DNA of 64,000 nt from Vulcanimicrobiota bacterium (GTDB lineage: Bacteria > Vulcanimicrobiota > Vulcanimicrobiia > Vulcanimicrobiales > Vulcanimicrobiaceae), in contig CAVTWE010000003.1 in NCBI GenBank assembly GCA_963738335.1, positions 5,433-69,432 on the forward strand, in the 5' to 3' direction. The translations under genes and the position numbers were made by a program. Shown piece after piece: positions 1-64,000 of this stretch. How positions within the stretch are numbered: position 1 is the first letter of the stretch; each line of letters begins with the position of its first letter. Under the pieces are notes generated by a model. It had not been told where the DNA came from, searched no databases, and was given only the letters and a program-made list of their open reading frames with translations.

Positions 1-242
1 ACGAACTGGCAACCGTGGTCCTTCCTTCCGAAATCGCCGCCGGAGCGTTCCTGGCAATGGAGGGCACGGGCGCCTACACGTACAGCATGGCGAGCAATTA
101 CAATCGCTTTCCTCGTCCTGCCGTCGCGGGCGTCACAGACGGGCGCCATTATCTGCTGGCGCGCAGAGAGACCCTATCCGAGCTGTTAGCCACCGACGAT
201 GTCACCGTCGATGCATCCAGCAGCTTCACCGCGACGTTGTAA
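1..242 (+). CDS. lysA: diaminopimelate decarboxylase, C-terminal fragment (gene begins upstream of window)
   Basis: The reading frame is open to the window edge. The tail ...[25 protein letters not shown]...[11 protein letters not shown] is typical of the C-terminus of PLP-dependent DAP decarboxylases. Confidence 0.7.
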
Positions 243-249
243 TTGCCGT

Positions 250-735
250 ATGGAACGCCAAACCGCAACGTTTGCCGCCGGCTGCTTTTGGGGCGTCGAA
301 GCCGCTTTTCGCCAAGTACCGGGGGTGCTCGATGCCGTCAGCGGCTACATCGGCGGCACGACGGAAAACCCGAGCTACCGCCAAGTGTGCGGCCACACGA
401 CCGGGCATGCCGAGGCGGTTGAAGTCATCTACGATCCGAACCGCGTGAGTTACGATCGACTGCTCGACCTGTTCTGGCAGATTCACGACCCAACGCAGCT
501 CAACCGTCAGGGTCTCGACGTCGGCGATCAATACCGTTCGGCGATCTTCACGCACGACGAGCAGCAACAGGAAACGGCGCTCGCTTCGCGCGATCGCGAA
601 CAGACGCGGCTCGCCAAACGTATCGTCACGCAGATCGTCGCAGCGCCGAAGTTCTGGCCTGCGGAAGCATACCACCAGCGGTATTTCGAAAAAAACGGCG
701 GCGCGGCGTGCCACGTGATGCCGAGTCGCACATGA
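250..735 (+). CDS. msrA: peptide-methionine (S)-S-oxide reductase MsrA
   Basis: [13 protein letters not shown]...GYIGG...[24 protein letters not shown]...YRSAIF is the GCFWG active-site family signature. I chose the ATG at 250 (MERQTATF) rather than the track start at 199. Confidence 0.93.
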
Positions 736-1211
736 TGAAGCGCGCAGCATTTGTCGCATCGTTTGCGGCTGCGGCCGCATCGCTCGCATTCGCGCGGCGC
801 AGCCCGGCATCGCAACACTACGAGGTGACGCACACCGACGCGCAATGGCGCGCGCTGCTCGGCGCCGATCGGTACGAAATTCTTCGGCGCGGCGGCACGG
901 AGCCGCCGTTCTCCAGCCCGTTAAACAAAGAGAACCGGCGCGGCACCTATCACTGCGCGGGCTGTGCGTTAGCGCTCTTCTCCTCGGCGACAAAGTATGA
1001 CCCGGGCGAAGGCTGGCCGTCGTTTTGGAACGTTTTGCCGAACGCCATTGAGACCCAGGCCGATTATGCGCTCGTCGAAAAGCGCACCGAAGCCCATTGC
1101 CGCCGTTGCGGCGGACATCTCGGCCACATCTTCGATGATGGGCCGCCACCGACGCATCTGCGCTATTGCATCGACGGTCTCGCCCTGCGTTTCGTCGCCG
1201 CCGGCACCTGA
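732..1211 (+). CDS. msrB: peptide-methionine (R)-S-oxide reductase MsrB with N-terminal signal-like peptide
   Basis: The SelR domain has two CxxC pairs ([11 protein letters not shown]...[17 protein letters not shown]). ATG 732 forms an ATGA overlap with the msrA stop. The N-terminus [21 protein letters not shown] looks like an export signal. Confidence 0.9.
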
Positions 1212-1981
1212 CGCTGCGGATCCTGATCACCAACGACGACGGCATAGACTCGCCCGGCATCGCCGCGCTGGTCGAAGCGCTGACGCCCCATCATGAGGTG
1301 ACCGTGGTCGCGCCAACCGGCGATCGCAGCGGGGTTTCGCATGCAATCACCGGCGACGTAGCGATCACACTCGAGCGTCGAGCCGGCTTTGCCGTCGCGG
1401 CGTATGCGTGTTCCGGAACCCCGGCCGACTGCGTCTTTCTCGGTTCCACCGAACTCGGCCAACGGCCGGATCTCGTCGTCAGCGGCATCAACTACGGACC
1501 GAATCTCGCCGACGACATCAACTACTCCGGCACGGTTGCCGGCGCCGTCGAGGCCTGTCTGCTCGGCATACCCGCGATGGCTGCGTCGCTTGCGTGCGAG
1601 TACGAACGTCCGGCAGACGGTCCTCATTGGAATGCCGCAGCCGAGATCGTGCGGCGCTGCATCGTGCGCGGTTACGAAACGTTCTCCGACGTACGCTACT
1701 ACTGGAATCTCAACGTTCCGGATCTTTCGATCGACGCAATTTCCGGCATTGCGGTGACGCGCTTGGGACGCAAGCGCATCTGCGGCAGAATGGTCGGCGA
1801 AGACGGCGATGTTGGCGTTGCATATTATCGCGCCTGGGAGTCGCCGTTTGAAACGGATCGTTCGACGTCGGGCACGGACATCGGCGCCGTGCACGCTGGT
1901 TACGCCAGCCTGACGCCTCTGGTGCTCGATCGCACAGCGCCGTCGGCACCGGGCATCTCTGAAACCTTCGCCGAGCGCTGA
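1208..1981 (+). CDS. surE: 5'/3'-nucleotidase SurE (start uncertain: CTG 1208/1214 or TTG 1166)
   Basis: ...LRILITNDDGIDSPGIAALVEAL...VVAPTGDRSGVSHAIT... is the canonical SurE N-terminus. Homology begins at (L)RILITNDDG. The only canonical start (TTG 1166) adds an Arg-rich 16-aa extension that overlaps msrB. Confidence 0.85.
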   Translation: MTLRILITNDDGIDSPGIAALVEALTPHHEVTVVAPTGDRSGVSHAITGDVAITLERRAGFAVAAYACSGTPADCVFLGSTELGQRPDLVVSGINYGPNLADDINYSGTVAGAVEACLLGIPAMAASLACEYERPADGPHWNAAAEIVRRCIVRGYETFSDVRYYWNLNVPDLSIDAISGIAVTRLGRKRICGRMVGEDGDVGVAYYRAWESPFETDRSTSGTDIGAVHAGYASLTPLVLDRTAPSAPGISETFAER

Positions 1982-2862
1982 CCGTTCGGACCGGCGGTTT
2001 CGGCATGTCTGCGATTCGCGAGACGCCGCCCCGTCAGTGCCGCGATCTCCGATAAGCGCTGCATCAGCGCTTCGAACTGCGGGACGTCGAGGGATTGGGC
2101 GCCGTCGGAAAGCGCTCGAGGCGGATCCGGATGCACTTCGACCAACAAACCGTGCGCGCCGGCCGCGAGGCTGGCGACGGCGACCGCAGGCACCAAACGC
2201 GCGATACCGACTGCATGCGACGGATCGACGATAGTGGGCAGGTGCGTCATCTCTTCGAGCAGCGGCACCACCGCAATATCGAGCAAGTTGCGCGTCGCAA
2301 CGTCGAACGAACGCACCCCGCGTTCGCACAGCACGACGTCCTCGTTACCGCCGACCATCACGTATTCGGCAGCGAGTAACCATTCTTGCACCGTTGCCGA
2401 CAATCCGCGTTTGAGCAACACGGGCGTCCGAACCGCGCCCACCTCTCGGAGCAGGACGAAGTTCTGCATGTTGCGAGCGCCGATCTGCAGCATGTCGGCA
2501 TACCTGCAGACTTTCTCGACGTCGCGCGGGTCGAGCACCTCGGTGACGACGGCGAGATTGGTGCGATCGCCGGCATCGCGCAGCAACTTGAGTCCTTCTT
2601 CTCCAAGTCCCTGAAACGAGTAGGGGGAGGTCCGCGGCTTATACGCGCCCCCGCGCAAGACGTTGGCGCCGGCAGCGGCAACCGCTCTTGCTGCCGTTTC
2701 TAATTGTTCGCGCGACTCGACACCGCACGGGCCCGCGCAAATCGCAATTTCGTCGCCGCCGAACGCGGCGCCATTGCGCAAACGCACGACCGTGCGTTCG
2801 GGTTTGGCGTCGCGGCGGACAAGACGGTATGACTGCGGTACGTTGACCCCTCGCTCCATCAA
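1900..2862 (-). CDS. aroF: 3-deoxy-7-phosphoheptulonate (DAHP) synthase, type I-beta
   Basis: AICAGPCGVESREQLETAARAV...VLRGGAYKPRTSPYSFQGLGEEGLKLL...MLQIGARNMQNF...VLLKRG...DPSH matches the KDO8P/DAHP synthase I-beta family. The 3' end overlaps surE convergently. The last ~35 aa are non-homologous. Confidence 0.9.
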   Translation of the reverse strand: MMERGVNVPQSYRLVRRDAKPERTVVRLRNGAAFGGDEIAICAGPCGVESREQLETAARAVAAAGANVLRGGAYKPRTSPYSFQGLGEEGLKLLRDAGDRTNLAVVTEVLDPRDVEKVCRYADMLQIGARNMQNFVLLREVGAVRTPVLLKRGLSATVQEWLLAAEYVMVGGNEDVVLCERGVRSFDVATRNLLDIAVVPLLEEMTHLPTIVDPSHAVGIARLVPAVAVASLAAGAHGLLVEVHPDPPRALSDGAQSLDVPQFEALMQRLSEIAALTGRRLANRRHAETAGPNGQRSAKVSEMPGADGAVRSSTRGVRLA

Positions 2863-2946
2863 GCGCGCCTTCGAGGCTCAGGGTATGCCGGCCTCGCCTC
2901 GACCATTTATATCATGCACGTACCGCCGGCAGGGCAGGCGTGAGGT

Positions 2947-4176
2947 GTGAGGCCCCCGCACAAGACGCGCGTGGAGCATGTCGCAGTCACTGGAATGGGA
3001 GTCGTTTCGCCCATCGGCGCGACGGTGCAACGCTTTTGGGATGGATTGACGGAAAGCCGGCGCGCCATTGGGCCCATCGCCGATGCCCCCGTCAAGCTGA
3101 CCGGCAACGGCTTGTGGGCCGCCGTCCGCGACGATTTTCTCCGCGACGCGCCGCTGGAAGCGAGCGCATTGCGCAATACCGATCGCTTCACGCAGTATGC
3201 AGTCGCCGCGACGGCACACGCGCTCGCGCAGGCGCACCTCACTCCACCGGACGACACCGCGGTCATCGTCGGCAACACGATGGGCGGTCTGCCCTTCCTC
3301 GCACAATCGCAAAGCCGATTCATCGAAAGCGGCGGCCGATCGGTTTCGCCCAAGCTGATGGCATTGGTTATTCCGAACATGGCGCCCGCGCGCATCGCGA
3401 TGCACTGGAGCCTCCACGGTCTGCAACTTGCGATCAGCACGGCATGCGCTTCATCGCTCGATGCGATCGGCATGGCCGCAAAGATGATCGAGCGCGGCGA
3501 AGTCGAGACGGCGATCGCCGGCGGCACGGAGACGCTGTTGAGTCCGCTCGTCTACGAATCGCTCGTTCGCGCCGGAGCGCTGTCGCGCAACGAGGACGTA
3601 CAGCGGTCGTCTCGCCCATTCGATATCGAACGGGACGGGTTCGTCATGGGCGACGGCGGCGCGATCCTCATCTTAGAACGCGCCGAGCGCGCGACGCGGC
3701 GCGGTGCGCCGATTCTTGCGCGCATCCGCGGCTACGGTTCGATAGCCGACGCCCATCACATCACCTCGCCGGATCCGTCGGCGCGCTACGAAATTGCAGC
3801 GATGGAACGAGCGTGCGCCCAAGCCGGCGATGCGGCGTCCGCGTGCTCCGTCATCTACGCGCATGCAACCGGCACGATCGTGGGCGATGCCGCCGAGATG
3901 CGCGCGATCAACTCGGTCAATCCACGTGCGATCGTCACCTCCATTAAGGGTCACATCGGTCATAGCATGGCCGGCGCGGGTGCACTCTGCGCCGTCGCCG
4001 GCATTGCAGGAATGCACGCCCAATGCATTCCGCCGACAATGGGAACGCAGCATCCCGACGGTGAGGTGTGCTTCGACCTCGTCATGGGAGGACCGCGAAC
4101 GTTCGCCTACGACGCGTTTCAAGTCAACGCGTTCGGCTTCGGCGGCCAAAACGCGTCGCTGGTGCTCTCGCGATAA
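2947..4176 (+). CDS. beta-ketoacyl synthase, KAS I/II (FabF/FabB-like) family
   Basis: VAVTGMGVVSPIG...; active-site Cys in AISTACASSLDAIGMAAKMI; His motifs YAHATGT and KGHIGHSMAGAG; C-terminal NAFGFGGQNASLVL. An alternative GTG start lies at 2971. Confidence 0.9.
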   Translation: MRPPHKTRVEHVAVTGMGVVSPIGATVQRFWDGLTESRRAIGPIADAPVKLTGNGLWAAVRDDFLRDAPLEASALRNTDRFTQYAVAATAHALAQAHLTPPDDTAVIVGNTMGGLPFLAQSQSRFIESGGRSVSPKLMALVIPNMAPARIAMHWSLHGLQLAISTACASSLDAIGMAAKMIERGEVETAIAGGTETLLSPLVYESLVRAGALSRNEDVQRSSRPFDIERDGFVMGDGGAILILERAERATRRGAPILARIRGYGSIADAHHITSPDPSARYEIAAMERACAQAGDAASACSVIYAHATGTIVGDAAEMRAINSVNPRAIVTSIKGHIGHSMAGAGALCAVAGIAGMHAQCIPPTMGTQHPDGEVCFDLVMGGPRTFAYDAFQVNAFGFGGQNASLVLSR

Positions 4177-4243
4177 TGCGCGTGCAGGGCGTGTTGGACG
4201 AAACTCGGAAGGTTCGCGCGAGCACCCTCGTGATAGGACGCCG

Positions 4244-7200
4244 ATGAATCTTCTCGTCAAGGGAACGAGTGGACCGCTGACCGGCGAACTCGTCGTTCCA
4301 AACTCGAAATATCACGCGCATCGCGCGTTGATTTTGGCATCGCTCGCGCCGGGCACCAGCCGCATCGTCGGGCTCTCCGGCGCGCGCCACGTTGAGTTTA
4401 CGATGGACGTGTTGCGCGCGCTCGGCACGACGATCGAAGCGCGCGACGGCGATCTGTATGTGACTGGCGGTCCCTATCGCGTCCAACGCTCGACGGTATC
4501 GGTCGGAAGCTCCGGTTCGACGCTCTACTTCATGATCGGTCTCGCGTCGCTGGCCGACGCACCGATTACCCTGACGGCGCAGAAATATTTCCAGCGGCGT
4601 CCCGTTGGGCCGCTGCTCGAAGCGCTGGATGCGTTGGGCGTGCGCTTCGAAGCGAACGCCGGCTGTCCGCCCATCGCCGTTTTTCCGGGGCGGCCGCACG
4701 GCGGTCACATCGTCATCTCCGGCACGCTTTCGCAATGGATCTCGGGGTTGTTGCTGCTGGCGCCGTTCGCGCGCGAGCGCACGACGATCGAAATCGACGG
4801 CGAGTTGAACGAACGGCCGTATCTAGCGCTGACCGTGCAAATGATGCGCGCATTCAATCTCGAGGTCGCTATAGCCAAAGATTGGCGGTGTTTTGAGATC
4901 GAGCCGAATCAAGAAGCGCGTCCCGCAACCGTCGAGTTGCCGCCCGACATCGGTTCGGCCGCGTTTGGGCTCGCCATGACCGCGCTACATCCTTCGGACG
5001 TCGTGTTCCATGGTCTCGGCGACCCGCGTTCGCAGCGCACAGACCATCCCGAAGCGGCATTCCTCGACATCGTCGCGGACATGGGACTGCCGATGCAGTA
5101 CGATCCCGCCTCGAAAACCGTGCGCGTGCGCCACGATGGCCTCGACCTGCGCGGCGTACGCGTCGATTGTCGCGATATTCCCGACATGCTGCCGGTTCTC
5201 TCGACGCTGGGAACGTTCGCTCGCGGCGAGACGGTGCTGGAAAACATAGCGCACGTTCGTCTCAAAGAATCCGATCGGGTCGCAGCGATGCTGCAACTCA
5301 ATCGCATGGGCGGCCAGATCGAGTTGCTCGACGACCGGCTGGTAGCGCATGGCATACGAGAACTGCGCGGAACGCATCTCTCCTCGTTCAACGATCATCG
5401 GATATTGATGTCGCTGGCCGTGGCAGCGTCGCGCGCACACGGAGAGAGTACGCTGACGTATCCGCACGCGTACCGCATTTCCTATCCACAGTTCCTGGAT
5501 GCGATGCGCTCGATCGGCGTGTCGATGTCGGTCGTCAACTCGTCGGCCGATGCCCGGCGTCAGCCGCCATCCGCCATGCTGACGCCGGACGAGGCGGCCG
5601 GACGCACGATGCACGAACTGCTCACCGAACGCGCACAGGCGTCCCCAGAACAACCTGCGGTCGTTGAAACGCGCGACGACGGCGACGTCGCGCTCTCATG
5701 GCGGGATCTGGCAGATCGGGTGGATCGCACTGCAATGCTCCTGCTCGAACTCGGCGTGCGTCCCGGCGAATGCGTCGCGTTTCAGCTCCCTAACTGCCTG
5801 GAGTTCGTCGTCATCGCGTTGGCGACGCTGCGCATCGACGCCGTGTGCTGTCCGCTGATGCCGATCTTCCGCGAACGTGAAGTGGCGTTCTGCTTGCGCC
5901 GCTCGCGCGCGCGGGTGCTTTTCGTTCCGGATGAAGCGCGCGGGCGCCGTCACGCCGACGAAATCGCGACGCTGCTGCGCGAAGCGACCGTGTCGGAGGG
6001 CGATTTCCCCCTCTGCTTGGAGCATGTCGTGGTGTGCGCGGGCGGCGCGATTCCGTATACGCTCCCAGCGCCCGATTATAACGACCGTTCGTCGTCGTGG
6101 CTGCGCTTCGCCGACGCGCTCAACGCCGTGCGCGTGGATGCCGCCTCCCTTGCATCGCGCGCACCACAGTCAAACGCCGTCGCACAACTGCTCTTTACAT
6201 CGGGAACGTCGGGCGAACCTAAGGGCGTCTTGCATCGCAACGACGTGTTGATGCGCGCGGCCGCAATGGAGGTCGAGCATCTGCATCTCGGGCCCGACGA
6301 TCGCATCTTCATCCCATCGCCGCTCGCGCATCAGACGGGTTTCCTTTACGGGATGTGGTTGGCGCTGGTCATGGGTGTGCCGCAGATCGTGCAGCCGGTG
6401 TGGAACGCCCAGCGCGCGCTGCGGGCGCTACGGGATTGGAACGGCACGTTCGTCCAAGCCGCCACGCCGTTTTTGGCGGATCTTGTCGACGCCGTCAAAG
6501 AAGGTGAATCCGCAGCGCCCACGTTGCGAATCTTCGTCGCAACCGGCGCCGCGGTGCCGCGTACTTTAGCCGAACGCGCTACGCGCATTCTGGGAACCGC
6601 CGTCTGTGGAGCGTGGGGCACGACCGAATCGTGTTTGGGATCGCTTGCAGCGCCGACCGACGAGCCGGCGAAAGTGTGGGGAACCGATGGTCGCGCGCTG
6701 CGCCGCATTCATCTCCGCATTGCCGATGCTGAAGGCCGGCTGCTGGCCGCCGGCGAGGAAGGCCACTTCGAGGTGCTCTCGCCGACGATGTTCGTCGGAT
6801 ACGCCGATCGTCCCGAATGGACCGCCGCCGCATATACACCCGACGGATGGTTTCGCACCGGGGATCTGGGCGTGATGGACGAGGCGGGCTTCATCCGCAT
6901 TACCGGCCGCGTGCGCGACGTCATCAATCGCGGCGGCGAGAAAGTTCCGGTTGCGGAGATGGAGCAACTGCTCTCCGATCATCCGGCGATCGCCGCCATC
7001 GCGATCGTCGCGATGCCGGACGAGCGTCTCGGCGAGCGGGCATGCGCGTTCGTGCAACTGCGCCCGAGGATGCGCTTCACGTTCGAACAGATGAAACACT
7101 ATCTCCACGCGTGCCAAGCGTCGAAGCACTATTGGCCGGAACGACTCGAGATCGTCGACGAACTCCCGCGCACCGCCTCCGGCAAGATCCAAAAGTACGT

Positions 7201-7261
7201 CTTACGCGAACGGGCGCGCGAACTGCGGCCGCAAGAGCGCGAACGCGCGACCATCGGGTGA
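4244..7261 (+). CDS. fusion protein: EPSP-synthase-like (3-phosphoshikimate 1-carboxyvinyltransferase fold) domain + AMP-dependent acyl-CoA ligase domain
   Basis: A single uninterrupted frame. Residues from ATG 4244 (MNLLVKGTSGPLTGELVVPNSKYHAHRALILASLA...LKESDRVAAM...NDHRILMSLAVAA) are EPSPS-like up to ~5545. From ~5576 the sequence is an adenylate-forming ligase (LLFTSGTSGEPKGVLH, GWFRTGDLG...GRVRDVINRGGEKV, PRTASGKIQK). The track start at 3794 is an out-of-context extension that overlaps the KAS gene. Confidence 0.85.
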   Translation: MNLLVKGTSGPLTGELVVPNSKYHAHRALILASLAPGTSRIVGLSGARHVEFTMDVLRALGTTIEARDGDLYVTGGPYRVQRSTVSVGSSGSTLYFMIGLASLADAPITLTAQKYFQRRPVGPLLEALDALGVRFEANAGCPPIAVFPGRPHGGHIVISGTLSQWISGLLLLAPFARERTTIEIDGELNERPYLALTVQMMRAFNLEVAIAKDWRCFEIEPNQEARPATVELPPDIGSAAFGLAMTALHPSDVVFHGLGDPRSQRTDHPEAAFLDIVADMGLPMQYDPASKTVRVRHDGLDLRGVRVDCRDIPDMLPVLSTLGTFARGETVLENIAHVRLKESDRVAAMLQLNRMGGQIELLDDRLVAHGIRELRGTHLSSFNDHRILMSLAVAASRAHGESTLTYPHAYRISYPQFLDAMRSIGVSMSVVNSSADARRQPPSAMLTPDEAAGRTMHELLTERAQASPEQPAVVETRDDGDVALSWRDLADRVDRTAMLLLELGVRPGECVAFQLPNCLEFVVIALATLRIDAVCCPLMPIFREREVAFCLRRSRARVLFVPDEARGRRHADEIATLLREATVSEGDFPLCLEHVVVCAGGAIPYTLPAPDYNDRSSSWLRFADALNAVRVDAASLASRAPQSNAVAQLLFTSGTSGEPKGVLHRNDVLMRAAAMEVEHLHLGPDDRIFIPSPLAHQTGFLYGMWLALVMGVPQIVQPVWNAQRALRALRDWNGTFVQAATPFLADLVDAVKEGESAAPTLRIFVATGAAVPRTLAERATRILGTAVCGAWGTTESCLGSLAAPTDEPAKVWGTDGRALRRIHLRIADAEGRLLAAGEEGHFEVLSPTMFVGYADRPEWTAAAYTPDGWFRTGDLGVMDEAGFIRITGRVRDVINRGGEKVPVAEMEQLLSDHPAIAAIAIVAMPDERLGERACAFVQLRPRMRFTFEQMKHYLHACQASKHYWPERLEIVDELPRTASGKIQKYVLRERARELRPQERERATIG

Positions 7262-8391
7262 CGGATTTCCAACGGCTCAAGGCCGAGATCGCCGACTACG
7301 TCGCGGGGCCGGCGGAAACATGGGCGCAACGCATCGAACGCGAGCGCCGCGTTCCCATGGAGTTGTGGGAGGAGTTGCGCGATCGCGGTTTCCTTAGGTT
7401 GGCGGCGCCCGTCGAATACGGCGGCCGCGGGATACCGTTCTCGCAGTATCTCGAACTCGTCGAACTCTTCTCGATGTCGCACGCCTCTATACGGATGATC
7501 GTCCACGTCGTCAACGGCACGTGGCGCGCGATGGATCGCTACGCGACGCCGGAGCAGCGCGAGCAGTTCGTGCTGCCCTCAATTCGCGGCGACGTGAAAA
7601 TCGCGTTCACGCTGACCGAGCCGACCGCGGGAACGGGCGCCGATTTGCGGTGCAGCGTCGAACGGGAGGACGAGACGTACTATCTCAGCGGTGAGAAGCA
7701 CCTCATCACCTTCGGCACGATCTGCGATTACTGGTTGCTCTTCGCGCGCCTCGCCGGAACGACGGGCGCCGATGGAACGGTCGCGCTACTCGTGGATCGT
7801 CACGCGCCCGGCGTAACGGTCACAGCAATGGACGAATCGATGGGCGTGCGCGGCACCGATCACGGGCGTCTGACGTTTTCTCGCACTCCCGTTCCCATCG
7901 CGCAACGGCTTGGCGGCGAAGGGCAAGGCTTGGAGATCGCGCTCGGCGGCTTTCTGACGCCGAGCCGCATTTCGGTCGCGATGAGCTGCGTCGGGCTCGC
8001 GCGACGGGCACAGGAGCTCGCAGTCGCGTACGCGCGCACGCGTCAAACGTTCGGTAAACGTCTCGAGCAGCGACAGGCAATTCGCTTCATGATCGCAGAG
8101 AATGCCACCGAGATCGAAGCGGCGCGCCAACTCACGCTGCACGCTGCTCGCTGTTGGGAGGCGGGGGACCCGGCGGCGGCGATGCTTTCCTCGATGTCCA
8201 AGCTGCAAGCCGTCGACATGCTGACGCGCGTGACCGATAAAGCGCTGCAAATCCACGGCGGCATCGGCTACTGGCAACCACACGCGATCGAGCGCGTTTA
8301 CCGCGACGCGCGCGCGCAACGCTTCGAAGAGGGGACGAACGAAATTCAAAAGACCGTCATCGCCCGCCAGATTCTCGGCGGCTTCTTCCGC
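7258..8391 (+). CDS. acyl-CoA dehydrogenase family protein (no stop codon before the following SDR as assembled)
   Basis: GTG 7258 overlaps the stop of the upstream fusion ORF (GTGA). FTLTEPTAGTGADLRCSVE...YYLSGEKHLITFG...IHGGIGY...YRDARAQRFEEGTNEIQKTVIARQIL is a typical ACAD. The frame then runs on into MSTRFAGTIALITG. Confidence 0.88.
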
Positions 8392-9197
8392 ATGAGTACG
8401 CGTTTCGCCGGAACGATCGCATTGATCACCGGAAGTTCGCGCGGTATCGGTCGAGCGCTGGCGCTAGCGCTCGCCGAACAAGGCGCCTCCATCGTCGTGA
8501 ATTACCATCGCAACGACGTCTTGGCCGCCGAGGTTTGTGCTGCCGTTGAGGGATTCGGCGGCCGCGCATTTGCGTGCAGGCCAATATGGAAGAACCCGCC
8601 GACATCGACCGCTTGTTCGATGCGGCGAAGGCCGAGTTCGGACGGCTCGATTTCTTTATCTCAAACGCCGCAGCCAGTTCGTTCAAGAAGATCGACGATC
8701 TCAAAGCACACAACCTCGATCGCTCTTATGCGCTCAACGTGCGCGCGTTCGTGCTGGGCGCACAGCGCGCCGCACGTTTGATGCCGGGTGGCGGACGCAT
8801 CGTCGTGCTCTCGAGCTACGGCAGCATTCGCGCGTATCCGACCTACGCGAATCTCGGTTCGAATAAAGCCGCGATCGAAGCATGGGTGCGCTACATGGCG
8901 GTCGAATTCGCGCCGCGCGGCATTAACGTCAATGCGGTCAACGGCGGATTGATCGACACCGAATCGTGCGCGTACTTTTACGAAAACGTGCCCGGAATGG
9001 CGCCGATCGAAAGCGTTTTGGAGAAGATTCCCAAGCGCCGCATGGGAACCGCGCGCGAAGTCGCCGATGCGATCGCTTTTCTGCTCGCGCCGGAGTCCGA
9101 CTACATCACCGGGCAGACCCTGTGCGTCGACGGCGGTCTGAACGTCATCGCGCCGCCCTTTTACGCCGACACGACGCCGCCGCTCTCGTTGGAGTAG
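8392..9197 (+). pseudogene. short-chain dehydrogenase/reductase (ChcA/FabG/FabI-like enoyl/ketoacyl reductase), frame-disrupted near 8573
   Basis: The N-terminus IALITGSSRGIGRALALALAEQGASIVVNY...GGRAFA is in frame 0. The remainder [14 protein letters not shown]...NAAAS...VLSSYGS...[14 protein letters not shown]...[10 protein letters not shown]...GQTLCVDGG is in the frame of ORF 8574..9197. One missing base in gcg(g)tgcag would restore AFAVQAN. Confidence 0.85.
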
Positions 9198-9284
9198 GAG
9201 TCTGCCGGATGACGGCCGTCTTCGGATCCCCGGTCGCAAAAGGCGCCGTGAGACGGAAATGCGCCGTAATCCGGTAGACTGCTA

Positions 9285-11289
9285 ATGCTTTCCGCGGCGC
9301 TGCGGCCCGGCAGCATCGGCACGCTGCGTCTGCCCAACCGAATCGTCATGGGCTCGATGCACCTCGGCATCGAGGCGAACGGCGCCGCCCTCGGCGAGTT
9401 CTACGCGCTACGGTCGAAGGGCGGCGCGGCGCTCATCGTGACCGGCGGCTCGTGCGTCAATCGCGCGGGCGCCGGTGGACGCAACTACAGTTTCATCAAC
9501 GAAGAAACGTCCACTCCGCCCCTTGCGCGCGCCGCCGAGGCCGTGCATCGCGCCGGCGGACGCATCGCGCTGCAGCTGTTCCATGCCGGGCGCTACGCGT
9601 ACCGCGAATCGTTCGGCATCCAACCGGTTGCGCCGTCGGCAATCGCGTCGCGCTTTTCGCCCGATCCGCCGCGCGCGATGGACGAACGCGACATCGAGCA
9701 GACCATCGCCGATTTTGCAAGCGGCGCGGAGCGCGCCCGCGCGCTGGGTTTCGATGCAGTCGAAGTGATGGCGTCGGAAGGCTATCTGCTCAATCAGTTT
9801 CTTTCGCCCTTGACGAACTGCCGCGACGATGCATGGGGCGGCGATCTCGAACGGCGCATGCGAATGCCGCTGACCGTTCTGCGCGCCATCCGCAGCGCCG
9901 CAGGCGATGATTTCCCGGTGATATTCCGCATTTCGGGCGCCGATTTGATGCCAGGATCGAGCACACAGGACGAAAGCTTGGCGTTCGCCCGACGGCTCGT
10001 CGCCGAACGGCGTCGACGCGCTCAACGTCGGCATCGGCTGGCACGAATCGCGAATTCCGACCGTGCAGCAGCTGGTGCCGCATGGCGTGTGGGTGCGCTT
10101 CGCAACCGCGGTCAAGGGCGTCGCCGGCGATTTGCCGGTGATCGCGAGCAATCGCATCAACAGCATGGAACTCGCCGAGAGCGTGCTCGCATCGGGAGCA
10201 GCGGACTTCGTTTCCATGGCACGTCCGTTTCTCGCCGACGCGGAGATCGTCGCCAAGTCGGTGCGCGGCGACGCGGCACTGGTGGACACGTGCATCGCGT
10301 GCAATCAAGCGTGCATCGACCGTTCCTTGATCGACGCGCCGGTGTCGTGCATGGTCAATCCGCGCGCCGGCCGCGAAATCGACTTCCCCGAACGGCGGAC
10401 CGTTGCGCCGCGTCGTTTTGCCGTCGTCGGCGGTGGCCCTGCGGGAATGGAGTGCGCGCGCGCCTTGGCGGCGCTCGGCCATCGCGTCGAGGTATTCGAA
10501 GCGGAAACCGAGTTGGGTGGTCAGTTTCGCATGGCGCGCCGCATTCCGGGAAAAGCCGAGTTCGGCGAAACGATCCGCTACTTCAGCAACGAGTTGCCGC
10601 GGCTCGGCGTTATCGTGCACTTGACTGCGCGGGTGCGGGATGCACGGTCGCTGCGCGGTTTCGACGGCGTCGTACTGGCCACGGGCGTGCTGCCCAAAAG
10701 GATAACCATGGACGGCCGAGGTCTGGCGCACGTCATAGACTACGCACAACTTCTCGCGCACGATGTACCGGCCGGTGAGCGGGTCGCAATTCTCGGCGCC
10801 GGCGGCATCGGCGTCGACGTCGCGCACTTCCTCAGTCACGGCCGGACGGATGCCGATGTAACGACTCGCTTTCTCTACGAGCAAGGTTTGGCGGCGCCCG
10901 AAGACGGCGCCGTGCTCGTCACCAGACGCAAGACCGTCGCGATGATGCGTCGGGGACATAGCATCGGCGAGCGCCTCGGCAAGACGACGCGCTGGGCGGT
11001 GCTCGCCGCGTTACGCGCAGCAGGCGTCAACACGATTACCGGCGTCGTCTATGAAGCGATCGAACCTGGCGGGATTCGCGTGCGCACCGCTTCAGGTGAG
11101 GCGCGGCTGGTCGAAGCAGATACGGTGATCGTTGCGGCCGGCCAAGAACGCAACGACGCACTCCTCGACGGCATTCGCTCGTTGGACGTTCCCTACCGCG
11201 TCGTTGGAGGCGCCAAGGATGCCGCCGAACTCGACGCCGTCCGGGCCTTCGAGGAAGGTTTACGAGCGGCACACGAGCTTTGCCGCTAA
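9285..11289 (+). pseudogene. 2,4-dienoyl-CoA reductase-like flavoprotein (OYE/FMN barrel + 4Fe-4S + FAD/NAD(P) domain), frame-disrupted near 10008
   Basis: The N-terminus LPNRIVMGSMH...LQLFHAGRY...FDAVEVMASEGYLLNQFLSP...DAWGG is in ORF 9285. It continues GVDALNVGIGWHESRIPTVQQ...CIACNQACIDR...FAVVGGGPAGMECARALAALGHRVEVFE...GGQ in ORF 10063..11289. Confidence 0.88.
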
Positions 11290-11312
11290 GCCGCCATTGT
11301 TCCGTCCCGAAT

Positions 11313-11597
11313 CTACAGCGAACCGGCGCCGTTCAACAGCGACTGCAACTCCACCACATGATCGGCGAATGCGTCGCGCCCTTTTTGCGTTAAGCGATAG
11401 CGTGTCAGCGGGCGGCGACTCACGAAGCGCTTCTCCTCCTGGACGTATCCCGCTTCCACCAGTTTGCCGAGATGCGCGCCGAGATTGCCGCCGGTGGTTT
11501 CCAGTGCGCGCACGAGTTCGGTGAAGGTTACCCAATCGTAGTTGATGAGCTCCGCAACGACGCCGAGGCGTATTTTTGACAAGAGCAGTTCGTTCAC
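11313..11597 (-). CDS. winged-helix transcriptional regulator (HTH_34/ArsR-like small regulator)
   Basis: 94 aa: LGVVAELINYDWVTFTELVRALETTGGNLGAHLGKLVEAGYV...RPLTRYRLTQKGRDAF is a winged-helix pattern. Confidence 0.7.
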   Translation of the reverse strand: MNELLLSKIRLGVVAELINYDWVTFTELVRALETTGGNLGAHLGKLVEAGYVQEEKRFVSRRPLTRYRLTQKGRDAFADHVVELQSLLNGAGSL

Positions 11598-11606
11598 GTC
11601 GGTCGG

Positions 11607-12185
11607 CTAATCTCGGGAAAAGAGTTCGGTAAGGCCGAATCCGCCGTAACCGACGAGCATGCCGGCCGCCAAAATGTACGCCGACGGCGTCGCGCTTTGA
11701 AAGTTCGCGACGATGAGCGATGCGACGACCACGACGCCCGCAACCAGCGCGCGCCGGTTGCCGTGCATTCCGATGTACAGCAAGACGATCGCTTCGACGA
11801 CGCTCCATATGGCCGCCGATGCGATGCCGGGAAAGAGATGGAACGCCGCGACGTCTGCGACGAAGGCAAGGACCACCGTGATCCAGAGCACCTTAAAGAA
11901 CTCGCGTTGCACGAGCGAACTGCGCGTTAGCGTCCGATTCAGCTGTCGCCCGCGCACGAACGAAAACATCGCGCACGCAACGAGAATCGCCGGAGCGCAC
12001 CACGCCGAGTTCGACGGTAGCCGTCCGCTGTCGATCGCGGCAAAGAGCGCCGTCACCGCCGCCGAACCGGCGCCCCAAACGACGAAGAACTCGCCTCCGG
12101 CGCAAAGCCGCTGCTGCGTTTGCTGCAAGATGCGATCGACCATGGCGATCTGTTCTTGCGCTTGGGTCTGATCGAAGCCGTTCAC
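11607..12185 (-). CDS. hypothetical polytopic membrane protein (operonic with the wHTH regulator)
   Basis: 192 aa with about 5 hydrophobic segments and a GTG start. It lies 10 nt upstream of the regulator gene. Confidence 0.6.
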   Translation of the reverse strand: MNGFDQTQAQEQIAMVDRILQQTQQRLCAGGEFFVVWGAGSAAVTALFAAIDSGRLPSNSAWCAPAILVACAMFSFVRGRQLNRTLTRSSLVQREFFKVLWITVVLAFVADVAAFHLFPGIASAAIWSVVEAIVLLYIGMHGNRRALVAGVVVVASLIVANFQSATPSAYILAAGMLVGYGGFGLTELFSRD

Positions 12186-12289
12186 GTTCGGAACTCCTTA
12201 CGTACCAAGGCAAACGCGATGGCGATGCCGATCAGCCACACGAAAGCGTGCGAAGGGCCGCCTGCAGACCACAGCCACCACATTGCCAA
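12182..12289 (-). CDS. possible small membrane protein (not in ORF track; true start unclear)
   Basis: The frame reads ...ATWCLAKFVIRWAFFGLAMWWLWSAGGPSHAFVWLIGIAIAFALVRKEFRT*. Its TGA overlaps the GTG of the downstream gene (GTGA). Canonical starts exist only at TTG 12289 and ATG 12283, yet the hydrophobic frame continues upstream. Confidence 0.3.
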   Translation of the reverse strand: MAMWWLWSAGGPSHAFVWLIGIAIAFALVRKEFRT

Positions 12290-12407
12290 ACCGAAGAACG
12301 CCCAGCGAATGACGAACTTGGCGAGACACCAGGTCGCGGGTATTGAGAGTAGGATTTAGAATAGTCTGTTTCATAGAGTATTCTGACATTACAGCAGAGT
12401 GCTGCCC

Positions 12408-12436
12408 TTGTCAAGGCGCGGCAGCCCTGGTATCGT
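12408..12436 (+). promoter_or_regulatory. candidate sigma70-type promoter for rplU, implying a near-leaderless transcript
   Basis: TTGTCA (12408-13), a 17-nt spacer, then TATCGT (12431-36). The ATG follows 9 nt later, with no Shine-Dalgarno. The hairpin GCTGCC...GGCAGC (12401-12425) overlaps the -35 region. Confidence 0.3.
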
Positions 12437-12445
12437 ACCGAAGTC

Positions 12446-12760
12446 ATGTACGCGATCATCGAAGCCGGCGGCAAGCAGTACCGCGTCGCCGAAGGCGACG
12501 TCATTCAGTGCGATCTCGTGGGAAGCGACGTCGGGTCCGACGTCACGTTCGATCACGTGGTCCTGGCCGCGAACGGCGACGACGTGACCGTCGGCAGTCC
12601 GACGCTCAGCGGCGCATCGGTTACAGGAACGGTTCTGCGCCAGGGCAAGGGCAAGAAGATACTCGTCTTCCGCTATAAGCCCAAAAAGCGCGTGCGCAAA
12701 CTCAATGGCCACCGCCAGCCCTTCGCCGAAGTCAAGATCACCAAGATTTCGCTGCCCTAA
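12446..12760 (+). CDS. rplU: 50S ribosomal protein L21
   Basis: MYAIIEAGGKQYRVAEGDVI... followed by ...FRYKPKKRVRKLNGHRQPFAEVKI. Confidence 0.95.
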   Translation: MYAIIEAGGKQYRVAEGDVIQCDLVGSDVGSDVTFDHVVLAANGDDVTVGSPTLSGASVTGTVLRQGKGKKILVFRYKPKKRVRKLNGHRQPFAEVKITKISLP

Positions 12761-12779
12761 CGCGGGCGCCTAACTCCCC

Positions 12780-13161
12780 GTGCTGGAGATTACGTTTTTC
12801 CGCGACGGCGACGGCCGGTTCGCGGGATTTGCCGCGCGCGGGCACGCCGATTTTGCCGAGTACGGGCAAGATATCGTCTGCGCGGCGGTCTCGGCGATTT
12901 TGCAAGCAGCGCGTCTCGGACTGGAGCACTACGCCGCCGGCGAGATCGAGGCGACGCAAGAGCGCGGGCTCATGCGGCTCGTCGTCGGCGAGGGCCGGCG
13001 CGACGATGAAAGCATCGCCGCGATCGGCACGACCGCCGATCTTGGCCGTCACGCAGGTCGCGCGGCGTTTTAACGACCACGTGAGCATCGGCCACGAGAC
13101 GATCGAGGGCGACGCGAAACGTGGCGCCACATTTCGGGTATCAAACGTGGCAAACGACTAA
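12780..13161 (+). pseudogene. ribosomal-processing cysteine protease Prp (L27 N-terminal protease), apparent frameshift near 13040
   Basis: The His/Cys dyad context is present: RGHADFAEYGQDIVCAAVSAILQ. After ...DDESIAAIGTTA the family-typical C-terminal helix (ILAVTQVARRFNDHVSI) is read only in the frame of ORF 12829..13161. Confidence 0.7.
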
Positions 13162-13172
13162 GGAGAATAACA

Positions 13173-13454
13173 ATGTCGGAAAGTTTTCGCACGAGCCCGG
13201 CCGATCAGCCGTGGTCCACGTCCAGAGGCGGCGGCAACGGTTCGCAGAGCGGCTTGGAGCCCAACTCGCAGGATATGGATAGCGGTGAAGCCGGTAAAGT
13301 GGTGTTGGCCGGCGTGCTCGGCGGTTTATTGTCGGCCGCGGGTTATATGATCTATCGCCGTCTTCCCGAGGATCAGAAGGAACGGCTGCACTCGCAGGTT
13401 CGCTCGATCGTGCAGCAGCGCATCACCGAGATTCGCCAAAACTTCAATATCTAG
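13173..13454 (+). CDS. hypothetical small membrane-anchored protein
   Basis: A strong SD (AAGGAG) sits 8 nt before the ATG. There is one TM segment (VVLAGVLGGLLSAAGYMIY) followed by a charged helix. It occupies the position where rpmA is normally found. Confidence 0.6.
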   Translation: MSESFRTSPADQPWSTSRGGGNGSQSGLEPNSQDMDSGEAGKVVLAGVLGGLLSAAGYMIYRRLPEDQKERLHSQVRSIVQQRITEIRQNFNI

Positions 13455-13683
13455 CGGCCGCCGAACGGCTCCGGCGGTTCGGGCGGCACGGGCGGTGCAG
13501 GCGGCGGCGCATGCGGCTCGTTCGCATCCGCCGCGCGTTCCATTTCTGCGACGAACGATGCGACGTGTTCTGCACTTCCCGCATAAAGCGGCCGGCCTGG
13601 CGCATCACTTTGGGCAGCCGGTCCGGCCCAAAGAGCATCAGCGCAAGGACCGAAACGACGAGAACGTCGGGAACGGAGAACAT
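13451..13683 (-). pseudogene. tatA: Sec-independent translocase subunit TatA/TatB family, apparent frameshift near 13560
   Basis: MFSVPDVLVVSVLALMLFGPDRLPKVMRQAGRFMREVQ is a canonical Tat TM plus amphipathic helix. The plausible acidic/Pro tail (ASFVAEMERAADANEPHAPPPAPPVPPEPPEPFGGR*) is in the adjacent frame. The in-frame continuation is an Arg-rich string. Confidence 0.75.
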
Positions 13684-13769
13684 CGCCCCTAGTTTCCGGA
13701 CACGGCGTGCGCCGTTCCGCCGCTGCGGCAGGGCTGCCTTGGGTACCCGGCCAAGCAAGACGGCCCGCT

Positions 13770-14048
13770 GTGAAGATCGTGTACACGCGCGGCAACCGTA
13801 CCGAAACGCTGGCATCCCTGACGACCCTGCGAAAGATTCTCAATCGCTTCGTCGCACGTCGCGTTTTCTACGAAGTCTCGAGCCGGAACGCACGCGGCCA
13901 AGAGTTTTTCTCGGCCAAGAACTTGTTCGTCGTCGGCCTCATCGAGGTGAGCAACGTCGAACATCTGCGCATCCTCGTTTTCGATGCGAACAATTCGGCG
14001 CATTCGATCGAGATCCTCAATCCCGCAAACGATGCGCATCTACGATGA
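13770..14048 (+). CDS. hypothetical protein
   Basis: GTG start. VKIVYTRGNRTETLASLTTLRKILNRF...FVVGLIEVSNVEHLRILVFD. High GC3 in this frame. I recognise no family. Confidence 0.4.
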   Translation: MKIVYTRGNRTETLASLTTLRKILNRFVARRVFYEVSSRNARGQEFFSAKNLFVVGLIEVSNVEHLRILVFDANNSAHSIEILNPANDAHLR

Positions 14049-14250
14049 GATTCCGGGACGCGGTTTCGCCGTTTCCTTTGTCAGCGGCAACGAGGAAAGC
14101 GTCGAAACGCGCTGCTACCTCCGCGACGAAGGCGATCAGAACGAAGGCATCCACGAACGCACTGCGCTGGAACGCATCACGTTGCCGCAACTCTTCCAGT
14201 ACCTCGAAGCGATTACGACCAGCGAAACGGCCGCAAGCGGCCAGGGCTGA
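14031..14250 (+). CDS. hypothetical protein (overlaps preceding ORF by 18 nt; the two could be one frameshifted gene)
   Basis: MRIYDEIPGRGFAVSFVSGNEESVETRCYLRDEGDQNEGIHERTALERITLPQLFQYLEAI... The composition is protein-like. Confidence 0.4.
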
Positions 14251-14672
14251 ATCTGCGCCTTGCGCGCGCGCCATTCGAGACGCTGCGCCTGGCGTAACGC
14301 GCGCACGCCTTCGGCGATGCGTCCCGTCTTTTTATATGCCACGCCGAGATTGAAATAGGCGACGGCATATTCCGCGTCGGCAGCAATCGCGCGTTCGTAG
14401 TGCTCGATCGCGCCGGCGACGTCGTCGTCTTCCAAAGCAAGATTGCCGAGGTTCGTCAAAGCGCCGGCGTGGCGCGGATGCAGCTGCAGCGCTGCGTGCG
14501 AAATCCTCGCGCGCCTCATGGCGTTTTCCTAAACCCATGCGAGCGACGCCGCGCTTATTGTGGAGAAAAGCGCGTTCCGCGGGCTCGGCCTCATCGCGCG
14601 CCAGCAGCGCGTCAAGCTCGCGCTCGCGCGCGTTCGAAATCGCGGCGTTCGAGCGCGTCGAGCGCGCAAGCA
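14136..14672 (-). pseudogene. tetratricopeptide-repeat protein, apparent frameshift near 14495; 3' end uncertain
   Basis: ATG 14672 gives ...AERAFLHNKRGVARMGLGKRHEAREDFA in one frame. It continues ...AALQLHPRHAGALTNLGNLALEDDDVAGAIEHYERAIAADAEYAVAYFNLGVAYKKTGRIAEG in the frame of ORF 14136..14519. Confidence 0.65.
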
Positions 14673-14708
14673 TATTCGGGCCGGTTCGCAAACACTTGTG
14701 ACGGACAT

Positions 14709-15414
14709 GTTCTCGGTGGATCTCGTTACGCTCTTTCCCGAGCTCTTCGCACCGTTCGTCGGACTCTCGATCCTCGGGCGCGCCGTCGAAGCCGGTTTGG
14801 TCGGCGTGCGCTACCATCATTTGCTCGACGACCTTGAACCGAGCGAACGCGCCGACGATGCACCGTTCGGCGGAGGCCCGGGAATGGTTTTGCGCATCGA
14901 GCCGATCGCCCGGGCGCTGGACGCCATCGTAGCGCAAGCGCCGGCCGGCGAACGACGGCTCATCGTCGTGCCGAGCGCGGCGGGGCGGCCCTTCGATCAG
15001 CGGGAGGCCGAGCGCTGTTCGACCCTCGACCGGATCGTTTTCGTCTGTGGTCACTATGAGGGAATCGACGATCGCCTAGGCCGGCTCTACGAGGTGGAAG
15101 AGTATTCCTTGGGCGATTTCGTGATGACCGGCGGCGAAATTGCGGCGCTCGCTTTTCTCGACGCAACCGTTCGTCTGGTCCCGGGCGTGGTCAACGCCGC
15201 CTCGCTGGCCCAAGAGTCGTTCGCATCGGGCTGGCTCGACTACCCCTCGTATACGCGGCCCGCGGCGTTCCGCGGGATCGACGTGCCGGCGGTCCTGCTT
15301 TCGGGCGATCACGCTGCCATTGCGAAGTGGCGCCGCGAGGAATCGCGACGCCGGACCGCTCGCCGCCGGGCCGACCTGCTGCAGAGCGCCTTGCACCCGC
15401 AGGAAAAGCCATGA
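14709..15414 (+). CDS. trmD: tRNA (guanine37-N1)-methyltransferase
   Basis: MFSVDLVTLFPELF...DDAPFGGGPGMVL...VCGHYEGIDDR...EYSLGDFVMTGGEIAALAFLDA. Confidence 0.95.
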
Positions 15415-15424
15415 TAGGATACGC

Positions 15425-15449
15425 AGCGCCGGGCTCGTGGCCCGGCGCT
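15425..15449 (+). promoter_or_regulatory. GC-rich hairpin in the trmD-rplS spacer (possible attenuator or L19-leader-like element)
   Basis: AGCGCCGGGC-tcgtg-GCCCGGCGCT is a 10-bp perfect stem. It is followed by TTCATT and, 13 nt later, TTTTT. Confidence 0.35.
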
Positions 15450-15478
15450 TCATTGCGCCCCCTTTTTACGGAAAAGCC

Positions 15479-15832
15479 ATGAACGTTATCGACGTACTCA
15501 ACCAAGAGCAACTCAAGGACGGTGTACCGCAGTTTCGCGCGGGCGACACCGTTAAAGTCTATTCCAAAGTGGTCGAAGGCGGCAAAGAGCGCACGCAGAT
15601 GTTCGAAGGCGTCGTCATCATTCGCAAGGGCGGAGCCGCCGGTGAATCGATCACCATTCGCCGCATCGCCCACGGCGTGGGCGTCGAAAAGACGTTCCTC
15701 TTGCACAGCCCTCGCGTCGAGCGCGTCGAGGTCGGCAAGCGCGGTATCGTTTCGCGCAGCCGTTTGTACTACCTCAGCGAAAAGGTCGGTAAAGCGGCGC
15801 GCATCAAGGAAAAGAAAGCCAAAGGAACCTGA
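15479..15832 (+). CDS. rplS: 50S ribosomal protein L19
   Basis: MNVIDVLNQEQLKDGVPQFRAGDTVKVYSKVVEGGKERTQMFEGVVI...RRIAHGVGVEKTF. Confidence 0.95.
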   Translation: MNVIDVLNQEQLKDGVPQFRAGDTVKVYSKVVEGGKERTQMFEGVVIIRKGGAAGESITIRRIAHGVGVEKTFLLHSPRVERVEVGKRGIVSRSRLYYLSEKVGKAARIKEKKAKGT

Positions 15833-15841
15833 CGAGCCGCT

Positions 15842-16504
15842 CTGACACCGCTGCAGCTCGTCGCCGCCGTCGGTCTGCTCGCGATTGCTCGTTTCGCGCT
15901 GTCGCGCCCGCTCCCGAAAAGCACCCCGTTCTTCGATGCGCTGATCGTGGTCGCGTTGGCGATGCTCTTCCTGCTCACGTTCGTCATTCGCACGTTTTAT
16001 ATTCCGTCGGTCTCCATGGTGCCGACGTTGCGCGTAGGCGATGTGCTCTTAGCGGACGAGGTGGCGTATCGGTTCGGTGCGCCGCAAGACGGCGACGTTG
16101 CGCTCTTTCTTCCGCCCGTCTATTCGGGCGGTAATGATTTCGTGAAGCGCGTGGTCGGCGTACCCGGTGACTCCATACGCATCCGCGACGGTATCGTCAT
16201 TCGTAACGGCATCGCGCTGCGCGAGCCGTACGAGAACGAGCCGCCCAACTACGATTTGGCGATTCGCAACGACGAGATCTACGTCAACGGGTCGCCGCTC
16301 GACCGCCATAAAGCCGACATTCCGGGGGCATCGCTCTGGCAGCGACCCGATCGAGTTCCGCGCGATTTCTATTTCGTGCTCGGCGACAACCGCAACTATT
16401 CCGAGGATTCGCACGTGTGGGGTTTCGTGAAAAAGCGCACGTTCACGGGACGCGCATTCGCGATCGTCTGGCCGCCGAGCCGGCTGCAGGCATTGGTGCG
16501 ATAG
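15842..16504 (+). CDS. lepB: signal peptidase I, paralog 1 (homologous N-terminus begins at CTG 15842; first canonical start is GTG 15947)
   Basis: IPSVSMVPTLRVGDVLL...DFVKRVVGVPGD...VLGDNRNYSEDSHVWGFV. The N-terminus LTPLQLVAAVGLLAIAR aligns with MTPMQLLAIVAVIAIVR of paralog 2. Confidence 0.85.
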   Translation: MTPLQLVAAVGLLAIARFALSRPLPKSTPFFDALIVVALAMLFLLTFVIRTFYIPSVSMVPTLRVGDVLLADEVAYRFGAPQDGDVALFLPPVYSGGNDFVKRVVGVPGDSIRIRDGIVIRNGIALREPYENEPPNYDLAIRNDEIYVNGSPLDRHKADIPGASLWQRPDRVPRDFYFVLGDNRNYSEDSHVWGFVKKRTFTGRAFAIVWPPSRLQALVR

Positions 16505-16506
16505 CG

Positions 16507-17241
16507 ATGACACCGATGCAACTCTTAGCCATCGTGGCCGTCATTGCGATCGTGCGCGGGGTGCTATCCTTGCGTCCGGTTGTCGCTTCCTCGTCGGGGC
16601 GCAGCACCGGCATTGCCCGCGAGTTCCTCGATCCGTTCATCGTGGCCGGTCTTGCCGCATGGGTGCTCATTACGTTCGTCGCGCGCACCTATTATATTCC
16701 GTCGGGGTCGATGCTGCCGACGCTGCAGATTCACGACGTGCTCTTGGTGGATAAGTTCGAGTACCGGTTTCATCCGCCGCACGAAGGCGATATCGTCGTC
16801 TTTCCGCCGCCCGTACCGACGCCCGACGATTTCATCAAGCGCGTCATCGGCCGTCCCGGCGATCGGTTACGCATCGCCGGCGGCATCGTCTACGTCAACG
16901 GCGTGGCGCTCCATGAGCCGTATATCGCCGAGAAGCCGTCGTACAATCTCGAGATCCGCGACCACGGTATCTTCATCAACTACGGCGTCGGCTGGCAGCG
17001 GTTGCTCTCCGACGGAGCGAACGTGCCGCCGCCCTCGCAGTGGCTCGCGCCGGATCGCATTCCGCCGCACTGTTACATCATGCTGGGCGATAATCGCAAC
17101 GACTCCGAAGATTCACACATCTGGGGCTTCGCGCAAGACGGCGGCCGGTTCGCCACCGGTCAACGAGCCGGCGCTGAAGGCGGGTTCACCGGACGCGCGT
17201 TTCTGATCTTCTGGCCTCCCTCGCAGGCGAAGATTCTCTAA
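16507..17241 (+). CDS. lepB: signal peptidase I, paralog 2
   Basis: IPSGSMLPTLQIHDVLLV...DFIKRVIGRPGD...MLGDNRNDSEDSHIWGF. The ATG lies 2 nt after the paralog 1 stop. Confidence 0.92.
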   Translation: MTPMQLLAIVAVIAIVRGVLSLRPVVASSSGRSTGIAREFLDPFIVAGLAAWVLITFVARTYYIPSGSMLPTLQIHDVLLVDKFEYRFHPPHEGDIVVFPPPVPTPDDFIKRVIGRPGDRLRIAGGIVYVNGVALHEPYIAEKPSYNLEIRDHGIFINYGVGWQRLLSDGANVPPPSQWLAPDRIPPHCYIMLGDNRNDSEDSHIWGFAQDGGRFATGQRAGAEGGFTGRAFLIFWPPSQAKIL

Positions 17242-17265
17242 GCGGCTACGCGAAAGAGCGCCTTC

Positions 17266-17781
17266 GTGACCCGCGTGCTGCGTTGGCGCTCGATGGCAAG
17301 TCTCGCGGCGCAACTCGTCGTGCTGGGCTTGCTGCTCGCGGCATTCTTCATGCGCACGCCGCAAGTCTGGGGCCTTTCCATGGAGCCGCAGATTCATTCG
17401 GGCCAGTACGTGCTCATCAACACCTTCGCGTATCGGCTGGGTCGACCGCATCGCGGCGACATCGTGGCCTTTCGTCACGACGCAAACGGACGCGTCTTCA
17501 TCAAGCGCGTCATCGGCCTGCCCGGAGACCGCGTTCGCATCGACCGTGGAACCGTGAGCGTCAACGGCACGGCCTTGGCCGAACCGTACGTGCACGGTGC
17601 AGATCGGCGTAGTTTCGCGGAGATCGTCGTACCGCCGCAGGCCGTCTTCGTGCTGGGTGACAATCGGACGAACAGTGAAGATTCGCGCGTCTTTGGTCCT
17701 GTCCGCGACAACACGCTCCTCGGTCACGCAATCGCCGTCATCTGGCCGCCCCACCCGCTGGGCGGGGTACTCTACCGATGA
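17266..17781 (+). CDS. lepB: signal peptidase I, paralog 3 (short form)
   Basis: GLSMEPQIHSGQYVLIN...VFIKRVIGLPGDRV...VLGDNRTNSEDSRVFGPV. Confidence 0.9.
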   Translation: MTRVLRWRSMASLAAQLVVLGLLLAAFFMRTPQVWGLSMEPQIHSGQYVLINTFAYRLGRPHRGDIVAFRHDANGRVFIKRVIGLPGDRVRIDRGTVSVNGTALAEPYVHGADRRSFAEIVVPPQAVFVLGDNRTNSEDSRVFGPVRDNTLLGHAIAVIWPPHPLGGVLYR

Positions 17782-18584
17782 CGCTACAGCATGAGGTGCA
17801 ATGGTATCCCGGTCACATGGCCAAGGCGCTCCGCCGCATCCGCGAGTATCTTCGCGCGATCGACGTGGTGATCGAAGTCGTGGACGCGCGCGTGGCGCGC
17901 AGCGGGCGCAATCCCGTGCTCGACGATCTGACGGCAAACAAGACGCACGTCGTCGCACTGAGCCGTCTCGATCTGTCGGAGCCGGCAAAGACCAAAGCGT
18001 GGGTTGCCGATTTCGAACGCCGCGGGGCCGTTGCCATCGCCGTGGACGGACGCAGCCGTCAGAGCGTCAACCGCATCGCTCAAGCGATCGCCCAGGCGCC
18101 GCCGCGCAAACGCATCTCGGGCACGGCACGGGCGATGATCGTCGGGATTCCCAACTCGGGTAAATCGACGATCGTCAACACGCTGTTACGGCGTGCCGCC
18201 GCCAAAACCGAAGCGCGCGCCGGGGTCACGCGCCAGGTACAATGGTTTCGTCTATCGCCCACGCTGGAATTGATGGATACGCCGGGCGTCTTGCCGCCGA
18301 AAATAGCCTCTGGCGAGGCGCAGTGGAAGCTCGCGCTCTGCGACGGCGTTCCGGCGCAACGCTATGATGCGCAAGAGGTCATCGCCGCGTTTGCGCAGTG
18401 GGCGTCGTCCAAGCGCCGCAACGGCGTTCCCGATCTCCAGGCGTTCGCGACTGGACGCGGTTTCGTGCGGCGCGGCGCGGAGATAGATTACCACAATGCA
18501 GCGGTCGCGTACGTCCGCGCATTCAACGACGGCGTCTTCGGACGCTTCTCGCTCGAGGACCCCAATGACGCCGAAGCAGCGTAA
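17778..18584 (+). CDS. rbgA: ribosome biogenesis GTPase A (YlqF/RbgA)
   Basis: VQWYPGHMAKALRRIRE...DVVIEVVDAR...GIPNSGKSTIVNTL...DTPGVL is a circularly permuted GTPase. ATGA overlap with lepB3. Confidence 0.93.
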   Translation: MTLQHEVQWYPGHMAKALRRIREYLRAIDVVIEVVDARVARSGRNPVLDDLTANKTHVVALSRLDLSEPAKTKAWVADFERRGAVAIAVDGRSRQSVNRIAQAIAQAPPRKRISGTARAMIVGIPNSGKSTIVNTLLRRAAAKTEARAGVTRQVQWFRLSPTLELMDTPGVLPPKIASGEAQWKLALCDGVPAQRYDAQEVIAAFAQWASSKRRNGVPDLQAFATGRGFVRRGAEIDYHNAAVAYVRAFNDGVFGRFSLEDPNDAEAA

Positions 18585-19254
18585 GGCAAGGAACGCGTAC
18601 GAGCGGGAACGGCGCCGCTTACATCGGCTGCATCGTTTCGAACTTGCGGCACGCGCCAGGGGCTTTCAGCTGGTCGGCGGCATCGACGAAGTTGGAAGAG
18701 GTCCGCTTGCCGGTCCGGTCGTTGCGGCCTGCGTCGTCGCGACCGAACCGCTTTTCATCAAAGGACTCAACGATTCGAAGCTCGTGCGGCCGGAGCTGCG
18801 CCTGGAGATCGCCGAGACGGTCAAAGTGCGCGCGACGGCATGGGCGATCGGCAGCGCATGCGTTGCCGAGATCGACCGGCTGAATATCTATTGGGCGAGC
18901 GTTCTCGCAATGGAACGTGCGCTGGCCGCCTTGAGCGCAGCGCCGGAATACTTGATCACCGACGCGGTACGCATCAAATCGTTCGGCGGTCCCCAAGAAC
19001 CGCTGATCAAAGGCGACGCGCGCTGCGCGGTCGTTGCGGCCGCTTCGATCGTCGCAAAGGTTTATCGCGACGCGTTGATGATCGAACTCGATCGCGAAGA
19101 CGGTCGCTATGGGTTCGCCTTGCATAAAGGTTACTCGACACCGCACCATATCGAAACGCTGCGCGTCCACGGTCCGAGCGTGCATCATCGCGCGAACTGG
19201 GCGCGCGTGCGCGACGCACAGATGGCGCTGGGTTTGGAATACGTTGAAGATTGA
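18565..19254 (+). CDS. rnhB: ribonuclease HII
   Basis: VGGIDEVGRGPLAGPVVAACVV...LNDSKL...ASIVAKVYRD...GYS. Confidence 0.93.
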   Translation: MTPKQRKARNAYERERRRLHRLHRFELAARARGFQLVGGIDEVGRGPLAGPVVAACVVATEPLFIKGLNDSKLVRPELRLEIAETVKVRATAWAIGSACVAEIDRLNIYWASVLAMERALAALSAAPEYLITDAVRIKSFGGPQEPLIKGDARCAVVAAASIVAKVYRDALMIELDREDGRYGFALHKGYSTPHHIETLRVHGPSVHHRANWARVRDAQMALGLEYVED

Positions 19255-19582
19255 CGGCGCCAAGGGGCGTGAGGGCGAGGACCGCGCCGCCCAGTTTTTA
19301 ATCGAACGCGGCTACCGCGTGCTTGCGCGTAACGTCCGCGTTCCCGGCGGCGAAATGGACGCGGTTTGCCTCGACGGGCCGACGCTCGTCATCGTCGAAG
19401 TGAAGCGGCGTGACTCCCACCGATTCGGCTCTGCGCTCGGTGCTGTGGACGGACGCAAGAAGGCTACGTTACGGCGCATCGCCGGCGATTACGCGCAGTT
19501 CGTCGCACCGTCCGCGCCGATTCGCTTCGACGTCGTGACGATCGAGGGACGTCAACTGCGCTTATATCGTAACGCCTTCTAG
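19244..19582 (+). CDS. YraN family endonuclease (UPF0102)
   Basis: GREGEDRAAQFLIERGYRVLARNVRVPGGEMDAV...LVIVEVKRR...RFDVVTI. I chose the TTG start. Confidence 0.85.
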   Translation: MKIDGAKGREGEDRAAQFLIERGYRVLARNVRVPGGEMDAVCLDGPTLVIVEVKRRDSHRFGSALGAVDGRKKATLRRIAGDYAQFVAPSAPIRFDVVTIEGRQLRLYRNAF

Positions 19583-19585
19583 ACG

Positions 19586-21220
19586 TTGTCCGTGCCGACG
19601 CCCTCCCGTAGCGCCGAACCCGAACTGCGCCGCACGGTAACGCCCTGGGGATCTTTCTCTTGGGGTTACTCCGATGTCGGCGCCGATATCTTCGTTGGTC
19701 TGGGCCTGGTGTTGGCGGCTGCAGCCGGCGCCGCCAACGTCGCGTTTCTTTTCGCCGGCATCGTGTACGTCTGCATCGGTCTGGCGTACACAGAACTCGC
19801 CGCCACCTATCCGGTCGCCGGCGGCGGTCAGTATTTCGTGATGCGAGGACTGGGCGATATTTTTGGGTTCCTCGCCGGTTGGGCCGTGCTGCTGGATTTC
19901 ACCATCGACGTCACGCTCTTCGCCTGGACGTCCGTGGACTACACCAGTCAACTGGCGCCGGTACTCGTCAATTCGTTGCATCCGTGGCTGCATTTCATCG
20001 TGGTGCTCGCGCTGGTCGTCGGCCTCTGCTTGCTCAACGTGATCGGCGTGCGCGAAAGCACCGCATTCAACGGCATCGTCTCCGCAATGGACGTACTCAG
20101 CGAGAGTTCAATTCTTTGCTTAGGCTTTTTGTTTGCGTTTCGGCCGGCGCTGCTGATTCATACGATGCAGCTCCACTGGCCTTCGCCATATCAACTCATG
20201 CTCGGCACGTCGCTTGCGATCATCTCGTTCGTCGGCCTGGAATCGATCTCGCAGGCGGCCCAAGAGACGCAACGCCCCGCCTCGGTCATTCCGCGAACCT
20301 CGATCGCATTGATCCTGACGATCTTGATCTTCGCGCTGGCCTACGCCAACCTGGCGCTGGGGATTCATCCGTGGCACCCGATCACCGACGCCGCCGGACA
20401 CCATCTGCAGTTCTGGCAGATTTTCCCAAACAATGCCGACAATCAAGGTAAGGCCGTCGCGCTGCTCGCAGCGCAAGTGCCGTACTACGGCGCCATTGCA
20501 GCGCTGTACGTGCCGGTGCTCGGGGCCATCTTACTGCTGATCTCCTCGAACTCCGGCGTCTTCGGCAGTTCGCGGATCGCCTATGCAATGAGCACCAGCA
20601 GTTTATTGCCGTCGGTCTTTCAGCGAGTGAGCCGGAAATATCGAACGCCGGTCATCTCGATCGTCTTCTTTTCCATCATCGCGATCGTCGAGTTGCTCTT
20701 CGCGGCCGCTCCGGCGCTCTTTCCGTCGGTCTCGATATTTTACACGCACTTCTTCCGCGGCGAAAGCGGGCTCGATTTTCTCGCCGATCTCTACGCATTC
20801 GGCGCGGCGACGAGCTACTCGTTTGTCTTCCTCGCGTTGATCGCACTGCGCTTGAACGATCCCCTCAGCCCCCGCAAGTTCAAGATTCCGTTGAACGTAC
20901 CGTTAATCTTCCGCGGCGAAAAGGTGGAGTTCCCGGTCATCGCGGTCATTGGCTTCCTCGGCATCTTCTCCATCTTGCTCTTTACACTGCGGACGCATCC
21001 GTTAGGGCGCATCTTCGGTCCGAGCTGGCTGCTATTGGGCTTCCTCTTTTATCTGTGGTACCGCAACCATCGGCGATTGCCGGTGCTGCGCTCGCAACCG
21101 CGCGACTGGCGCAACGCGCAGACCGATATCTTGCGCCGCGCCGGCGAACTGGAGTTGATGGACGAGTATATCGCCAACCTCAAAGCCAGCGAAGCGCGTC
21201 AGACGACGAAGATGCCGTAA
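19586..21220 (+). CDS. APC-family amino acid/polyamine permease
   Basis: 544 aa with about 12 TM segments. The N-terminal consensus is GLAYTELAATYPVAGGGQYFV. Confidence 0.85.
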   Translation: MSVPTPSRSAEPELRRTVTPWGSFSWGYSDVGADIFVGLGLVLAAAAGAANVAFLFAGIVYVCIGLAYTELAATYPVAGGGQYFVMRGLGDIFGFLAGWAVLLDFTIDVTLFAWTSVDYTSQLAPVLVNSLHPWLHFIVVLALVVGLCLLNVIGVRESTAFNGIVSAMDVLSESSILCLGFLFAFRPALLIHTMQLHWPSPYQLMLGTSLAIISFVGLESISQAAQETQRPASVIPRTSIALILTILIFALAYANLALGIHPWHPITDAAGHHLQFWQIFPNNADNQGKAVALLAAQVPYYGAIAALYVPVLGAILLLISSNSGVFGSSRIAYAMSTSSLLPSVFQRVSRKYRTPVISIVFFSIIAIVELLFAAAPALFPSVSIFYTHFFRGESGLDFLADLYAFGAATSYSFVFLALIALRLNDPLSPRKFKIPLNVPLIFRGEKVEFPVIAVIGFLGIFSILLFTLRTHPLGRIFGPSWLLLGFLFYLWYRNHRRLPVLRSQPRDWRNAQTDILRRAGELELMDEYIANLKASEARQTTKMP

Positions 21221-21221
21221 C

Positions 21222-21410
21222 GTGCTGGCGTTCCGCATGGTGTTAGCCGTCGTGATGGTGCTCTTGGGCGCATACATTCTCGCCGAGATGCTCGGGTCGG
21301 CGCGGGCCGGCGGATTCGCGGTTCTGCCGGGCGTGGTGCTCGGTGCGGCCATGCTGTTGCTCGGCGCGCATCGCCTGCGCTTGATCGCGCGCGTACGAGG
21401 AACGCGTTGA
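21222..21410 (+). CDS. small two-TM membrane protein
   Basis: 62 aa with two hydrophobic helices. It is translationally coupled to both neighbours. Confidence 0.45.
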   Translation: MLAFRMVLAVVMVLLGAYILAEMLGSARAGGFAVLPGVVLGAAMLLLGAHRLRLIARVRGTR

Positions 21411-22024
21411 TGCCTGAGCCCGCCGTTCACGTCACGCTGGCCGGCGCCGCAATTGCATTCCTCATCGCCGCGCTCATTGCGGCGACGCTCTACTGGATGC
21501 TCACGCCGCCGCCGTCCCACGTGCAAAAGATTGCGGCGGAGGCCGAGAGCGAGCTGGAAGGGTTGTTGGGTAGTTTGATCGTCGTGTTCTCGGCGGAAAT
21601 CGACTCTTCGCACATGATGGCGCTGGCCGCTAAACTGGCGCGCGGCGAGCGATCGGAACTGCTGGCGCTCTACATCATCGAAGTGCCGTACACGCTGCCG
21701 CCGGATGCCGAGATGGCCGTCGAGGAACGGGAGTCGCTCGACGCGCTCGGCGCAGCCGAAACCATCGCCAACCGCAATAACGTAACGATTCGCACCGAGA
21801 CGCTCAAGGCGCGCTCGACCAAACAAGCGGTTCTCGACGTCGCTAAGCGGGAAAAAGCGAATCTCATCATTTTGGGCTCGTTCCGCGAGGGGAAATATAG
21901 CAACGCTCCGCTCAGCCGAACCATCGAAGATATCGCCGCCGACGCAAAATGCGACGTCCTCATCGGCGTCGAAGGAAAACATGGGACACTTCTCATCGAT
22001 GAAACCGCCCAATCCGCTCTCTAG
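21407..22024 (+). CDS. membrane-anchored universal stress protein (UspA domain)
   Basis: An N-terminal TM segment is followed by a Usp fold: LALYIIEVP...KQAVLDVAKREKANLIILGS...IAADAKCDVLIGV. Confidence 0.8.
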   Translation: MMPEPAVHVTLAGAAIAFLIAALIAATLYWMLTPPPSHVQKIAAEAESELEGLLGSLIVVFSAEIDSSHMMALAAKLARGERSELLALYIIEVPYTLPPDAEMAVEERESLDALGAAETIANRNNVTIRTETLKARSTKQAVLDVAKREKANLIILGSFREGKYSNAPLSRTIEDIAADAKCDVLIGVEGKHGTLLIDETAQSAL

Positions 22025-22043
22025 CCTGACGAAGGAACGATGC

Positions 22044-22700
22044 ATGAACGCTAAAGTTTCGCTCCTGATCTGCGCCGCCGTCGCGGCACTCGGCACCGTC
22101 GCGCGCGCTTCGAACGACGCGCCTGCCATCGCCGCCTTCGACCGCGCCTTTGCAGCGGTCAACGACTACACGTGCGTGCTGAAGGTCCACGAAGCGAAGG
22201 GGTCGCAGACGCAAGATCGCGTTTACCAATACCAGTTCATGAAGCCGCACTTCGTCAAGACGCTCATCCTCGAAGGCGACGGCAAAGGGTCCGGCGGCGT
22301 GTGGACCGGCGGCGACGAGGTCAGCGGCCATCAAGGCGGTCTCTTCTCAGGCATGCACATGAAGATCAGCGTGCACGACCCGCGCGCGGTCTCGTTGCGC
22401 GGCATTACGATTCCCGACGGGCTGTTGCAGACGATCGTCGGCTCTTACGGGAGCATTCCCGGCAAACTGACGCAAGTAGCCGGCGGCAAAATCGAGGGCG
22501 TCGAAACCGAGCGCCTCGAACTCAAAGTCGCCGATCCGGCATCGAACCACGGCATCTCCGAGCAAATCATGTACTTCAATAAGGAGACGCACTGGCCGAT
22601 TCGTCAGATTATGTACGACGGTTCGCAGATCGTGCTTGACGAAACCATCGCCGACCTTAAAACGAACGTCGGTTTGAAGCAGTCCGACTTCCCGTTCTGA
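22044..22700 (+). CDS. secreted LolA-fold / DUF1571-like protein
   Basis: Signal peptide MNAKVSLLICAAVAALGTVARA and a GAAGGA SD. Composition resembles outer-membrane lipoprotein-sorting-like proteins. The family call is tentative. Confidence 0.55.
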   Translation: MNAKVSLLICAAVAALGTVARASNDAPAIAAFDRAFAAVNDYTCVLKVHEAKGSQTQDRVYQYQFMKPHFVKTLILEGDGKGSGGVWTGGDEVSGHQGGLFSGMHMKISVHDPRAVSLRGITIPDGLLQTIVGSYGSIPGKLTQVAGGKIEGVETERLELKVADPASNHGISEQIMYFNKETHWPIRQIMYDGSQIVLDETIADLKTNVGLKQSDFPF

Positions 22701-22878
22701 AGCACTGTTCATACTAACGGCACAGCACGCGGCGTAGCTTCAAATCCTTGCAAGTTGGCGGCTTATCCGGTCGCTGCATTCTCGTGATACATACGGCCCG
22801 ATGCAAGGGTCGGCTCTTCACAATCGCTAATGGTGGCCCGTCATTCGAGCTTCTTTGTTTGCAAATGAAAGGAAGGAA

Positions 22879-23304
22879 ATGAAGCAGCGTATACTGGCAA
22901 TTGTTGTCATAATGTTTGGTGCTGCCATGACCTCTGGAGAGGCCGATGTTGCCCCGAGCCAGACCATACGCCTAACGAACGGCTCGACAGCCGTTTCTTA
23001 CGCTCACTGCGGAGATAATGACCTCTGCGCGCGTATCAATTACCAAGACGGAACGGCTCTCTCGATCTACTCGGAAGGCGCCGCTCTGTGCCAGCCTTAC
23101 AACCTCCACTTTGTCCAAAGCGATTCCACCGGAAGGACTCTATATGAGTTCACCCGTGCAATAAACCATACGCCGCCGAAGGGGTTCAGCTGCGGACACA
23201 CCGTGTCGACCGAAATGGTCCTGGATCGAGGGTACGTTCATCTCCTGGTTACGGAAAACCCCGATGGCACGCTCAATCTAAACTTCAGCGCAATACCGAA
23301 GTGA
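22879..23304 (+). CDS. hypothetical secreted Cys-containing protein (lower-GC islet)
   Basis: SD AAAGGAAGGAA precedes the ATG. Signal peptide MKQRILAIVVIMFGAAMTSGEA. Four Cys. I recognise no family. Confidence 0.6.
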   Translation: MKQRILAIVVIMFGAAMTSGEADVAPSQTIRLTNGSTAVSYAHCGDNDLCARINYQDGTALSIYSEGAALCQPYNLHFVQSDSTGRTLYEFTRAINHTPPKGFSCGHTVSTEMVLDRGYVHLLVTENPDGTLNLNFSAIPK

Positions 23305-23760
23305 AGAAGGCACTAGCGTGGTCCGTTGTTATTTTCGCGGTGATTGTGACAACGAGAGAGGCGCAAGCGAAAGGCATCGCGTCCTACGTGCAGCCACAAG
23401 CCGGCTCTCCAGTCCAAATGCTCGGTTGTAGCGCGGCTCTCCAGTACGTCAATAGCGGGTTTGGTACAGAGTTCTACAGGTTGAACATACAGTCTCGAAT
23501 TTAAGAATCAGTCCCCTAAAGTTGCCGTCGCCGTACTGATCCGGTTTCAGCTGTCGGATGCCTTCGGCGATATTTTTGACGACAAGTTTGGCGAAAGCAC
23601 CGGGCAGTTTTCGCCCGGCGTTGAGATCGATGGCGAAAAGTGGTCCAACGAGGATATCTGGCCAGCCCTAAGCGTTGTGCGATGCTCTGTAAGCCGCGTG
23701 CTTTTTCAAGATGGATCTGTTTGGCGCGATTCAGTAAGTCCCTCGCCGGCGCCCACATAG
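23301..23760 (+). pseudogene. hypothetical secreted protein, apparent frameshift near 23490 (lower-GC islet)
   Basis: Signal peptide MKKALAWSVVIFAVIVTTREAQA, then ...FYRLNIQS stops at 23504. A protein-like frame (LEFKNQSPKVAVAVLIRFQLSDAFGDIFDDKFGESTGQF...WRDSV) continues to 23760 and has no start of its own. Confidence 0.5.
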
Positions 23761-23838
23761 CGCCCGGTTCCATGCTGTGCTCTTAGCGACGCAGGACGTA
23801 TTTGCGTCTATCGCCGCTTCAGTTGACATTGGTGCAGT

Positions 23839-24810
23839 CTATTTTGACAAGTACCGCTTGCGGAGTTCGTCGAGAACGACCGCGAGCAGAATCACCGCGC
23901 CGAGCAGCACCTTCTGTAAGTACGAATCGACGCCGAGCAGATTCATCGCGTTGTAGAGCACGCCGATGAGCAAGGCGCCGAAGAACGTGCCGATGACGCT
24001 GCCTCTTCCACCCATCAAACTCGTACCGCCCACCACAACCGCCGCGATCGACTCGAGTAGTTCGTCGCCGGTTCCGGTCTGCGGTGAACCCGACGAAAAA
24101 AGTGCCATGTAGAGAAAGCCGACAATGGCCGCGCAGCCGCCGCTGATCACGTAGACCAGTGTCTTGACGCGGCCAACGTTGATGCCGGCCAGGCGGGCCG
24201 CTTCTTCGTTGCCACCGATTGCAAATACGTACCGTCCGAAACGCGTGCGATTTAGCAATACCGATGCCGCCACGATCACGCAGATCATCCAAATCACCGG
24301 AATCGGCAGACCGGCAATTGAGCCGATGCCGGTATGTTGAAAGGCGATGCTTTGCAACGAGACCGGCCGGCCATGCGCGAGAATGAACGACGCCCCGAGC
24401 GCCATCTCCAGCATCGCCAAGGTCGTGATGAACGGCGGAAGATTCAACTTCACAACCGGCAGAGCGTTGACCCAGCCCGCAAGCGCGCCAACCGCAACCG
24501 TCACGATCAGCGTGGCAAGCACCAGGGGAAACCCACTGAGATGCGCCCAGTTTGCGAAAAGCGCGGCGACGACCCCGGTCAACGCGACGAGCGACCCCAC
24601 AGAAAGATCGATGCCCGCGGTAACGATGACAAACGTTTGTCCCACGCCAAGAATACAGTTGTAGGTAATTTGCCGCAAGACGCGCACCAGATTGCCAGGC
24701 TCAAGAAACGTTCCATGCGAGGCGACGTCCACGATGACGATCATGGCGATCAAAACCGCGATGGCGCCGCCCATGCGCAGCCAGCGCGAGCGCGCGCTGC
24801 TCTGGTTCAT
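23839..24810 (-). CDS. sugar ABC transporter permease (RbsC/BPD_transp_2 type)
   Basis: ILGVGQTFVIVTAGIDLSVGSLVAL...GGRGSVIGTFFGALLIGVL. Confidence 0.9.
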   Translation of the reverse strand: MNQSSARSRWLRMGGAIAVLIAMIVIVDVASHGTFLEPGNLVRVLRQITYNCILGVGQTFVIVTAGIDLSVGSLVALTGVVAALFANWAHLSGFPLVLATLIVTVAVGALAGWVNALPVVKLNLPPFITTLAMLEMALGASFILAHGRPVSLQSIAFQHTGIGSIAGLPIPVIWMICVIVAASVLLNRTRFGRYVFAIGGNEEAARLAGINVGRVKTLVYVISGGCAAIVGFLYMALFSSGSPQTGTGDELLESIAAVVVGGTSLMGGRGSVIGTFFGALLIGVLYNAMNLLGVDSYLQKVLLGAVILLAVVLDELRKRYLSK

Positions 24811-26307
24811 GCCGCGGCTCCGGTCGCGACGGCGATAACGCGCTCCGGCGATGCCTCAGCGCGCTCGAACGAAGCGGCGATACGCCCGTCGCGCACGACC
24901 AGCACGCGATGCGACATACCCAGCACTTCTCCCATGTCGCTGGACACCATCAGGATCGCGGCGCCGCCGCGCGCGAGCGACGCCATCAGTTTGTAAATCT
25001 CGAACTTGGCGCCGACGTCGATCCCGCGCGTCGGTTCGTCGAAAAGGAAAACGCCTGCTTTCCCGAGCAGCCATTTCGCCAGCACGACCTTCTGTTGCGT
25101 GCCGCCCGAAAGGTTTCGCGCGAGTTGCTCGGTGCCCGGCGTGCGAATCTGTAACTCGTCGATCATGCCCTGCGTCGCGCCGCGTTCGCGCGCGACGTTG
25201 ACGAGGAGATCGCGTCCAACGTAATCTCGCAGATGCGCGAGCGTTACGTTCTCCCGCACCGTCATTCCGAGCACGAGACCTTGTGCCTTTCTGTCTTCGG
25301 TAATGAATGCGACGCCCGCGCCGATATCGCCCGCGATGTCGCCCGAATGGAGCCGCTCGCCATCGACAAACACCTCGCCGCCTTCAGTAGCATCGGCGCC
25401 GGCAATTGCGCGCAAAATTTCCGTGCGGCCCGCACCGATAAGGCCGGCCATGCCGACGATTTCGCCGGCTTTCACGCCAAACGTCACATCGTCGACCATG
25501 GGGGGCCGGCGCAAGGAACGCACCTCCAAGCGTACCCGCGCGCCGCTCGGCGGCGCATCCGGAAGTTCGGGGAATAATGCATCGAGCCGGCGTCCTACCA
25601 TAGCGTGAAGGATTTCGTCGATCGGAAAGTCGCCTGCGGAACGCGTTTCGATGACCTTGCCGTCGCGCAGCACCGTGATGCGATCGGCGACGCGATGCAG
25701 TTCTTCCATGCGATGAGAAATGTAGAAGACGCCCGCTCCCGACGCGCGCAGACGGCCCACGATTTCGAAGAGGCGCTCGATCTCTCGGTCGGAGAGTGCG
25801 GCGGTCGGCTCATCCATCACGATGATGCGTGCAGACCGGGCCAATACTTTGGCGATTTCCACGAGTTGCTGCTGGGCGACGGAGAGACGGCCCGCCGGCA
25901 CGTCGGGCGGCGTGGGCACGCCGAGTTGCGCGAACGCGGCCTCCGCCGTTACGCGAGCGGCGCTGCGATCGATCCATCCCAAACGCGATGGTTCGTTCCC
26001 GAGGGTAACGTTTGCGACGGCCGTCAACTGCGGGACCAGCGTAAACTCTTGGTAGATCATCCCGATGCCCAACAGCGCAGCGCGCTGCGGCGAGTCGATC
26101 TGCACGGTTTGTCCCTCGACGACAATCTCGCCCATATCGGCGGCGATTGCACCGGCGAGGATTTTCATCAGCGTGGATTTGCCCGCACCGTTTTCGCCAA
26201 CGATCGCGTGCACTTCGGCCCTTTGGAGCGTAAGCGAAACATCGGAGAGCGCGCGCACGCCGGGAAAGGTTTTCCCGATGCCGCGCATCTCCAGCAGCGG
26301 CGCCGTC
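24807..26307 (-). CDS. sugar ABC transporter ATP-binding protein (duplicated ATPase, RbsA/MglA type)
   Basis: Two Walker A / signature sets (GENGAGKST ... LSVAQQQLVEIAK; second half LSGGTQQKVVLAKWL). I chose GTG 26307, 3 nt after the binding-protein stop. The track start at 26498 overlaps the upstream gene. Confidence 0.9.
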
Positions 26308-26310
26308 ACG

Positions 26311-27234
26311 CTATTTTGTGTAGCTGCCGACGGGAATTCTGACGGTGGCCGGCGGCGCGTGGCCGGAGAAATATTCGTGGATGACGTCGATCGTTGTGGA
26401 CCCGATTTTGGCGGGATACTGTATCGCGTCCCCATACATCTGGCCCGCCGCAATCGCTTGGCGCGCTTCGGGCGTGGCGTCGTAACCGACGATTGCAATC
26501 TTTCCCGTCATGTTGGCTGCACGCACGGCCGTCAACGCGCCAAGCGCCGAATCGTCATTGATGCCGAAGATGCCTTTGAGATCGCGATGCGCTTGCAGGA
26601 TGTCGCCCGTATCGCTGTTCGCTTTGTCACGCGTTCCGCCGGAGTCCACGTCCGCGACGATCGTGACGCCCGGACAGTGCTGAGCGATCGCATTCTTGAA
26701 TCCCTTGACGCGATCTTCGACACTCGTCACTTCCGGTTCGTCGACGATGGCGACCCCTCCGGAGCCGATGGCTTTACAGATCAACTGCCCGGCCTGATAA
26801 CCCCCTTGTACGTTGTCGCTCGCGACGTGCGCAACCACTTTCCCCTGGCTGCTCGTGTTGGCGATGTCGGCGGTGAAGACGGGAATGTTGGCGTTGTTCG
26901 CTTCGACGATTGCGCTGCCGATGGCCGCCGAATCGTACGGCGTCAGTACGATGGCGTCGACGCGTTTGGAGATGAAGTCTTCGACTTGACCTTGCTGCCG
27001 CGCGTTGTCGCGGTTCGCGTCTACGACGATCAAGTGATAGCCGTATTTTGCCGCCTCCGCGCGCATGCCCGATTCCATGTCTTGATAGAACTGGGCCTCG
27101 CGGTTTTGAATAGAAACGCCGATGGTTTTCGCGCCCGGAGCGGCGGCCGGCGTCGAGGCCGCCGAGGATTGCGACGTCGAATGCGAACAGGCGGCGACGA
27201 GGCCGAGAGCGACAATTGCGGCAATTTTACGCAT
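26311..27234 (-). CDS. sugar ABC transporter substrate-binding lipoprotein (Peripla_BP_4, RbsB-like)
   Basis: Lipobox LGLVAAC. IGVSIQNREAQFYQDME...VDAIVLTPYD...IPVFTADI...IVGYDATPEA. Confidence 0.88.
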   Translation of the reverse strand: MRKIAAIVALGLVAACSHSTSQSSAASTPAAAPGAKTIGVSIQNREAQFYQDMESGMRAEAAKYGYHLIVVDANRDNARQQGQVEDFISKRVDAIVLTPYDSAAIGSAIVEANNANIPVFTADIANTSSQGKVVAHVASDNVQGGYQAGQLICKAIGSGGVAIVDEPEVTSVEDRVKGFKNAIAQHCPGVTIVADVDSGGTRDKANSDTGDILQAHRDLKGIFGINDDSALGALTAVRAANMTGKIAIVGYDATPEARQAIAAGQMYGDAIQYPAKIGSTTIDVIHEYFSGHAPPATVRIPVGSYTK

Positions 27235-27392
27235 ACCGGCCGACTTTTGAACGTCGCATGAGGCTGAGCCTGTCTGGCGATTTTGTCCACAGTCGTGTGC
27301 TCATAGTTGTGCAATCTGTGGAGAAATGGTTAAAAACACCCTGAAAATTGCCCTTGCAACGCACGCCCTAGAGGCAGCGCCTTAAAGCAGCC

Positions 27393-28013
27393 TTAGGCTA
27401 GTTTAATCGCGATTGCTTCCTGCTTTTCTCGCAGGAGCGCGTCTTCCGCGGCCCATGTGTCCGGGACCGGAAGCCGCGTAAACCGCCGCTTTGAAGTCCC
27501 ATCGGGGTGCCGCCTGAGCCATAATTCGGCGCGCGAGGCTAAATATTCGAAGTCGCGGTACTGCGCTTGCCCGCGATTGCGCCGTAAGATTGCAATCGCC
27601 GGCGACAGATGCGTCCAGCAGTGCGCGATGAGTCGCGCGTACAGATCCATGAACGTCTCTTCGGCGACGAGATCCCGCTGCAATAGCGTTCCCATCTCGT
27701 TGAGCCAGTTGCAGGCAATCATCTCGGGATGCGCCGCCGGATCGACAAAGCCGATGCGCTCCAGCTCGTAGCGATACGAAGGATCGGCGAGCCGCTCGGG
27801 AAGCCGTTCTTGCACGTAGGTCAGCGCCGCTTGCAGTTCGGGCGCTCGGAAATCGCGCTCGAGCGAGAGCAACGCTTGCAACTGATTGCCGGTCTGTGCG
27901 TGACGCAACTGCACCAATGCCGCGATGACGCTGCCGCCGATGACGAACAACGTCCCGGTTTGCGCGGCGGCGGTCGCGACGGTCCCCCATGCCGTCAGGG
28001 TTAGGGCGTCCAC
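27393..28013 (-). CDS. hypothetical N-terminally anchored protein (DUF4760-like)
   Basis: One N-terminal TM, then a helical domain. The family assignment is from memory of similar architectures only. Confidence 0.4.
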   Translation of the reverse strand: MDALTLTAWGTVATAAAQTGTLFVIGGSVIAALVQLRHAQTGNQLQALLSLERDFRAPELQAALTYVQERLPERLADPSYRYELERIGFVDPAAHPEMIACNWLNEMGTLLQRDLVAEETFMDLYARLIAHCWTHLSPAIAILRRNRGQAQYRDFEYLASRAELWLRRHPDGTSKRRFTRLPVPDTWAAEDALLREKQEAIAIKLA

Positions 28014-28059
28014 ACCGTCGCTTTCTTGGCACGGCGTAACGCCCCTTCGGTGCGCGGCG

Positions 28060-29094
28060 CTAGACGGTCCGGCGTACCTCGAAACTCAGATGGTACTCCC
28101 GCGTTTCACCGGGCGCTAAAAAAGGCAGCGTTCCGGCGGCGTTTGCGGCGATGCGCCCTTCGATCGTCGGACAGTTCGCCGGCTCCATTCCCATGACGTA
28201 CGTTTTGACGCCCAGCATACGCCAGTTGAAAAACGCGGGCAACTCCGCGACGTCGAAACGAATCGCGAGCGTCACAGCGAGTTCAGGATTGCCGAACGTT
28301 ACTTCGGCCAACCCATCGGAAATTGCAACCGGCCGATGCACGAAGACTTGCTCGGCAAAATCGGCGGCGGGTTCTCCGCCCTTATTCCAATGGGCCAATC
28401 CCGCGCGCGCGACGTCGTCGCGCGGCGTAACCTCGGAACTCGTCACCTGCAGCTCGCTCCGCGCGTCGAGCAACGGATAACCGGCGTTGCAGTGGTAGAG
28501 CATCATGTGCGGGCTGGCGCTGCCGCCGTCGTTGCTCACGCGATCGTGCAACAGTAAGCGGCTCGAGCCCAGTTCGATGCTCCATCGCCGTTCGAGACGC
28601 AGCATCTCGCCGAACATTTCGTACTCGTAGATGGTTCCCCAGAGATGTAACGTTCCGGTGTCGCCGTCCCAGCGCACTTCGTGGCCGATCTCCTGCGCGG
28701 GAAGATGGTTGATGCGTCCGTGCTGTCCCCAAGTGCCCCACCGGTCGTTTCCGGGTGGACCGAATGCGTTCAACCCGCACGTCGTGAGAAGACCGCCGAA
28801 GAAGTTCTGCTCGAACTCATGCCCTACCGGCGCGTAGTATGCAGGATATGCGATGCCGCCTGGACCGTGCCAGGCCAACGGTATGCCGCAATACGACGCC
28901 GATGCGACGTCCAACGCGCGATCCGCGATACACTCGAACTCAAACCCGCTACCCGATCGAACGATGAAGCCGCGCGTGCCGTATGCCCGCCCGCCGCCGT
29001 ACACGATAGGAACGATGCCCGCCACTTGTTCGATGCGGCCGACGCGCGGTTCGACGTAACTGCGCGCGAAGCGGTCGACGTTGGGTCGCGGCAC
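28060..29094 (-). CDS. aldose-1-epimerase-fold protein (DUF4432 family)
   Basis: ...GLLTTCGLNAFGPP...WGQHGRINHLPA...MMLYHCNAGYPLLD... is characteristic of the DUF4432 mutarotase-like family. Confidence 0.7.
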   Translation of the reverse strand: MPRPNVDRFARSYVEPRVGRIEQVAGIVPIVYGGGRAYGTRGFIVRSGSGFEFECIADRALDVASASYCGIPLAWHGPGGIAYPAYYAPVGHEFEQNFFGGLLTTCGLNAFGPPGNDRWGTWGQHGRINHLPAQEIGHEVRWDGDTGTLHLWGTIYEYEMFGEMLRLERRWSIELGSSRLLLHDRVSNDGGSASPHMMLYHCNAGYPLLDARSELQVTSSEVTPRDDVARAGLAHWNKGGEPAADFAEQVFVHRPVAISDGLAEVTFGNPELAVTLAIRFDVAELPAFFNWRMLGVKTYVMGMEPANCPTIEGRIAANAAGTLPFLAPGETREYHLSFEVRRTV

Positions 29095-29175
29095 GTTAGG
29101 CGAATACCGTGGAACTAGTCGCGTTAAACATCGGGCACCCTAGACGGTTTGCGGTCCCAGCGCAGAGGATGCAAT

Positions 29176-30708
29176 ATGCTTTCTCTTGCCTATTCCGCTG
29201 CAATGCTGGGCATCGAAGGCTACGTCGTCCGCGTCGAGGCCGACAGCGCCCCGGGCTCGCCGTACATCTCGATCATCGGTCTGCCCGATCGTGCTCTCGG
29301 CGAGGCGAAGGAGCGCGTGCGCGCTGCCGTCATCAACTCCGGCTTTGCATACCCCGCCGGGCGGCTGCTCATCAACCTCAGCCCGGCCGACGTCCGTAAA
29401 GCGGGCCCCGCGTTCGACCTCGCCATCGCATTGGCGCTCGTCGCCATCGACCGGCAGATCGAACCGCAGTCGTTAGAACGGTTCATTGCGCTCGGAGAAC
29501 TTGCACTGGACGGACGGCTGCAGCCGGTCAGCGGCATCTTGCCGATGGTGATCGGCGCGCGGGCTGCCGGATTCACGAAACTGATCGTGCCGGCGGCCAA
29601 TACCGACGAAGCATCGCTGGTCGCGGGCATCGAGCTGTATGCGGTCGACTCGCTTCGTTGCGCAGTCGCGGTCATTGCGGGCCACGGCGCCAAATGGCGG
29701 CGTCGCACGACCGCGCCGGCATTGGATGCGAGCGACGACTTCGTGCACGGCGACTTTCTGGACGTGCGAGGACAACTTGGTCCCAAGAGGGCGTTCGAAA
29801 TCGCGGCGGCAGGCGGTCATAACGTGTTGCTGGTCGGTCCGCCCGGATGCGGCAAGACGATGCTCGCGCGGAGATTGCCGTCCATTCTTCCGCCGATGCC
29901 GTTAGCGCAAGCGCTCGAAGTCACCAAGATCTATAGCGTCGCCGGATTGCTCGTCGGCCGCGCCGGCATCGTGAGCACGCGTCCGTTTCGCTTTCCGCAT
30001 CACACCATCAGCCAGACGGCCCTCGTCGGCGGCGGTTCCTTCGTGAAGCCGGGTGAGATCTCGCTCGCGCATCACGGCGTGCTCTTTCTCGACGAGCTGC
30101 CCGAGTTCACCAGAAGCGCCATCGAAACGATGCGGCAACCGCTGGAAGAAGGAACGGTGACGATCGCGCGTGCCGCCGGAACGTTTACCTATCCCGCGCG
30201 ATTTCAGCTGGTCGCGTCGATGAATCCGTGTCCCTGCGGATATCGGGGCACACGTAGCGTCGAATGCCGCTGCGATGACGCGATGGTCGCCAAATACGTC
30301 AGCAAACTCTCCGGGCCGCTGCTGGACCGTATCGACTTGCAGATCGAGATCGCGCGCGTGTCGTTCGACGATATGGTCCGCAGTGAAGGCGGCGAGCGAT
30401 CCGCTTCTATTCGCGAACGGGTTGTTGCGGCGCGCGCCATACAGTACTCCCGGTTCAACGGCGCGTTTTCGTGCAATGCCGAGATTCCCTCGAACGCCGT
30501 TCGACGATACTGTGCGTTACGGGACGATGCGGTGCGCCTGCTCGCGCAGGCGAGCGCGAAGCGACAGTTTTCGGCGCGCGCTCTCGACCGCATCGCGCGG
30601 GTCGCGCGCACCATTGCCGACATCGGCGGCAGCGATGCTATTGCAGCAGAGCACGTCGCCGAGGCGATCGGCTATCGTAGCCTCGAGCGGCTTGGCGCCG
30701 CCGCCTAA
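29176..30708 (+). CDS. YifB/ComM family Mg-chelatase-like ATPase
   Basis: MLSLAYSAAMLGIEGYVVRVEAD...GLPD...ERVRAA...LLVGPPGCGKTMLARRLPSILPP...GVLFLDELPEF...NPCPCGY... Confidence 0.93.
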   Translation: MLSLAYSAAMLGIEGYVVRVEADSAPGSPYISIIGLPDRALGEAKERVRAAVINSGFAYPAGRLLINLSPADVRKAGPAFDLAIALALVAIDRQIEPQSLERFIALGELALDGRLQPVSGILPMVIGARAAGFTKLIVPAANTDEASLVAGIELYAVDSLRCAVAVIAGHGAKWRRRTTAPALDASDDFVHGDFLDVRGQLGPKRAFEIAAAGGHNVLLVGPPGCGKTMLARRLPSILPPMPLAQALEVTKIYSVAGLLVGRAGIVSTRPFRFPHHTISQTALVGGGSFVKPGEISLAHHGVLFLDELPEFTRSAIETMRQPLEEGTVTIARAAGTFTYPARFQLVASMNPCPCGYRGTRSVECRCDDAMVAKYVSKLSGPLLDRIDLQIEIARVSFDDMVRSEGGERSASIRERVVAARAIQYSRFNGAFSCNAEIPSNAVRRYCALRDDAVRLLAQASAKRQFSARALDRIARVARTIADIGGSDAIAAEHVAEAIGYRSLERLGAAA

Positions 30709-31639
30709 TCGCCCGACGCCGACGGACCGATCGCTACTCCAGCGGGAAAATAGATGTAGCCCAAGCTGCGGAGCGGAGTTCCTCCCGCTGGATAGGCAAA
30801 CTCCCAGACGTCCTGGCCGCCTCCGGAGGACGCAAAGAAATACTGGTCACCCGGCTCGAACGCCGCAACGCTCAAGTATTGGACGCCGTAGAACGTCGTG
30901 GTGGCAACCAACTTCGAGAAAGCCGGCTTTGCGTACGTGTACATCACGTTATCCAGCTGCTCCATAAACGTAACGTTGCCATTGTTGAGAAACTGGACAC
31001 CGCCCGCGGACGAAAGATGAACGTTCGGCAGCTCAATGCACTTTGTCGTGTTCGCTCGAATCTCGTCGGCGTCGCCGTACGACGTGCCGCCGCCGGCCAC
31101 GACAACGTTGTCTTTTTTGTCGACCGCCAGGAACGTATAGCGCATGAGATTCCGACATGTGATCTCGTGCAGCAGCTTGCCCGCGTTCGTATATTCGCTG
31201 ACGTTGCCGGGCGCGCATGCGTTGGTGCTCGTGCACCAGTTAGCAACCCAAATGTTGCCTTTGGAATCGAGCGCAACGTCCGTTGGTCGAAACTTCGGAT
31301 CCTTGATCTTCTGCACCGGGACCGTCTGCGGCGGCACGAACTTCAGAATATCGTAGCGGTACGTGTTTGCGACGTACACCGCGCCCTTTCGATCCACCGC
31401 GATACCCTGCGCTTCATCCAGCTCCGCGCTGGTCCAGTAATTTTGCTGCAGGGTCGAGAGCGAATACCCGATCAGTTCGCCTCCGAACGACGCAATGTCG
31501 GTAACGTAAATCTCTTCGCCGCCGCGCTTTTCGGGCGCGGCCTGCGATGGCACGGTACCGCAAAAGCGCCGCTGTGATTGCCGCTGCATGCGACGACCGC
31601 AAGCAGCAAGGTTGGTGCATAGCGAGCAAGGTTCGTCAT
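30705..31639 (-). pseudogene. NHL/SMP-30-like beta-propeller lipoprotein, apparent frameshift near 31550 just after the signal peptide
   Basis: GGAGGA SD, then ATG 31639 and MTNLARYAPTLLLAVVAC(SG) lipobox in one frame. The propeller body (EIYVTDIASFGG...GIAVDRKGAVYVAN...DVALDSKGNIWVAN...) is in the frame of ORF 30705..31745. Confidence 0.7.
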
Positions 31640-31750
31640 TGCGCTCCTCCCGAGAAGACGGAGATAGAGTATACCGCGCAGTTGTGAATAGCGCAAAGCG
31701 CACGCGAACGCGCAGAAGGCGGGGATCATGCAAGCAGTCAACCATCCGGT

Positions 31751-34700
31751 GTGCTTTCCTTGGCTGCTTTTCTGGTCGGCGCCATTTTCACGCCGACGTC
31801 GCTTGTCGATACCTTCGTCGGGACGTCCCGCACGCAAATGGGTGGGCCCATCGATACGTTTCCCGGCGCGGATCTGCCGTTTGGAATGGTGCAGTTCAGC
31901 CCCGACACGCCGTCGCAAAATGCCGGCGGCGGTTACGAATACAACGACAACCACATCACCGGTTTTAGCCTGACGCACCTCAGCGGGCCCGGCTGCAGCG
32001 TTTTCGGCGATTTCGCCCTGCTGCCCATCGCCGGAGACGTGCCGGCCGATCCGACCACCGCCAAGGCGGCGTTCTCTCACGCGAATGAAGAATCGGCGCC
32101 AGGGTGGTATGCCGTGTCGTTGGGCTCGCCGGCCGTTCGAGCGGAACTATCCGTTGGCGAGCGCAGCGGGATTGCGCGCTTCACCTTTCCCGCAACGGCG
32201 CAAGCGAACGTGATCCTCAACGCATCGTCGAATCAAGCCGGCGTCACCGCTTCGGCGGTGCAGAGCGACAGCGCTAGCGAGATATCGGGCTCGGCCTCCA
32301 GCGGCTTCTTCTGCGGCATGCCCAATCGCTACACCGCGTATTTCGTCGCGCAGTTCGATCGGCCGTTTCGCCGCTCAAGCGTATGGAAAGCCGGCCCGGC
32401 AAGCGCAATCGTGCTGAACTTCGACGCCACACAGCAGCGGCAAGTGCGCGTGAAAATCGCCATCTCGTTCGTCAGCCCCGCCGGCGCGCGCGCCAACCTC
32501 GCCGCGGAGAATCGCGGCTGGGACGTGATAGCGACACGCGATCGCGCCACCGCAGTGTGGAGTAACGTTCTCAGCCGCATCGCCGTCAGCGGCGGCAGCA
32601 CCGCACAGCAGCGAGCGTTTTATACTGCCTTCTACCACACGCTCTTGCATCCCAACATCATGGACGACGTGGACGGTCGCTACATGGGTTACGACGGCGC
32701 AGTTCATCACGTTAGGGCGGGGCACCACGAATACGCTAACTACTCCGATTGGGATATCTATCGCACCGAAGCGCCGCTCTTGGGATTGATCGTACCTTCT
32801 GAAGCGAGCGACATGATGCAGTCGCTCGTCGATGCGTACGGACAAGAAGGCTGGCTGCCACGATGGCCGGTGCTCGGCGCACCGTCAAGCGTAATGGGTG
32901 GTGACTCCGTCGATCCGGTGATCGTCGGTGCCTATGCGTTCGGCGCCCGCGACTTCGATACGCACCAAGCGCGCTCGCGGCAATGGTCAAAGGCGCACGG
33001 AGTATCGATCCGCCACCGGCGCAAGGCTGGTACTACGAGCGCTGGGAGCTGCTGGACCACTATCTGCGTCGCGGTTACGTCGTCAACACGCATACGACGT
33101 CGGTCTCTCCGGTCCCCAACGGCGCGTCGGAGACGCTGGAATACGCGCTCGACGACTTCGCGATCGGACGAATGGCTGAGGCGTTGCACGAACGCAGCAC
33201 CGCCTCGGCGTTCCTATTGCGTTCCGGGAACTGGGCGACGCTTCTCGACACGGTGACCGGCTGGATTGCGCCGCGCGACGGCGACGGCGCTTTCACCAAC
33301 GCGCCCCTAACCGAAAACGGCCAGAGTGGTTTTCAAGAAGGCAACGCGTCGCAATACACCTGGATGGTACCGCAAGACCTGCGCGATCTGTTTAGCGGCA
33401 TGGGCGGCCGCAGCGCAGCGGCGGCCAAACTCGACGCCTTTTTCGCGCGGCTCAATGCGGGCCAAGATAAGCCGTTTGCGTGGCTGGGCAACGAGCCGAG
33501 TCTAGGCGTGCCGTGGGTCTATCTCTCTGCAGGCGAACCGTGGAAAGCGCAAGCGATCGTGCACGAGGCATTGACGACGCTCTACGGCGATACGCCGGAC
33601 GGCATTCCAGGCAACGACGATCTCGGCACGATGAGCGCGTGGTACGTCTGGTGCGCTATCGGCCTCTACCCACAGGAACCGGCGGTGCGCTACCTGGACG
33701 TCGGAGCGCCGATCTTCGATGCCATCCGGGTTGCGTCGCCCGACGGCACCGCCATCGAGATTCACGCGCCGCACGCCGCAAATGCATATTACGTTCGGCA
33801 ACTGCGCGTCGACGGACGCATCGACAATCGCAGCTGGATCTCGCTGCCGTATCGCCGGCGTATCTCACTCGACGTGGGCCTTGGTGAAGCGCCGAATCAA
33901 CGCTGGGCCGGCGCACCGAACGACGCGCCGCCGTCGTACGGTAGCCACGTGAACTTCCCGGAAGCAACCGCAGCGGAGTTCGTCGCGTCGAAAACGGTCG
34001 CCGGGATCGGCAACGACGGTTCGAGCACTTCGCTGGACGTTATAGTGGCGAATCGCAGCGCAACTGCCGCCGAAACGGTCATGTGGACGGCATCCTTGCC
34101 GCCTGAGCTTCATGCAAACGGTCCGACGCGCGGTTCGGTTACGCTGCCGGCCGCCTCAAATCGTCGCATTGGATTGAATCTAGAAGCACCGAGCGCTTCA
34201 GCGGGTTACGCGACGGTCCGCATCGACGGCATTGCGGCGAACGGCGCGCGACTGCAACATCTCAACGTTCCGGTTGAGATCGCCGGCGGAACCGGCTCGA
34301 GCTTGGCGTACGTCGTCGATCGTTTCGGCAACAGCATCATGCCGGTGGATCTTCGCTCGGGAACGACGCTGCCGGAAATGGCGGCCGGCGAAGAGCCGCG
34401 CGTCGCCGCACTCGATCGCGACGGCAATCGGCTGTTCGTCGTGAACTCCGGCGACGGTACGATGAGCGTCCTCGACACGCGCACCGGGCGCACGCTTTCA
34501 ACCATCAACGTCGGCGGTACGCCAATGGGCCTTGCGATGACGCCCGACGGCAAGACTGCCTGGGTCTCCAATAACGAGGATAACAACGTCGAGCCGATCG
34601 ACACCTCGACGCTGCGCACCGGCGCCGTGGTGCGCGTCGGGTCGCATCCGCGCGACCTTGCGATCTCCTCGGACGGCCATACGATGTACGTCAGCAACAA

Positions 34701-35181
34701 CTGGTCCAATAGCGTAACGCCGATCGATCTGCGAACGCAGCGCGCGGGCGCCGAGATTCGCGTGGGTCTTCGGCCCACGGGTTTATCGCTCACGCCCGAC
34801 GGCCGGCGGCTCCTTGTCGTCAACGGCGCGTCGAACGACGTGACGCCGATCGATCTCTCCGGAGCGCAGCCGCAACCGCAGAAGCCGATTCCTGTTGGAA
34901 TATCGCCACTAGCTATCGCGGTTTCGCCCGACGGCCGTATTGCCTACGTCGCCAATCACGCCAACTCGACCGTCACGCCGATCGATCTGCAAACCAACAC
35001 TGCGCGCGCACCGATCGAAGCCGGCGGCGCGCCGGCGGCCGTGATGTTTTCGAGCGACGGCCGGATCGCGTACGTCATTCTTTCCCGCGACAACGCGTAC
35101 GTCACGATCGACGTCGCAAACGGTGCGGTAAGCGCGCCGGTCCTGCTCGGAAACGGCCCGATCGCTATTGTCGCAAAGTAA
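31751..35181 (+). pseudogene. glycoside hydrolase family 92 (alpha-mannosidase-like) fused to C-terminal YVTN-type beta-propeller repeats; apparent frameshift near 32970
   Basis: GH92 N-terminus (LPFGMVQFSPDT...GYEYNDNHITGFSLTHLSGPGC) is in ORF 31751. The catalytic part (GWYYERW...EGNASQYTWMVPQD...GNEPSLGVPWVY...PGNDDLGTMSAWYVW) is in ORF 32983. From ~34300 there are about seven repeats of the ...V.P.G...YV.N..SN.VTPIDL type. Confidence 0.8.
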
Positions 35182-35190
35182 AGGGCGCGC

Positions 35191-36177
35191 TTAGCGTTGC
35201 TGCGCGGCGCGCGCCAATGCGCGCTGGCGTTTGACCTCGGCTTCCACTTCCGCTTCGAGACGCTCGGGATGCTCGCGATACTTAGCCCAGAGCGGCGGCG
35301 TATGCGCGATGTCGTTCAGGACGCGCGTATAAACCGAGTTCACGGGTACGGGAACGCCGCGTTCTTTGCCGGCGACGGCGACTGCGCCGTTAAGCACGTC
35401 CACTTCGGTTTGCAGTTTGGCGTGGCGCAAGTCGATCAGCAACGACGGCGGCTTCGTCCCACGCGCGCCCGCAATGCTGCGCGCCAGCAGCGCCCGCGAT
35501 ATGGGACTGGGCAGTGCGGCAATAGCGAAGAGAGCGCGCACCGGATAGCGCGGCAAGTCGATTGCCGCGACGTCCATTGCCTGCATCACCGCATTCACTT
35601 CGCGAATCATGCGAATCTCCAAGGTAAATATTTTGTCGAAGTGTACGAATCGATTGGGCAGGACGTTGAGAATCGCACAACTGGCGTTAGCGACGACGTT
35701 GAGCGCGAGTTTGCTCCACTTGAGCGAGCGCCAATCCTCGACGACCTTCACCGTCATACCGGTGCTCGCAAATGTGGCTGCGAGCCAGTTGTACGCGTTG
35801 GCCCCCGTCGGCGCGAGTCCTAAGCCGCCCTCGCGCGTCACGCGCGCATTGCCGTCGCGATCGCGATCCACCGGAACCGTCAACGCTGCGGCGACGACGT
35901 TATCCGCGCCGAATGCCGCGATGAGCTTCTCTTCGTTCCCGACACCGTTTTGCGGCGATAGGAACACGCACTTTTCGGGATAGCGAATGGCGGAACTCAA
36001 CGTTTCGATCGCACTGTCCGTATCGTACGATTTCGTCGTCACAATTGCGACGTCGGCATCGTACGGAACGATACGATCCTTCTCGCGCGGCGCATAGGCG
36101 ACGTCAACGCCGATGTTGCGCAACAGATCGCCGAGATAGGTTCCGACGGCGCCCTTGCCGACGATGTAAACGTTCAT
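35191..36177 (-). CDS. 2-dehydropantoate 2-reductase family (PanE/ApbA) oxidoreductase
   Basis: [16 protein letters not shown] is a Rossmann N-terminus. The ApbA/ApbA_C layout is present (...[13 protein letters not shown]...). Confidence 0.75.
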
Positions 36178-36629
36178 GAAGCCACTCCAGTGCTTCCAAA
36201 GCCGCCGTCAGCTCGCGACGTCGGCGGCAGTTCTTCGACGACGTCGTAGATCGCGTGAACCACCGGCGCGATGACCATTTGTGCTATGCGGTCGCCGCGA
36301 CGAACGACGACCGGTTCGCTGCCCAAGTTCGCCAGCACCACACGGACTTCGCCACGGTAGTCGGCATCGATGGTTCCCGGCGAGTTCAAACACGTCAGAC
36401 CGTGACGAATCGCCAGGCCGCTGCGCGGGCGAACCTGCGCTTCGTAGCCTGCCGGCACAGCGATCGTCAAGCCGGTGGGCACCAGCGCGCGCGCCCCCGG
36501 CTGCAGCGTCAGGTCGTCGTAGATTGCGGCACAAAGGTCTGCGCCTGCGGAATGCTCGCTCATGTATGAGGGCAACGGCAGACCCTCGGCCTGCGGTAAG
36601 CGGGCCACGCTGACGCGTACGGCCGCCAT
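36174..36629 (-). CDS. dut: dUTP diphosphatase
   Basis: SAGADL...ALVPTGL...VRPRSGLA...[11 protein letters not shown]...GDRIAQMVI...[11 protein letters not shown] chose ATG 36629. Confidence 0.93.
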
Positions 36630-36639
36630 TACGCGTGCG

Positions 36640-37086
36640 TCACGGAAGCTGCGCGAGTTCTTCGCGGAAACTTTCGATATCGCGGAACGACCGGTAGACG
36701 CTCGCAAAGCGAATATAGGCGACGGGATCGAGTTTACGGAGCGCCTCCATCAAGCGTTCTCCCACGACGGTCGACGCGACTTCGCTCTCGCCGCGCGCAA
36801 AAAGTTCACGCTCGATATCGGCGGCGACGCTTTCCATGCGCGCCTCGGAGATCGGCCGCTTCTCGCAGGCTTTGCGCAATCCGGTCAAGATTTTATCGCG
36901 ATTGTACTGCTCGCGCCGGCCATCTTTCTTGACGACGAAGAGGCGGGGCACTTCCATACGCTCGTACGTCGTGAAGCGATGCTTGCAGCGGGGATCGAGA
37001 CATTCGCGCCGCCGCCGCACGACGGTCTCATCGTCGCGTGAATCGACGACGCGCGTTTCGCTCTTGCGGCAGGTCGGGCAAGTCAG
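36640..37086 (-). CDS. nrdR: transcriptional repressor NrdR (CTG start inferred)
   Basis: (L)[41 protein letters not shown] is the Zn ribbon, followed by an ATP-cone. An in-frame TAG sits 4 codons upstream of the CTG. GGGAGAG lies 6 nt upstream. The track starts only at GTG 37020, inside the Zn ribbon. Confidence 0.85.
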
Positions 37087-37152
37087 TGTTTTCTCTCCCT
37101 ACGGCATATATAGTGGGCGCACGTATTATACGTCACTAGCGGTAGGTTAGGC

Positions 37153-37185
37153 AAAAAAAGCCCCGACGCGCCGATGCGCCGGGGC
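37153..37185 (-). terminator. rho-independent terminator after the DUF5679 gene
   Basis: On the minus strand: GCCCCGGCGC-atcg-GCGCGTCGGGGC followed by TTTTTTT. Confidence 0.75.
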
Positions 37186-37213
37186 GGGAAAAATCCGTGC
37201 GGGCGCCGCTTGC

Positions 37214-37363
37214 CTAGGCGCCGCTTCCGATTTTGAACATTTTCGTGCCGCAAACGCTGCACTTGCCTTCCGTTGCCGGCCGGCCGTTTTTCATCGTGGT
37301 CTGGACCGCGTCTTTGATCTCGCGCTTGGCCTTGCACTTGACGCAATACGCTTCTGCTGCCAA
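37214..37363 (-). CDS. DUF5679-type small zinc-ribbon protein (49 aa; absent from ORF track)
   Basis: GGAGG 8 nt before the TTG. MAAEAYCVKCKAKREIKDAVQTTMKNGRPATEGKCSVCGTKMFKIGSGA carries two CxxC pairs. The pattern is typical of the small family common in Actinobacteria and Chloroflexi. Confidence 0.75.
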   Translation of the reverse strand: MAAEAYCVKCKAKREIKDAVQTTMKNGRPATEGKCSVCGTKMFKIGSGA

Positions 37364-37461
37364 TTCTGCTACCTCCGTGCGGCCGCCTATTCCGTTGGTT
37401 GCTCCGGATTCCCCCCGCTCGCTGCCTTTGCATGGGGGCGAGAGGGCGTGATAGCGCCCTT

Positions 37462-38397
37462 ATGCTGGTTCCGACGTTCTATGACCGCGACCGCATCGCG
37501 GCCGCCCGAGCAGGGCGCGGCTTCGAAGCCAAGGCCCGCGGCCTGTGGTGCGCGGGGTCGCTCGAGGGCCTCGGGCGGCCCTGCGTGGCCATTGTGGGCA
37601 CGCGCGCCGCAACGAGTTACGGCCGCGGTCAAGCTCGCCGCTTCGGGACGGAGCTGGGCGCTGCCGGCTGCTGCATTCTCTCGGGGCTGGCGCTCGGCAT
37701 CGATGCGGCCGGGCACGAGGGTGCTATGGAGGCGTGCGCACCGACGATCGGCATCCTGGGCGGCGGCCACCGGCGCTTCTTCCCCCGCAGAAACCTCGGC
37801 CCTGGCGGAACGGATCGTCGCTTCGGGCGGCGCCGTGCTCTCGCCATTTACGCCGGAATGCGACGCGCGACCGCACCAGTTCCTCGAGCGCAACGGCATC
37901 GTGGCGGCATTGGCCGACGCGGTGCTGGTGGTTGAGGCGCCGGCGCGCAGCGGCGCCCTCAACACCGCGAGTTGGGCGGCCGGGCGCATTCCGGTGCTGG
38001 CCGTTCCAGGCGACGTCGACCGGCCGCACGCTCAGGGGTGCCTGGCATTACTCCGCGACGGCGCAACGCTGGCGCGTTCCCCGGCCGACGTGCTGGAAGC
38101 GCTCGGTTTACGCGATCTTCAGCCGGTGTTGCCCTTGGCGATACACCGGCCGCCGACGCCGATGTGAAGGGCTCCGCACTCTTGCGCGCGCTCGAAGGCG
38201 GCGCAATGAGCGTCGACCGGCTCGTTGCCGAAAGCGGTGTGAGCGTTGCCGAAGCGCTCGCCGCACTTGCCGTACTGGAACTGCACGGCGTGGTCGAAGC
38301 ACGCGGAAGCTCAACGTACGCGCGGGTCGTGGTTGCCTCGCGCGGCGAAGAGCAGGGAGGTGAGCCCCGCTCAAACAGCGCTGCGCGACTTTCATGA
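37462..38397 (+). pseudogene. dprA: DNA-processing protein DprA (Smf), two apparent frameshifts (C5 run 37782-86; ~38130)
   Basis: VAIVGTRAATSYG...SGLALGIDAAGHEGA...GILGGGHRRFFP is in frame 1. AETSALAERIVASGGAVLSPF...FLERNGIVAAL...VVEAPARSGALNTA is in frame 2. The C-terminal wHTH (LLRALEGGAMSVDRLVAESGVSVAEALAALAVLELHGVV) is in frame 3. Confidence 0.85.
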
Positions 38398-40016
38398 TGC
38401 GGCTCGTCGAGCCATCGAGCGCCGCTATGGCGTAGTTGAAGCGGCCCTGATTTCGAAGCACCGCGCCGCGTCGAGTTCGGCGATTACGCCACGAACGCGG
38501 CCTTCGCGCTCGCCAAGCATGCAAAGCGGCCGCCGAACGAGATCGCCACCCAGATCGCGAAGACGTCCGCGACGACGAACCGGCGACGGCTGCGGCTTTC
38601 GACCAAATCGAAGCAGTCGGCGGCTTTATCAACTTGCGCGTTGCCGCATCGGTATGGCAACAAGAGCTCGCATACGTCTTGCCGCACGGCGAACGTTTCG
38701 GCGCGGCGCCGCCCAACGGCGTACGCGTTTCGCTCGAGTTCGGCAGCGCCAATCCACAGGGCCGCTGGTCGTCGTGCAAGGCCGCTCGATGTCGGTCGGC
38801 GCGACGCTGGCCAATGCAATGCGGTTGCGCGGTTACGACGTCTTCGTCGAATGGATCATCAACGATGCCGGCGGTCAGCTCGATACGATGGCGCGCTCGG
38901 TCTATGCACGTTATCGGGAAGCGTTCGGGGAACCGGCCGAGATGCCCGAAGACGGCTATCCCGGCGACGTACGTCGCCGACCTCGCCAAAGAACTCGCTC
39001 AGCGCGAGGGCGACCGTTGGCTGCGCGCGCCCGAAGACCAATGGCTCTCCTATTTTGGCACGTTTGCCCGCGATCGAATCGTCGCGCAACAGCAGCAGAC
39101 CGCGAAGCGCTTTCGCATTGCGTACGATCGCTGGCAAAGCGAACGCGAGCTGCACGAAACCGGTAAAGTGCGCGAAGGGATCGAGCACTTACGCGAGCTG
39201 GGCCTGACGTACGAACAAGACGGCGCCCTATTCTTTCGCGCGACGCAGTTCAACGACGATAAGGACCGCGTGCTCCTGCGGCGCGACGGTCGCCCAACCT
39301 ATCTTGCCATGGACGTGGCCTATCATTATCAGAAGCTGCGCGACAGCGATCGCGTTGTCGATATTCTTGGACCGGATCACCACGGCTACATCGAGCGTTT
39401 GCAAGGACTCGCATCGGCCTTAGGTTATCCCGGGCATCTCGAAGTGCTCATAGCGCAGCAGATCACGCTGATGCGCGGCAACGAGCAGGTGTCGATGAGC
39501 AAGCGCGCCGGCGACATCGTAGCCCTCGACGAAATTCTCGACGAGGTTGGCGTCGACGCTGCGCGATTCTTCTTCATTATGCCGGCGGTCGAATCGCCGC
39601 TCGCATTCGACTTGAAGTTGGCAGCGGAGAAGGCTAACGAGAATCCGGTCTACTACGTGCAGTACGGTCATGCTCGCATCGCGTCGGTATTGCGCCGCGC
39701 CGATGCGAGCGACGTGCAGGCGGCAAGCACGGCACCGTTCGACGCACTGACGCACCCGTCGGAGATCGCGTTGATCCGCCGCGTCGCAGAGTTTCCCGCC
39801 GTCGTCGCCGACGTGGTAGATCGCTTGGCGCCACACCGGCTGGCGCGCTACGCGCGCGACGTCGCCTCGGACTTCCACCAGTTTTACAGTGACTGCAAAA
39901 TTCTCGACGAGCGGCCCGACCTGCGATTGGCCCGCCTGGCGCTCTGCGTCGCCGCAAAGACGGTGCTTGCAAAAACGCTCGCGCTCGCCGGCGTAACCGC
40001 GCCCGACTCCATGTAG
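38360..40016 (+). pseudogene. argS: arginine--tRNA ligase, at least four apparent frameshifts in the first 600 nt; HIGH motif not recognisable
   Basis: Segments are read in alternating frames: ALRDFHDAARRAIERRYG / PRRVEFGDYATNAAFALAKHAKRPPNEIATQIA / IEAVGGFINLRV...VRVSLEFGSANP / TGPLVVVQGRSMSVGATLANAMRLRGYDVFVEWIINDAGGQ / VADLAKELA...ILGPDHHGYI...VSMSKRAGD...YYVQYGHARI...GVTAPDSM*. Confidence 0.85.
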
Positions 40017-40022
40017 CGCTCG

Positions 40023-41794
40023 GTGGCTCACGCGATTCTCGCAGCCATCTGGCTGATCGGGCTATATTTTGCAGCGCCGCTGCTGCGCGGGAGCGCCGCT
40101 GAGTATCGCCTGACCGACCGGCTGCGCGATACGTTGGTGCTCGGCGCCGCGGTGCCACTGATCTTGGGTGCCGTTGACCTCTTGTACCAATCGCACTCTT
40201 CCTCGCGCTCGCGGTTTGCATCGTGCTCGCGGCGCTGCGTGGCGCTCGCATCACCACGCCGTACGAAGGGCGCCCCCCGTATCTCACGATCGCCGCTGTA
40301 CTCGTCGTTGCATGGCCTCAACTCGTGCGCCCGATTCTCGACGGCGATTCACTCTCGTACCATTTGCCGAATGCGGCGGCGTGGGTGCAGGCCCACTCAT
40401 TGTGGACGACGGCGACGCGCTATTGGTGGTATCCGCCGACCTCCGAGCTTTTTGTCTCCGGTCTCTATGCAACCGGCGGCCCGTTCGCGCTACCGTGGTG
40501 CGGATTGGGCGCCTTGCTTCTACTGGGAACACGGGTCGCGCAGTGGACGCGCGATGCGTTGGGGGATTGGGGTTCCGATACTCTGGCGGCTGCGCTCGTG
40601 ACGGCGTTCCCCTTGGCAATAGCCGCCGGAACGCTGCAGAACGACGTCTGGCTCGCCGCATTTTTCGTTGAGAGCTTATGGACGCTCGAAAAACGCGATG
40701 CGTCCGCAGCGGCGCGTACCGTTGCAGCGACGGTTCTGCTCAAACCGCAAGGCTGGATCTTCGCCGCGATCGCCATGGTAGCGTCGCGAGCTCGGTGGCC
40801 CGTTTGGATCGCCGGCGCCGTTGCCGTCGTAGCCTGGCTGCTGCACGACGCCGTCCTGTTGCCAAGCGCGCTCATGTCGCCGTCTGCCGGCGCTGCGTAC
40901 GTCCATCCTTTCGCGACGACGATCGTCGCGCACGCGCCGCAAGCGTTGTGGTTGCTGCTGCGAGTGACGGCGGCCGCTTCACCATTCGCATGCCTTGCAC
41001 TCGCCGTCGCGCTTTGCGGCCCCATAGTTGCGCGCCGGACGCGCGCCCTTGGCTGGGGGGCGTTCGCGTCGGTGCTGCTGTTTCTCGTCTTGCCGTTCGG
41101 TTATGAAACGAACGTCCCGCAGTTAGCGACCGGAGAATCGCTGCGGTTTGCCGCACCCGCGATGGCTGCCGGCGCCATTCTTGTCGCGCAGCTGTTTCGC
41201 CGCGCCCCCGTGGTTGTCGCTATAGGCTTTGCAGCTTCGGTCATATTCGGCATATGGCGCATTCTGGCGGTGTTCTGGAACGATGGATCGACACGCCTTG
41301 CGATACCGTTGGCGCTCGCGGGCGTGCTGGCCGTGGCACTGGCGTATTGGCATCGCAACGCATGGCCCGCGCTCGCAGCCGCCTTCTGCGGCATCGTGCT
41401 CTCTACGCACCTCGCGGCGCGCCATCCCATCGACTACTACAACGACGCGTTGAACGTCGATGGTAAACCCCCGGGCATCTACCGCTACATCGCGACCACG
41501 CAACCGCGCGCCATAGGCGGTGTGGGTCTGCGGCTCGGCGTCGTCAACGTGCTGTCGCCGCGGACGTCTACGCGAGACCTGCTCGATGCCGGCGCCTGCG
41601 ACGCCGCCCGGCGCTACGATCTTCTGCTCGTTGCGGTCGCGCAGAGCGATCTGCCGCCGAGCGCCAACGGCGCGCGCCTGGCCGCGGCGCGCTCGTGTAC
41701 GCCGGTCGCGTATTCGGATGCGATCGGGGTCGCTAGCGCTTCTCGAGCAGTGCGTGCACCCACGGCGCACCGAAATACCGCCACAGTATTTTGA
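40023..41794 (+). pseudogene. large polytopic membrane protein (GT-C-like putative glycosyltransferase), apparent frameshift near 40190
   Basis: The first helices (VAHAILAAIWLIGLYFAAPLL...LGAAVPLILGAVDLLYQ) are in ORF 40023. The remaining ~12 TM segments are in ORF 40223..41794 (ALFLALAVCIVLAAL... upstream of its first Met). The functional call is tentative. Confidence 0.5.
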
Positions 41795-42800
41795 TCAGTG
41801 CGGCCGCCGGAATTCCCAAGATGAGTCCCGGTATGCCGAACAGTTCGCCGCCTGCAAAGACCGCGAACATCGCGCCGATCGGTGAGACGCCGACCGATTG
41901 TCCCATAATCTTCGGCACCAAAACGTTATCGCTGATCCGCGCCATCGCGAACATGATGATCTGCACCCAAATCACCATGTAGAGGCCTTGGGGGGCGCAG
42001 AGCGGGAGCGCCAGTATTTGCGCGATGAGCATACCGAGAATCGGAATGGCGTAGGCAATGGCGGAGATCACGCCGATGATGACGGAGAACTTAAAGCCCA
42101 GTACTGCGGTGGCGGCGCCGATCACCGCGCCGGTGATCGCGCTGACGATGACTTGGCCCGAGATATAGCGTCCAAAAACTTCGGTTACTTCCGACGAGAG
42201 CCGGCGCGCGGTGTGCCGTTTGCGCGGCGGAAACATCGAGGCGAAGCTGTCGGAGATTTGGGTGTCGTTCAACAGGAAGAAAAACGACAGTACGATCGAG
42301 GAGAAGGCCACAAAGAACGCGGTCAACGTATTCACTGCGATCGCGCCGATCGAGGCGACGCCCGCAGCGATGAAGGCGGAGAGCTGCGTCGTTCCGATGT
42401 GGCTGACGTTGAACGCCGGAAAATGGAGCATCGGGAAGTGTTCTTCCAGCGAACCTTGCCCTTCGACGACCCAACCCTGCGCCGCAGAGGCATAGGTTGG
42501 AAGGTTTGATGCGAGAACCTGTGTTTGCGCGATCGTCAACGGCACCACGACGATAAAGAAGACTGCAATCAACAGCAACAACACGATGAAGACGAGCGTA
42601 ATCGCCACCACCTTGGGCATGCGACGTTCGAGCAGCACGACGATCGGCTGCACGCCAAACGCGATGAACGCGGCGATGACGAAGATCGCGATCGTACGTG
42701 GAATGCGCGACGCAAACCAGAGCGCCGCGAGGGCCAGCACGATAAGCGCCGCGATCCATCCGGCGCGCCGCCAGCCGTCGGTATTCAGAGTGCCTTGCAC
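41733..42800 (-). CDS. AI-2E family transporter (PerM/UPF0118)
   Basis: RYISGQVIVSAITGAVIG...AYAIPILG...ISDNVLVPKIMGQSVGVSPIGAMFAVFAGGELFGIPGLILGIP. Confidence 0.88.
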   Translation of the reverse strand: MQGTLNTDGWRRAGWIAALIVLALAALWFASRIPRTIAIFVIAAFIAFGVQPIVVLLERRMPKVVAITLVFIVLLLLIAVFFIVVVPLTIAQTQVLASNLPTYASAAQGWVVEGQGSLEEHFPMLHFPAFNVSHIGTTQLSAFIAAGVASIGAIAVNTLTAFFVAFSSIVLSFFFLLNDTQISDSFASMFPPRKRHTARRLSSEVTEVFGRYISGQVIVSAITGAVIGAATAVLGFKFSVIIGVISAIAYAIPILGMLIAQILALPLCAPQGLYMVIWVQIIMFAMARISDNVLVPKIMGQSVGVSPIGAMFAVFAGGELFGIPGLILGIPAAALIKILWRYFGAPWVHALLEKR

Positions 42801-43249
42801 AGCAAACGCCGCTCCGTTCGATAGCCGGCCCGCTCGTAGAGCCCGCGGGCGACGGCGTTGTCCTCCGTAACCATCAAGGCCATATACGGTAAACCACGCC
42901 GCCGTGCCTCATCTTCGGCTGCCGCGAGCAGCGCCGCACCGGCGCCCGAGCGTTGGCGAGCCGGGTCAACGGCCATGTAGGCGATGAAACCTTGAGCCGT
43001 CAGCGTTACCTCGTCTGGAAGTTCGTCGAGCAGCAATAGGAAGCCGGCACGGCATCCTTCTTCGGTCGCGATGAAGGCCAGGTGCGACTGCGCCATAACG
43101 ATTTCATCGAGCCGGTCGAACGCTGCAATCGCCAACGTCGAGGTCGTTTGCCGCAGAGTTCCAACGCTCGACATCACCGTTGCGCGCCCGAGCTCTCGCA
43201 CGAACGCATAATCCGCCGCGCCTTCAGCCGGACGTACGTCGAAACTCAC
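42785..43249 (-). CDS. GNAT family N-acetyltransferase
   Basis: IAYMAVDPARQRSGAGAALLAAAEDEARRRG...VTEDNAVARGLYERAGY. I chose GTG 43249, which forms a GTGA overlap with the pyrE stop. Confidence 0.8.
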   Translation of the reverse strand: MSFDVRPAEGAADYAFVRELGRATVMSSVGTLRQTTSTLAIAAFDRLDEIVMAQSHLAFIATEEGCRAGFLLLLDELPDEVTLTAQGFIAYMAVDPARQRSGAGAALLAAAEDEARRRGLPYMALMVTEDNAVARGLYERAGYRTERRLLCKAL

Positions 43250-43833
43250 GCTCGACGCGAACCCGGATCGGAGATCGGCACGCCGGCGCGACATTGGGGA
43301 CAATCACTGGGGTCGTACGATTGCAGCGGCATGTCGAGCAACGCGAAGACTGGAATTTCAGAGCCCCTGCTCGCAGCATCGATCTCACCGCGGGCGATCA
43401 CGACCCCAACGCCGATAATCTCTGCGCCCCGAGTGCGTACGACGCCGAGCACTTCACGGATCGAGAGTCCCGTGGTAACGACGTCTTCGACGACGAGCAC
43501 GCGATCCTCAGGTTCAATCGTAAAACCGCGACGCAGCGCCGCCGCGCCGTTCTCTTTCTCGACGAAAACAAAACGGGTGCCAAGCTGTTTTGCAACCTCG
43601 TACGCAAGCACGATCCCGCCGATTGCCGCGCCGGCGACCAGCGTTGGGCGATCGGCGCGAAACCGCTCGGCAATCGCCGCCGCAACGGGTTGGACGAGCG
43701 ACGGATCCTCGAGCAGACGAAACTTCTGCACGAAGCGGTCGCTGTGCCGCCCCGAACTCAAGCGGAAATGTCCCTCGAGGAGTGCGCCGCGCCGTGCGAG
43801 CAGCTTTTCGAGATCTGCAGCGACGGCGCTCAA
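43246..43833 (-). CDS. pyrE: orotate phosphoribosyltransferase
   Basis: GHFRLSSGRHSDRFVQ...VLVVEDVVTTGLSIRE. Confidence 0.92.
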   Translation of the reverse strand: MSAVAADLEKLLARRGALLEGHFRLSSGRHSDRFVQKFRLLEDPSLVQPVAAAIAERFRADRPTLVAGAAIGGIVLAYEVAKQLGTRFVFVEKENGAAALRRGFTIEPEDRVLVVEDVVTTGLSIREVLGVVRTRGAEIIGVGVVIARGEIDAASRGSEIPVFALLDMPLQSYDPSDCPQCRAGVPISDPGSRRA

Positions 43834-44540
43834 GCGCGAACGCTCATCTCATCGAGAATCGCGCGCGCGGCGGCAAGCGGATTGGGCGCTTCGACGATTG
43901 GACGTCCGACGACGATGTAGTCGGCGCCGTTCGCAACGGCTTCGGCGGGCGTGGTGACACGTCGCTGGTCGTCGTGACCGCTGCCGCGCGGACGAATGCC
44001 GGGCGTGAGCGTAAGAAAGTCCTCGCCGAAGAACTGCTTGAGATCCCGCACTTCTTGCGCGCTGCACACGACGCCGGCGCAGCCGGCATCGCGCGCCAGC
44101 GCCGCGAGCCGTATGGCGTTCTCGCCGGGACCGCCTTGCAATCCCAGCTCGTTAAGCTCCTCGGGAGCAATGCTGGTGAGGAGCGTCACCGCGAAGATTT
44201 GCGGCGGCGAAATGCCGCAGCGCTCCGCGGATTCTGCGGCCTGCGATACGGCCGCGCGCATCATGTCGAGACCACCCAGCGCATGCACGTTGACGATGCA
44301 GACATTGGGCCGCACGAGCTGTGTCATCGCCGCGGCGACCGTGCGTGGGATATCGTGCAACTTGGCGTCGGCGAACACACGCACGTCTCGCGCTTCGCAG
44401 TACGAGAAGATGCGTTCGGAATAACCGTAGAGCGCTTCCAGGCCGATCTTCACGATCACGTCGAGTTCGTAAAGCTGGTCGACGAGCCGTTCGGCATCCT
44501 CCGGCTTTGGAACGTCGAGCGCGACGATCAGTTGCGACAT
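43830..44540 (-). CDS. pyrF: orotidine 5'-phosphate decarboxylase
   Basis: LIVALDVP...VKIGLEAL...FADAKLHDIPRTV...VGRPI. Confidence 0.92.
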   Translation of the reverse strand: MSQLIVALDVPKPEDAERLVDQLYELDVIVKIGLEALYGYSERIFSYCEARDVRVFADAKLHDIPRTVAAAMTQLVRPNVCIVNVHALGGLDMMRAAVSQAAESAERCGISPPQIFAVTLLTSIAPEELNELGLQGGPGENAIRLAALARDAGCAGVVCSAQEVRDLKQFFGEDFLTLTPGIRPRGSGHDDQRRVTTPAEAVANGADYIVVGRPIVEAPNPLAAARAILDEMSVRA

Positions 44541-44544
44541 ATGG

Positions 44545-45507
44545 TTATCCTTCATCTCCTTCGTATTGATCGGGCGTCGCGATGCCGACGTTGGCCCGGC
44601 CGACAAGGTCGCGGACCGCGCCTACGTTGTGCCGCACGAGATAGGCGTCGAGTTCTTCGACGATACGTTCGGGAATGCGCGGGTCGGTGAAGTTCGCCGT
44701 ACCGATCGAAACCGCCGCCGCTCCCGCTAAAAAGAACTCCAGCGCATCGGTGAGGTTTTCGATGCCGCCTTGGCCGATAATGGGAATCGATACGGCACGC
44801 GCGACCTCGTACACCGCAAGAACGGCGATCGGACGAATCGCCGGTCCCGATAGGCCACCGGTGAGGTTGCCTAAACGGGGACGCCACGTTTCGACGTCGA
44901 TCGCCATTCCGCGCACGGTGTTGATCACCGCCAGCGCATCGGCACCGCCGGCCTCCGCTCGGCGCGCGACCGCGGTGATGTCCGTAACGTTGGGCGAGAG
45001 TTTAACGATCAACGTCTTATCGGTCGTTGCTCTCGCCGCTTCGACCACGCGCGCGGTGAGATCCGGATCGCAACCGAAGGTTTCGCCCTCGCGTGCGACA
45101 TTGGGACACGAGACGTTGATCTCGATCGCCGCAATCTCATCGCGCTCCGCAAGCCGCCGGCAAACGTACGCATAATCCTCGACCGAGAAGCCGGCGACGC
45201 TGCCGACGATCGCGCATGGACGGCCGGCGTACTTCTGCAGTTCGTGCTCGAGATACCAGTCGATGCCGGGATTCTGCAAGCCAATCGCGTTGAGCATACC
45301 GGCCGGCGTGTGCACTAAGCGCGGCGTCGCATTGCCCAGGCGCGGTAAGCGCGTCACGCTTTTCAGTACGATGGCACCGATCTTCGAGAGATCGGCAAAC
45401 GGCGCGAACTCTTCACCCGAGCCGTAACAACCGCTGCCCATGAGGGTCGGATAGTGCAGATGCAGCTCGCCGATGGTGACGCCAAGGTCGGCGTGGGCGT
45501 TTACCAC
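44545..45507 (-). CDS. pyrD: dihydroorotate dehydrogenase B, catalytic subunit
   Basis: MGSGCYG...KSVT...GMLNAIGLQNPG...EINVSCPN...KLSPNV...INT...GGLSGPAIRPIA...IIGQGGI. The GTG start overlaps the pyrK stop. Confidence 0.92.
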   Translation of the reverse strand: MVNAHADLGVTIGELHLHYPTLMGSGCYGSGEEFAPFADLSKIGAIVLKSVTRLPRLGNATPRLVHTPAGMLNAIGLQNPGIDWYLEHELQKYAGRPCAIVGSVAGFSVEDYAYVCRRLAERDEIAAIEINVSCPNVAREGETFGCDPDLTARVVEAARATTDKTLIVKLSPNVTDITAVARRAEAGGADALAVINTVRGMAIDVETWRPRLGNLTGGLSGPAIRPIAVLAVYEVARAVSIPIIGQGGIENLTDALEFFLAGAAAVSIGTANFTDPRIPERIVEELDAYLVRHNVGAVRDLVGRANVGIATPDQYEGDEG

Positions 45508-46325
45508 CGCAGCTCGTCGTTCCAAAACACGGGTCCTTCCTTGCAAATGCGCGCGTAGACGACGTCGCTTCCGCCGCGCGCTGCGGGCGGGAAACTCGGT
45601 GCTTGCGCGCTGCGCGCATCGAGCGGCACGACGCACCCCCAGCAACCGCCGACGCCGCAGCCGAACGTTTCTTCCAGCGAAAGTTGTGCCCGCACACCCA
45701 AACGCGATGCGATCGTATCAACCGCGCGTAACATCGGCGACGGCCCGCAGGCAAAAATCGCTTCAGGCGGATCAGCGCGAAGGAGTGCATCCGTGATGAA
45801 TCCATGGGCGCCGGCGGTACCGTCATCCGTCGAGACGATCACGTCGCAGCCGAGCCGTCTGAAACGCTCCGCGTCGACGAGCATGGAGGCGGTTCGTGCG
45901 CCGTAAAAGAGACGCACGCGCACGCCGCGCCGCACCAGCGTTTGCGCGCAAAGCCACACCGATGCGATGCCGACACCGCCGGCCACGATTGCGGCATCCC
46001 GTATGGACGCCGAAGAATCAAAGCCGTTGCCGAGCGGCCCGGTCACGGAAAGGGTATCGCCGATCTGCAAGCCGGAGAGTTCGCGCGTCCGTTTGCCCAT
46101 GACGAAAAAGAGAATGCTCGCGCGGTTGCCTTCCGCTTCATAAATCGCTAATGCGGTTGCCGCCGCTTGCATGCTCGGTGGAATTACCATGAAGTACTGG
46201 CCGGGACGAACGCCGTTCGCAAGAGCCGCCGCTTCCAGCGTCAATACGACGACGCCGGGTGCAGGCTTGCGTCGCTCAACGATCGTCGCGACGCGTACGC
46301 CAGGATGCAGATCAAGCATCGCCAT
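45501..46325 (-). CDS. pyrK: dihydroorotate dehydrogenase B, electron-transfer (FAD/2Fe-2S) subunit
   Basis: GQYFMV...VTGPLGNGF...IVAGGVGIA...ACGPSPM...C-terminal CGVGGCWGCV cluster. Confidence 0.9.
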   Translation of the reverse strand: MAMLDLHPGVRVATIVERRKPAPGVVVLTLEAAALANGVRPGQYFMVIPPSMQAAATALAIYEAEGNRASILFFVMGKRTRELSGLQIGDTLSVTGPLGNGFDSSASIRDAAIVAGGVGIASVWLCAQTLVRRGVRVRLFYGARTASMLVDAERFRRLGCDVIVSTDDGTAGAHGFITDALLRADPPEAIFACGPSPMLRAVDTIASRLGVRAQLSLEETFGCGVGGCWGCVVPLDARSAQAPSFPPAARGGSDVVYARICKEGPVFWNDELRW

Positions 46326-46380
46326 ACCAATCGCATCTTCTGCGAATTTCAGAAAAATCTCCGATTACGGGTGAACACTC

Positions 46381-46409
46381 TTGCTACATAAGCCGTTATA
46401 CTGTATAGA
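46381..46409 (+). promoter_or_regulatory. candidate sigma70-type promoter for the 46-aa ORF
   Basis: TTGCTA, a 17-nt spacer, then TATAGA, in an AT-richer spacer divergent from pyrK. Confidence 0.3.
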
Positions 46410-46441
46410 GAGCGTAAACAACGGGAAAGGAGGCTCCGCAG

Positions 46442-46582
46442 ATGGGAGGTCTTATCGTTTTCAAGTCGCTCGCCGACGCGCTGCGAGCTGGTTATCAGGT
46501 GTACGATCGGACTGCAGATGGATATCTGGTTCGAACTCGTACGGCCGCCGGCTGGGCCATGGCCTTGGTCTCCTGCAAGTAG
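46442..46582 (+). CDS. small hypothetical protein, 46 aa (absent from ORF track)
   Basis: AAAGGAGG lies 8 nt before the ATG. MGGLIVFKSLADALRAGYQVYDRTADGYLVRTRTAAGWAMALVSCK. A strong terminator follows. Confidence 0.55.
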   Translation: MGGLIVFKSLADALRAGYQVYDRTADGYLVRTRTAAGWAMALVSCK

Positions 46583-46606
46583 CAACGTCTTTATTTTATA
46601 AAAAAA

Positions 46607-46645
46607 GTGCCGCCGGCAACCGCCCGGCGGCATTTTTCTTTTTCA
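46607..46645. terminator. bidirectional rho-independent terminator between convergent genes
   Basis: AAAAAAA-GTGCCGCCGG-caaccgc-CCGGCGGCA-TTTTTCTTTTT. Confidence 0.8.
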
Positions 46646-46655
46646 TTCAAGCGTT

Positions 46656-47237
46656 TCAGGTGCGATCTGGCGGCGATACCGGCGGCTCGATTTCCGGATA
46701 CGATCCGGGACGCCATCCGCCGCTCATGTCGCGAGCCGGCGCCGATCCCGGTCCGGGTGCAGGCCCCGCTGCAGGTCCAGGTCCCGGCGGCGCCATATGC
46801 TGCTGCGCCATGGGCGCGCCGAACGATGCGCCGCCCGCTATAGCGCTCACCACTTGCGCGATGCCGACGAACATCGGGATAAGACCGCCCAATAACCACG
46901 GACCGTACGTGAACGTGCCGTCGCGATAGCCGATGAATCCTAAACCGATGAGCAGCGCGAGCCCGACGAAGGCCACTTGAATGCCCCGCCGCAAATGATA
47001 TTGGGCGGCGTAGTGCGCGGTAAGGTCATATCCGGCCGTCCCTTGCGAAGGCGGCGGCGCCCAGCCGCGGCGCATCGCACGATGCCAATCCTTCGAATTC
47101 GGTGGCGGAGTATAGCCCCGCCGCAACATCTCCATGCGTTCTTGGTGTGAGAGTAGGCGAGTCACCAGCCAGACGGCGCACGGTGCGCCGAAGATCAGCG
47201 TGACTGCCAGAGCGGCTACGGCATTGTCATCAATCAT
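46656..47237 (-). CDS. hypothetical membrane protein with Pro/Gly-rich C-terminal tail (divergent from ECF sigma)
   Basis: 193 aa with 3-4 TM segments. The tail is APPGPGPAAGPAPGPGSAP. Confidence 0.6.
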   Translation of the reverse strand: MIDDNAVAALAVTLIFGAPCAVWLVTRLLSHQERMEMLRRGYTPPPNSKDWHRAMRRGWAPPPSQGTAGYDLTAHYAAQYHLRRGIQVAFVGLALLIGLGFIGYRDGTFTYGPWLLGGLIPMFVGIAQVVSAIAGGASFGAPMAQQHMAPPGPGPAAGPAPGPGSAPARDMSGGWRPGSYPEIEPPVSPPDRT

Positions 47238-47345
47238 GGGTGTTCGAGTCCTTCCGTGGTGCCCCGTTCCGGGGTTCTATCCCAGTTACGGCCCGCCGCA
47301 GGTATTGTTTCGAAACCTTTGGGACTACGCGGGCGTACCAATAAC

Positions 47346-47933
47346 GTGTCGGCGCTGCTCACGGAGGCTCCACGCGTGCAACCTAGGACCGCCCCGGACG
47401 ACGGCGAGCTGGTCGCTTTCGCGTTGCAGGGCCATCCCGAAGCGTTTGCCACGCTGGTCGAGCGATACGACCGTGCCGTCTATCATCTGGCCTACCGCAT
47501 GCTTCGCCATGTTGAAGACGCACGCGATGCGACGCAGGAGGCCTTCTTCAAAGCGTTCCGCAGTTTGCATACGTTTCGCCCCGGCGCAAAGTTTTCGACC
47601 TGGATCTTTGCGATCGCCTATCATTCGTGCTGCGACCGCTTGTCGCGGCGCAAACACGACACGGGCGCCGAGATGCCCGACCGCGCCGATCCCGTCGCGG
47701 GACCCGAACAGCAAACGATCGCCGCCGACGAAGCCGCGCGTTTGCGCGCTGCCATCGCGCAGTTGCCCGAGAAATACCGCACCGTCATCACCCTCTTTCA
47801 TCTACAAGGGCGGCAGTACGAGGAGATCGCGGAAGTCCTCGATTTGCCGATGGGTACGGTCAAGACGCATTTATTTCGCGCCAAAGAGCAGTTACGTAAG
47901 CTGCTGACCGACATGGAGGTACACGAATCATGA
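47346..47933 (+). CDS. ECF-type RNA polymerase sigma-70 factor (start uncertain)
   Basis: Region 2: FATLVERYDRAVYHLAYRML...DARDATQEAFFKAF...FSTWIFAIAYHSCCD. Region 4: LPEKYRTVITLFHLQGRQYEEIAEVLDLPMGTVKTHLFRAKEQL. Confidence 0.88.
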   Translation: MSALLTEAPRVQPRTAPDDGELVAFALQGHPEAFATLVERYDRAVYHLAYRMLRHVEDARDATQEAFFKAFRSLHTFRPGAKFSTWIFAIAYHSCCDRLSRRKHDTGAEMPDRADPVAGPEQQTIAADEAARLRAAIAQLPEKYRTVITLFHLQGRQYEEIAEVLDLPMGTVKTHLFRAKEQLRKLLTDMEVHES

Positions 47934-48325
47934 CGATGGGAAGCGATGCCAACGAGTTCGACGCGCTGGATCGCGCGTTGTTTGGGCTTCCGCTTGAGGA
48001 GCCGCCGGCCGGTATGCGATCGGCTATTCTCCATGCGACGGTGTACCGTCAGCATCACGCGTTTCCATGGTGGGAATCCGTGACGTTCGGCGCGCTTGGC
48101 GCCGTCGGCGTGTGGCTTATTATTGCGATCTTTTTGAGCGGCGGTTCGCTGTTCGTGCACACGTTGGGGGCGATTACCTCAACCGTCATCGTGGCACTCT
48201 CCCATGGGGCCACGGCAATGTGGCTCGCCGCCGGCGCAGCAACGGCAGTGTGGCTCTCACTTTTCACCGTATCCCAACCCGCTCCCACGCAAGAATACAG
48301 GTCCGAACACAACAACGTGCGATAA
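47930..48325 (+). CDS. putative membrane anti-sigma factor
   Basis: ATGA overlap with the sigma gene. A short cytoplasmic N-terminus is followed by 3 TM helices. Confidence 0.55.
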   Translation: MTMGSDANEFDALDRALFGLPLEEPPAGMRSAILHATVYRQHHAFPWWESVTFGALGAVGVWLIIAIFLSGGSLFVHTLGAITSTVIVALSHGATAMWLAAGAATAVWLSLFTVSQPAPTQEYRSEHNNVR

Positions 48326-48334
48326 TCTCTTCCT

Positions 48335-49027
48335 ATGGACAATTCGGTGGCGTCCGAGCGGCGTCAATATAGAATCCTCGTCATCGAGGACGATGCGGCG
48401 ATCGGCCGGGTACTGCAGCTGGAACTGGAACACGAAGGTTACGACGTCGAGGTCGCTCGCGACGGCTTAGCCGGCCTGGAGAAGGCGCTCAAAGAGCCCG
48501 ATCTGGTGATTCTCGATCTCATGCTGCCGCGTATGGACGGCATCGAAGTTTGTAAACGGATCCGCGCAAAAAGCCGCGTTCCGATTATCATGCTGACAGC
48601 CCGCGATCGCGTGCCCGATCGCGTGGAGGGCCTGGACGTCGGCGCGGATGACTACGTCACCAAACCGTTTTCGACCGACGAGCTGCTCGCCCGGGTGCGT
48701 GCGCGGCTGCGCGAAAAAGCGCCGAAGAGCAATCTCATCGAGTACCGCGACGTCGTCATGGATCGCGACCGTCACGAAGTGCATCGCGACGGTAAACCGA
48801 TCGCGCTGACCGCCAAGGAGTACGCCTTACTTGAGTACTTGCTGCTGCACCGTAACAAAGTACACACCCGCGACGAACTCTTCAACGGCGTCTGGGGCAG
48901 CGATTTCCTCGGCGACTCCAACCTGATCGACGTCTACATACGCTACTTGCGCGGCAAGATCGACGACGGATTCGACGACAAGCTCATCACAACGGTGCGA
49001 GGCGTAGGCTACACCATAAAGGACTAG
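48335..49027 (+). CDS. OmpR/PhoB-family response regulator
   Basis: ILVIEDD...DLVILDLMLPRMDG...MLTAR...GADDYVTKPF. The winged helix is ...LTAKEYALLEYLL...VRGVGY. Confidence 0.93.
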   Translation: MDNSVASERRQYRILVIEDDAAIGRVLQLELEHEGYDVEVARDGLAGLEKALKEPDLVILDLMLPRMDGIEVCKRIRAKSRVPIIMLTARDRVPDRVEGLDVGADDYVTKPFSTDELLARVRARLREKAPKSNLIEYRDVVMDRDRHEVHRDGKPIALTAKEYALLEYLLLHRNKVHTRDELFNGVWGSDFLGDSNLIDVYIRYLRGKIDDGFDDKLITTVRGVGYTIKD

Positions 49028-49033
49028 CCTCGG

Positions 49034-49192
49034 TGCATCGCAAGACGGGGGCGATGAGAAAGCTCCAACTTTTTTGGCCATCGCAGGATGCGATATTCAA
49101 AACTTTCTTTTGCCAAAAAAGTGGCGCAGCAGGAGCTCCGCCTGGATGGCGGAGCGACGAGCGGTTTAGAATCGCCCCCGTCCTGCAGTGCA
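49034..49192. other. ~160-nt nested inverted-repeat element (candidate structured ncRNA or MITE/REP-like insertion) between RR and HK genes
   Basis: GACGGGGGCGAT (49044-55) pairs perfectly with ATCGCCCCCGTC (49171-82), and the flanks pair partly. Inner pairs: CCAACTTTTTTGG (49065-77) with CCAAAAAAGTGG (49113-24). Local hairpins: TCGCA-gga-TGCGA (49081-93) and CTCCGCC-tggat-GGCGGAG (49136-54). Confidence 0.5.
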
Positions 49193-49208
49193 ACGAGGCT
49201 ATGGCTTC

Positions 49209-50657
49209 ATGTCGTTAAAGTGGCGGATTGCGCTGAGCTACACGCTGTTGCTGCTGATTGCGATTTGCGCGATGAGCGGGATCATCGCGTGGCGGTTTCA
49301 GCAGATTCTCGAGTATCAAGCCGAGGCGACGGTGAACGGAACGATGCGGGCGATCGTGCAGTTCGCGCAGCAATCCAGCACGCCGTTCTCCCTCGAAGAC
49401 TCGCCGATGGGGGCCCTGCAGTTTCTTTTCAACAGCAGCAATCTTGCAACGTGGAACTCCGCCACCAGCTTCGTGCAGGTCGATTCGAGCGACGGTTATC
49501 CGCTGGCAAAGACCGAGAACCTCGGATCGCTGACGATCCCGCCGGATTTCAACGTGACCGCAGCGCACGACGTAAACTTTCGCCACATCGCACTAGGAGG
49601 CCGGCCGTTCTTAGTCGAGGACCGCTATCTGCTCGAAGGGGTCAACGCAGCGGTCATTCATGTCGCCGAACCGATCGATACGCTGGAACGCACGTTCACC
49701 GCCGCGCGCGATGTCATCTTCATCGTGCTGGCGATCGTGGCTGCGGCCGTCATCGTCCTCTCTATCGTACTAGCCGCGCAGGCGACGACGCCGATCGACG
49801 CGCTGGCGCGACGCATGCGCGGCATCAGTTCCGATCGCCTCGCGCTCGCAGCGGCAAGCGGTTCGCTGGAAGCGTCGGCCAAACTGCGCGATCGTCACGA
49901 TGAGATCGGGCGTTTGGCCAGCACCTTCGACGATCTGCTCGGGCGTCTTGGCGAAGCAATCGCGCGAGAGCGCCAGTTCATCTCCGATGCATCGCACGAA
50001 CTCAAGACGCCGCTTACGTCCATCAACGCTAACGCGCAGATGCTCCTGCGCTGGGGTGATGACGAGCCCGCGATTCGCCACGAAAGTTTGGAGACAATCG
50101 CGCGCGAAAGCGCCGATCTCGCCGGCATGGTCAACGGCATGCTGACGCTTGCGAAAGCCGATCGCGGCGACGAGATTCCAAAGGAGCCGATTTCCCTGAC
50201 GCAAGTGGCGAGTGAGGCGGTGCAGAACGCCGCGCCGCGTGCTGCCGAAAAGCAGGTCGAGCTGCGCTTCGTATACGACGGAACGCCGACCGTCTATGGA
50301 GATCATCACCTGTTGCGTCAGATGATCGGCAATCTCGTCGATAACGCCCTCAAGTTTACCGAGCGCGGTTACGTTGACGTACGCGTCGGCGCGCTTGGCG
50401 ATAAGGCATGGGTCGAGGTGAGCGATAGCGGCCGCGGCATCCCCGACGAGGAACTGCCCAACATTTTCGCCCGCTTTTATCGCGCCGATAAAGCCCATTC
50501 GCGCGCCGTACCGGGTACGGGCCTGGGGCTGGCCATCGTCCGTTCCATTGCCCGCGTGCACGGAGGCGACGTCATCGCCGGTAAGGGTCGGGGCGGAGGC
50601 GCACTTTTCCGCATCACCCTGCCCCGTATGGCGGTTCCGTTCACCGGCCTTTCATGA
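49209..50657 (+). CDS. sensor histidine kinase (TM-sensor-TM-HAMP-HisKA-HATPase)
   Basis: FISDASHELKTPLTSI (H-box); DNALKFT (N-box); DSGRGIP...GTGLGLAIV (G-boxes). Confidence 0.92.
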   Translation: MSLKWRIALSYTLLLLIAICAMSGIIAWRFQQILEYQAEATVNGTMRAIVQFAQQSSTPFSLEDSPMGALQFLFNSSNLATWNSATSFVQVDSSDGYPLAKTENLGSLTIPPDFNVTAAHDVNFRHIALGGRPFLVEDRYLLEGVNAAVIHVAEPIDTLERTFTAARDVIFIVLAIVAAAVIVLSIVLAAQATTPIDALARRMRGISSDRLALAAASGSLEASAKLRDRHDEIGRLASTFDDLLGRLGEAIARERQFISDASHELKTPLTSINANAQMLLRWGDDEPAIRHESLETIARESADLAGMVNGMLTLAKADRGDEIPKEPISLTQVASEAVQNAAPRAAEKQVELRFVYDGTPTVYGDHHLLRQMIGNLVDNALKFTERGYVDVRVGALGDKAWVEVSDSGRGIPDEELPNIFARFYRADKAHSRAVPGTGLGLAIVRSIARVHGGDVIAGKGRGGGALFRITLPRMAVPFTGLS

Positions 50658-50689
50658 TGGCGGCGGGTCTGGGCGGATAAGATGGGGAG

Positions 50690-51703
50690 GTGCAGGGGCT
50701 CTGGCGACGGGGAGCAGTGGCGCTTCTCGTCTTATTTTGTTGTCTGACCCTCGCGACGCAAGCTCGCGCCGACGAGATATTCGACGTTGGTCCAAGCCCC
50801 GTCCTCAACGTGCACGTCAATCGGGGGCAAGTCCACATCGAGACCTGGAATCGCCCCCAAATTTCCATCGCTTCGGACCGCCCGCTCGCGGTGCGCCATC
50901 TCGCGCCTGCAGCAGTCGATCCCGGCGTCCCTCGGCAGTTACAAATGGAATCGCAGCGCGTCCAAACCGAACACGGCCTGGTCGTTCTGCCCGCCGAGTC
51001 GTTCGTGTTGCCGGAACTCGCACCGATCCCGCACGATGCGATCATCGCCAACGGCACCGGTAACGTCACCATCATGATTCCTCGCGGCACCGCCATGGTG
51101 CTGGCGCATCAGCGCGCCGGCCACTTGACGATATCGAACTATAGCGGCGTCTTTATCGCGCACAGCCACCGGGCGACGATCTCGCTCGATCGCGTGAGTG
51201 GAACCGGTTTTGTCGAGTCGCTGCGCGGGCGCATCCTCGCAACGAGTTCGAGTTTCGAACGGCTGCGTGTGCGCACCGCCACCGGCGACATGTACTTCCG
51301 CAACTGCACCTCGCATCAGATTCAAGCGAACAGCGCATACGGCTCGATCGTCTACGACGACGGCCACTTTCAACCGGGGCTCGCGCGTTTTGAATCCGAT
51401 CACGGCAACGTCGCACTCGGGGTCAACGGTGGTGCGCAGATCGGCGCACATAGCGGTTCCGGACACGTCGTCTCCAACTTTCGCAACGAGGCCGACGTGC
51501 GCGGCAATCACGCGACGAAACAAGCACGCGTACGCGGCGGTGGTCCGGTCGTCACCGCGACCTCAAAGAACGGTTCGGTGTATCTCTATAGCGGTTCCAT
51601 GCGCGATCATCCGCGCGTGCGGCAAGAACTCAACGGGAGCACACGGTTACCGGGCCGCTTCCGCCGTCCGCCTGCGCTAATGCGGTTTCGACGTCCAAGG
51701 TAA
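50690..51703 (+). CDS. secreted DUF4097-type (putative adhesin / LiaF-like beta-helix) protein
   Basis: A signal peptide is followed by repetitive ...G.V.I....G.V.. beta-strand patterns ending GSVYLYSG. The last ~25 aa overlap the convergent MBL gene and may not be genuine. Confidence 0.6.
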   Translation: MQGLWRRGAVALLVLFCCLTLATQARADEIFDVGPSPVLNVHVNRGQVHIETWNRPQISIASDRPLAVRHLAPAAVDPGVPRQLQMESQRVQTEHGLVVLPAESFVLPELAPIPHDAIIANGTGNVTIMIPRGTAMVLAHQRAGHLTISNYSGVFIAHSHRATISLDRVSGTGFVESLRGRILATSSSFERLRVRTATGDMYFRNCTSHQIQANSAYGSIVYDDGHFQPGLARFESDHGNVALGVNGGAQIGAHSGSGHVVSNFRNEADVRGNHATKQARVRGGGPVVTATSKNGSVYLYSGSMRDHPRVRQELNGSTRLPGRFRRPPALMRFRRPR

Positions 51704-52457
51704 AACCGTCGTACGCGGCGATCGACCGCAATCCGGACTCGTCTTCGAACTCCTGAGTTAACCGCCACGGATCTTGCTCCAACATCTTGGTTCCGAAGTG
51801 CTGAAAGACGGCGACTTTCGGCCGCACGTCGAGCACCACGCGTTTTGCTTCGTGCCACGTGAAATGATCGACGTTGAGCGTATCGGCATAGCGTAGCACG
51901 TTGAGGATCAAAACCCCGGGACGGTGCGCCGCGTAGTCCTGCGCGAGCCCCTCGAAATACCGCCCGCACGGCAAATAGGAAACCCGCACGTCGCCGTGCG
52001 TGAAGTGCAGCCCGTAGGTTTGCACCGCGTGTTTGTGCGCCACAGACGTGCGCAGTTCAACTTCACCGATCTTCCATGGGCCGCCGCTCGGCACGAGCTT
52101 TTCGATCCGCTCGGGAAAACGTTGCGCGTATGGCAGCACGACGGGTTCGCGATCGAAGGCGTCCTGCGGCGCGAGCACCGCACCGCGGCGCACGAAGCCG
52201 CCCGACGTCATCGCTTCGATCATCGCATTGACATCGTTGGAGTGATCGAGGTGCTTATGCGACAGCACGATCGCATCGAGTTCGCGTGGATTGCACGGCG
52301 GAACGTGCGAGAGCGCGCGCACGAGCGCGCCGGGACCGGGATCGACGTGAATCTGCGTGTTGCCGAAGCGCATCCACATGCCGCCCGAGGCGCGTAACTG
52401 CCGCGCGACGACGAAACGCGCGCCGCCGCTCCCGAGAAAGAGGATCGAGTCGCTCAC
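51630..52457 (-). CDS. MBL-fold metallo-hydrolase
   Basis: ILFLGSGG...DAIVLSHKHLDHSND is an HxHxDH-type motif. Confidence 0.85.
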   Translation of the reverse strand: MSDSILFLGSGGARFVVARQLRASGGMWMRFGNTQIHVDPGPGALVRALSHVPPCNPRELDAIVLSHKHLDHSNDVNAMIEAMTSGGFVRRGAVLAPQDAFDREPVVLPYAQRFPERIEKLVPSGGPWKIGEVELRTSVAHKHAVQTYGLHFTHGDVRVSYLPCGRYFEGLAQDYAAHRPGVLILNVLRYADTLNVDHFTWHEAKRVVLDVRPKVAVFQHFGTKMLEQDPWRLTQEFEDESGLRSIAAYDGFTLDVETALAQADGGSGPVTVCSR

Positions 52458-53683
52458 GCGAGGACGGGGAGCGTGGAAAAGTTACCGGCGATCACGCCGG
52501 AAGGCGAACGGCCGAGCCAGCGTTCCAACACGGTGGCGTAAACGCTGCGAAAGTCGGTCGTGTACCGCACGTTGCCCATGTTCGACGCGTCCGCCACAGC
52601 GAGATCCGGATAGGCGCCGTAGATGCCGCCGCGCACGCCGCCGCCGATGAGGAAGAGCGGTGAGGCTTCACCGTGGTCCGTGCCGCGATTACCGTTCTCT
52701 TCGATGCGCCGGCCGAACTCACTGAACGTCAGGATGAGGACGCGCTTTTCGTTGCCGTGCGCGGCCAGGTCGGTGTAGAAGGCGCCGATCGCTTCCGAAA
52801 ACTGCTCGAGCAGGTTGTTTTGCGTTTTCTGCTGCGCAACGTGGGTGTCGAACGATCCGTGCTCGACGTAGATCGCGCGCGTGCCGAGATTGCTGCCGAC
52901 GATCTGCGCGGCGAGCGCCAGGCTTCGGCCGAATCCGCTCGACGGATACTGAGCCTTGGGGACGTAGCCCGCGACGAGCTTTGGCAACTCCTCGGAACTG
53001 CGCTGGGCGTCCGATTCGATTTCCATGACGTGTGCGAGGTACGGCGATTGAAACGGCAGCCGGCGGTCCTGCGCTTGCGCCGCATAAGCGTCGCGCGAGG
53101 AGCGGTTGCCGTCGGCGATCATTGCGTACTGATGCAGTCCGGGTATCGCCGGGATATCGGTGCGATCCGATACCATCACGTCGGGCAGCACTTTCGAGAC
53201 GGCAATGCCGCGAAAGAGATTGGCTTGCGCGGATGCAGTCTCATCGAAATAGCGTCCCAGCCAACCGGTGTGCACGTCGCCATGCGGCGAGGCGGTCTGC
53301 CAAATTTCCGTCGAGCGGAAGTGCGAGTGATCGGGATCCGGATAACCGACGCCTTGCACGATTGCCACTTTGCCGTCGTCGTAGAGCCGCTTGATCGCGC
53401 GCATGCCGGGGTTGAGGCCGACGCGCGCGTCGAGGGCAAGCACGTCGCTTTTCGCGATGGCCAATGCAGGACGCAGTCGGTAATACCGATCGTCGCCATG
53501 GGGCACGACGCAGTTCAGTCCGTCGTTACCACCGTAGAGGTTAACGATGAGCAAGCACCGGTCTTCGGCGCCGGGCAGTCCAGGTACGGGCGCTTGCGCG
53601 AGCGCCCTGGCGAAGACGTGATCGGTGTTGGCGATCACGGCCAAGCCGGCGGTGGTTCCAAGCACGAAGTTACGGCGTTTCAT
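52454..53683 (-). CDS. DUF1501 domain protein (sulfatase-fold, Tat-type signal)
   Basis: MKRRNFVLGTTAGLAVIA...LIVNLYGGNDGLN...GYPDPDHSHF...GSFDTH...EFGRR...NGNRGTDHG. Confidence 0.85.
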   Translation of the reverse strand: MKRRNFVLGTTAGLAVIANTDHVFARALAQAPVPGLPGAEDRCLLIVNLYGGNDGLNCVVPHGDDRYYRLRPALAIAKSDVLALDARVGLNPGMRAIKRLYDDGKVAIVQGVGYPDPDHSHFRSTEIWQTASPHGDVHTGWLGRYFDETASAQANLFRGIAVSKVLPDVMVSDRTDIPAIPGLHQYAMIADGNRSSRDAYAAQAQDRRLPFQSPYLAHVMEIESDAQRSSEELPKLVAGYVPKAQYPSSGFGRSLALAAQIVGSNLGTRAIYVEHGSFDTHVAQQKTQNNLLEQFSEAIGAFYTDLAAHGNEKRVLILTFSEFGRRIEENGNRGTDHGEASPLFLIGGGVRGGIYGAYPDLAVADASNMGNVRYTTDFRSVYATVLERWLGRSPSGVIAGNFSTLPVLA

Positions 53684-53749
53684 ACAATCACGTTGCCGAT
53701 CTCAGCGGAGCCCGGAAAGGCGGGCAGACGAAGCGCGACCGAATCAACA

Positions 53750-55147
53750 TCAGTTTAATTGGTAGGCGGGCGTGGCCATCGCAAGATACACCGCGCCGCT
53801 GCTCCGCTGTTGAAAGTTTTCGACCGAGAGCTCTGCGAGCGCGGCGCTTCCGGTACCGTTCAAGAACGCTTCGATCTCGCGCAGCGCTTCCGGCGCGACA
53901 TCGCCTTCCAGGACGTTCTGCGCGACGCGATGCGCGGCGGTCGCAGGATGCAACGAAAGACTGCCCAGCCAAGACGAACCGCTCGCGGTTTGCGAGTTGA
54001 GGAGCCGGCTCAAGAAGTTCTGCCGCGCAATCATCGTGCCGCTCGTCAGCCAATTGGCGCCGCCGGGCCAGCCGGCGACCGTCGGCGGAAAGTAGAGCCG
54101 CTGACCCATTTGCTGCAGTGCGTCCGGAACCGATGGATCCAGCGCGCTCAATCCGAGCGTTTTGTAACTGCCCACCACGAACTCAACCGGACTCTTCACC
54201 AGCGCTCGATACGCCCGCGCGCTGTAGAAGACGCGGCTGCGCAAGATCGTCTCGACCACCGGCGAGAGTTCGTAGTCGTGCTCGCGCAGCAGGCGTGCGA
54301 CGCTTTCTACCAACTGCGGCTCCGGGTCGTTATAGAGCAGCCAGTTCAAAATGCTCGTTGCAAAGAATCGCGCGCACTGCGCCTGCTCGAAAATGATATC
54401 GACGATCTGGTCGCCGCCGAAGCTGCCGCGCCGGCCGAGAAACTGCTTGAGGCCGCTATCGTGCACCGCCGGATTGAAACTCACCGTATCGTCGCGGCGG
54501 TCAACGTGCCAACCGGTCCAAGCGCGCGCCGATTCCCGGACGTCGGTCTCGGTATACCGATCGACGCCGAGCGTGAACAGCTCCATGAGTTCGCGCGCGT
54601 AGTTTTCGTTGGGGTGCGCCGCGACGTTGACGTTGCCGTTGAGATAGATCAGCATGGCGGCGTCTTTGGAGACGTCGCGCGTCAACTCGCGCAGATTGCC
54701 GAGAGCGAATCGGCGGAACAGGGCGTTCTGGTTGTACGTGATCCAGGGAAAATGCGGCGTGGCGCGCGAGGTGAAGTGCCCGTGGAAATACAGCGTCATC
54801 TTCTCTTGAAGCGGCGCCGGCGTGGTCAACATGCGATCGAGCCACCACAACTGCATGCCGTTGATCAGGCGTTTCTTGGCATGGCGCGAACCGGCGGCCA
54901 TTTCCTGCGGCGGCGTTATGCCGGCGCTCGACGGCATGAGAACCAACGAAGCCGCCGCGTCGGCGGCCGTCATGCCGGCGTAGCGCTCGATCTCTTCGGG
55001 CGTTCCGCCAAAACCGGCGCGGCGCAAGAGATGCGCGGCGGCACGCATACCGAGCAGACCGGGGTACGGGCGCAGCGCGGCAGCCGCATCGAGTCGTCCG
55101 GATGGACGCGCAGTACCGCTGACATCGATCGTCATATCTGCCGCCAT
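53750..55147 (-). CDS. DUF1800 domain protein
   Basis: AAHLLRRAGFGGTPEEI...LWWLDRM...LQEKMTLYFHGHF...NENYARELMELFTLG. Confidence 0.85.
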   Translation of the reverse strand: MAADMTIDVSGTARPSGRLDAAAALRPYPGLLGMRAAAHLLRRAGFGGTPEEIERYAGMTAADAAASLVLMPSSAGITPPQEMAAGSRHAKKRLINGMQLWWLDRMLTTPAPLQEKMTLYFHGHFTSRATPHFPWITYNQNALFRRFALGNLRELTRDVSKDAAMLIYLNGNVNVAAHPNENYARELMELFTLGVDRYTETDVRESARAWTGWHVDRRDDTVSFNPAVHDSGLKQFLGRRGSFGGDQIVDIIFEQAQCARFFATSILNWLLYNDPEPQLVESVARLLREHDYELSPVVETILRSRVFYSARAYRALVKSPVEFVVGSYKTLGLSALDPSVPDALQQMGQRLYFPPTVAGWPGGANWLTSGTMIARQNFLSRLLNSQTASGSSWLGSLSLHPATAAHRVAQNVLEGDVAPEALREIEAFLNGTGSAALAELSVENFQQRSSGAVYLAMATPAYQLN

Positions 55148-55238
55148 GCCGCTGTACTTCGCGAAGGCGCAGGCACCGCCCGCGCACGCAACGAGGTCCT
55201 AACCGGGCTCTAAGCGGCTTTCGCCGAAAGGCGGCGCG

Positions 55239-56789
<1,551 letters not shown>

Positions 56790-56811
56790 TCGAGTCCTTA
56801 TCGTCCGGGTT

Positions 56812-57564
56812 CTAAATACCGGCGTACCATTCGTAGCCGCGGTCTTCCCAATAGCCGCCCATGCCGGAGCCGATCGTCGCAAACGTGCCGACGACGTCGA
56901 TGCGCGAGATCCACTTGGCACTCTTGTAACCGAGTTGCGTGGGAACGCGCAGACGCACCGGTGCGCCATGGTCGGGATCGAGCGGCGCGTCGTTGAGCCG
57001 CAGCGCGAGCAACGCTTGCGGGTGGCGCGCCTGATGCATGTCGAGGCTTTCGTAGTAGAGGTTGCCCGAGCCGTCGTTATCCATGCAGTGAAAGACCACG
57101 TAGCGCGCGTCGCCACGCGTGTGCACGGCGTCGAGGACTGCGCCCAGCGGAACGCCGCTCCATTTACCGATTGCGCTCCAACCTTCGACGCAATCGTGCC
57201 GAGTGATCTGCGTGTGCTGCGCCATGCTCTGTAGTTGCGCCAGCGTTATCCCCGCAGGGCGATCGACCGCGCCCTCCACGATCAGACGATACGAGCGAAA
57301 TGCGCCGGCAACCAGCCGGGCGTACGAGGCGTCGGCCGGCGTCGCAAAACCGTTGACCCGAAAGTGTCGATCCACGTCGCGATCGGCATACTCGCGCGCA
57401 AGACCGCGCGTGCCGATGAGGACATGATTAAGTGGTTCGGCCGCGGCGAGGACGCGCCGCACTGCGTCGTTACCGTTGAGTGCCGCGCCAATCGGTCCGC
57501 AACCCGCCAATGCGGAGGCGGCCGAAGCGAGAAAGATGTGACGTTTCATTCGGTTCGGTACCAT
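56812..57564 (-). CDS. molybdopterin-dependent oxidoreductase (sulfite-oxidase-fold, YedY/MsrP-like) lipoprotein
   Basis: Lipobox ASALAGC. ...ITRHDCVEGWSAIGKWSGVPL...PVRLRVPTQLGYKSAKWI. Confidence 0.8.
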   Translation of the reverse strand: MVPNRMKRHIFLASAASALAGCGPIGAALNGNDAVRRVLAAAEPLNHVLIGTRGLAREYADRDVDRHFRVNGFATPADASYARLVAGAFRSYRLIVEGAVDRPAGITLAQLQSMAQHTQITRHDCVEGWSAIGKWSGVPLGAVLDAVHTRGDARYVVFHCMDNDGSGNLYYESLDMHQARHPQALLALRLNDAPLDPDHGAPVRLRVPTQLGYKSAKWISRIDVVGTFATIGSGMGGYWEDRGYEWYAGI

Positions 57565-58337
57565 CCCGTCACCATGGAGCGCATCTGATTCACAACGCCT
57601 TGCGTAAGCACTTGAAACACGTGCACCGCAAAGAAGGCGAGCAACACGAGCATGCCGGCGAAATGCCAGAGCCGAGCGAACTGGCGGCCGCCGAATGCGA
57701 CGGTCAGCGGACCGGCAAGCGCATCAATTCCGGGCGAAAGCGCCAAGCCGGTCAGCACGACGAGCGGCGCAATGACGAACCCGATCGTCGTATATGCAGC
57801 CTTTTGCAAGGGATTATAGATGCCATCGTACGCGGGCGGTGTTCTTCGCAGTTTCAAGTAGTACGCTTGCATCGGCCAGAGTTTGGGCAGATCGCTCGGC
57901 CGCAGCAGCATCTTCCGCAGACTGCCTCTGCGCGCCGTCGCAACGATCCATGCGATCCAGCAGAGCGCCGCGATCCATCCAAAAAAGAAATGCCATCGCC
58001 GCCCTGCCGCCAGATCTTGATAGCCCGGTATGATGACAACGGCAGGAAACGCGTGCGCGGCGTAGCCGCCCATGCCGTCGCCGTTCCAACCCAGCCAACC
58101 CGTCGTGACGAATGTGTGGCCGAAGATCGCGGTGGTGCCCACGCCGTCCTGCGGTGACCCGATCGCGAGCACGCGGCGCGCGGGATTGCTCTTATCGGAC
58201 GCATCGAGATTCGGCGAGGCGTTGAAGATCTGCAGACCACTCCCGACGAGCACGAAAAATGCGAGTACCCAGAGCCAATGGCTCAACCGGGTAACGACGC
58301 CATAGCGGTAGACAGCCCGTGGCTGCGCGCGGTTCAT
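57546..58337 (-). CDS. cytochrome b561 / b-type membrane cytochrome partner of the Mo-oxidoreductase
   Basis: ATG 58337 gives MNRAQPRAVYRYGVVTRLSHWLWVLAFFVLVGSGLQIF... with 4-5 TM segments. The track ORF extends upstream to 58934 as antisense artefact. Confidence 0.75.
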   Translation of the reverse strand: MNRAQPRAVYRYGVVTRLSHWLWVLAFFVLVGSGLQIFNASPNLDASDKSNPARRVLAIGSPQDGVGTTAIFGHTFVTTGWLGWNGDGMGGYAAHAFPAVVIIPGYQDLAAGRRWHFFFGWIAALCWIAWIVATARRGSLRKMLLRPSDLPKLWPMQAYYLKLRRTPPAYDGIYNPLQKAAYTTIGFVIAPLVVLTGLALSPGIDALAGPLTVAFGGRQFARLWHFAGMLVLLAFFAVHVFQVLTQGVVNQMRSMVTGWYRTE

Positions 58338-58394
58338 ACCGTTGAGTATAACGCGGGCGAGGCCCGGTGGGATTGTGACGCGAACCCGCCCGCC

Positions 58395-59174
58395 ATGCAG
58401 GAGGTCGTTCGCCTCGCCGTTTCCAGCGGCGTCGCGCGGGTCACACTTTGCCGGCCGGAGGTGCGTAATGCCTTCAACCCCGACGTCATCGACCAGCTGC
58501 ACGCCGTTTTCACGCGCATCAGGATGGCGGACGACGTGCGCGCGATCGTGCTCGCCGGCGAAGGCAGCGTCTTCTGCGGCGGTGCGGACATCAACTGGAT
58601 GCGCGCTTCGCTCGATCTCACGCTCGACGATAACGTCGCCGACGCGCAACGCATGAGCGATATGTTCCGTGCCATCGACAATTGCCCCAAGCCGGTCGTC
58701 GGACGCATACAGGGGGCGGCACTGGGCGGCGGCGCGGGATTGGCGGCGGTTTGCGATATCGTCATCGGCGCCGACGACGCCGTCTTCGGCTTCACCGAAG
58801 TGAAGCTCGGCATCATTCCCGCGGTCATCTCGCCTTTCGTGCTTCCGAAAATCGGCGCGTCGCACGCGCGTGCGCTCTTTCTCACCGGCGAACGCTTCGG
58901 CGCCGTTCGCGCGCTGCAGATCGGTTTGATTCACGAGGTTGTTGCAGCGAACGCACTGGACGCTGCCGTGGACGCGCGCTTAGCGGAACTGCATAGCGCC
59001 GGACCGCAGGCAGTAGGCGCGGCGAAGTTGCTCGTGCGCCGCGTGCTCGACAACTCGTACGACGATACGCGCGCGATCACGTCGCAGGCGATTGCACGCC
59101 AACGGACGAGTGCCGAAGGGCAAGAAGGTTTGCGCGCCTTTCTCGAACGCCGCCGGGCAAAGTTCGCCGAATGA
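58395..59174 (+). CDS. enoyl-CoA hydratase (methylglutaconyl-CoA hydratase-like)
   Basis: RPEVRNAF...VLAGEGSVFCGGADI...RIQGAALGGGAGLAAVCDI...FTEVKLGIIPAVISPF. Confidence 0.88.
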   Translation: MQEVVRLAVSSGVARVTLCRPEVRNAFNPDVIDQLHAVFTRIRMADDVRAIVLAGEGSVFCGGADINWMRASLDLTLDDNVADAQRMSDMFRAIDNCPKPVVGRIQGAALGGGAGLAAVCDIVIGADDAVFGFTEVKLGIIPAVISPFVLPKIGASHARALFLTGERFGAVRALQIGLIHEVVAANALDAAVDARLAELHSAGPQAVGAAKLLVRRVLDNSYDDTRAITSQAIARQRTSAEGQEGLRAFLERRRAKFAE

Positions 59175-61105
59175 TCGAGCGCTTACTCATCGCCAACCGC
59201 GGAGAGATCGCGGTGCGCGTGGCGCGCGGCGCACGCGAGATGGGGATCGTGCCGCTCGGCATCTACTCCGAAGCCGATGCGAACGCGTACCATCTGCGCT
59301 TCATGGACGATGCGCGGTGCATCGGGCCCGCGGCGGCGGTCGCATCGTATCTCGACCCCGAGGCGATCGTCGCGGCCGCAATCGAGATGCGTGCCGACGC
59401 GGTGCATCCCGGTTACGGTTTTCTTTCGGAACGTCCGTCGTTTGCGCAGTCAGTGCGCGATGCAGGTCTGATTTTCGTTGGGCCTGCGCCCGAAGCCATG
59501 GCGGCGATGGGCAGCAAGATCGAAGCGAGGCATCGCGTCGGTGAAGTCGGCGTTCCGACGGTCCCCGGCTACGACGGCGAAGACCGGTCGCTCAAGCGCT
59601 TGCGCAACGAAGCGGAGCGCATCGGCTTTCCGTTGCTGATCAAAGCGAGCGCGGGCGGCGGCGGGCGCGGCATGCGGGTCGTCGAATCGCTCGACCGTTT
59701 CGACGAATCGCTCGAGAGCGCTCAGCGCGAGGCGCTCGCCGCGTTCGGCGACGATGCGGTCTTGCTCGAACGCTATCTGCGAGATCCGCGTCACATCGAG
59801 TTTCAGATCCTCGCCGACGCGCACGGCACCACGCTGTATCTTGGCGAACGCGAATGCTCGATTCAACGGCGCCATCAGAAGATCGTCGAAGAGGCACCCT
59901 CGGTCGCGCTGACGCCGCAACTGCGCGCGCGCATGGGTGAGGCGGCCGTGCGCGCGGCCAAATCGGTTGGTTACACCAACGCCGGCACCGCGGAGTTCAT
60001 GCTCGACGGCAACGGTGATTTTTACTTCCTGGAGATGAACGCACGGTTGCAGGTCGAGCATCCGGTTACGGAACTCGTGTACGGCCTCGATCTGGTGCAA
60101 TGGCAGTTACGCATTGCAGCGGGCGAAAGGCTCGCGCTGGCGCAAGCCGATTTGCAGCCGCGCGGTTGGGCGATCGAAGCGCGGCTCTACGCGGAGGATC
60201 CCGCCAACGACATGCTGCCCTCGACCGGCACGATCACGACGTGGTCTCCACCGCTGGGTCCCGGTATTCGTCTCGACGCCGGCGTAACGCGCGGCAGCGT
60301 CGTCAGCCACTACTACGATCCAATGCTCGCAAAGCTCATCGTCTTTGGTGCGAATCGGAACGCGGCGGTCTCGCGGCTCGCGCAGGCCCTTGACGAGTTC
60401 GTGGTGGAGGGCGTTGCGACGAATCTGCCCTTGCTGCGGTGGATTGCGTCCGACGAAGCCTTCCGCCGCGGGGAAACGACGACCAGCTTTCTTGCGCAGC
60501 GGCTTGACGAATCGCAGTTCAAGCCAAGCACCGCACCGCGCGAAGCGGCGCTCCTTTGCGCTGCCGCTCTGTTGGCAGAGGGTCGAGGGCCGTGGCGTAT
60601 CGGCGGTGCCGGCATTCCGCTTCGCCTGCAATCCGGCGGCGCGGTCGTGGCACTGACGGCCGATACGATGCGCGAGGGTGTGTGGCGATTGCAGGGCGAG
60701 TACCCCGGCGAGCTGCACGTTCGGCGCAACGGTGAGACGGTTCGCGCGGAGTTTGACGGTAGGCCCATTGCCGGCGCCGTCACGATTGCCGGTGACGCTT
60801 TCACGGTCCATTTCGACGGCCGTTCGTGGAGGTTTGTCTTCGCCGCGCCCCCGTCGCTGAAGAGCAGCGGGCGAGCCGATGCAGCCGCCGCCAGCTCCAG
60901 GGTCAACGCGCCCATGCCGGGCAAGATCGTGAAGATTGCGGTGCAAGAAGGCGATGCCGTTGCAGAACGCGCGCTTCTTTTGGTGTTGGAAGCGATGAAG
61001 ATGGAGCATCGTATCGAAGCGCCGGCCGCGGCGACGGTTCGGCGCCTCAACGTGAAAGAAGGTCAGACGGTGACGGCAGGCACGACGTTGGTTGAGTTCG
61101 CATGA
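59171..61105 (+). CDS. methylcrotonoyl-CoA carboxylase biotin-carboxylase/BCCP (alpha) subunit
   Basis: LLIANRGEIAVRV...HPGYGFLSE...KASAGGGGRGMR...EMNARLQVEHPVTE. The C-terminal biotinyl motif is EAMKMEH. Confidence 0.9.
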   Translation: MIERLLIANRGEIAVRVARGAREMGIVPLGIYSEADANAYHLRFMDDARCIGPAAAVASYLDPEAIVAAAIEMRADAVHPGYGFLSERPSFAQSVRDAGLIFVGPAPEAMAAMGSKIEARHRVGEVGVPTVPGYDGEDRSLKRLRNEAERIGFPLLIKASAGGGGRGMRVVESLDRFDESLESAQREALAAFGDDAVLLERYLRDPRHIEFQILADAHGTTLYLGERECSIQRRHQKIVEEAPSVALTPQLRARMGEAAVRAAKSVGYTNAGTAEFMLDGNGDFYFLEMNARLQVEHPVTELVYGLDLVQWQLRIAAGERLALAQADLQPRGWAIEARLYAEDPANDMLPSTGTITTWSPPLGPGIRLDAGVTRGSVVSHYYDPMLAKLIVFGANRNAAVSRLAQALDEFVVEGVATNLPLLRWIASDEAFRRGETTTSFLAQRLDESQFKPSTAPREAALLCAAALLAEGRGPWRIGGAGIPLRLQSGGAVVALTADTMREGVWRLQGEYPGELHVRRNGETVRAEFDGRPIAGAVTIAGDAFTVHFDGRSWRFVFAAPPSLKSSGRADAAAASSRVNAPMPGKIVKIAVQEGDAVAERALLLVLEAMKMEHRIEAPAAATVRRLNVKEGQTVTAGTTLVEFA

Positions 61106-62022
61106 GCCTGCCGCGCAGCGTGACGCTCTTCGAAATGGGACCGCGCGACGGCCTGCAAAACGAAGGCGCCCGCATTTCCACCGACGATAAGGTGCGCTAT
61201 ATCGATCTACTCTCCGAAAGCGGCCTGCGCTGGATCGAAACGACGTCGTTTGTCAGCCCCAAGGCGATTCCGCAGCTCGCCGACGCATCCGAGGTCTTCA
61301 CGCGTATTCGCAAAGCGCCCGGCGCCCGCTATCCCGTGCTCGTGCCGAACATCAAAGGGTACGAACGCGCGCGCAGCGCCGGCGCCGATGCCATTGCCGT
61401 CTTCACCGCCGCCTCCGAACAATTTACCAAGCGCAACATCAACATGACGATCGACGAGTCGCTGTCGATTTTTCGCGACGTCGTGCGCGCTGCCAAGACC
61501 GACGGCGTCTGTGTGCGCGGCTACGTTTCGACGGCGTTCGGTTCGCCGTTCGGCGATGCCGTGACGCCGGAAATGGTGGTCGACGTCTGCTGCAAGCTCA
61601 TGGCGATCGGCTGCGACGAACTCTCCATCGGTGACACGATCGGCGTCGGCGTGCCGTTGCAAGTTGAGGAGTTGGTCCCGATGCTGGCACGCCGCATACC
61701 GCTCGATTGCATCGCAATGCATTTTCACGACACACGCGGCACGGCGCTGGCCAACGTCTACGCGTCGTTGAATATGGGCATCGCGAAGTTCGACGCGTCG
61801 TCGGGCGGTTTAGGCGGCTGTCCCTACGCGCCCGGCGCGACGGGCAACGTCGGCACCGAAGACGTGCTGTATCTTCTCCACAATATGCGCATTGAGACGG
61901 GGGTCGATATCGACCGCGTACGCGCCGCATCGCGCTTCATTTCCGGCGCCGTGGATCACGCACTCACCAGTAAAGCCTATCAGGCCATGGAGGCTGCATC
62001 GTCTCGCGCGACTAGCGTCTAG
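61102..62022 (+). CDS. hydroxymethylglutaryl-CoA lyase
   Basis: VTLFEMGPRDGLQNE...ETTSFVSPKAIPQ...GDTIGVG...MHFHDTRGTALAN...GGLGGCPYAPGATGNV. Confidence 0.92.
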   Translation: MSLPRSVTLFEMGPRDGLQNEGARISTDDKVRYIDLLSESGLRWIETTSFVSPKAIPQLADASEVFTRIRKAPGARYPVLVPNIKGYERARSAGADAIAVFTAASEQFTKRNINMTIDESLSIFRDVVRAAKTDGVCVRGYVSTAFGSPFGDAVTPEMVVDVCCKLMAIGCDELSIGDTIGVGVPLQVEELVPMLARRIPLDCIAMHFHDTRGTALANVYASLNMGIAKFDASSGGLGGCPYAPGATGNVGTEDVLYLLHNMRIETGVDIDRVRAASRFISGAVDHALTSKAYQAMEAASSRATSV

Positions 62023-62413
62023 CGATCGGAACGACGAAGCGCGTCGCGGTATGCGTATCGCCGTACGCGCTGATTTTATTATCCACTAAGCCGGCAGCGA
62101 TGCCGGCTTCGCGCACGTCGCCATCCTTGGGCGATGCGTTGCAGCCCTTGGGATGAATCACCCACAGTGCGCCGGTCGGCTTGAGATGCGCGACGGCGCG
62201 CGCGATGCGCGACAGATCGCGCGGCGCATCCACCCGCACGAAGATCAGATCGTATTGCGTGCGCAGCGCCTGCGAGGCCGCCTTCGCCAAACCGGCATTG
62301 AGGCCGGTGACGAACTCGGCGTCGTGCGGTCCGACGAGTGCGGCGTGCGCGTCGGGAACGACGCCGAGCTTTTGGAAGAGCGAGCGCCCGGAGTAGTCGC
62401 GTTCGGCCTTCAT
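62012..62413 (-). CDS. DUF3052 domain protein
   Basis: MKAERDYSGRSLFQKLGV...DLIFVRVD...GALWVIHPKG. ATGA overlap with the upstream GT gene. Confidence 0.6.
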   Translation of the reverse strand: MKAERDYSGRSLFQKLGVVPDAHAALVGPHDAEFVTGLNAGLAKAASQALRTQYDLIFVRVDAPRDLSRIARAVAHLKPTGALWVIHPKGCNASPKDGDVREAGIAAGLVDNKISAYGDTHTATRFVVPIARR

Positions 62414-63555
62414 ATCGCGCCGAGGTTCTTGGGTTTCGGCGGAATCTCCGTGTACGCCATCGGGCGATCCCACCAGTCATGCCGCCTCGCCCTGCGTTGG
62501 TCCGGCGTCGGCGGTGGGGGAATGCGCATCTCCAATGCGCGCGCGTACGCCCCGAGATAGCCGTCGATCATCCGATCGACGCTGAACTGGTCCTCAACGT
62601 GGCGCCGGCAGGCGCGGCGATCGAGCTGCGCAAGTTGCGGCACGCGCTCGAGCGCCTCGTCAACACCGTCGCACAGAAAACCGGTAACGCCGTCGACGAC
62701 GATCTCCGGCATCGAACCCATGCGCGCGGCGAGCACCGGCGTCCCGCAGGCCATCGCTTCGATCGTCGTTAAGCCGAAGCGCTCGGGACGCGTCGTCATA
62801 TGCACCAGCGCCAGCGCGTTGCGCAGCAGGTCGTTGCGCGCGTCGCGCTCGACCGCGCCGAGAAACTGCACGCGATCGCCGTCGATATGCGGCTCGACCT
62901 GCTCGCGAAAATACGCTTCATCCTGTGGAATCGCCGCGATCTTTAACCGGACGCCGGCGCGCTCGGCAATCTCAAGCGCGAGATGCGCGCCCTTTTCGGG
63001 ATGAAAGCGACCGAGAAACACGAGATACTCGCCGGGTTTGTCGCGGAACGTGAACTGCGAGACGTCCACGCCGTTGTAGACGGTCGAAAGATACTCCAAA
63101 CCTGGATCGCGGTCCGAATCCGAGATCGAGGTAAAGAAACTGCGCCGCGCACCGGCATAGTACGCCGCGAGAACCTGCGGCGATGAAAAACCGTGCACGG
63201 TCGTGAGTATCGGCGGCGACGCCGTTGCGAGCGCATACGTGAGCGGCTTCCAATCGAGGTGGTTATGGATGAGGTCGAACTCGTGCCGGCGCGCGAACGG
63301 TTGCGCCACGTGCAGTGCGGTCCAAACCTCGTCGTTGAGCGCCGGATCCTCGTTCAGGGAAACCGGCACGACGCCGATCAAACGACCATCAAAATGCGAG
63401 TTGGCCGTCGCAAACAGCGTGACGTCGAGCCCCCGCCGGCGCATGCCGTCGGCAACGTCGAACGCAACTTGTTCCCAGGGTCCGTACCCTGGAGGCGGAC
63501 ACGGCCGGGAGATGGCCGCGAGGACGGCCAGCCGCAGTCCGCGCAGGTCGGTCAA
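62410..63555 (-). CDS. GT4-family glycosyltransferase
   Basis: ...LVFLGRFHPEKG...E.FGLTTIEAMACGTPVLAARMGSMPEIVVDGVTGFL is the GT-B EX7E region. Confidence 0.88.
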   Translation of the reverse strand: MTDLRGLRLAVLAAISRPCPPPGYGPWEQVAFDVADGMRRRGLDVTLFATANSHFDGRLIGVVPVSLNEDPALNDEVWTALHVAQPFARRHEFDLIHNHLDWKPLTYALATASPPILTTVHGFSSPQVLAAYYAGARRSFFTSISDSDRDPGLEYLSTVYNGVDVSQFTFRDKPGEYLVFLGRFHPEKGAHLALEIAERAGVRLKIAAIPQDEAYFREQVEPHIDGDRVQFLGAVERDARNDLLRNALALVHMTTRPERFGLTTIEAMACGTPVLAARMGSMPEIVVDGVTGFLCDGVDEALERVPQLAQLDRRACRRHVEDQFSVDRMIDGYLGAYARALEMRIPPPPTPDQRRARRHDWWDRPMAYTEIPPKPKNLGAI

Positions 63556-63558
63556 GGG

Positions 63559-64000
63559 TTAGCGGTCGTCGTCGACGGGCCGCGTATCGCGATCGGCGAT
63601 GGCCAATGCAAAGTGCGTGCGCCGAATGAGCGGACGCAGCGTCCCATCGGATACCGGCGGCACCGGACGCGCGCGCGTGTAGTCGAACATGTCGCTGAGA
63701 TCGTCGTCGGTCGCATCGCGCTGACCCATGTTCCCGAGATTCCAGTTCGTCTCGATGAACTTCGTGATCGCGGTCGACTCGCGAAGTCGATGTGAAACAA
63801 ACGGCCTGGCCTTTGGATGCGCCGGATCGTACTTCGATCGCGCCCAGGCCGACATCACGACGATGGGAATGCGGAAGCCCCAGGTCGTGCCGTTCGGACC
63901 CGGCGGCGGCGCGACGCGATCGTACCAGCCACCCGAATCGTCCCACGTGAGGATCATCGCGGAATCTTTGTAGTAGTTGCATTGCGGCGACGAGCGCTGC
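63559..64000 (-). CDS. phosphoesterase-family protein (phospholipase C / acid phosphatase type), C-terminal part; N-terminus beyond window
   Basis: ILTWDDSGGWYDRV...GFRIPIVVMSAWA...SHRLRESTAITKFIE.NW is the PF04185-like C-terminal region. Confidence 0.7.
   Translation of the reverse strand, partial: QRSSPQCNYYKDSAMILTWDDSGGWYDRVAPPPGPNGTTWGFRIPIVVMSAWARSKYDPAHPKARPFVSHRLRESTAITKFIETNWNLGNMGQRDATDDDLSDMFDYTRARPVPPVSDGTLRPLIRRTHFALAIADRDTRPVDDDR

Follow-up and report, generated by a model that had tools for sequence, protein, structure and literature searches.

A six-gene block predicts omega-cyclohexyl membrane lipids in the uncultured acid-soil phylum Eremiobacterota

Profile searches of the window, i.e. 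the whole stretch of 64,000 nucleotides analysed here, placed all six genes of the block at the positions and with the domain types of the original prediction (Table 1). The minus-strand gene encodes a type I-beta DAHP synthase (TIGR01361, 366 bits, cut-off 268; NF006421, 421 bits, cut-off 335) with a probable ATG start at 2859. Its match covers positions 60–336 of the 338 in the profile, so that the protein lacks the profile's N-terminal regulatory segment. The protein is 91% identical to its orthologue in L001, a syntenic contig that is 83% identical to the window and in which every cluster gene is intact. A reading of the sequence bore out the divergent spacer that separates this gene from the ketosynthase (KS) gene; the alternative GTG start of the latter, at 2971, is the start called in L001. 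The spacer presumably holds promoters for both directions. No match to the sigma-70 consensus above chance was found in it, and relatives share a conserved CGCTTCGACG motif immediately in front of the DAHP synthase start.

Table 1. Features of the six-gene block, in positions of the window
Feature	Position	Strand	Basis and remarks
Type I-beta DAHP synthase, catalytic core only	1900..2862	-	PF00793, 251 bits; divergent from KS
Divergent intergenic spacer	2863..2946	.	84 nt; 108 nt if KS starts at 2971
FabF-like ketosynthase, clade E	2947..4176	+	PF00109, PF02801
EPSP-synthase-like domain (~4244-5530) and acyl-CoA ligase (~5600-7261), fused	4244..7261	+	PF00275, 258 bits; PF00501, 221 bits; PF13193
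ACAD-like flavoenzyme, AnsL/PlmL type	7258..8395	+	PF02771, PF02770, PF00441
SDR enoyl-CoA reductase, ChcA orthologue	8392..9197	+	adh_short and adh_short_C2 matches, split over two frames
OYE/2,4-dienoyl-CoA-reductase-like Fe-S flavoenzyme, AnsM/PlmM type	9285..11289	+	PF00724, Pyr_redox_2

The KS has the catalytic residues, namely the Cys (STACASS), the His (HATGT) and the Lys-x4-His (KGHIGH), as well as GFGG, and its nearest solved structure is the KAS II of T. thermophilus (1j3n, 256 bits). On the other hand, it reaches only 354 bits with the fabF model TIGR03150 (cut-off 494), and the canonical FabF loops GIGG and PLGxxGF are replaced. From its sequence, this enzyme, a member of what we call clade E, has an intact active site yet is not a canonical FabF. 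The next gene is, as proposed, a fusion, which forms one ORF of 1005 aa with EPSP_synthase, AMP-binding and AMP-binding_C domains. It scores 307 with TIGR01356 (cut-off 287), and the best NCBIfam match of its ligase half is the cyclohexanecarboxylate-CoA ligase model TIGR03208 (463, cut-off 792). The family-specific motifs SKYHAHRA and PLMPIFRE retrieved at least 569 loci. When the EPSPS-like domain is compared with E. coli AroA, residues K22, R27, R124, Q171, D313, K340, E341, R344, H385 and R386 are kept and S23Y, N94S, R100Y, S197E, N336H and K411I are changed. Because of this pattern and of an invariant residue signature common to 12 diverse fusion members, the domain can be assigned to a conserved, specialised family distinct from housekeeping AroA. 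The whole protein is a putative shikimoyl-CoA synthetase of the PlmJK/AsuB1/MycA1 type.

The three downstream genes have the predicted homologies, but each of them is damaged by a 1-nt indel in the window. The ACAD gene carries the expected domains and overlaps the fusion gene at a GTGA (7258–7261), and its product is 92% identical to that of L001. However, a 1-nt insertion near 8382 removes its stop codon, which had gone unreported, and its frame runs into the SDR start. The L001 gene ends with ILGGSSA* and an ATGA overlap onto the SDR gene, a place where the window carries an additional base. The SDR gene had been listed without its defect, but its 806 nt are no ORF: a 1-nt deletion near 8568 leaves the first ~60 codons in the 8392 frame and puts the remainder into the 8574 frame. 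Over the part after the shift the protein is 95.7% identical to the intact L001 orthologue; the nearest solved structure is B. subtilis FabL (3oic). Likewise, the FadH/OYE-type gene retains its OYE and Pyr_redox_2 homology over its length but changes frame at a 1-nt insertion near 10008, and appears as ORFs 9285–10778 (with PF00724) and 10063–11289 (with Pyr_redox_2 and the end of PF00724). Its product has a CxxCxxxC...C motif (CIACNQACID...C) and is 84–86% identical to that of L001.

The original prediction of a cyclohexanecarboxyl-CoA (CHC-CoA) type cassette agrees well with these comparisons. Over its full length, the intact SDR of L001 shares 63% identity with AsuB3 and 61% with MycA2. Nearly all of 54 loci from outside the Eremiobacterota share the four core genes in like order, with identities of 56–63% for the fusion, 64–78% for the ACAD, 60–75% for the SDR and 46–61% for the FadH-like protein, the fourth gene of the actinomycete cassettes. 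This order is that of plmJK-plmL-chcA-plmM (PMC5852498). It is therefore well supported, at the level of sequence, that fusion, ACAD, SDR and FadH-like gene are orthologous to the actinomycete CHC-CoA cassette. The domain fusion had been taken to set the cluster apart from its actinomycete counterparts. This does not hold, as plmJK is a single gene (PMC5852498), the CHC moiety is built from shikimate by four genes, MycA1–A4 (PMC13304725), and the fusion is carried by every locus recovered outside the Eremiobacterota, almost all of them actinobacterial. The fusion is already known and is nothing new. One of the cassettes (L069) belongs to Cellulomonas timonensis SN7, where no KS adjoins it; GC/MS of this strain revealed ~1% cyclohexylundecanoic acid (PMC5913061).

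Of 29 assessable Eremiobacterota-type loci, 28 show the complete order, i.e. the divergent DAHP synthase followed by KS, fusion, ACAD, SDR and FadH-like gene; one of these 28 is a Vulcanimicrobiaceae contig whose flanking genes differ. Since the order recurs in this way, the arrangement is not due to chance. DAHP synthase and KS were rightly counted as parts of the unit, as both are conserved even where the flanking genes differ. One eremiobacterotal locus (L030) lacks the KS and the ACAD. In the window and its relatives the locus is flanked by housekeeping genes, among them ribosomal-protein genes, and it appears to be conserved vertically across the family. What is new is the packaging of a CHC-CoA cassette with a DAHP synthase devoid of a regulatory domain and with a distinct FabF-like KS clade.

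We consider it the best explanation, with a probability of about 0.6, that the block serves an Eremiobacterota genome (WPS-2, Baltobacteraceae/'Candidatus Cybelea'-like) as a biosynthetic divergon for making alicyclic acyl chains from shikimate. The core-only DAHP synthase would raise the flux through the shikimate pathway, and the ligase half of the fusion would convert shikimate into its CoA thioester. The ACAD-like enzyme, the ChcA-type SDR and the AnsM-type reductase may then alternately dehydrate the thioester and reduce its double bonds until CHC-CoA is reached; for these steps, we borrow the chemistry that the literature describes for the orthologous AsuB, MycA, Plm and Ans cassettes. 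The clade E KS could condense malonyl-ACP from the host type II FAS with the CHC-derived unit or with the earliest short omega-cyclohexyl acyl-ACPs, which would provide the membrane with omega-cyclohexyl fatty acids. It is the gene neighbourhood that suggests this role for the KS and the lipid product.

In Alicyclobacillus and Streptomyces it is accepted that FabH primes fatty acid synthesis with CHC-CoA. Accordingly, the cassette might make CHC-CoA for a FabH encoded elsewhere, with KS and DAHP synthase as chance neighbours that serve ordinary fatty-acid and aromatic-amino-acid synthesis, and the production of cyclohexylundecanoate by C. timonensis, which has no adjacent KS, would fit such a scenario. 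No FabH gene was found near the cluster. We regard this scenario as unlikely, since the adjacency of KS and DAHP synthase outlasts a change of flanks (L005) and recurs in a further unclassified lineage (L040), and even the locus that lacks the KS still pairs the DAHP synthase with the fusion. Clade E, moreover, falls well below the fabF equivalog cut-off, bears merely the NCBI label 'family protein', and its orthologues (58–84% identical) were found only next to the cassette. A FabF-type KS is, however, not a hallmark of this cluster, as had been thought: a second, unrelated clade (A), roughly 35% identical to clade E, directly adjoins the cassette in 23 other loci. These come from Streptomyces, Solirubrobacterales, Streptosporangiaceae and Rhodanobacteraceae, are almost all actinobacterial and show two different arrangements. 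Both clades retain the catalytic residues and depart from canonical FabF at two loops. Because clade A also adjoins the cassette, it seems that FabF-like KSs were recruited to it repeatedly and independently, which is a further point against mere chance neighbours. Should the genomes have no separate canonical fabF, aroA or DAHP synthase, however, the KS and the DAHP synthase of the block might be the housekeeping copies.

It is also rather improbable that the KS starts a small polyketide or other specialised metabolite from CHC-CoA or from a shikimate-derived acyl-CoA that is reduced only in part, with no bulk membrane lipid being formed. All characterised homologues (Asu, Myc/Ans, Plm) do supply secondary metabolites (PMC13304725, PMC5852498), the altered pocket loops and the low fabF score of the KS would suit such a function, and the Streptomyces loci have a second acyl-CoA ligase gene after that of the clade A KS. 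Yet, in line with the original prediction, neither the window nor the loci of relatives contain an ACP, PKS or NRPS, and chain-length factor, cyclase, thioesterase and tailoring genes are likewise lacking within 10 kb in ~30 Eremiobacterota loci and in the window. In addition, the ribosomal-protein surroundings and the apparent vertical conservation are more typical of a core trait.

Three uncompensated 1-nt indels within 9.4 kb could be read as signs of a pseudogene array that decays in this organism, whatever its ancestral role. This is very improbable. Similar 1-nt indels, at least five of them, break housekeeping genes in the adjoining 4.4 kb, including the ribosomal-processing protease Prp (13041), TatA (13558), a TPR gene (14627 and 14705) and, at 14022, a gene whose N-terminus is 100% identical. 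When the window is compared with L001, dN/dS is 0.04–0.14 for all six genes (SDR 0.04, ACAD 0.06, fusion 0.08, DAHP synthase 0.10, FadH-like gene 0.11–0.12, KS 0.14), and downstream of the frameshifts it is 0.04–0.12. The orthologues are intact in ~28 related genomes, and split matches of the same kind occur in other long-read MAG loci (L014, L018, L027, L031, L048). Taking together the intact L001 genes, the indels in nearby housekeeping genes and the dN/dS values, the three frameshifts are most likely assembly errors and not decay. Hardly credible is an ali/bad-like catabolic cluster degrading shikimate, quinate or cyclohexanecarboxylate via CoA thioesters, the alternative named at the outset: the ligase half and the ACAD do match AliA and CHC-CoA dehydrogenase models, but far below the equivalog cut-offs (for the dehydrogenases 150 against 575 and 191 against 650), the SDR shares 61–63% identity with biosynthetic ChcA-type enzymes, DAHP synthase, EPSPS-like domain and condensing enzyme would have no role there, and no hydratase, 2-ketocyclohexanecarboxyl-CoA hydrolase or transporter was found in this locus or those of relatives.

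The phylum has a single cultured member, Vulcanimicrobium alpinus WC8-2, and this strain shows no cyclohexyl fatty acid, which speaks against the lipid prediction. It probably lacks the cluster, because no fusion homologue from it was among the best 120 matches. According to Cropp, Wilson and Reynolds (2000), the cassette alone reportedly gave omega-cyclohexyl fatty acids in Streptomyces. Since C. timonensis, too, manages without an adjacent KS, such a dedicated enzyme is not indispensable, which counts against the divergon reading that we favour. On balance, the six-gene block predicts, but does not prove, that members of the uncultured acid-soil phylum Eremiobacterota build omega-cyclohexyl lipids into their membranes.

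Searches with Pfam and NCBIfam profiles recovered all domain types that had been assigned from the sequence, at the positions listed in the table, and the 84-nt spacer between the divergent genes as well as the GTGA overlap at 7258-7261 are present as claimed. The original prediction had also treated the SDR and FadH-like regions as reading frames. This part has to be revised, since single-nucleotide indels make both of them (the former spanning 806 nt) homology spans and not open reading frames. The DAHP synthase scores above both family cut-offs, which places it in the type I-beta group. It matches the family profile from position 60 onward only and is therefore devoid of an N-terminal regulatory extension. 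As core-only type I-beta DAHP synthases are not known to be feedback-regulated, the enzyme would suit a supply role. The G+C content of the window is about 63% throughout.

Positions of the features in the window and their profile matches
Feature	Position	Strand	Profiles and scores
Type I-beta DAHP synthase	1900-2862	minus	TIGR01361 366 (cut-off 268); NF006421 421 (cut-off 335)
Spacer of the divergent genes	2863-2946		
FabF-like ketosynthase (KS)	2947-4176	plus	PF00109, PF02801; TIGR03150 (fabF) 354, below cut-off 494
EPSP_synthase, AMP-binding and AMP-binding_C in a single 1005-aa protein (fusion)	4244-7261	plus	PF00275, PF00501, PF13193; TIGR03208 463 (cut-off 792); TIGR01356 307 (cut-off 287)
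Acyl-CoA dehydrogenase-like (ACAD)	from 7258	plus	PF02771, PF02770, PF00441
SDR, closest to the enoyl reductase FabL	8392-9197	plus	adh_short, adh_short_C2
FadH-like (OYE / Pyr_redox_2)	9285-11289	plus	PF00724, PF07992
HTH_34 regulator	11313-11606		
Membrane protein, 192 aa	11607-12185		
Three signal peptidase I paralogues in tandem	15833-17781		Peptidase_S26
ArgRS and GH92 gene	32905-40016		Pfam profiles matched only in part
Acyl-CoA carboxylase carboxyltransferase; biotin carboxylase/BCCP fusion	55203-56789; 58997-61105		

[quoted passage not shown] A scan for the family-specific fusion motifs SKYHAHRA and PLMPIFRE, with one genome per species, retrieved at least 569 loci, of which the best 80 were kept, and the six proteins were compared by tblastn against 86 loci. 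ORF calls in high-GC loci were filtered by codon-position GC; naive longest-ORF calls gave spurious antisense ORFs. The nearest relatives of the fusion protein (74-90% identity) stem from MAGs assigned to 'Candidatus Cybelea', Eremiobacteraeota and Vulcanimicrobiota, and for the KS there is a 100%-identical NCBI entry; the window accordingly belongs to a MAG of the Eremiobacterota (WPS-2). The order fusion-ACAD-SDR-FadH-like is the same in Eremiobacterota and in many members of the Actinomycetota, namely Streptomyces, Kitasatospora, Lentzea, Actinoplanes, Actinocatenispora, Conexibacter and other Solirubrobacterales, Microlunatus and Sinomonas; it recurs in Acidimicrobiales, Rhodanobacteraceae MAGs and one Dormibacteria MAG. 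Arthrobacter and Cellulomonas possess the cassette as well, with the SDR missing from most of their loci. The fusion is 56-63% identical to the fusions in Streptomyces and other actinomycete loci, and ACAD (64-78%) and the FadH-like protein (46-61%) resemble their counterparts at the same positions in the non-Eremiobacterota loci, almost all of which are actinobacterial. A search with a Streptomyces SDR led to proteins named 1-cyclohexenylcarbonyl-CoA reductase, AsuB3, MycA2 and AnsA2. The intact SDR of L001, a syntenic metagenome contig, is 95.7% identical to that of the window and, over its full length, 63% identical to AsuB3 and 61% to MycA2.

The four-gene core is thus orthologous to characterised CHC-CoA cassettes. 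An EPSPS-like domain with a ligase, a ChcA-type SDR, and ACAD and OYE/FadH-like enzymes are all present in the order JK-L-chcA-M, and both protein types and gene order agree with ansJ/K/L-chcA-ansM of S. collinus, plmJK-plmL-chcA-plmM (phoslactomycin), asuB1-B4 (asukamycin) and mycA1-A4 (ansatrienin). The CHC moiety of ansatrienin is made from shikimate by MycA1-A4 (PMC13304725), and the phoslactomycin genes are arranged as plmJK (one gene), plmL, chcA and plmM (PMC5852498, Table 2). Domains, gene order and the identity of the SDR to AsuB3 and MycA2 hence uphold the assignment as a CHC-CoA-type cassette. The domain fusion had been taken as a mark that sets the cluster apart from the actinomycete ones, which does not hold: since plmJK is a single gene and actinomycete loci carry the same fusion, which is shared with the Plm, Asu and Myc cassettes, the fused state is the normal form in this family. 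What does differ is the host, an uncultured Gram-negative-type phylum, and the setting: the cluster lies outside any PKS/NRPS cluster, among housekeeping genes, and in a conserved divergon with a DAHP synthase and a distinct clade of FabF-like KS. We also noticed an orphan copy of the fusion with no ACAD, SDR or FadH-like gene nearby at a second locus (L074) of Streptomyces albus subsp. albus NRRL B-1811, a strain that also holds a full cassette with a KS of clade A (see below; L035).

A catabolic ali/bad-like cluster had been named as the alternative to exclude. The ligase and the ACAD are indeed distant homologues of AliA and AliB; their scores against the catabolic models, however, are far below the AliA and CHC-CoA dehydrogenase cut-offs (TIGR03208, 463 against 792; TIGR03207, 150 against 575; NF043006, 191 against 650), neither the partner enzymes nor any other bad/ali-type genes are present, and the SDR belongs to the biosynthetic ChcA group. 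This reading was rejected on the strength of the family scores and the gene content.

An alignment of the window DNA with L001 (a JGI contig, 83% DNA identity, all genes intact) located three uncompensated 1-nt indels in the cluster. Near 8382, an inserted base abolishes the stop codon of ACAD, so that the window reads ...ILGGFFRMSTRF... directly into the SDR; in L001, ACAD ends with ILGGSSA and a stop codon, and the two genes overlap by ATGA. The SDR is split by a deletion near 8568, the FadH-like gene by an insertion near 10008. Over the 4.4 kb just downstream, similar indels disrupt genes for the ribosomal-processing protease Prp (at 13041) and TatA (at 13558), an unnamed conserved gene (at 14022) whose product is 100% identical to that of L001 in its N-terminal 85 residues, and, twice, a TPR gene (at 14627 and 14705). 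Comparable split matches occur in five other long-read MAG loci (L014, L018, L027, L031, L048). For each of the six genes, dN/dS between the window and L001 lies at 0.04-0.14, also in the parts that follow a frameshift, a sign of purifying selection. Because housekeeping genes share the defects, other MAG loci are split alike and dN/dS is low, the three frameshifts in the cluster are most likely assembly errors. A genuine ACAD::SDR fusion, as read literally from the window, and a decay of the genes into pseudogenes were both rejected on the basis of the DNA alignment, a tblastn search of the L001 proteins against the window, and the dN/dS values. As a side observation, indels split housekeeping genes over 12780-15000, indels probably also account for the partial profile matches of ArgRS and the GH92 gene, and the whole window resembles an unpolished long-read assembly.

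The EPSPS-like domain is non-canonical. Like the housekeeping AroA (TIGR01356), it has the full-length EPSP_synthase fold and most residues of the PEP site and the catalytic site. When compared with E. coli AroA, it retains K22, R27, R124, Q171, D313, K340, E341, R344, H385 and R386, which we take to form the PEP and catalytic site of that enzyme. In contrast to AroA, it is fused to a CoA ligase and carries the substitutions S23Y, N94S, R100Y, S197E, N336H and K411I, and one of S169/S170 is missing. Several of the changed positions presumably contact shikimate-3-phosphate in the E. coli EPSPS-S3P-glyphosate structure. This residue pattern is invariant across 12 members from Eremiobacterota and Actinomycetota. 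Invariant substitutions together with the ligase fusion argue against an AroA function, and 'AroA' is probably a misnomer for the fusion. It is the narrow passing of the aroA equivalog cut-off that leads databases to choose this name. From the pattern we infer a conserved, functional domain that would bind a shikimate-like ligand other than S3P. A 2020 study by Skyrud et al. in ACS Catal. 10:3360 is said to deal with CHC-CoA biosynthesis and should be relevant to what the EPSPS-like domain does. Fusions of about 1000 aa are routinely named '3-phosphoshikimate 1-carboxyvinyltransferase' at NCBI or 'cyclohexanecarboxylate-CoA ligase' at JGI; both names are misleading, as they misdescribe the likely function.

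The KS is non-canonical, too, and two clades of FabF-like KS are encoded next to the cassettes. Clade E, which comprises the Eremiobacterota KS and that of L040 (an unclassified MAG), has 58-84% identity within the clade and only about 35% to any other KS in the loci. Among proteins of solved structure, its best matches are all KAS II enzymes, with which clade E shares fold and length. STACASS, HATGT, KGHIGH and GFGG are conserved in all sequences, and with them the Cys-His-His triad of a decarboxylating condensing enzyme, the Lys and the GFGG/Phe gate. Yet clade E does not reach the fabF equivalog cut-off of TIGR03150 (354 for the window, 375 for the Vulcanimicrobiaceae contig L005 and 360 for L040), and two loops are changed. 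With the canonical FabF of the Acidimicrobiales locus (score 576) as reference, the loop GIGG is replaced by GNTMGG in clade E and by NxAVAG in clade A, and PLGxxGF by PLVYESLVRAG and PVMFxGLSNMG, respectively. In E. coli FabF, the two loops include Ile108 and Phe202, residues of the acyl pocket lining. Eremiobacterota orthologues saturated the matches listed in the KS homologue search, and a housekeeping FabF of the phylum was not among them.

Clade A, which is mostly actinobacterial, has 62-100% internal identity and fabF scores of 474-509, and there are 23 loci in which it directly adjoins the cassette. Its gene lies upstream and in divergent orientation in Solirubrobacterales, Streptosporangiaceae and Rhodanobacteraceae; seven loci of Streptomyces (L035, L051, L061, L064, L070, L072, L073) have it on the downstream side of the FadH-like gene, with a second acyl-CoA ligase next in line. 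This ligase is a stand-alone protein that shares about 31% identity with the ligase half of the fusion. A third type of KS occurs in Lentzea. Among the neighbours in representative loci of clades E and A, and near the Streptomyces module of L070, there were no ACP or PKS genes. A FabF-type condensing enzyme had been proposed to distinguish the window from actinomycete clusters. This distinction falls away, as clade A enzymes adjoin the cassette in Streptomyces and Solirubrobacterales. The pairing of KS and cassette is recurrent, and at least two apparently independent recruitments of a FabF-type enzyme would be the strongest argument for a functional coupling.

The six-gene unit is well conserved. 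In 28 of the 29 assessable loci of the Eremiobacterota type, the KS precedes the cassette and the DAHP synthase is divergent. The sole exception is L030, from the Eremiobacteraeota MAG MFD01872.bin.1.327, in which the DAHP synthase adjoins the fusion, and KS and ACAD are absent within 10 kb. L040 has a KS and lacks the DAHP synthase. In Baltobacteraceae the flanks are constant, with SurE, MsrA and MsrB on one side and HTH_34, L21, Prp, TatA, TrmD and L19 on the other; in L005 the flanks differ and the unit is intact. The Baltobacteraceae spacers (the window and 15 relatives) share a conserved CGCTTCGACG motif, which precedes the start of the DAHP synthase by about 10 nt and could be a ribosome-binding or regulatory element; the spacer sequence outside the motif varies among relatives. 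Scans of the window for promoters and terminators gave nothing above chance, and no Rfam families or tRNAs were found in it. Just after the FadH-like gene, two contigs carry unrelated ORFs of about 430 aa without Pfam match (L001 16987-18279; L003 17039-18325, minus strand), in L003 accompanied by an ABC-2 transporter pair. Both ORF and transporter pair are absent from the window, where the HTH_34 regulator and then the membrane protein follow directly. Several relatives with about 70-76% identity to the window proteins (the loci L013 and L016 and the protein matches P0030, P0332 and P0368) are labelled Candidatus Acidoferrum, Babeliales, Binatia or Dormibacteraeota. L013 and L016 show Eremiobacterota synteny despite these labels, and such foreign-labelled syntenic contigs probably reflect faulty binning of public MAGs.

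Outside the cluster, the window is of housekeeping character (the signal peptidases, YlqF, RNase HII, transporters, ArgRS, PyrF, PyrD), with an ECF sigma factor, a two-component system and an acyl-CoA carboxylase pair. The two carboxylase genes, between which a cytochrome b561-like gene lies on the opposite strand, are unrelated to the cluster and could bear on acyl-CoA supply. No ACP, FabH, FabD, PKS or NRPS genes were detected in the window, so the absence of ACP, PKS and NRPS noted for the neighbourhood extends over its whole length.

Omega-cyclohexyl fatty acids are known from Alicyclobacillus, Sulfobacillus, Curtobacterium and some Microbacteriaceae and Cellulomonas, where priming with CHC-CoA is attributed to FabH. 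The product class predicted here, shikimate-derived CHC-CoA extended by a type II FAS, and the link to acid-tolerant organisms are the same as in the Alicyclobacillus-type producers, whereas the present cluster links its cassette genetically to a KS of the FabF type. Vulcanimicrobium alpinus WC8-2, the sole cultured member of Eremiobacterota, has neither 11-cyclohexylundecanoate nor 13-cyclohexyltridecanoate in its cellular lipids. As no fusion homologue of this strain is among the best 120 matches listed, it is probably devoid of the cluster. Its fatty-acid profile is therefore no test of the model, and we have set it aside as such. For Cellulomonas timonensis SN7, about 1% 'cyclohexylundecanoic acid' was detected by GC/MS (PMC5913061). 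The locus L069 stems from this very strain and encodes the fusion, ACAD and FadH-like proteins, with no SDR or KS within 10 kb. Genotype and phenotype agree here for a cassette that is not part of a PKS cluster. The same three-gene variant without a ChcA-type SDR within 10 kb is seen in further Cellulomonas and Arthrobacter loci (L071, L079, L083-L085) and may rely on an SDR encoded elsewhere.

From these data it is reasonable to propose that the DAHP synthase would direct flux into the shikimate pathway and that the cassette, as predicted from orthology, converts shikimate into CHC-CoA. The KS would then elongate the CHC unit on the fatty acid synthase of the host, and the putative products would be omega-cyclohexyl membrane lipids, plausibly tied to acid tolerance. 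We moderately favour this model as a whole, including the KS and lipid steps. Our broader proposal is more tentative and somewhat on the doubtful side: that such lipids are a core trait of Eremiobacterota, made via a new class of FabF-derived KS for alicyclic chains, and that actinomycetes and some Proteobacteria arrived there independently via a second FabF-derived clade.

The four-gene CHC-CoA cassette is already known, and the cluster is not a categorically new system. As far as the literature shows, its conserved presence in Eremiobacterota, its packaging with a DAHP synthase lacking the regulatory domain and a dedicated FabF-like KS, and the fact that CHC cassettes have been paired with FabF-like enzymes repeatedly and independently have not been reported; no papers linking Eremiobacterota with cyclohexyl lipids or CHC-CoA were found in the searchable literature. 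Eremiobacterota abound in acidic soils, peat and palsa, and most of the phylum is uncultured. If the proposal is correct, a CHC cassette with a dedicated KS would represent a widespread lipid-remodelling module and a source of candidate ketosynthases for the engineering of alicyclic-tailed fatty acids. Omega-cyclohexyl fatty acids in acidic soils would then not need to derive from Alicyclobacillus, which would change the source attribution of this biomarker, and a major uncultured phylum of acid soils would have a concrete, testable membrane adaptation.

Follow-up and report, generated by a model that had tools for sequence, protein, structure and literature searches.

A MycA4-type fusion of an EPSP synthase-like domain with an acyl-CoA ligase in an Eremiobacterota operon, predicted to serve CHC-CoA formation

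What might a protein do that joins an EPSP synthase (EPSPS)-like domain to an acyl-CoA ligase, and is it truly one protein? The gene that raises this question comes from a member of the Eremiobacterota and lies in the window, by which we mean the whole stretch of 64,000 nucleotides that was analysed (Table 1).

Table 1. The fusion gene, its parts and its operon neighbours, in window coordinates
Feature	Position	Strand	Basis or remark
DAHP synthase (type I-beta), divergent, predicted pathway-dedicated shikimate entry	1900..2862	-	Pfam DAHP_synth_1 8.9e-75
FabF-like KS (KAS I/II type, Cys-His-His)	2947..4176	+	Pfam ketoacyl-synt, Ketoacyl-synt_C
Fusion ORF, MycA4-type: EPSPS-like domain, linker, acyl-CoA ligase	4244..7261	+	1005 aa, ATG to TGA
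EPSP synthase-like domain, aa 9-421	4268..5506	+	Pfam PF00275, TIGR01356, residue table, AF2
GSSGSTLYF loop (G-N-A-G-T-A-M-R-P in class I EPSPS)	4505..4531	+	Alignment to E. coli EPSPS
Inter-domain linker, aa ~430-447, Arg/Pro/Ala-rich, variable in length and sequence	5531..5584	+	Alignment, AF2
ANL-superfamily acyl-CoA ligase (AMP-binding 461-853, AMP-binding_C 905-981)	5624..7186	+	PF00501, PF13193
Acyl-CoA-dehydrogenase-like flavoprotein	7258..8391	+	Pfam Acyl-CoA_dh_N/M/1
ChcA-like SDR enoyl reductase, frame broken	8392..9197	+	N-terminal part in ACAD frame, C-terminal part ORF 8574..9197
OYE + pyridine-nucleotide-disulphide reductase (FadH / 2,4-dienoyl-CoA reductase type), frame broken	9285..11289	+	Pfam

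Integrity and distribution of the fusion gene

The preliminary description claimed a single uninterrupted frame of about 1005 codons, and the frame is indeed open from end to end, with all of the quoted motifs in place (SKYHAHRAL at residues 21-29, GSSGSTLYF at 88-96, RRPVGPLLEAL at 118-128, LKESDRVAAM at 340-349 and NDHRILM at 383-389). Pfam finds EPSP_synthase (1.5e-76), AMP-binding (2.3e-65) and AMP-binding_C, the first of these matches spanning positions 4-417 of the 417 in the PF00275 profile. Positions 4194-8382 are collinear with the sister locus L001, without gaps and at 83% DNA identity, and protein P0001 is 90% identical to the fusion protein. The full-length three-domain architecture is found in more than 120 protein clusters (90% identity) and 141 species genomes; a protein of about 1005 aa is encoded in more than 100 independent assemblies, and the isolate genomes with a fusion of about 1000 aa include Streptomyces, Lentzea, Microlunatus and Streptosporangium. 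Our check for a stop codon or indel hidden near the junction of the two domains found none. The in-frame ATG reported there at 5609 (M456) is present, as is another at 5576 (M445), but the out-of-frame TGA is at 5580-5582 and not at 5579-5581.

That an assembly or sequencing artefact joined separate EPSPS-like and ligase genes, by a missed stop codon or an indel near 5550-5600, would fit the unfused neighbouring genes of other lineages, the single-base indels in nearby genes of the window, and the ATG at 5576 and TGA at 5580 within the linker, but it has next to no chance of being right given the gap-free alignment of the whole ORF to L001, the many independent clusters with isolates among their genomes, and the deposition of the relative MycA4 as a 998-aa protein. 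The fusion ORF is a real gene, and the artefact is refuted for practical purposes.

A separate clade within the EPSPS fold

The N-terminal domain shares the full-length two-lobed fold of class I housekeeping AroA (phmmer E 3e-48 to 5xwb and 1.5e-41 to the E. coli structure 1g6s), with only 27% identity to E. coli AroA (tblastn). It scores 309.8 bits against the NCBIfam aroA equivalog model TIGR01356, passing the cutoff of 287.25. It also shares all of the invariant catalytic residues. The catalytic and PEP-site residues K22, R27, R119, D314, K341, E342, R345, H385 and R386 (window numbering) are kept, and every member of the clade to which the domain belongs keeps K22, R27, R124, D313, K340, E341, R344, H385 and R386 (E. 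coli numbering), with Q171 also invariant.

The differences lie elsewhere. In the alignment to E. coli EPSPS (PDB 2qfq numbering), Asn94 is replaced by Ser and Arg100 by Tyr, so that the conserved Asn and Arg are absent from the loop, as had been claimed from the letters alone. Residues Y23, S89 and Y95 of the window protein, at E. coli positions 23, 94 and 100, are clade-specific, and the signature of the clade overall is Y23, S94 and Y/Q100; ordinary EPSPS representatives (n = 111) have S23 in 98 cases, N94 in 69 and R100 in 93. Loop positions G88, S90, G91, T93, L94, Y95 and F96 are invariant in 47 fused homologues. K411 is replaced by Ile, and is absent from many ordinary EPSPS also. Clade members score at least 331 bits, against at most 284 bits and at most 38% identity for the next full-length EPSPS (about 400 aa or longer); a second gap between the clade and ordinary EPSPS is 507 versus 333 bits, and the clade is monophyletic on a neighbor-joining tree drawn without support values. 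GSSGSTLYF might have turned out to be a normal variant of bona fide EPSPS; it is instead a signature of this clade.

The domain could still be a genuine housekeeping AroA fused by chance to a ligase, paralleling the known bifunctional proteins AroA-Cmk and TyrA-AroA. Its aroA score, its complete set of catalytic and PEP-binding residues, and its public annotation as 3-phosphoshikimate 1-carboxyvinyltransferase all agree with such a reading, which we nonetheless judge very improbable: the clade is separate, with a large score gap; it has Y23, S94 and Y/Q100 where most sampled ordinary EPSPS have S, N and R (S23 to Y, N94 to S and R100 to Y in the window); the operon context is different; the link to a fused or adjoining CoA ligase and the enzyme set for cyclohexanecarboxyl-CoA (CHC-CoA; CHC, cyclohexanecarboxylate) is invariable and includes Streptomyces antibiotic clusters; and the relative MycA4 has been assigned to CHC formation. 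The early view that this is not a housekeeping EPSPS thus stands.

Because the aroA threshold is passed, hundreds of genomes label this probable CHC-pathway enzyme "3-phosphoshikimate 1-carboxyvinyltransferase", a mislabel that can make metabolic reconstructions show a complete shikimate pathway where there is none, and can mask a specialised-metabolism operon. The clade would also be a clear-cut example of an EPSPS fold put to a new use in nature, with the catalytic apparatus kept and three substrate-side residues (Y23, S94, Y/Q100) changed, and these three offer precise positions for mutagenesis.

Linker and ligase

Both domains are highly conserved in an alignment of 117 fused proteins, while conservation in the linker falls to 0.57. 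The ligase half has its P-loop (A3) TSGTSGEPKG at 652-661 and its A10 lysine K981 in SGK981IQK; T652, S653, G654, T655, P659, G980 and K981 are invariant in 47 homologues. Its best NCBIfam match is cyclohexanecarboxylate-CoA ligase TIGR03208 (AliA), at 463-466 bits, far under the equivalog cutoff of 792.3. The alignment to AliA is full length and both enzymes act on alicyclic carboxylates (a prediction for ours), but AliA works in catabolism, as a separate protein.

The AF2 model is confident for the domains (pLDDT mostly above 90 in the EPSPS-like one) and disordered in the linker (below 50 at residues 433-442), with no fixed interface or confident inter-domain geometry in the modelled fusion (pTM 0.51). 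Channelling between the two domains is a plausible hypothesis.

The operon in Eremiobacterota and beyond

The DAHP synthase scores 420.6 bits with the NCBIfam model for 3-deoxy-7-phosphoheptulonate synthase, above the cutoff of 335, and its gene occupies the same position in nearly all Eremiobacterota loci. The FabF-like KS gene is the first of the operon in Eremiobacterota and is found upstream of the fusion only there; its product reaches 353.9 bits with fabF TIGR03150, under the equivalog cutoff of 493.75. On the other side, the GTG start of the acyl-CoA-dehydrogenase (ACAD)-like gene overlaps the TGA of the fusion (GTGA). The intact L001 orthologues help to characterize the three downstream products: that of the flavoprotein best matches acryloyl-CoA reductase and cyclohexane-1-carbonyl-CoA dehydrogenase among NCBIfam models, both below cutoff, that of the SDR is FabL-like (252.9 bits), and that of the OYE-type reductase (668 aa) matches the BaiCD and FadH/OYE family models. 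The fusion is always followed by an ACAD-like flavoprotein, a ChcA-type SDR and an OYE/FadH-type reductase, and genes of these three types stand beside it at about 80 loci in two phyla. Housekeeping genes flank the operon in Eremiobacterota, and around that of the window there is no PKS/NRPS cluster.

Relation to known CHC-CoA systems

The fusion had been thought undescribed, but MycA4 of Streptomyces flaveolus (AFG19409.1, UniRef100_H9TE88), a named enzyme of a published CHC cluster, is 60% identical to it over the full length (window residues 1-1000 versus 1-996). MycA4 matches the window protein in its three Pfam domains and their order and is similar in length (998 versus 1005 aa), its EPSPS site is identical (Y23, S94, Y100, E197, H336, I411), and all catalytic residues are kept. 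MycA1-A4 are the four enzymes that form CHC from shikimate in the mycotrienin/ansatrienin cluster of S. flaveolus (PMC13304725).

Other clusters appear to hold the same fusion. The phoslactomycin set comprises the ligase plmJK, the acyl-CoA dehydrogenase plmL, the reductase chcA and the NADH:FMN oxidoreductase plmM (PMC5852498); since the last three hold the other roles, plmJK would combine the ligase with the remaining EPSPS-like function. Asukamycin asuB1-B4 are also four genes for CHC-CoA (PMC12720273), and in four-gene CHC-CoA sets such as those of PlmJK (phoslactomycin; PnP1/LmP1) and AsuB1-B4, one gene must carry two functions. A manumycin-type locus of Streptomyces has the fusion, ACAD, SDR and OYE genes in the order of the window (L078). 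From the annotation tables, the gene counts and this locus, we infer that PlmJK and a fused member of AsuB1-B4 are the same fusion.

These comparisons also bear on the first guesses about the domain. The label "AnsL-like" is probably wrong: PlmL and PlmM are assigned to acyl-CoA dehydrogenase and NADH:FMN oxidoreductase functions in one annotation table, so the EPSPS homologue would correspond to AnsJ or AnsK. The guess of a shikimate-derived CoA intermediate, on the other hand, appears sound in light of the relationship to MycA4 and the CHC-CoA gene set.

The fusion is therefore already known, and its sole new angle is the host, with an operon among housekeeping genes. The host of MycA4 is one of the Actinomycetota, whereas that of the window belongs to the Eremiobacterota; unlike MycA4, the window operon is outside a PKS/NRPS cluster, and its companions are a DAHP synthase and a FabF-like KS. 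The products of PlmJK and AsuB feed modular or type II-like PKSs, yielding antibiotics.

Proposed function and mechanism

The ORF very probably encodes a two-domain enzyme that opens the shikimate-to-CHC-CoA pathway, as the orthologue of MycA4 and, by inference, of PlmJK and the fused member of AsuB1-B4. The C-terminal ANL ligase would adenylate shikimate or a close cyclohexene-carboxylate and convert it to the CoA thioester. The shikimoyl moiety would be bound by the EPSPS-like domain in a remodelled shikimate-3-phosphate (S3P) pocket (Y23, S94, Y/Q100), and the retained acid-base and anion-binding machinery of EPSPS (K22, D313, E341, R124, R344, H385, R386) may remove the first ring oxygen, either by direct elimination or with PEP or phosphate. 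The dehydrations and reductions still needed to reach CHC-CoA would fall to the flavoprotein, the SDR and the OYE reductase. The flexible tether would give the two activities 1:1 stoichiometry and proximity, not a rigid channel. The part given here to the EPSPS-like domain is our reading of its sequence; one reconstitution paper is reportedly that of Skyrud, Del Rio Flores and Zhang (ACS Catal, 2020). R27, retained in the window domain, helps substrate binding in EPSPS, so the domain may accept a free acid and could work ahead of the ligase.

That the PEP site is kept in full might point to a true enolpyruvyl transfer and not just a dehydration. In this mechanistic variant of the route, a PEP-dependent enolpyruvyl transferase would act on shikimoyl-CoA or on unphosphorylated shikimate, so that a ring hydroxyl would become an enolpyruvyl ether, the leaving group for the next elimination. 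We consider the variant unlikely. It accords with the invariance in the clade of K22, R124, Q171, D313, E341, R344, H385 and R386 and with the confinement of the changes to residues around the S3P/loop side, the roles of these positions being those that we take from the EPSPS literature; however, the conserved arginines could bind CoA phosphates instead, K411 is Ile (a loss shared with many ordinary EPSPS), classic labelling work describes dehydrations, and the literature that we found on CHC-CoA formation mentions no PEP requirement.

Frameshifts in the SDR and OYE genes

Whether the proposed CHC-CoA route operates in the window organism is a separate matter. Relative to L001, a +1 indel near 8382 deprives the ACAD-like gene of its own stop codon, a -1 frameshift near 8569 (TTTT to TTT) breaks the ChcA-like SDR gene, and a +1 frameshift near 10008 breaks the OYE-type reductase gene, dividing its Oxidored_FMN match over ORFs 9285..10778 and 10063..11289. 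All three indels thus lie in a 1.7-kb stretch of pathway genes, and the KS gene and the 3-kb fusion are clean, as might be seen if the cluster were decaying, with the fusion intact, the pathway dead, and the SDR and OYE reductase genes reduced to pseudogenes. We regard such decay as somewhat unlikely. One of the indels sits in a T homopolymer, similar split or truncated matches are found at related long-read MAG loci (L012, L042, L049, L055), and truncated clusters of 926-955 aa are found among the homologues, a pattern typical of consensus errors; outside the breaks these genes have stayed well conserved, with about 80% identity to L001. Unless the SDR and OYE frameshifts are sequencing errors, this organism may lack a working pathway.

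Product and significance

The operon's own DAHP synthase, its FabF-like KS and its housekeeping surroundings point to a cyclohexyl-primed fatty acid or lipid, rather than an antibiotic, as the likely product in Eremiobacterota. More tentatively, and as a possibility that we would not yet call probable, many soil and peat Eremiobacterota (Ca. Cybelea / Baltobacterales) may make CHC-CoA from DAHP-synthase-fed shikimate and pass it to the FabF-like KS for omega-cyclohexyl fatty acids or cyclohexyl lipids, with the EPSPS-like domain perhaps PEP-dependent on a CoA thioester. Most sampled Ca. Cybelea genomes have the operon in this compact form, with genes for DAHP synthase, the KS and CHC-CoA formation, and from it cyclohexyl lipids are predicted for a soil phylum that is abundant yet almost uncultured; if this is true, such lipids would be a diagnostic biomarker for the Eremiobacterota. 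To our knowledge, omega-cyclohexyl fatty acids have so far been tied to a few Firmicutes and Actinobacteria. No cyclohexyl fatty acids were reported for the only cultured Eremiobacterota strain (PMC9758169), which may or may not carry the operon.

Unfused pairs and the origin of the fusion

Unfused, adjoining EPSPS-like and ligase genes (ansJ/ansK-type) are found in an Alicyclobacillaceae MAG, in Paenibacillus glycinis and at locus L084. The pairs have the clade signature of the window's EPSPS-like domain and the same order, EPSPS-like then ligase, and share ACAD, OYE reductase, SDR and sometimes DAHP synthase neighbours with the window, but encode two polypeptides of 435-448 aa and 514-530 aa, with 42-46% identity to the window domain. 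Since the halves are separate and adjoining in Firmicutes-type operons, the fusion arose when co-translated neighbours lost the stop codon that divided them. At L084 the EPSPS-like gene and the ligase gene overlap by 4 bp.

Integrity of the fusion gene

The window carries at 4244..7261 (+) a single open frame of 1005 codons, running from ATG to TGA and joining an EPSPS-like domain through a linker to an acyl-CoA ligase. The uninterrupted frame of the preliminary description is thus confirmed, and the motifs quoted there were all found where stated. An objection to so long a frame is that it might be an assembly artefact, with a stop or indel concealed near 5550-5600. This is ruled out by a gap-free alignment to the sister locus L001, a JGI metagenome locus (83% DNA identity and zero gaps across 4194-8382; the encoded protein is 90% identical), and by full-length homologues. 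A word-indexed protein search found >120 clusters of ~1005 aa; all share the three-domain architecture, and query coverage is 99-100% in nearly every one. Among 47 diverse homologues mean column identity is 69%, with both domains strongly conserved and the linker, of ~18 residues, variable in length and sequence; on these comparisons we regard a concealed stop or indel as excluded. Of the landmarks placed earlier in the linker, the in-frame ATG at 5609 is correct, but the out-of-frame TGA lies at 5580-5582, not 5579-5581; a second in-frame ATG occurs at 5576.

With one genome sampled per species, 141 genomes were found to encode a relative. Most are Eremiobacterota (Vulcanimicrobiota, Ca. Cybelea, Baltobacteraceae), where the carriers of the fusion include complete genomes such as OY970335.1 and OY969421.1; it is also present in genomes of isolates from the genera Microlunatus, Streptosporangium, Lentzea and Streptomyces.

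Features of the fusion protein and its operon
Feature	Position	Strand	Remarks
DAHP synthase	1900-2862	minus	divergent
FabF-like Cys-His-His ketosynthase (KS)	2947-4176		between DAHP synthase and fusion
EPSP_synthase domain of fusion	residues 9-421		Pfam, E 1.5e-76, full 417-position profile covered
AMP-binding domain of fusion	residues 461-853		Pfam
AMP-binding_C domain of fusion	residues 905-981		Pfam
Acyl-CoA-dehydrogenase-like (ACAD-like) gene	start 7258		GTG start, overlaps fusion TGA
FabL/ChcA-like reductase (SDR)	8392-9197		after ACAD
OYE + pyridine-nucleotide-reductase protein (OYE)	9285-11289		FadH/BaiCD type, last of operon

A remodelled EPSPS clade

Residues of the EPSPS-like domain were compared with those of E. 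coli EPSPS by alignment, with numbering from PDB 2qfq. The class I loop G-N94-A-G96-T-A-M-R100-P aligns as G-S-S-G-S-T-L-Y-F, so that Asn94 and Arg100 are absent, as the preliminary description had noticed. All residues invariant in 111 ordinary EPSPS representatives are invariant in the clade of this domain too; the retained set comprises K22, R27, R124, D313, K340, E341, R344, H385 and R386, with G96, S170, Q171 and Y200 further retained. A check against the AroA positions finds the catalytic set kept, and the clade-specific changes are Ser to Y23, Asn to S94 and Arg to Y or Q100. E197, H336 and I411 are common in ordinary EPSPS as well and hence are not clade-specific; S169L was dropped as a signature because it is alignment-dependent, one alignment showing S169L and another a gap. 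The structural literature on EPSPS assigns its individual residues to the catalytic and PEP side or to the side of shikimate-3-phosphate (S3P) and the closing loop. Since the invariant set is kept while Y23, S94 and Y or Q100 are swapped in, the residue pattern indicates an intact catalytic and PEP-side apparatus and a remodelled S3P-contacting side and closing loop. The domain carries a clean signature of repurposing of the EPSPS fold.

The EPSPS-like domain by itself, used as query in an exhaustive search, delimits a distinct clade. Its full-length members reach 331 bits or more, while the next full-length EPSPS outside it reaches at most 284 bits and at most 38% identity. The clade holds both ~1000-aa fused forms and stand-alone forms of 426-460 aa, and a profile built from the stand-alone members gives a second gap, from 507 to 333 bits. 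We looked for a second EPSPS within the window and found none. Branching beside the clade are stand-alone EPSPS-like proteins from an Anaerolineaceae member (P0141) and a deltaproteobacterium (P0143), which share Y23 but have N or D at 94 and N or Q at 100; they may represent another diverged EPSPS paralogue group.

The domain (window 4268-5506) scores 309.8 bits against the NCBIfam aroA equivalog cutoff of 287.25. Passing this cutoff explains why the fused protein is uniformly named '3-phosphoshikimate 1-carboxyvinyltransferase' in NCBI and UniRef; JGI names it 'cyclohexanecarboxylate-CoA ligase'. Such names span hundreds of genomes (homologues P0001-P0120 and P0425-P0521), and systematic mis-annotation as aroA could wrongly complete shikimate pathways.

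The ligase half and the two-domain model

In the ligase half the P-loop TSGTSGEPKG is intact and the A10 lysine is present (K981, window numbering). Among family models this half matches cyclohexanecarboxylate-CoA ligase best, with a score well under the equivalog cutoff; FadD13 and aryl-acid adenylating enzymes are its closest relatives of solved structure. An AlphaFold2 model of the whole protein, a check proposed at the outset, was built from 47 homologues (mean pLDDT 82.6, pTM 0.51); it shows both domains well folded, with pLDDT mostly >90 in the EPSPS-like domain, but predicts no confident interface between them. Because domain pLDDT is high, pLDDT falls below 50 in linker residues 433-442 and pTM is 0.51, the model depicts two folded domains on a flexible tether, without a confidently predicted interface.

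Published relatives of the fusion

The preliminary description knew of no account of such a fusion, and proposed that its EPSPS-like part is AnsL-like. We found otherwise on the first point. When the fused protein from one Streptomyces locus served as query in a homology search, the architecture proved to be common in that genus. In Streptomyces locus L078 the fusion, ACAD, SDR and OYE genes stand in the same order as in the window, together with genes for a type II DHQS, an adenylating enzyme, a flavin reductase, an arylamine N-acyltransferase, a KASIII and an FAD monooxygenase, which we take to be a manumycin-type set like that of asukamycin. Among the homologues is P0493, a 998-aa protein deposited under the name "MycA4 [Streptomyces flaveolus]" (AFG19409.1). 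Over residues 1-1000 the window protein shows 60% identity to this MycA4, and it shares its active-site signature. MycA1-A4 are stated to build the cyclohexanecarboxylate (CHC) part of ansatrienin, starting from shikimate (PMC13304725). The phoslactomycin cluster contains four genes for CHC: plmJK is annotated as an AMP-dependent synthetase/ligase, plmL as a short-chain acyl-CoA dehydrogenase and plmM as an NADH:FMN oxidoreductase, and chcA is the fourth (PMC5852498). By elimination, the other three being accounted for, the EPSPS-like function must be carried by the fused plmJK. Asukamycin likewise has a four-gene set for CHC-CoA, asuB1-B4 (PMC12720273). Given these three sets, the fusion is a published, little-discussed feature of CHC-CoA gene sets; what is new is the phylum and the genomic context, the kind of enzyme being already known.

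The label AnsL-like is probably wrong as well. Since plmL is the ACAD and plmM the OYE gene (PMC5852498), the EPSPS homologue would correspond to AnsJ or AnsK. The opposite assignment, with PlmJK as ligase plus OYE reductase and AnsL as EPSPS homologue, is contradicted by the phoslactomycin gene table.

Two further loci are probably uncharacterised clusters for CHC-primed natural products. In Lentzea sp. NBRC 105346 (L076, 7712-9738 and 18381-19529) two KASIII genes precede the fusion and a class II DAHP synthase follows it. In Streptosporangium saharense (L071, 3133-6509 and 16943-22753) the fusion lies beside an AMP-binding plus PP-binding gene, with a P450, a KS, a class IV aminotransferase and a condensation-domain protein as further neighbours.

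Operon context and origin of the fusion

Across ~80 loci in both phyla the core genes keep the sequence fusion, ACAD, SDR, OYE; a DAHP synthase and KS join them in Eremiobacterota only. The GTG start of the ACAD-like gene overlaps the fusion stop (GTGA, 7258-7261), which indicates that the two are translationally coupled. The flanks are of housekeeping type (msrA, msrB and surE upstream; an HTH regulator, rplU, trmD and signal peptidase downstream) and contain no PKS or NRPS. Relative to L001, the window has 88 bp of additional intergenic DNA separating the SDR and OYE genes (9198-9285) and lacks a 430-aa GloVer-repeat (choice-of-anchor) protein encoded 3' of the operon (L001 16987-18279).

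In an Alicyclobacillaceae MAG, Paenibacillus glycinis and a third genome (L084), a stand-alone EPSPS-like gene is directly followed by a separate ligase gene for 514-530 aa, and then by ACAD, OYE reductase and SDR genes. These unfused genes adjoin, and overlap by 4 bp in L084; the fusion thus arose by stop-codon loss between adjacent co-translated operon genes. A neighbour-joining tree (no support values) intermingles fused with unfused forms, which suggests that fusion or fission happened more than once. In the linker, 5576-5582 reads ATGCTGA, an in-frame ATG (M445) running into the out-of-frame TGA, at about the position of the ligase gene start in the unfused operons; the L084 stop/start overlap is ATGA. 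The site may be what is left of the old junction between the two genes, or may serve as an internal start.

Proposed function

The MycA4 match and the operon show the gene to encode the enzyme of MycA4 type that opens a route from shikimate to CHC-CoA. The earlier reading of an enzyme on a shikimate-derived route was essentially right. The ligase domain would produce shikimoyl-CoA or a close analogue, and the EPSPS-like domain, with its retained acid-base and anion-binding residues, would take off the first ring oxygen before or after ligation; the intact PEP site allows PEP use in this step. The flavoprotein, SDR and OYE reductase would then finish the series of dehydrations and reductions, the fusion presumably securing stoichiometry and proximity of its two activities. 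We found no primary biochemistry on CHC-CoA enzymes in the openly accessible literature; there is reportedly one reconstitution paper, by Skyrud et al. in ACS Catal in 2020.

That the Eremiobacterota operon includes a DAHP synthase and a FabF-like KS and lies in a housekeeping context suggests that its product is a cyclohexyl-primed lipid, and CHC-derived lipids are thus predicted in this phylum. The description of Vulcanimicrobium, its sole cultured member, lists iso-C14:0 and related acids only and reports no cyclohexyl fatty acids (PMC9758169), which would bear on the prediction only if that strain carries the operon.

Frameshifts downstream of the fusion

Compared with L001, the window has one base more near 8382, whereby the ACAD stop is lost and its frame runs on to the start codon of the SDR (ATG, 8392); one T fewer in a T-run near 8569, breaking the ChcA-like SDR; and one base more near 10008, breaking the OYE/FadH-like reductase. 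Genuine decay of the pathway could account for these differences, but is less likely than sequencing (consensus) error, since several related long-read MAG loci give similarly split matches. No such indels occur in the KS gene or in the 3-kb fusion gene. Indel errors seem common in these Eremiobacterota assemblies: the MAG loci L012, L042, L049 and L055 give split or N-terminally truncated fusion or OYE matches, and five homologue clusters (P0086, P0087, P0091, P0093 and P0094) are truncated, with proteins of 926-955 aa.
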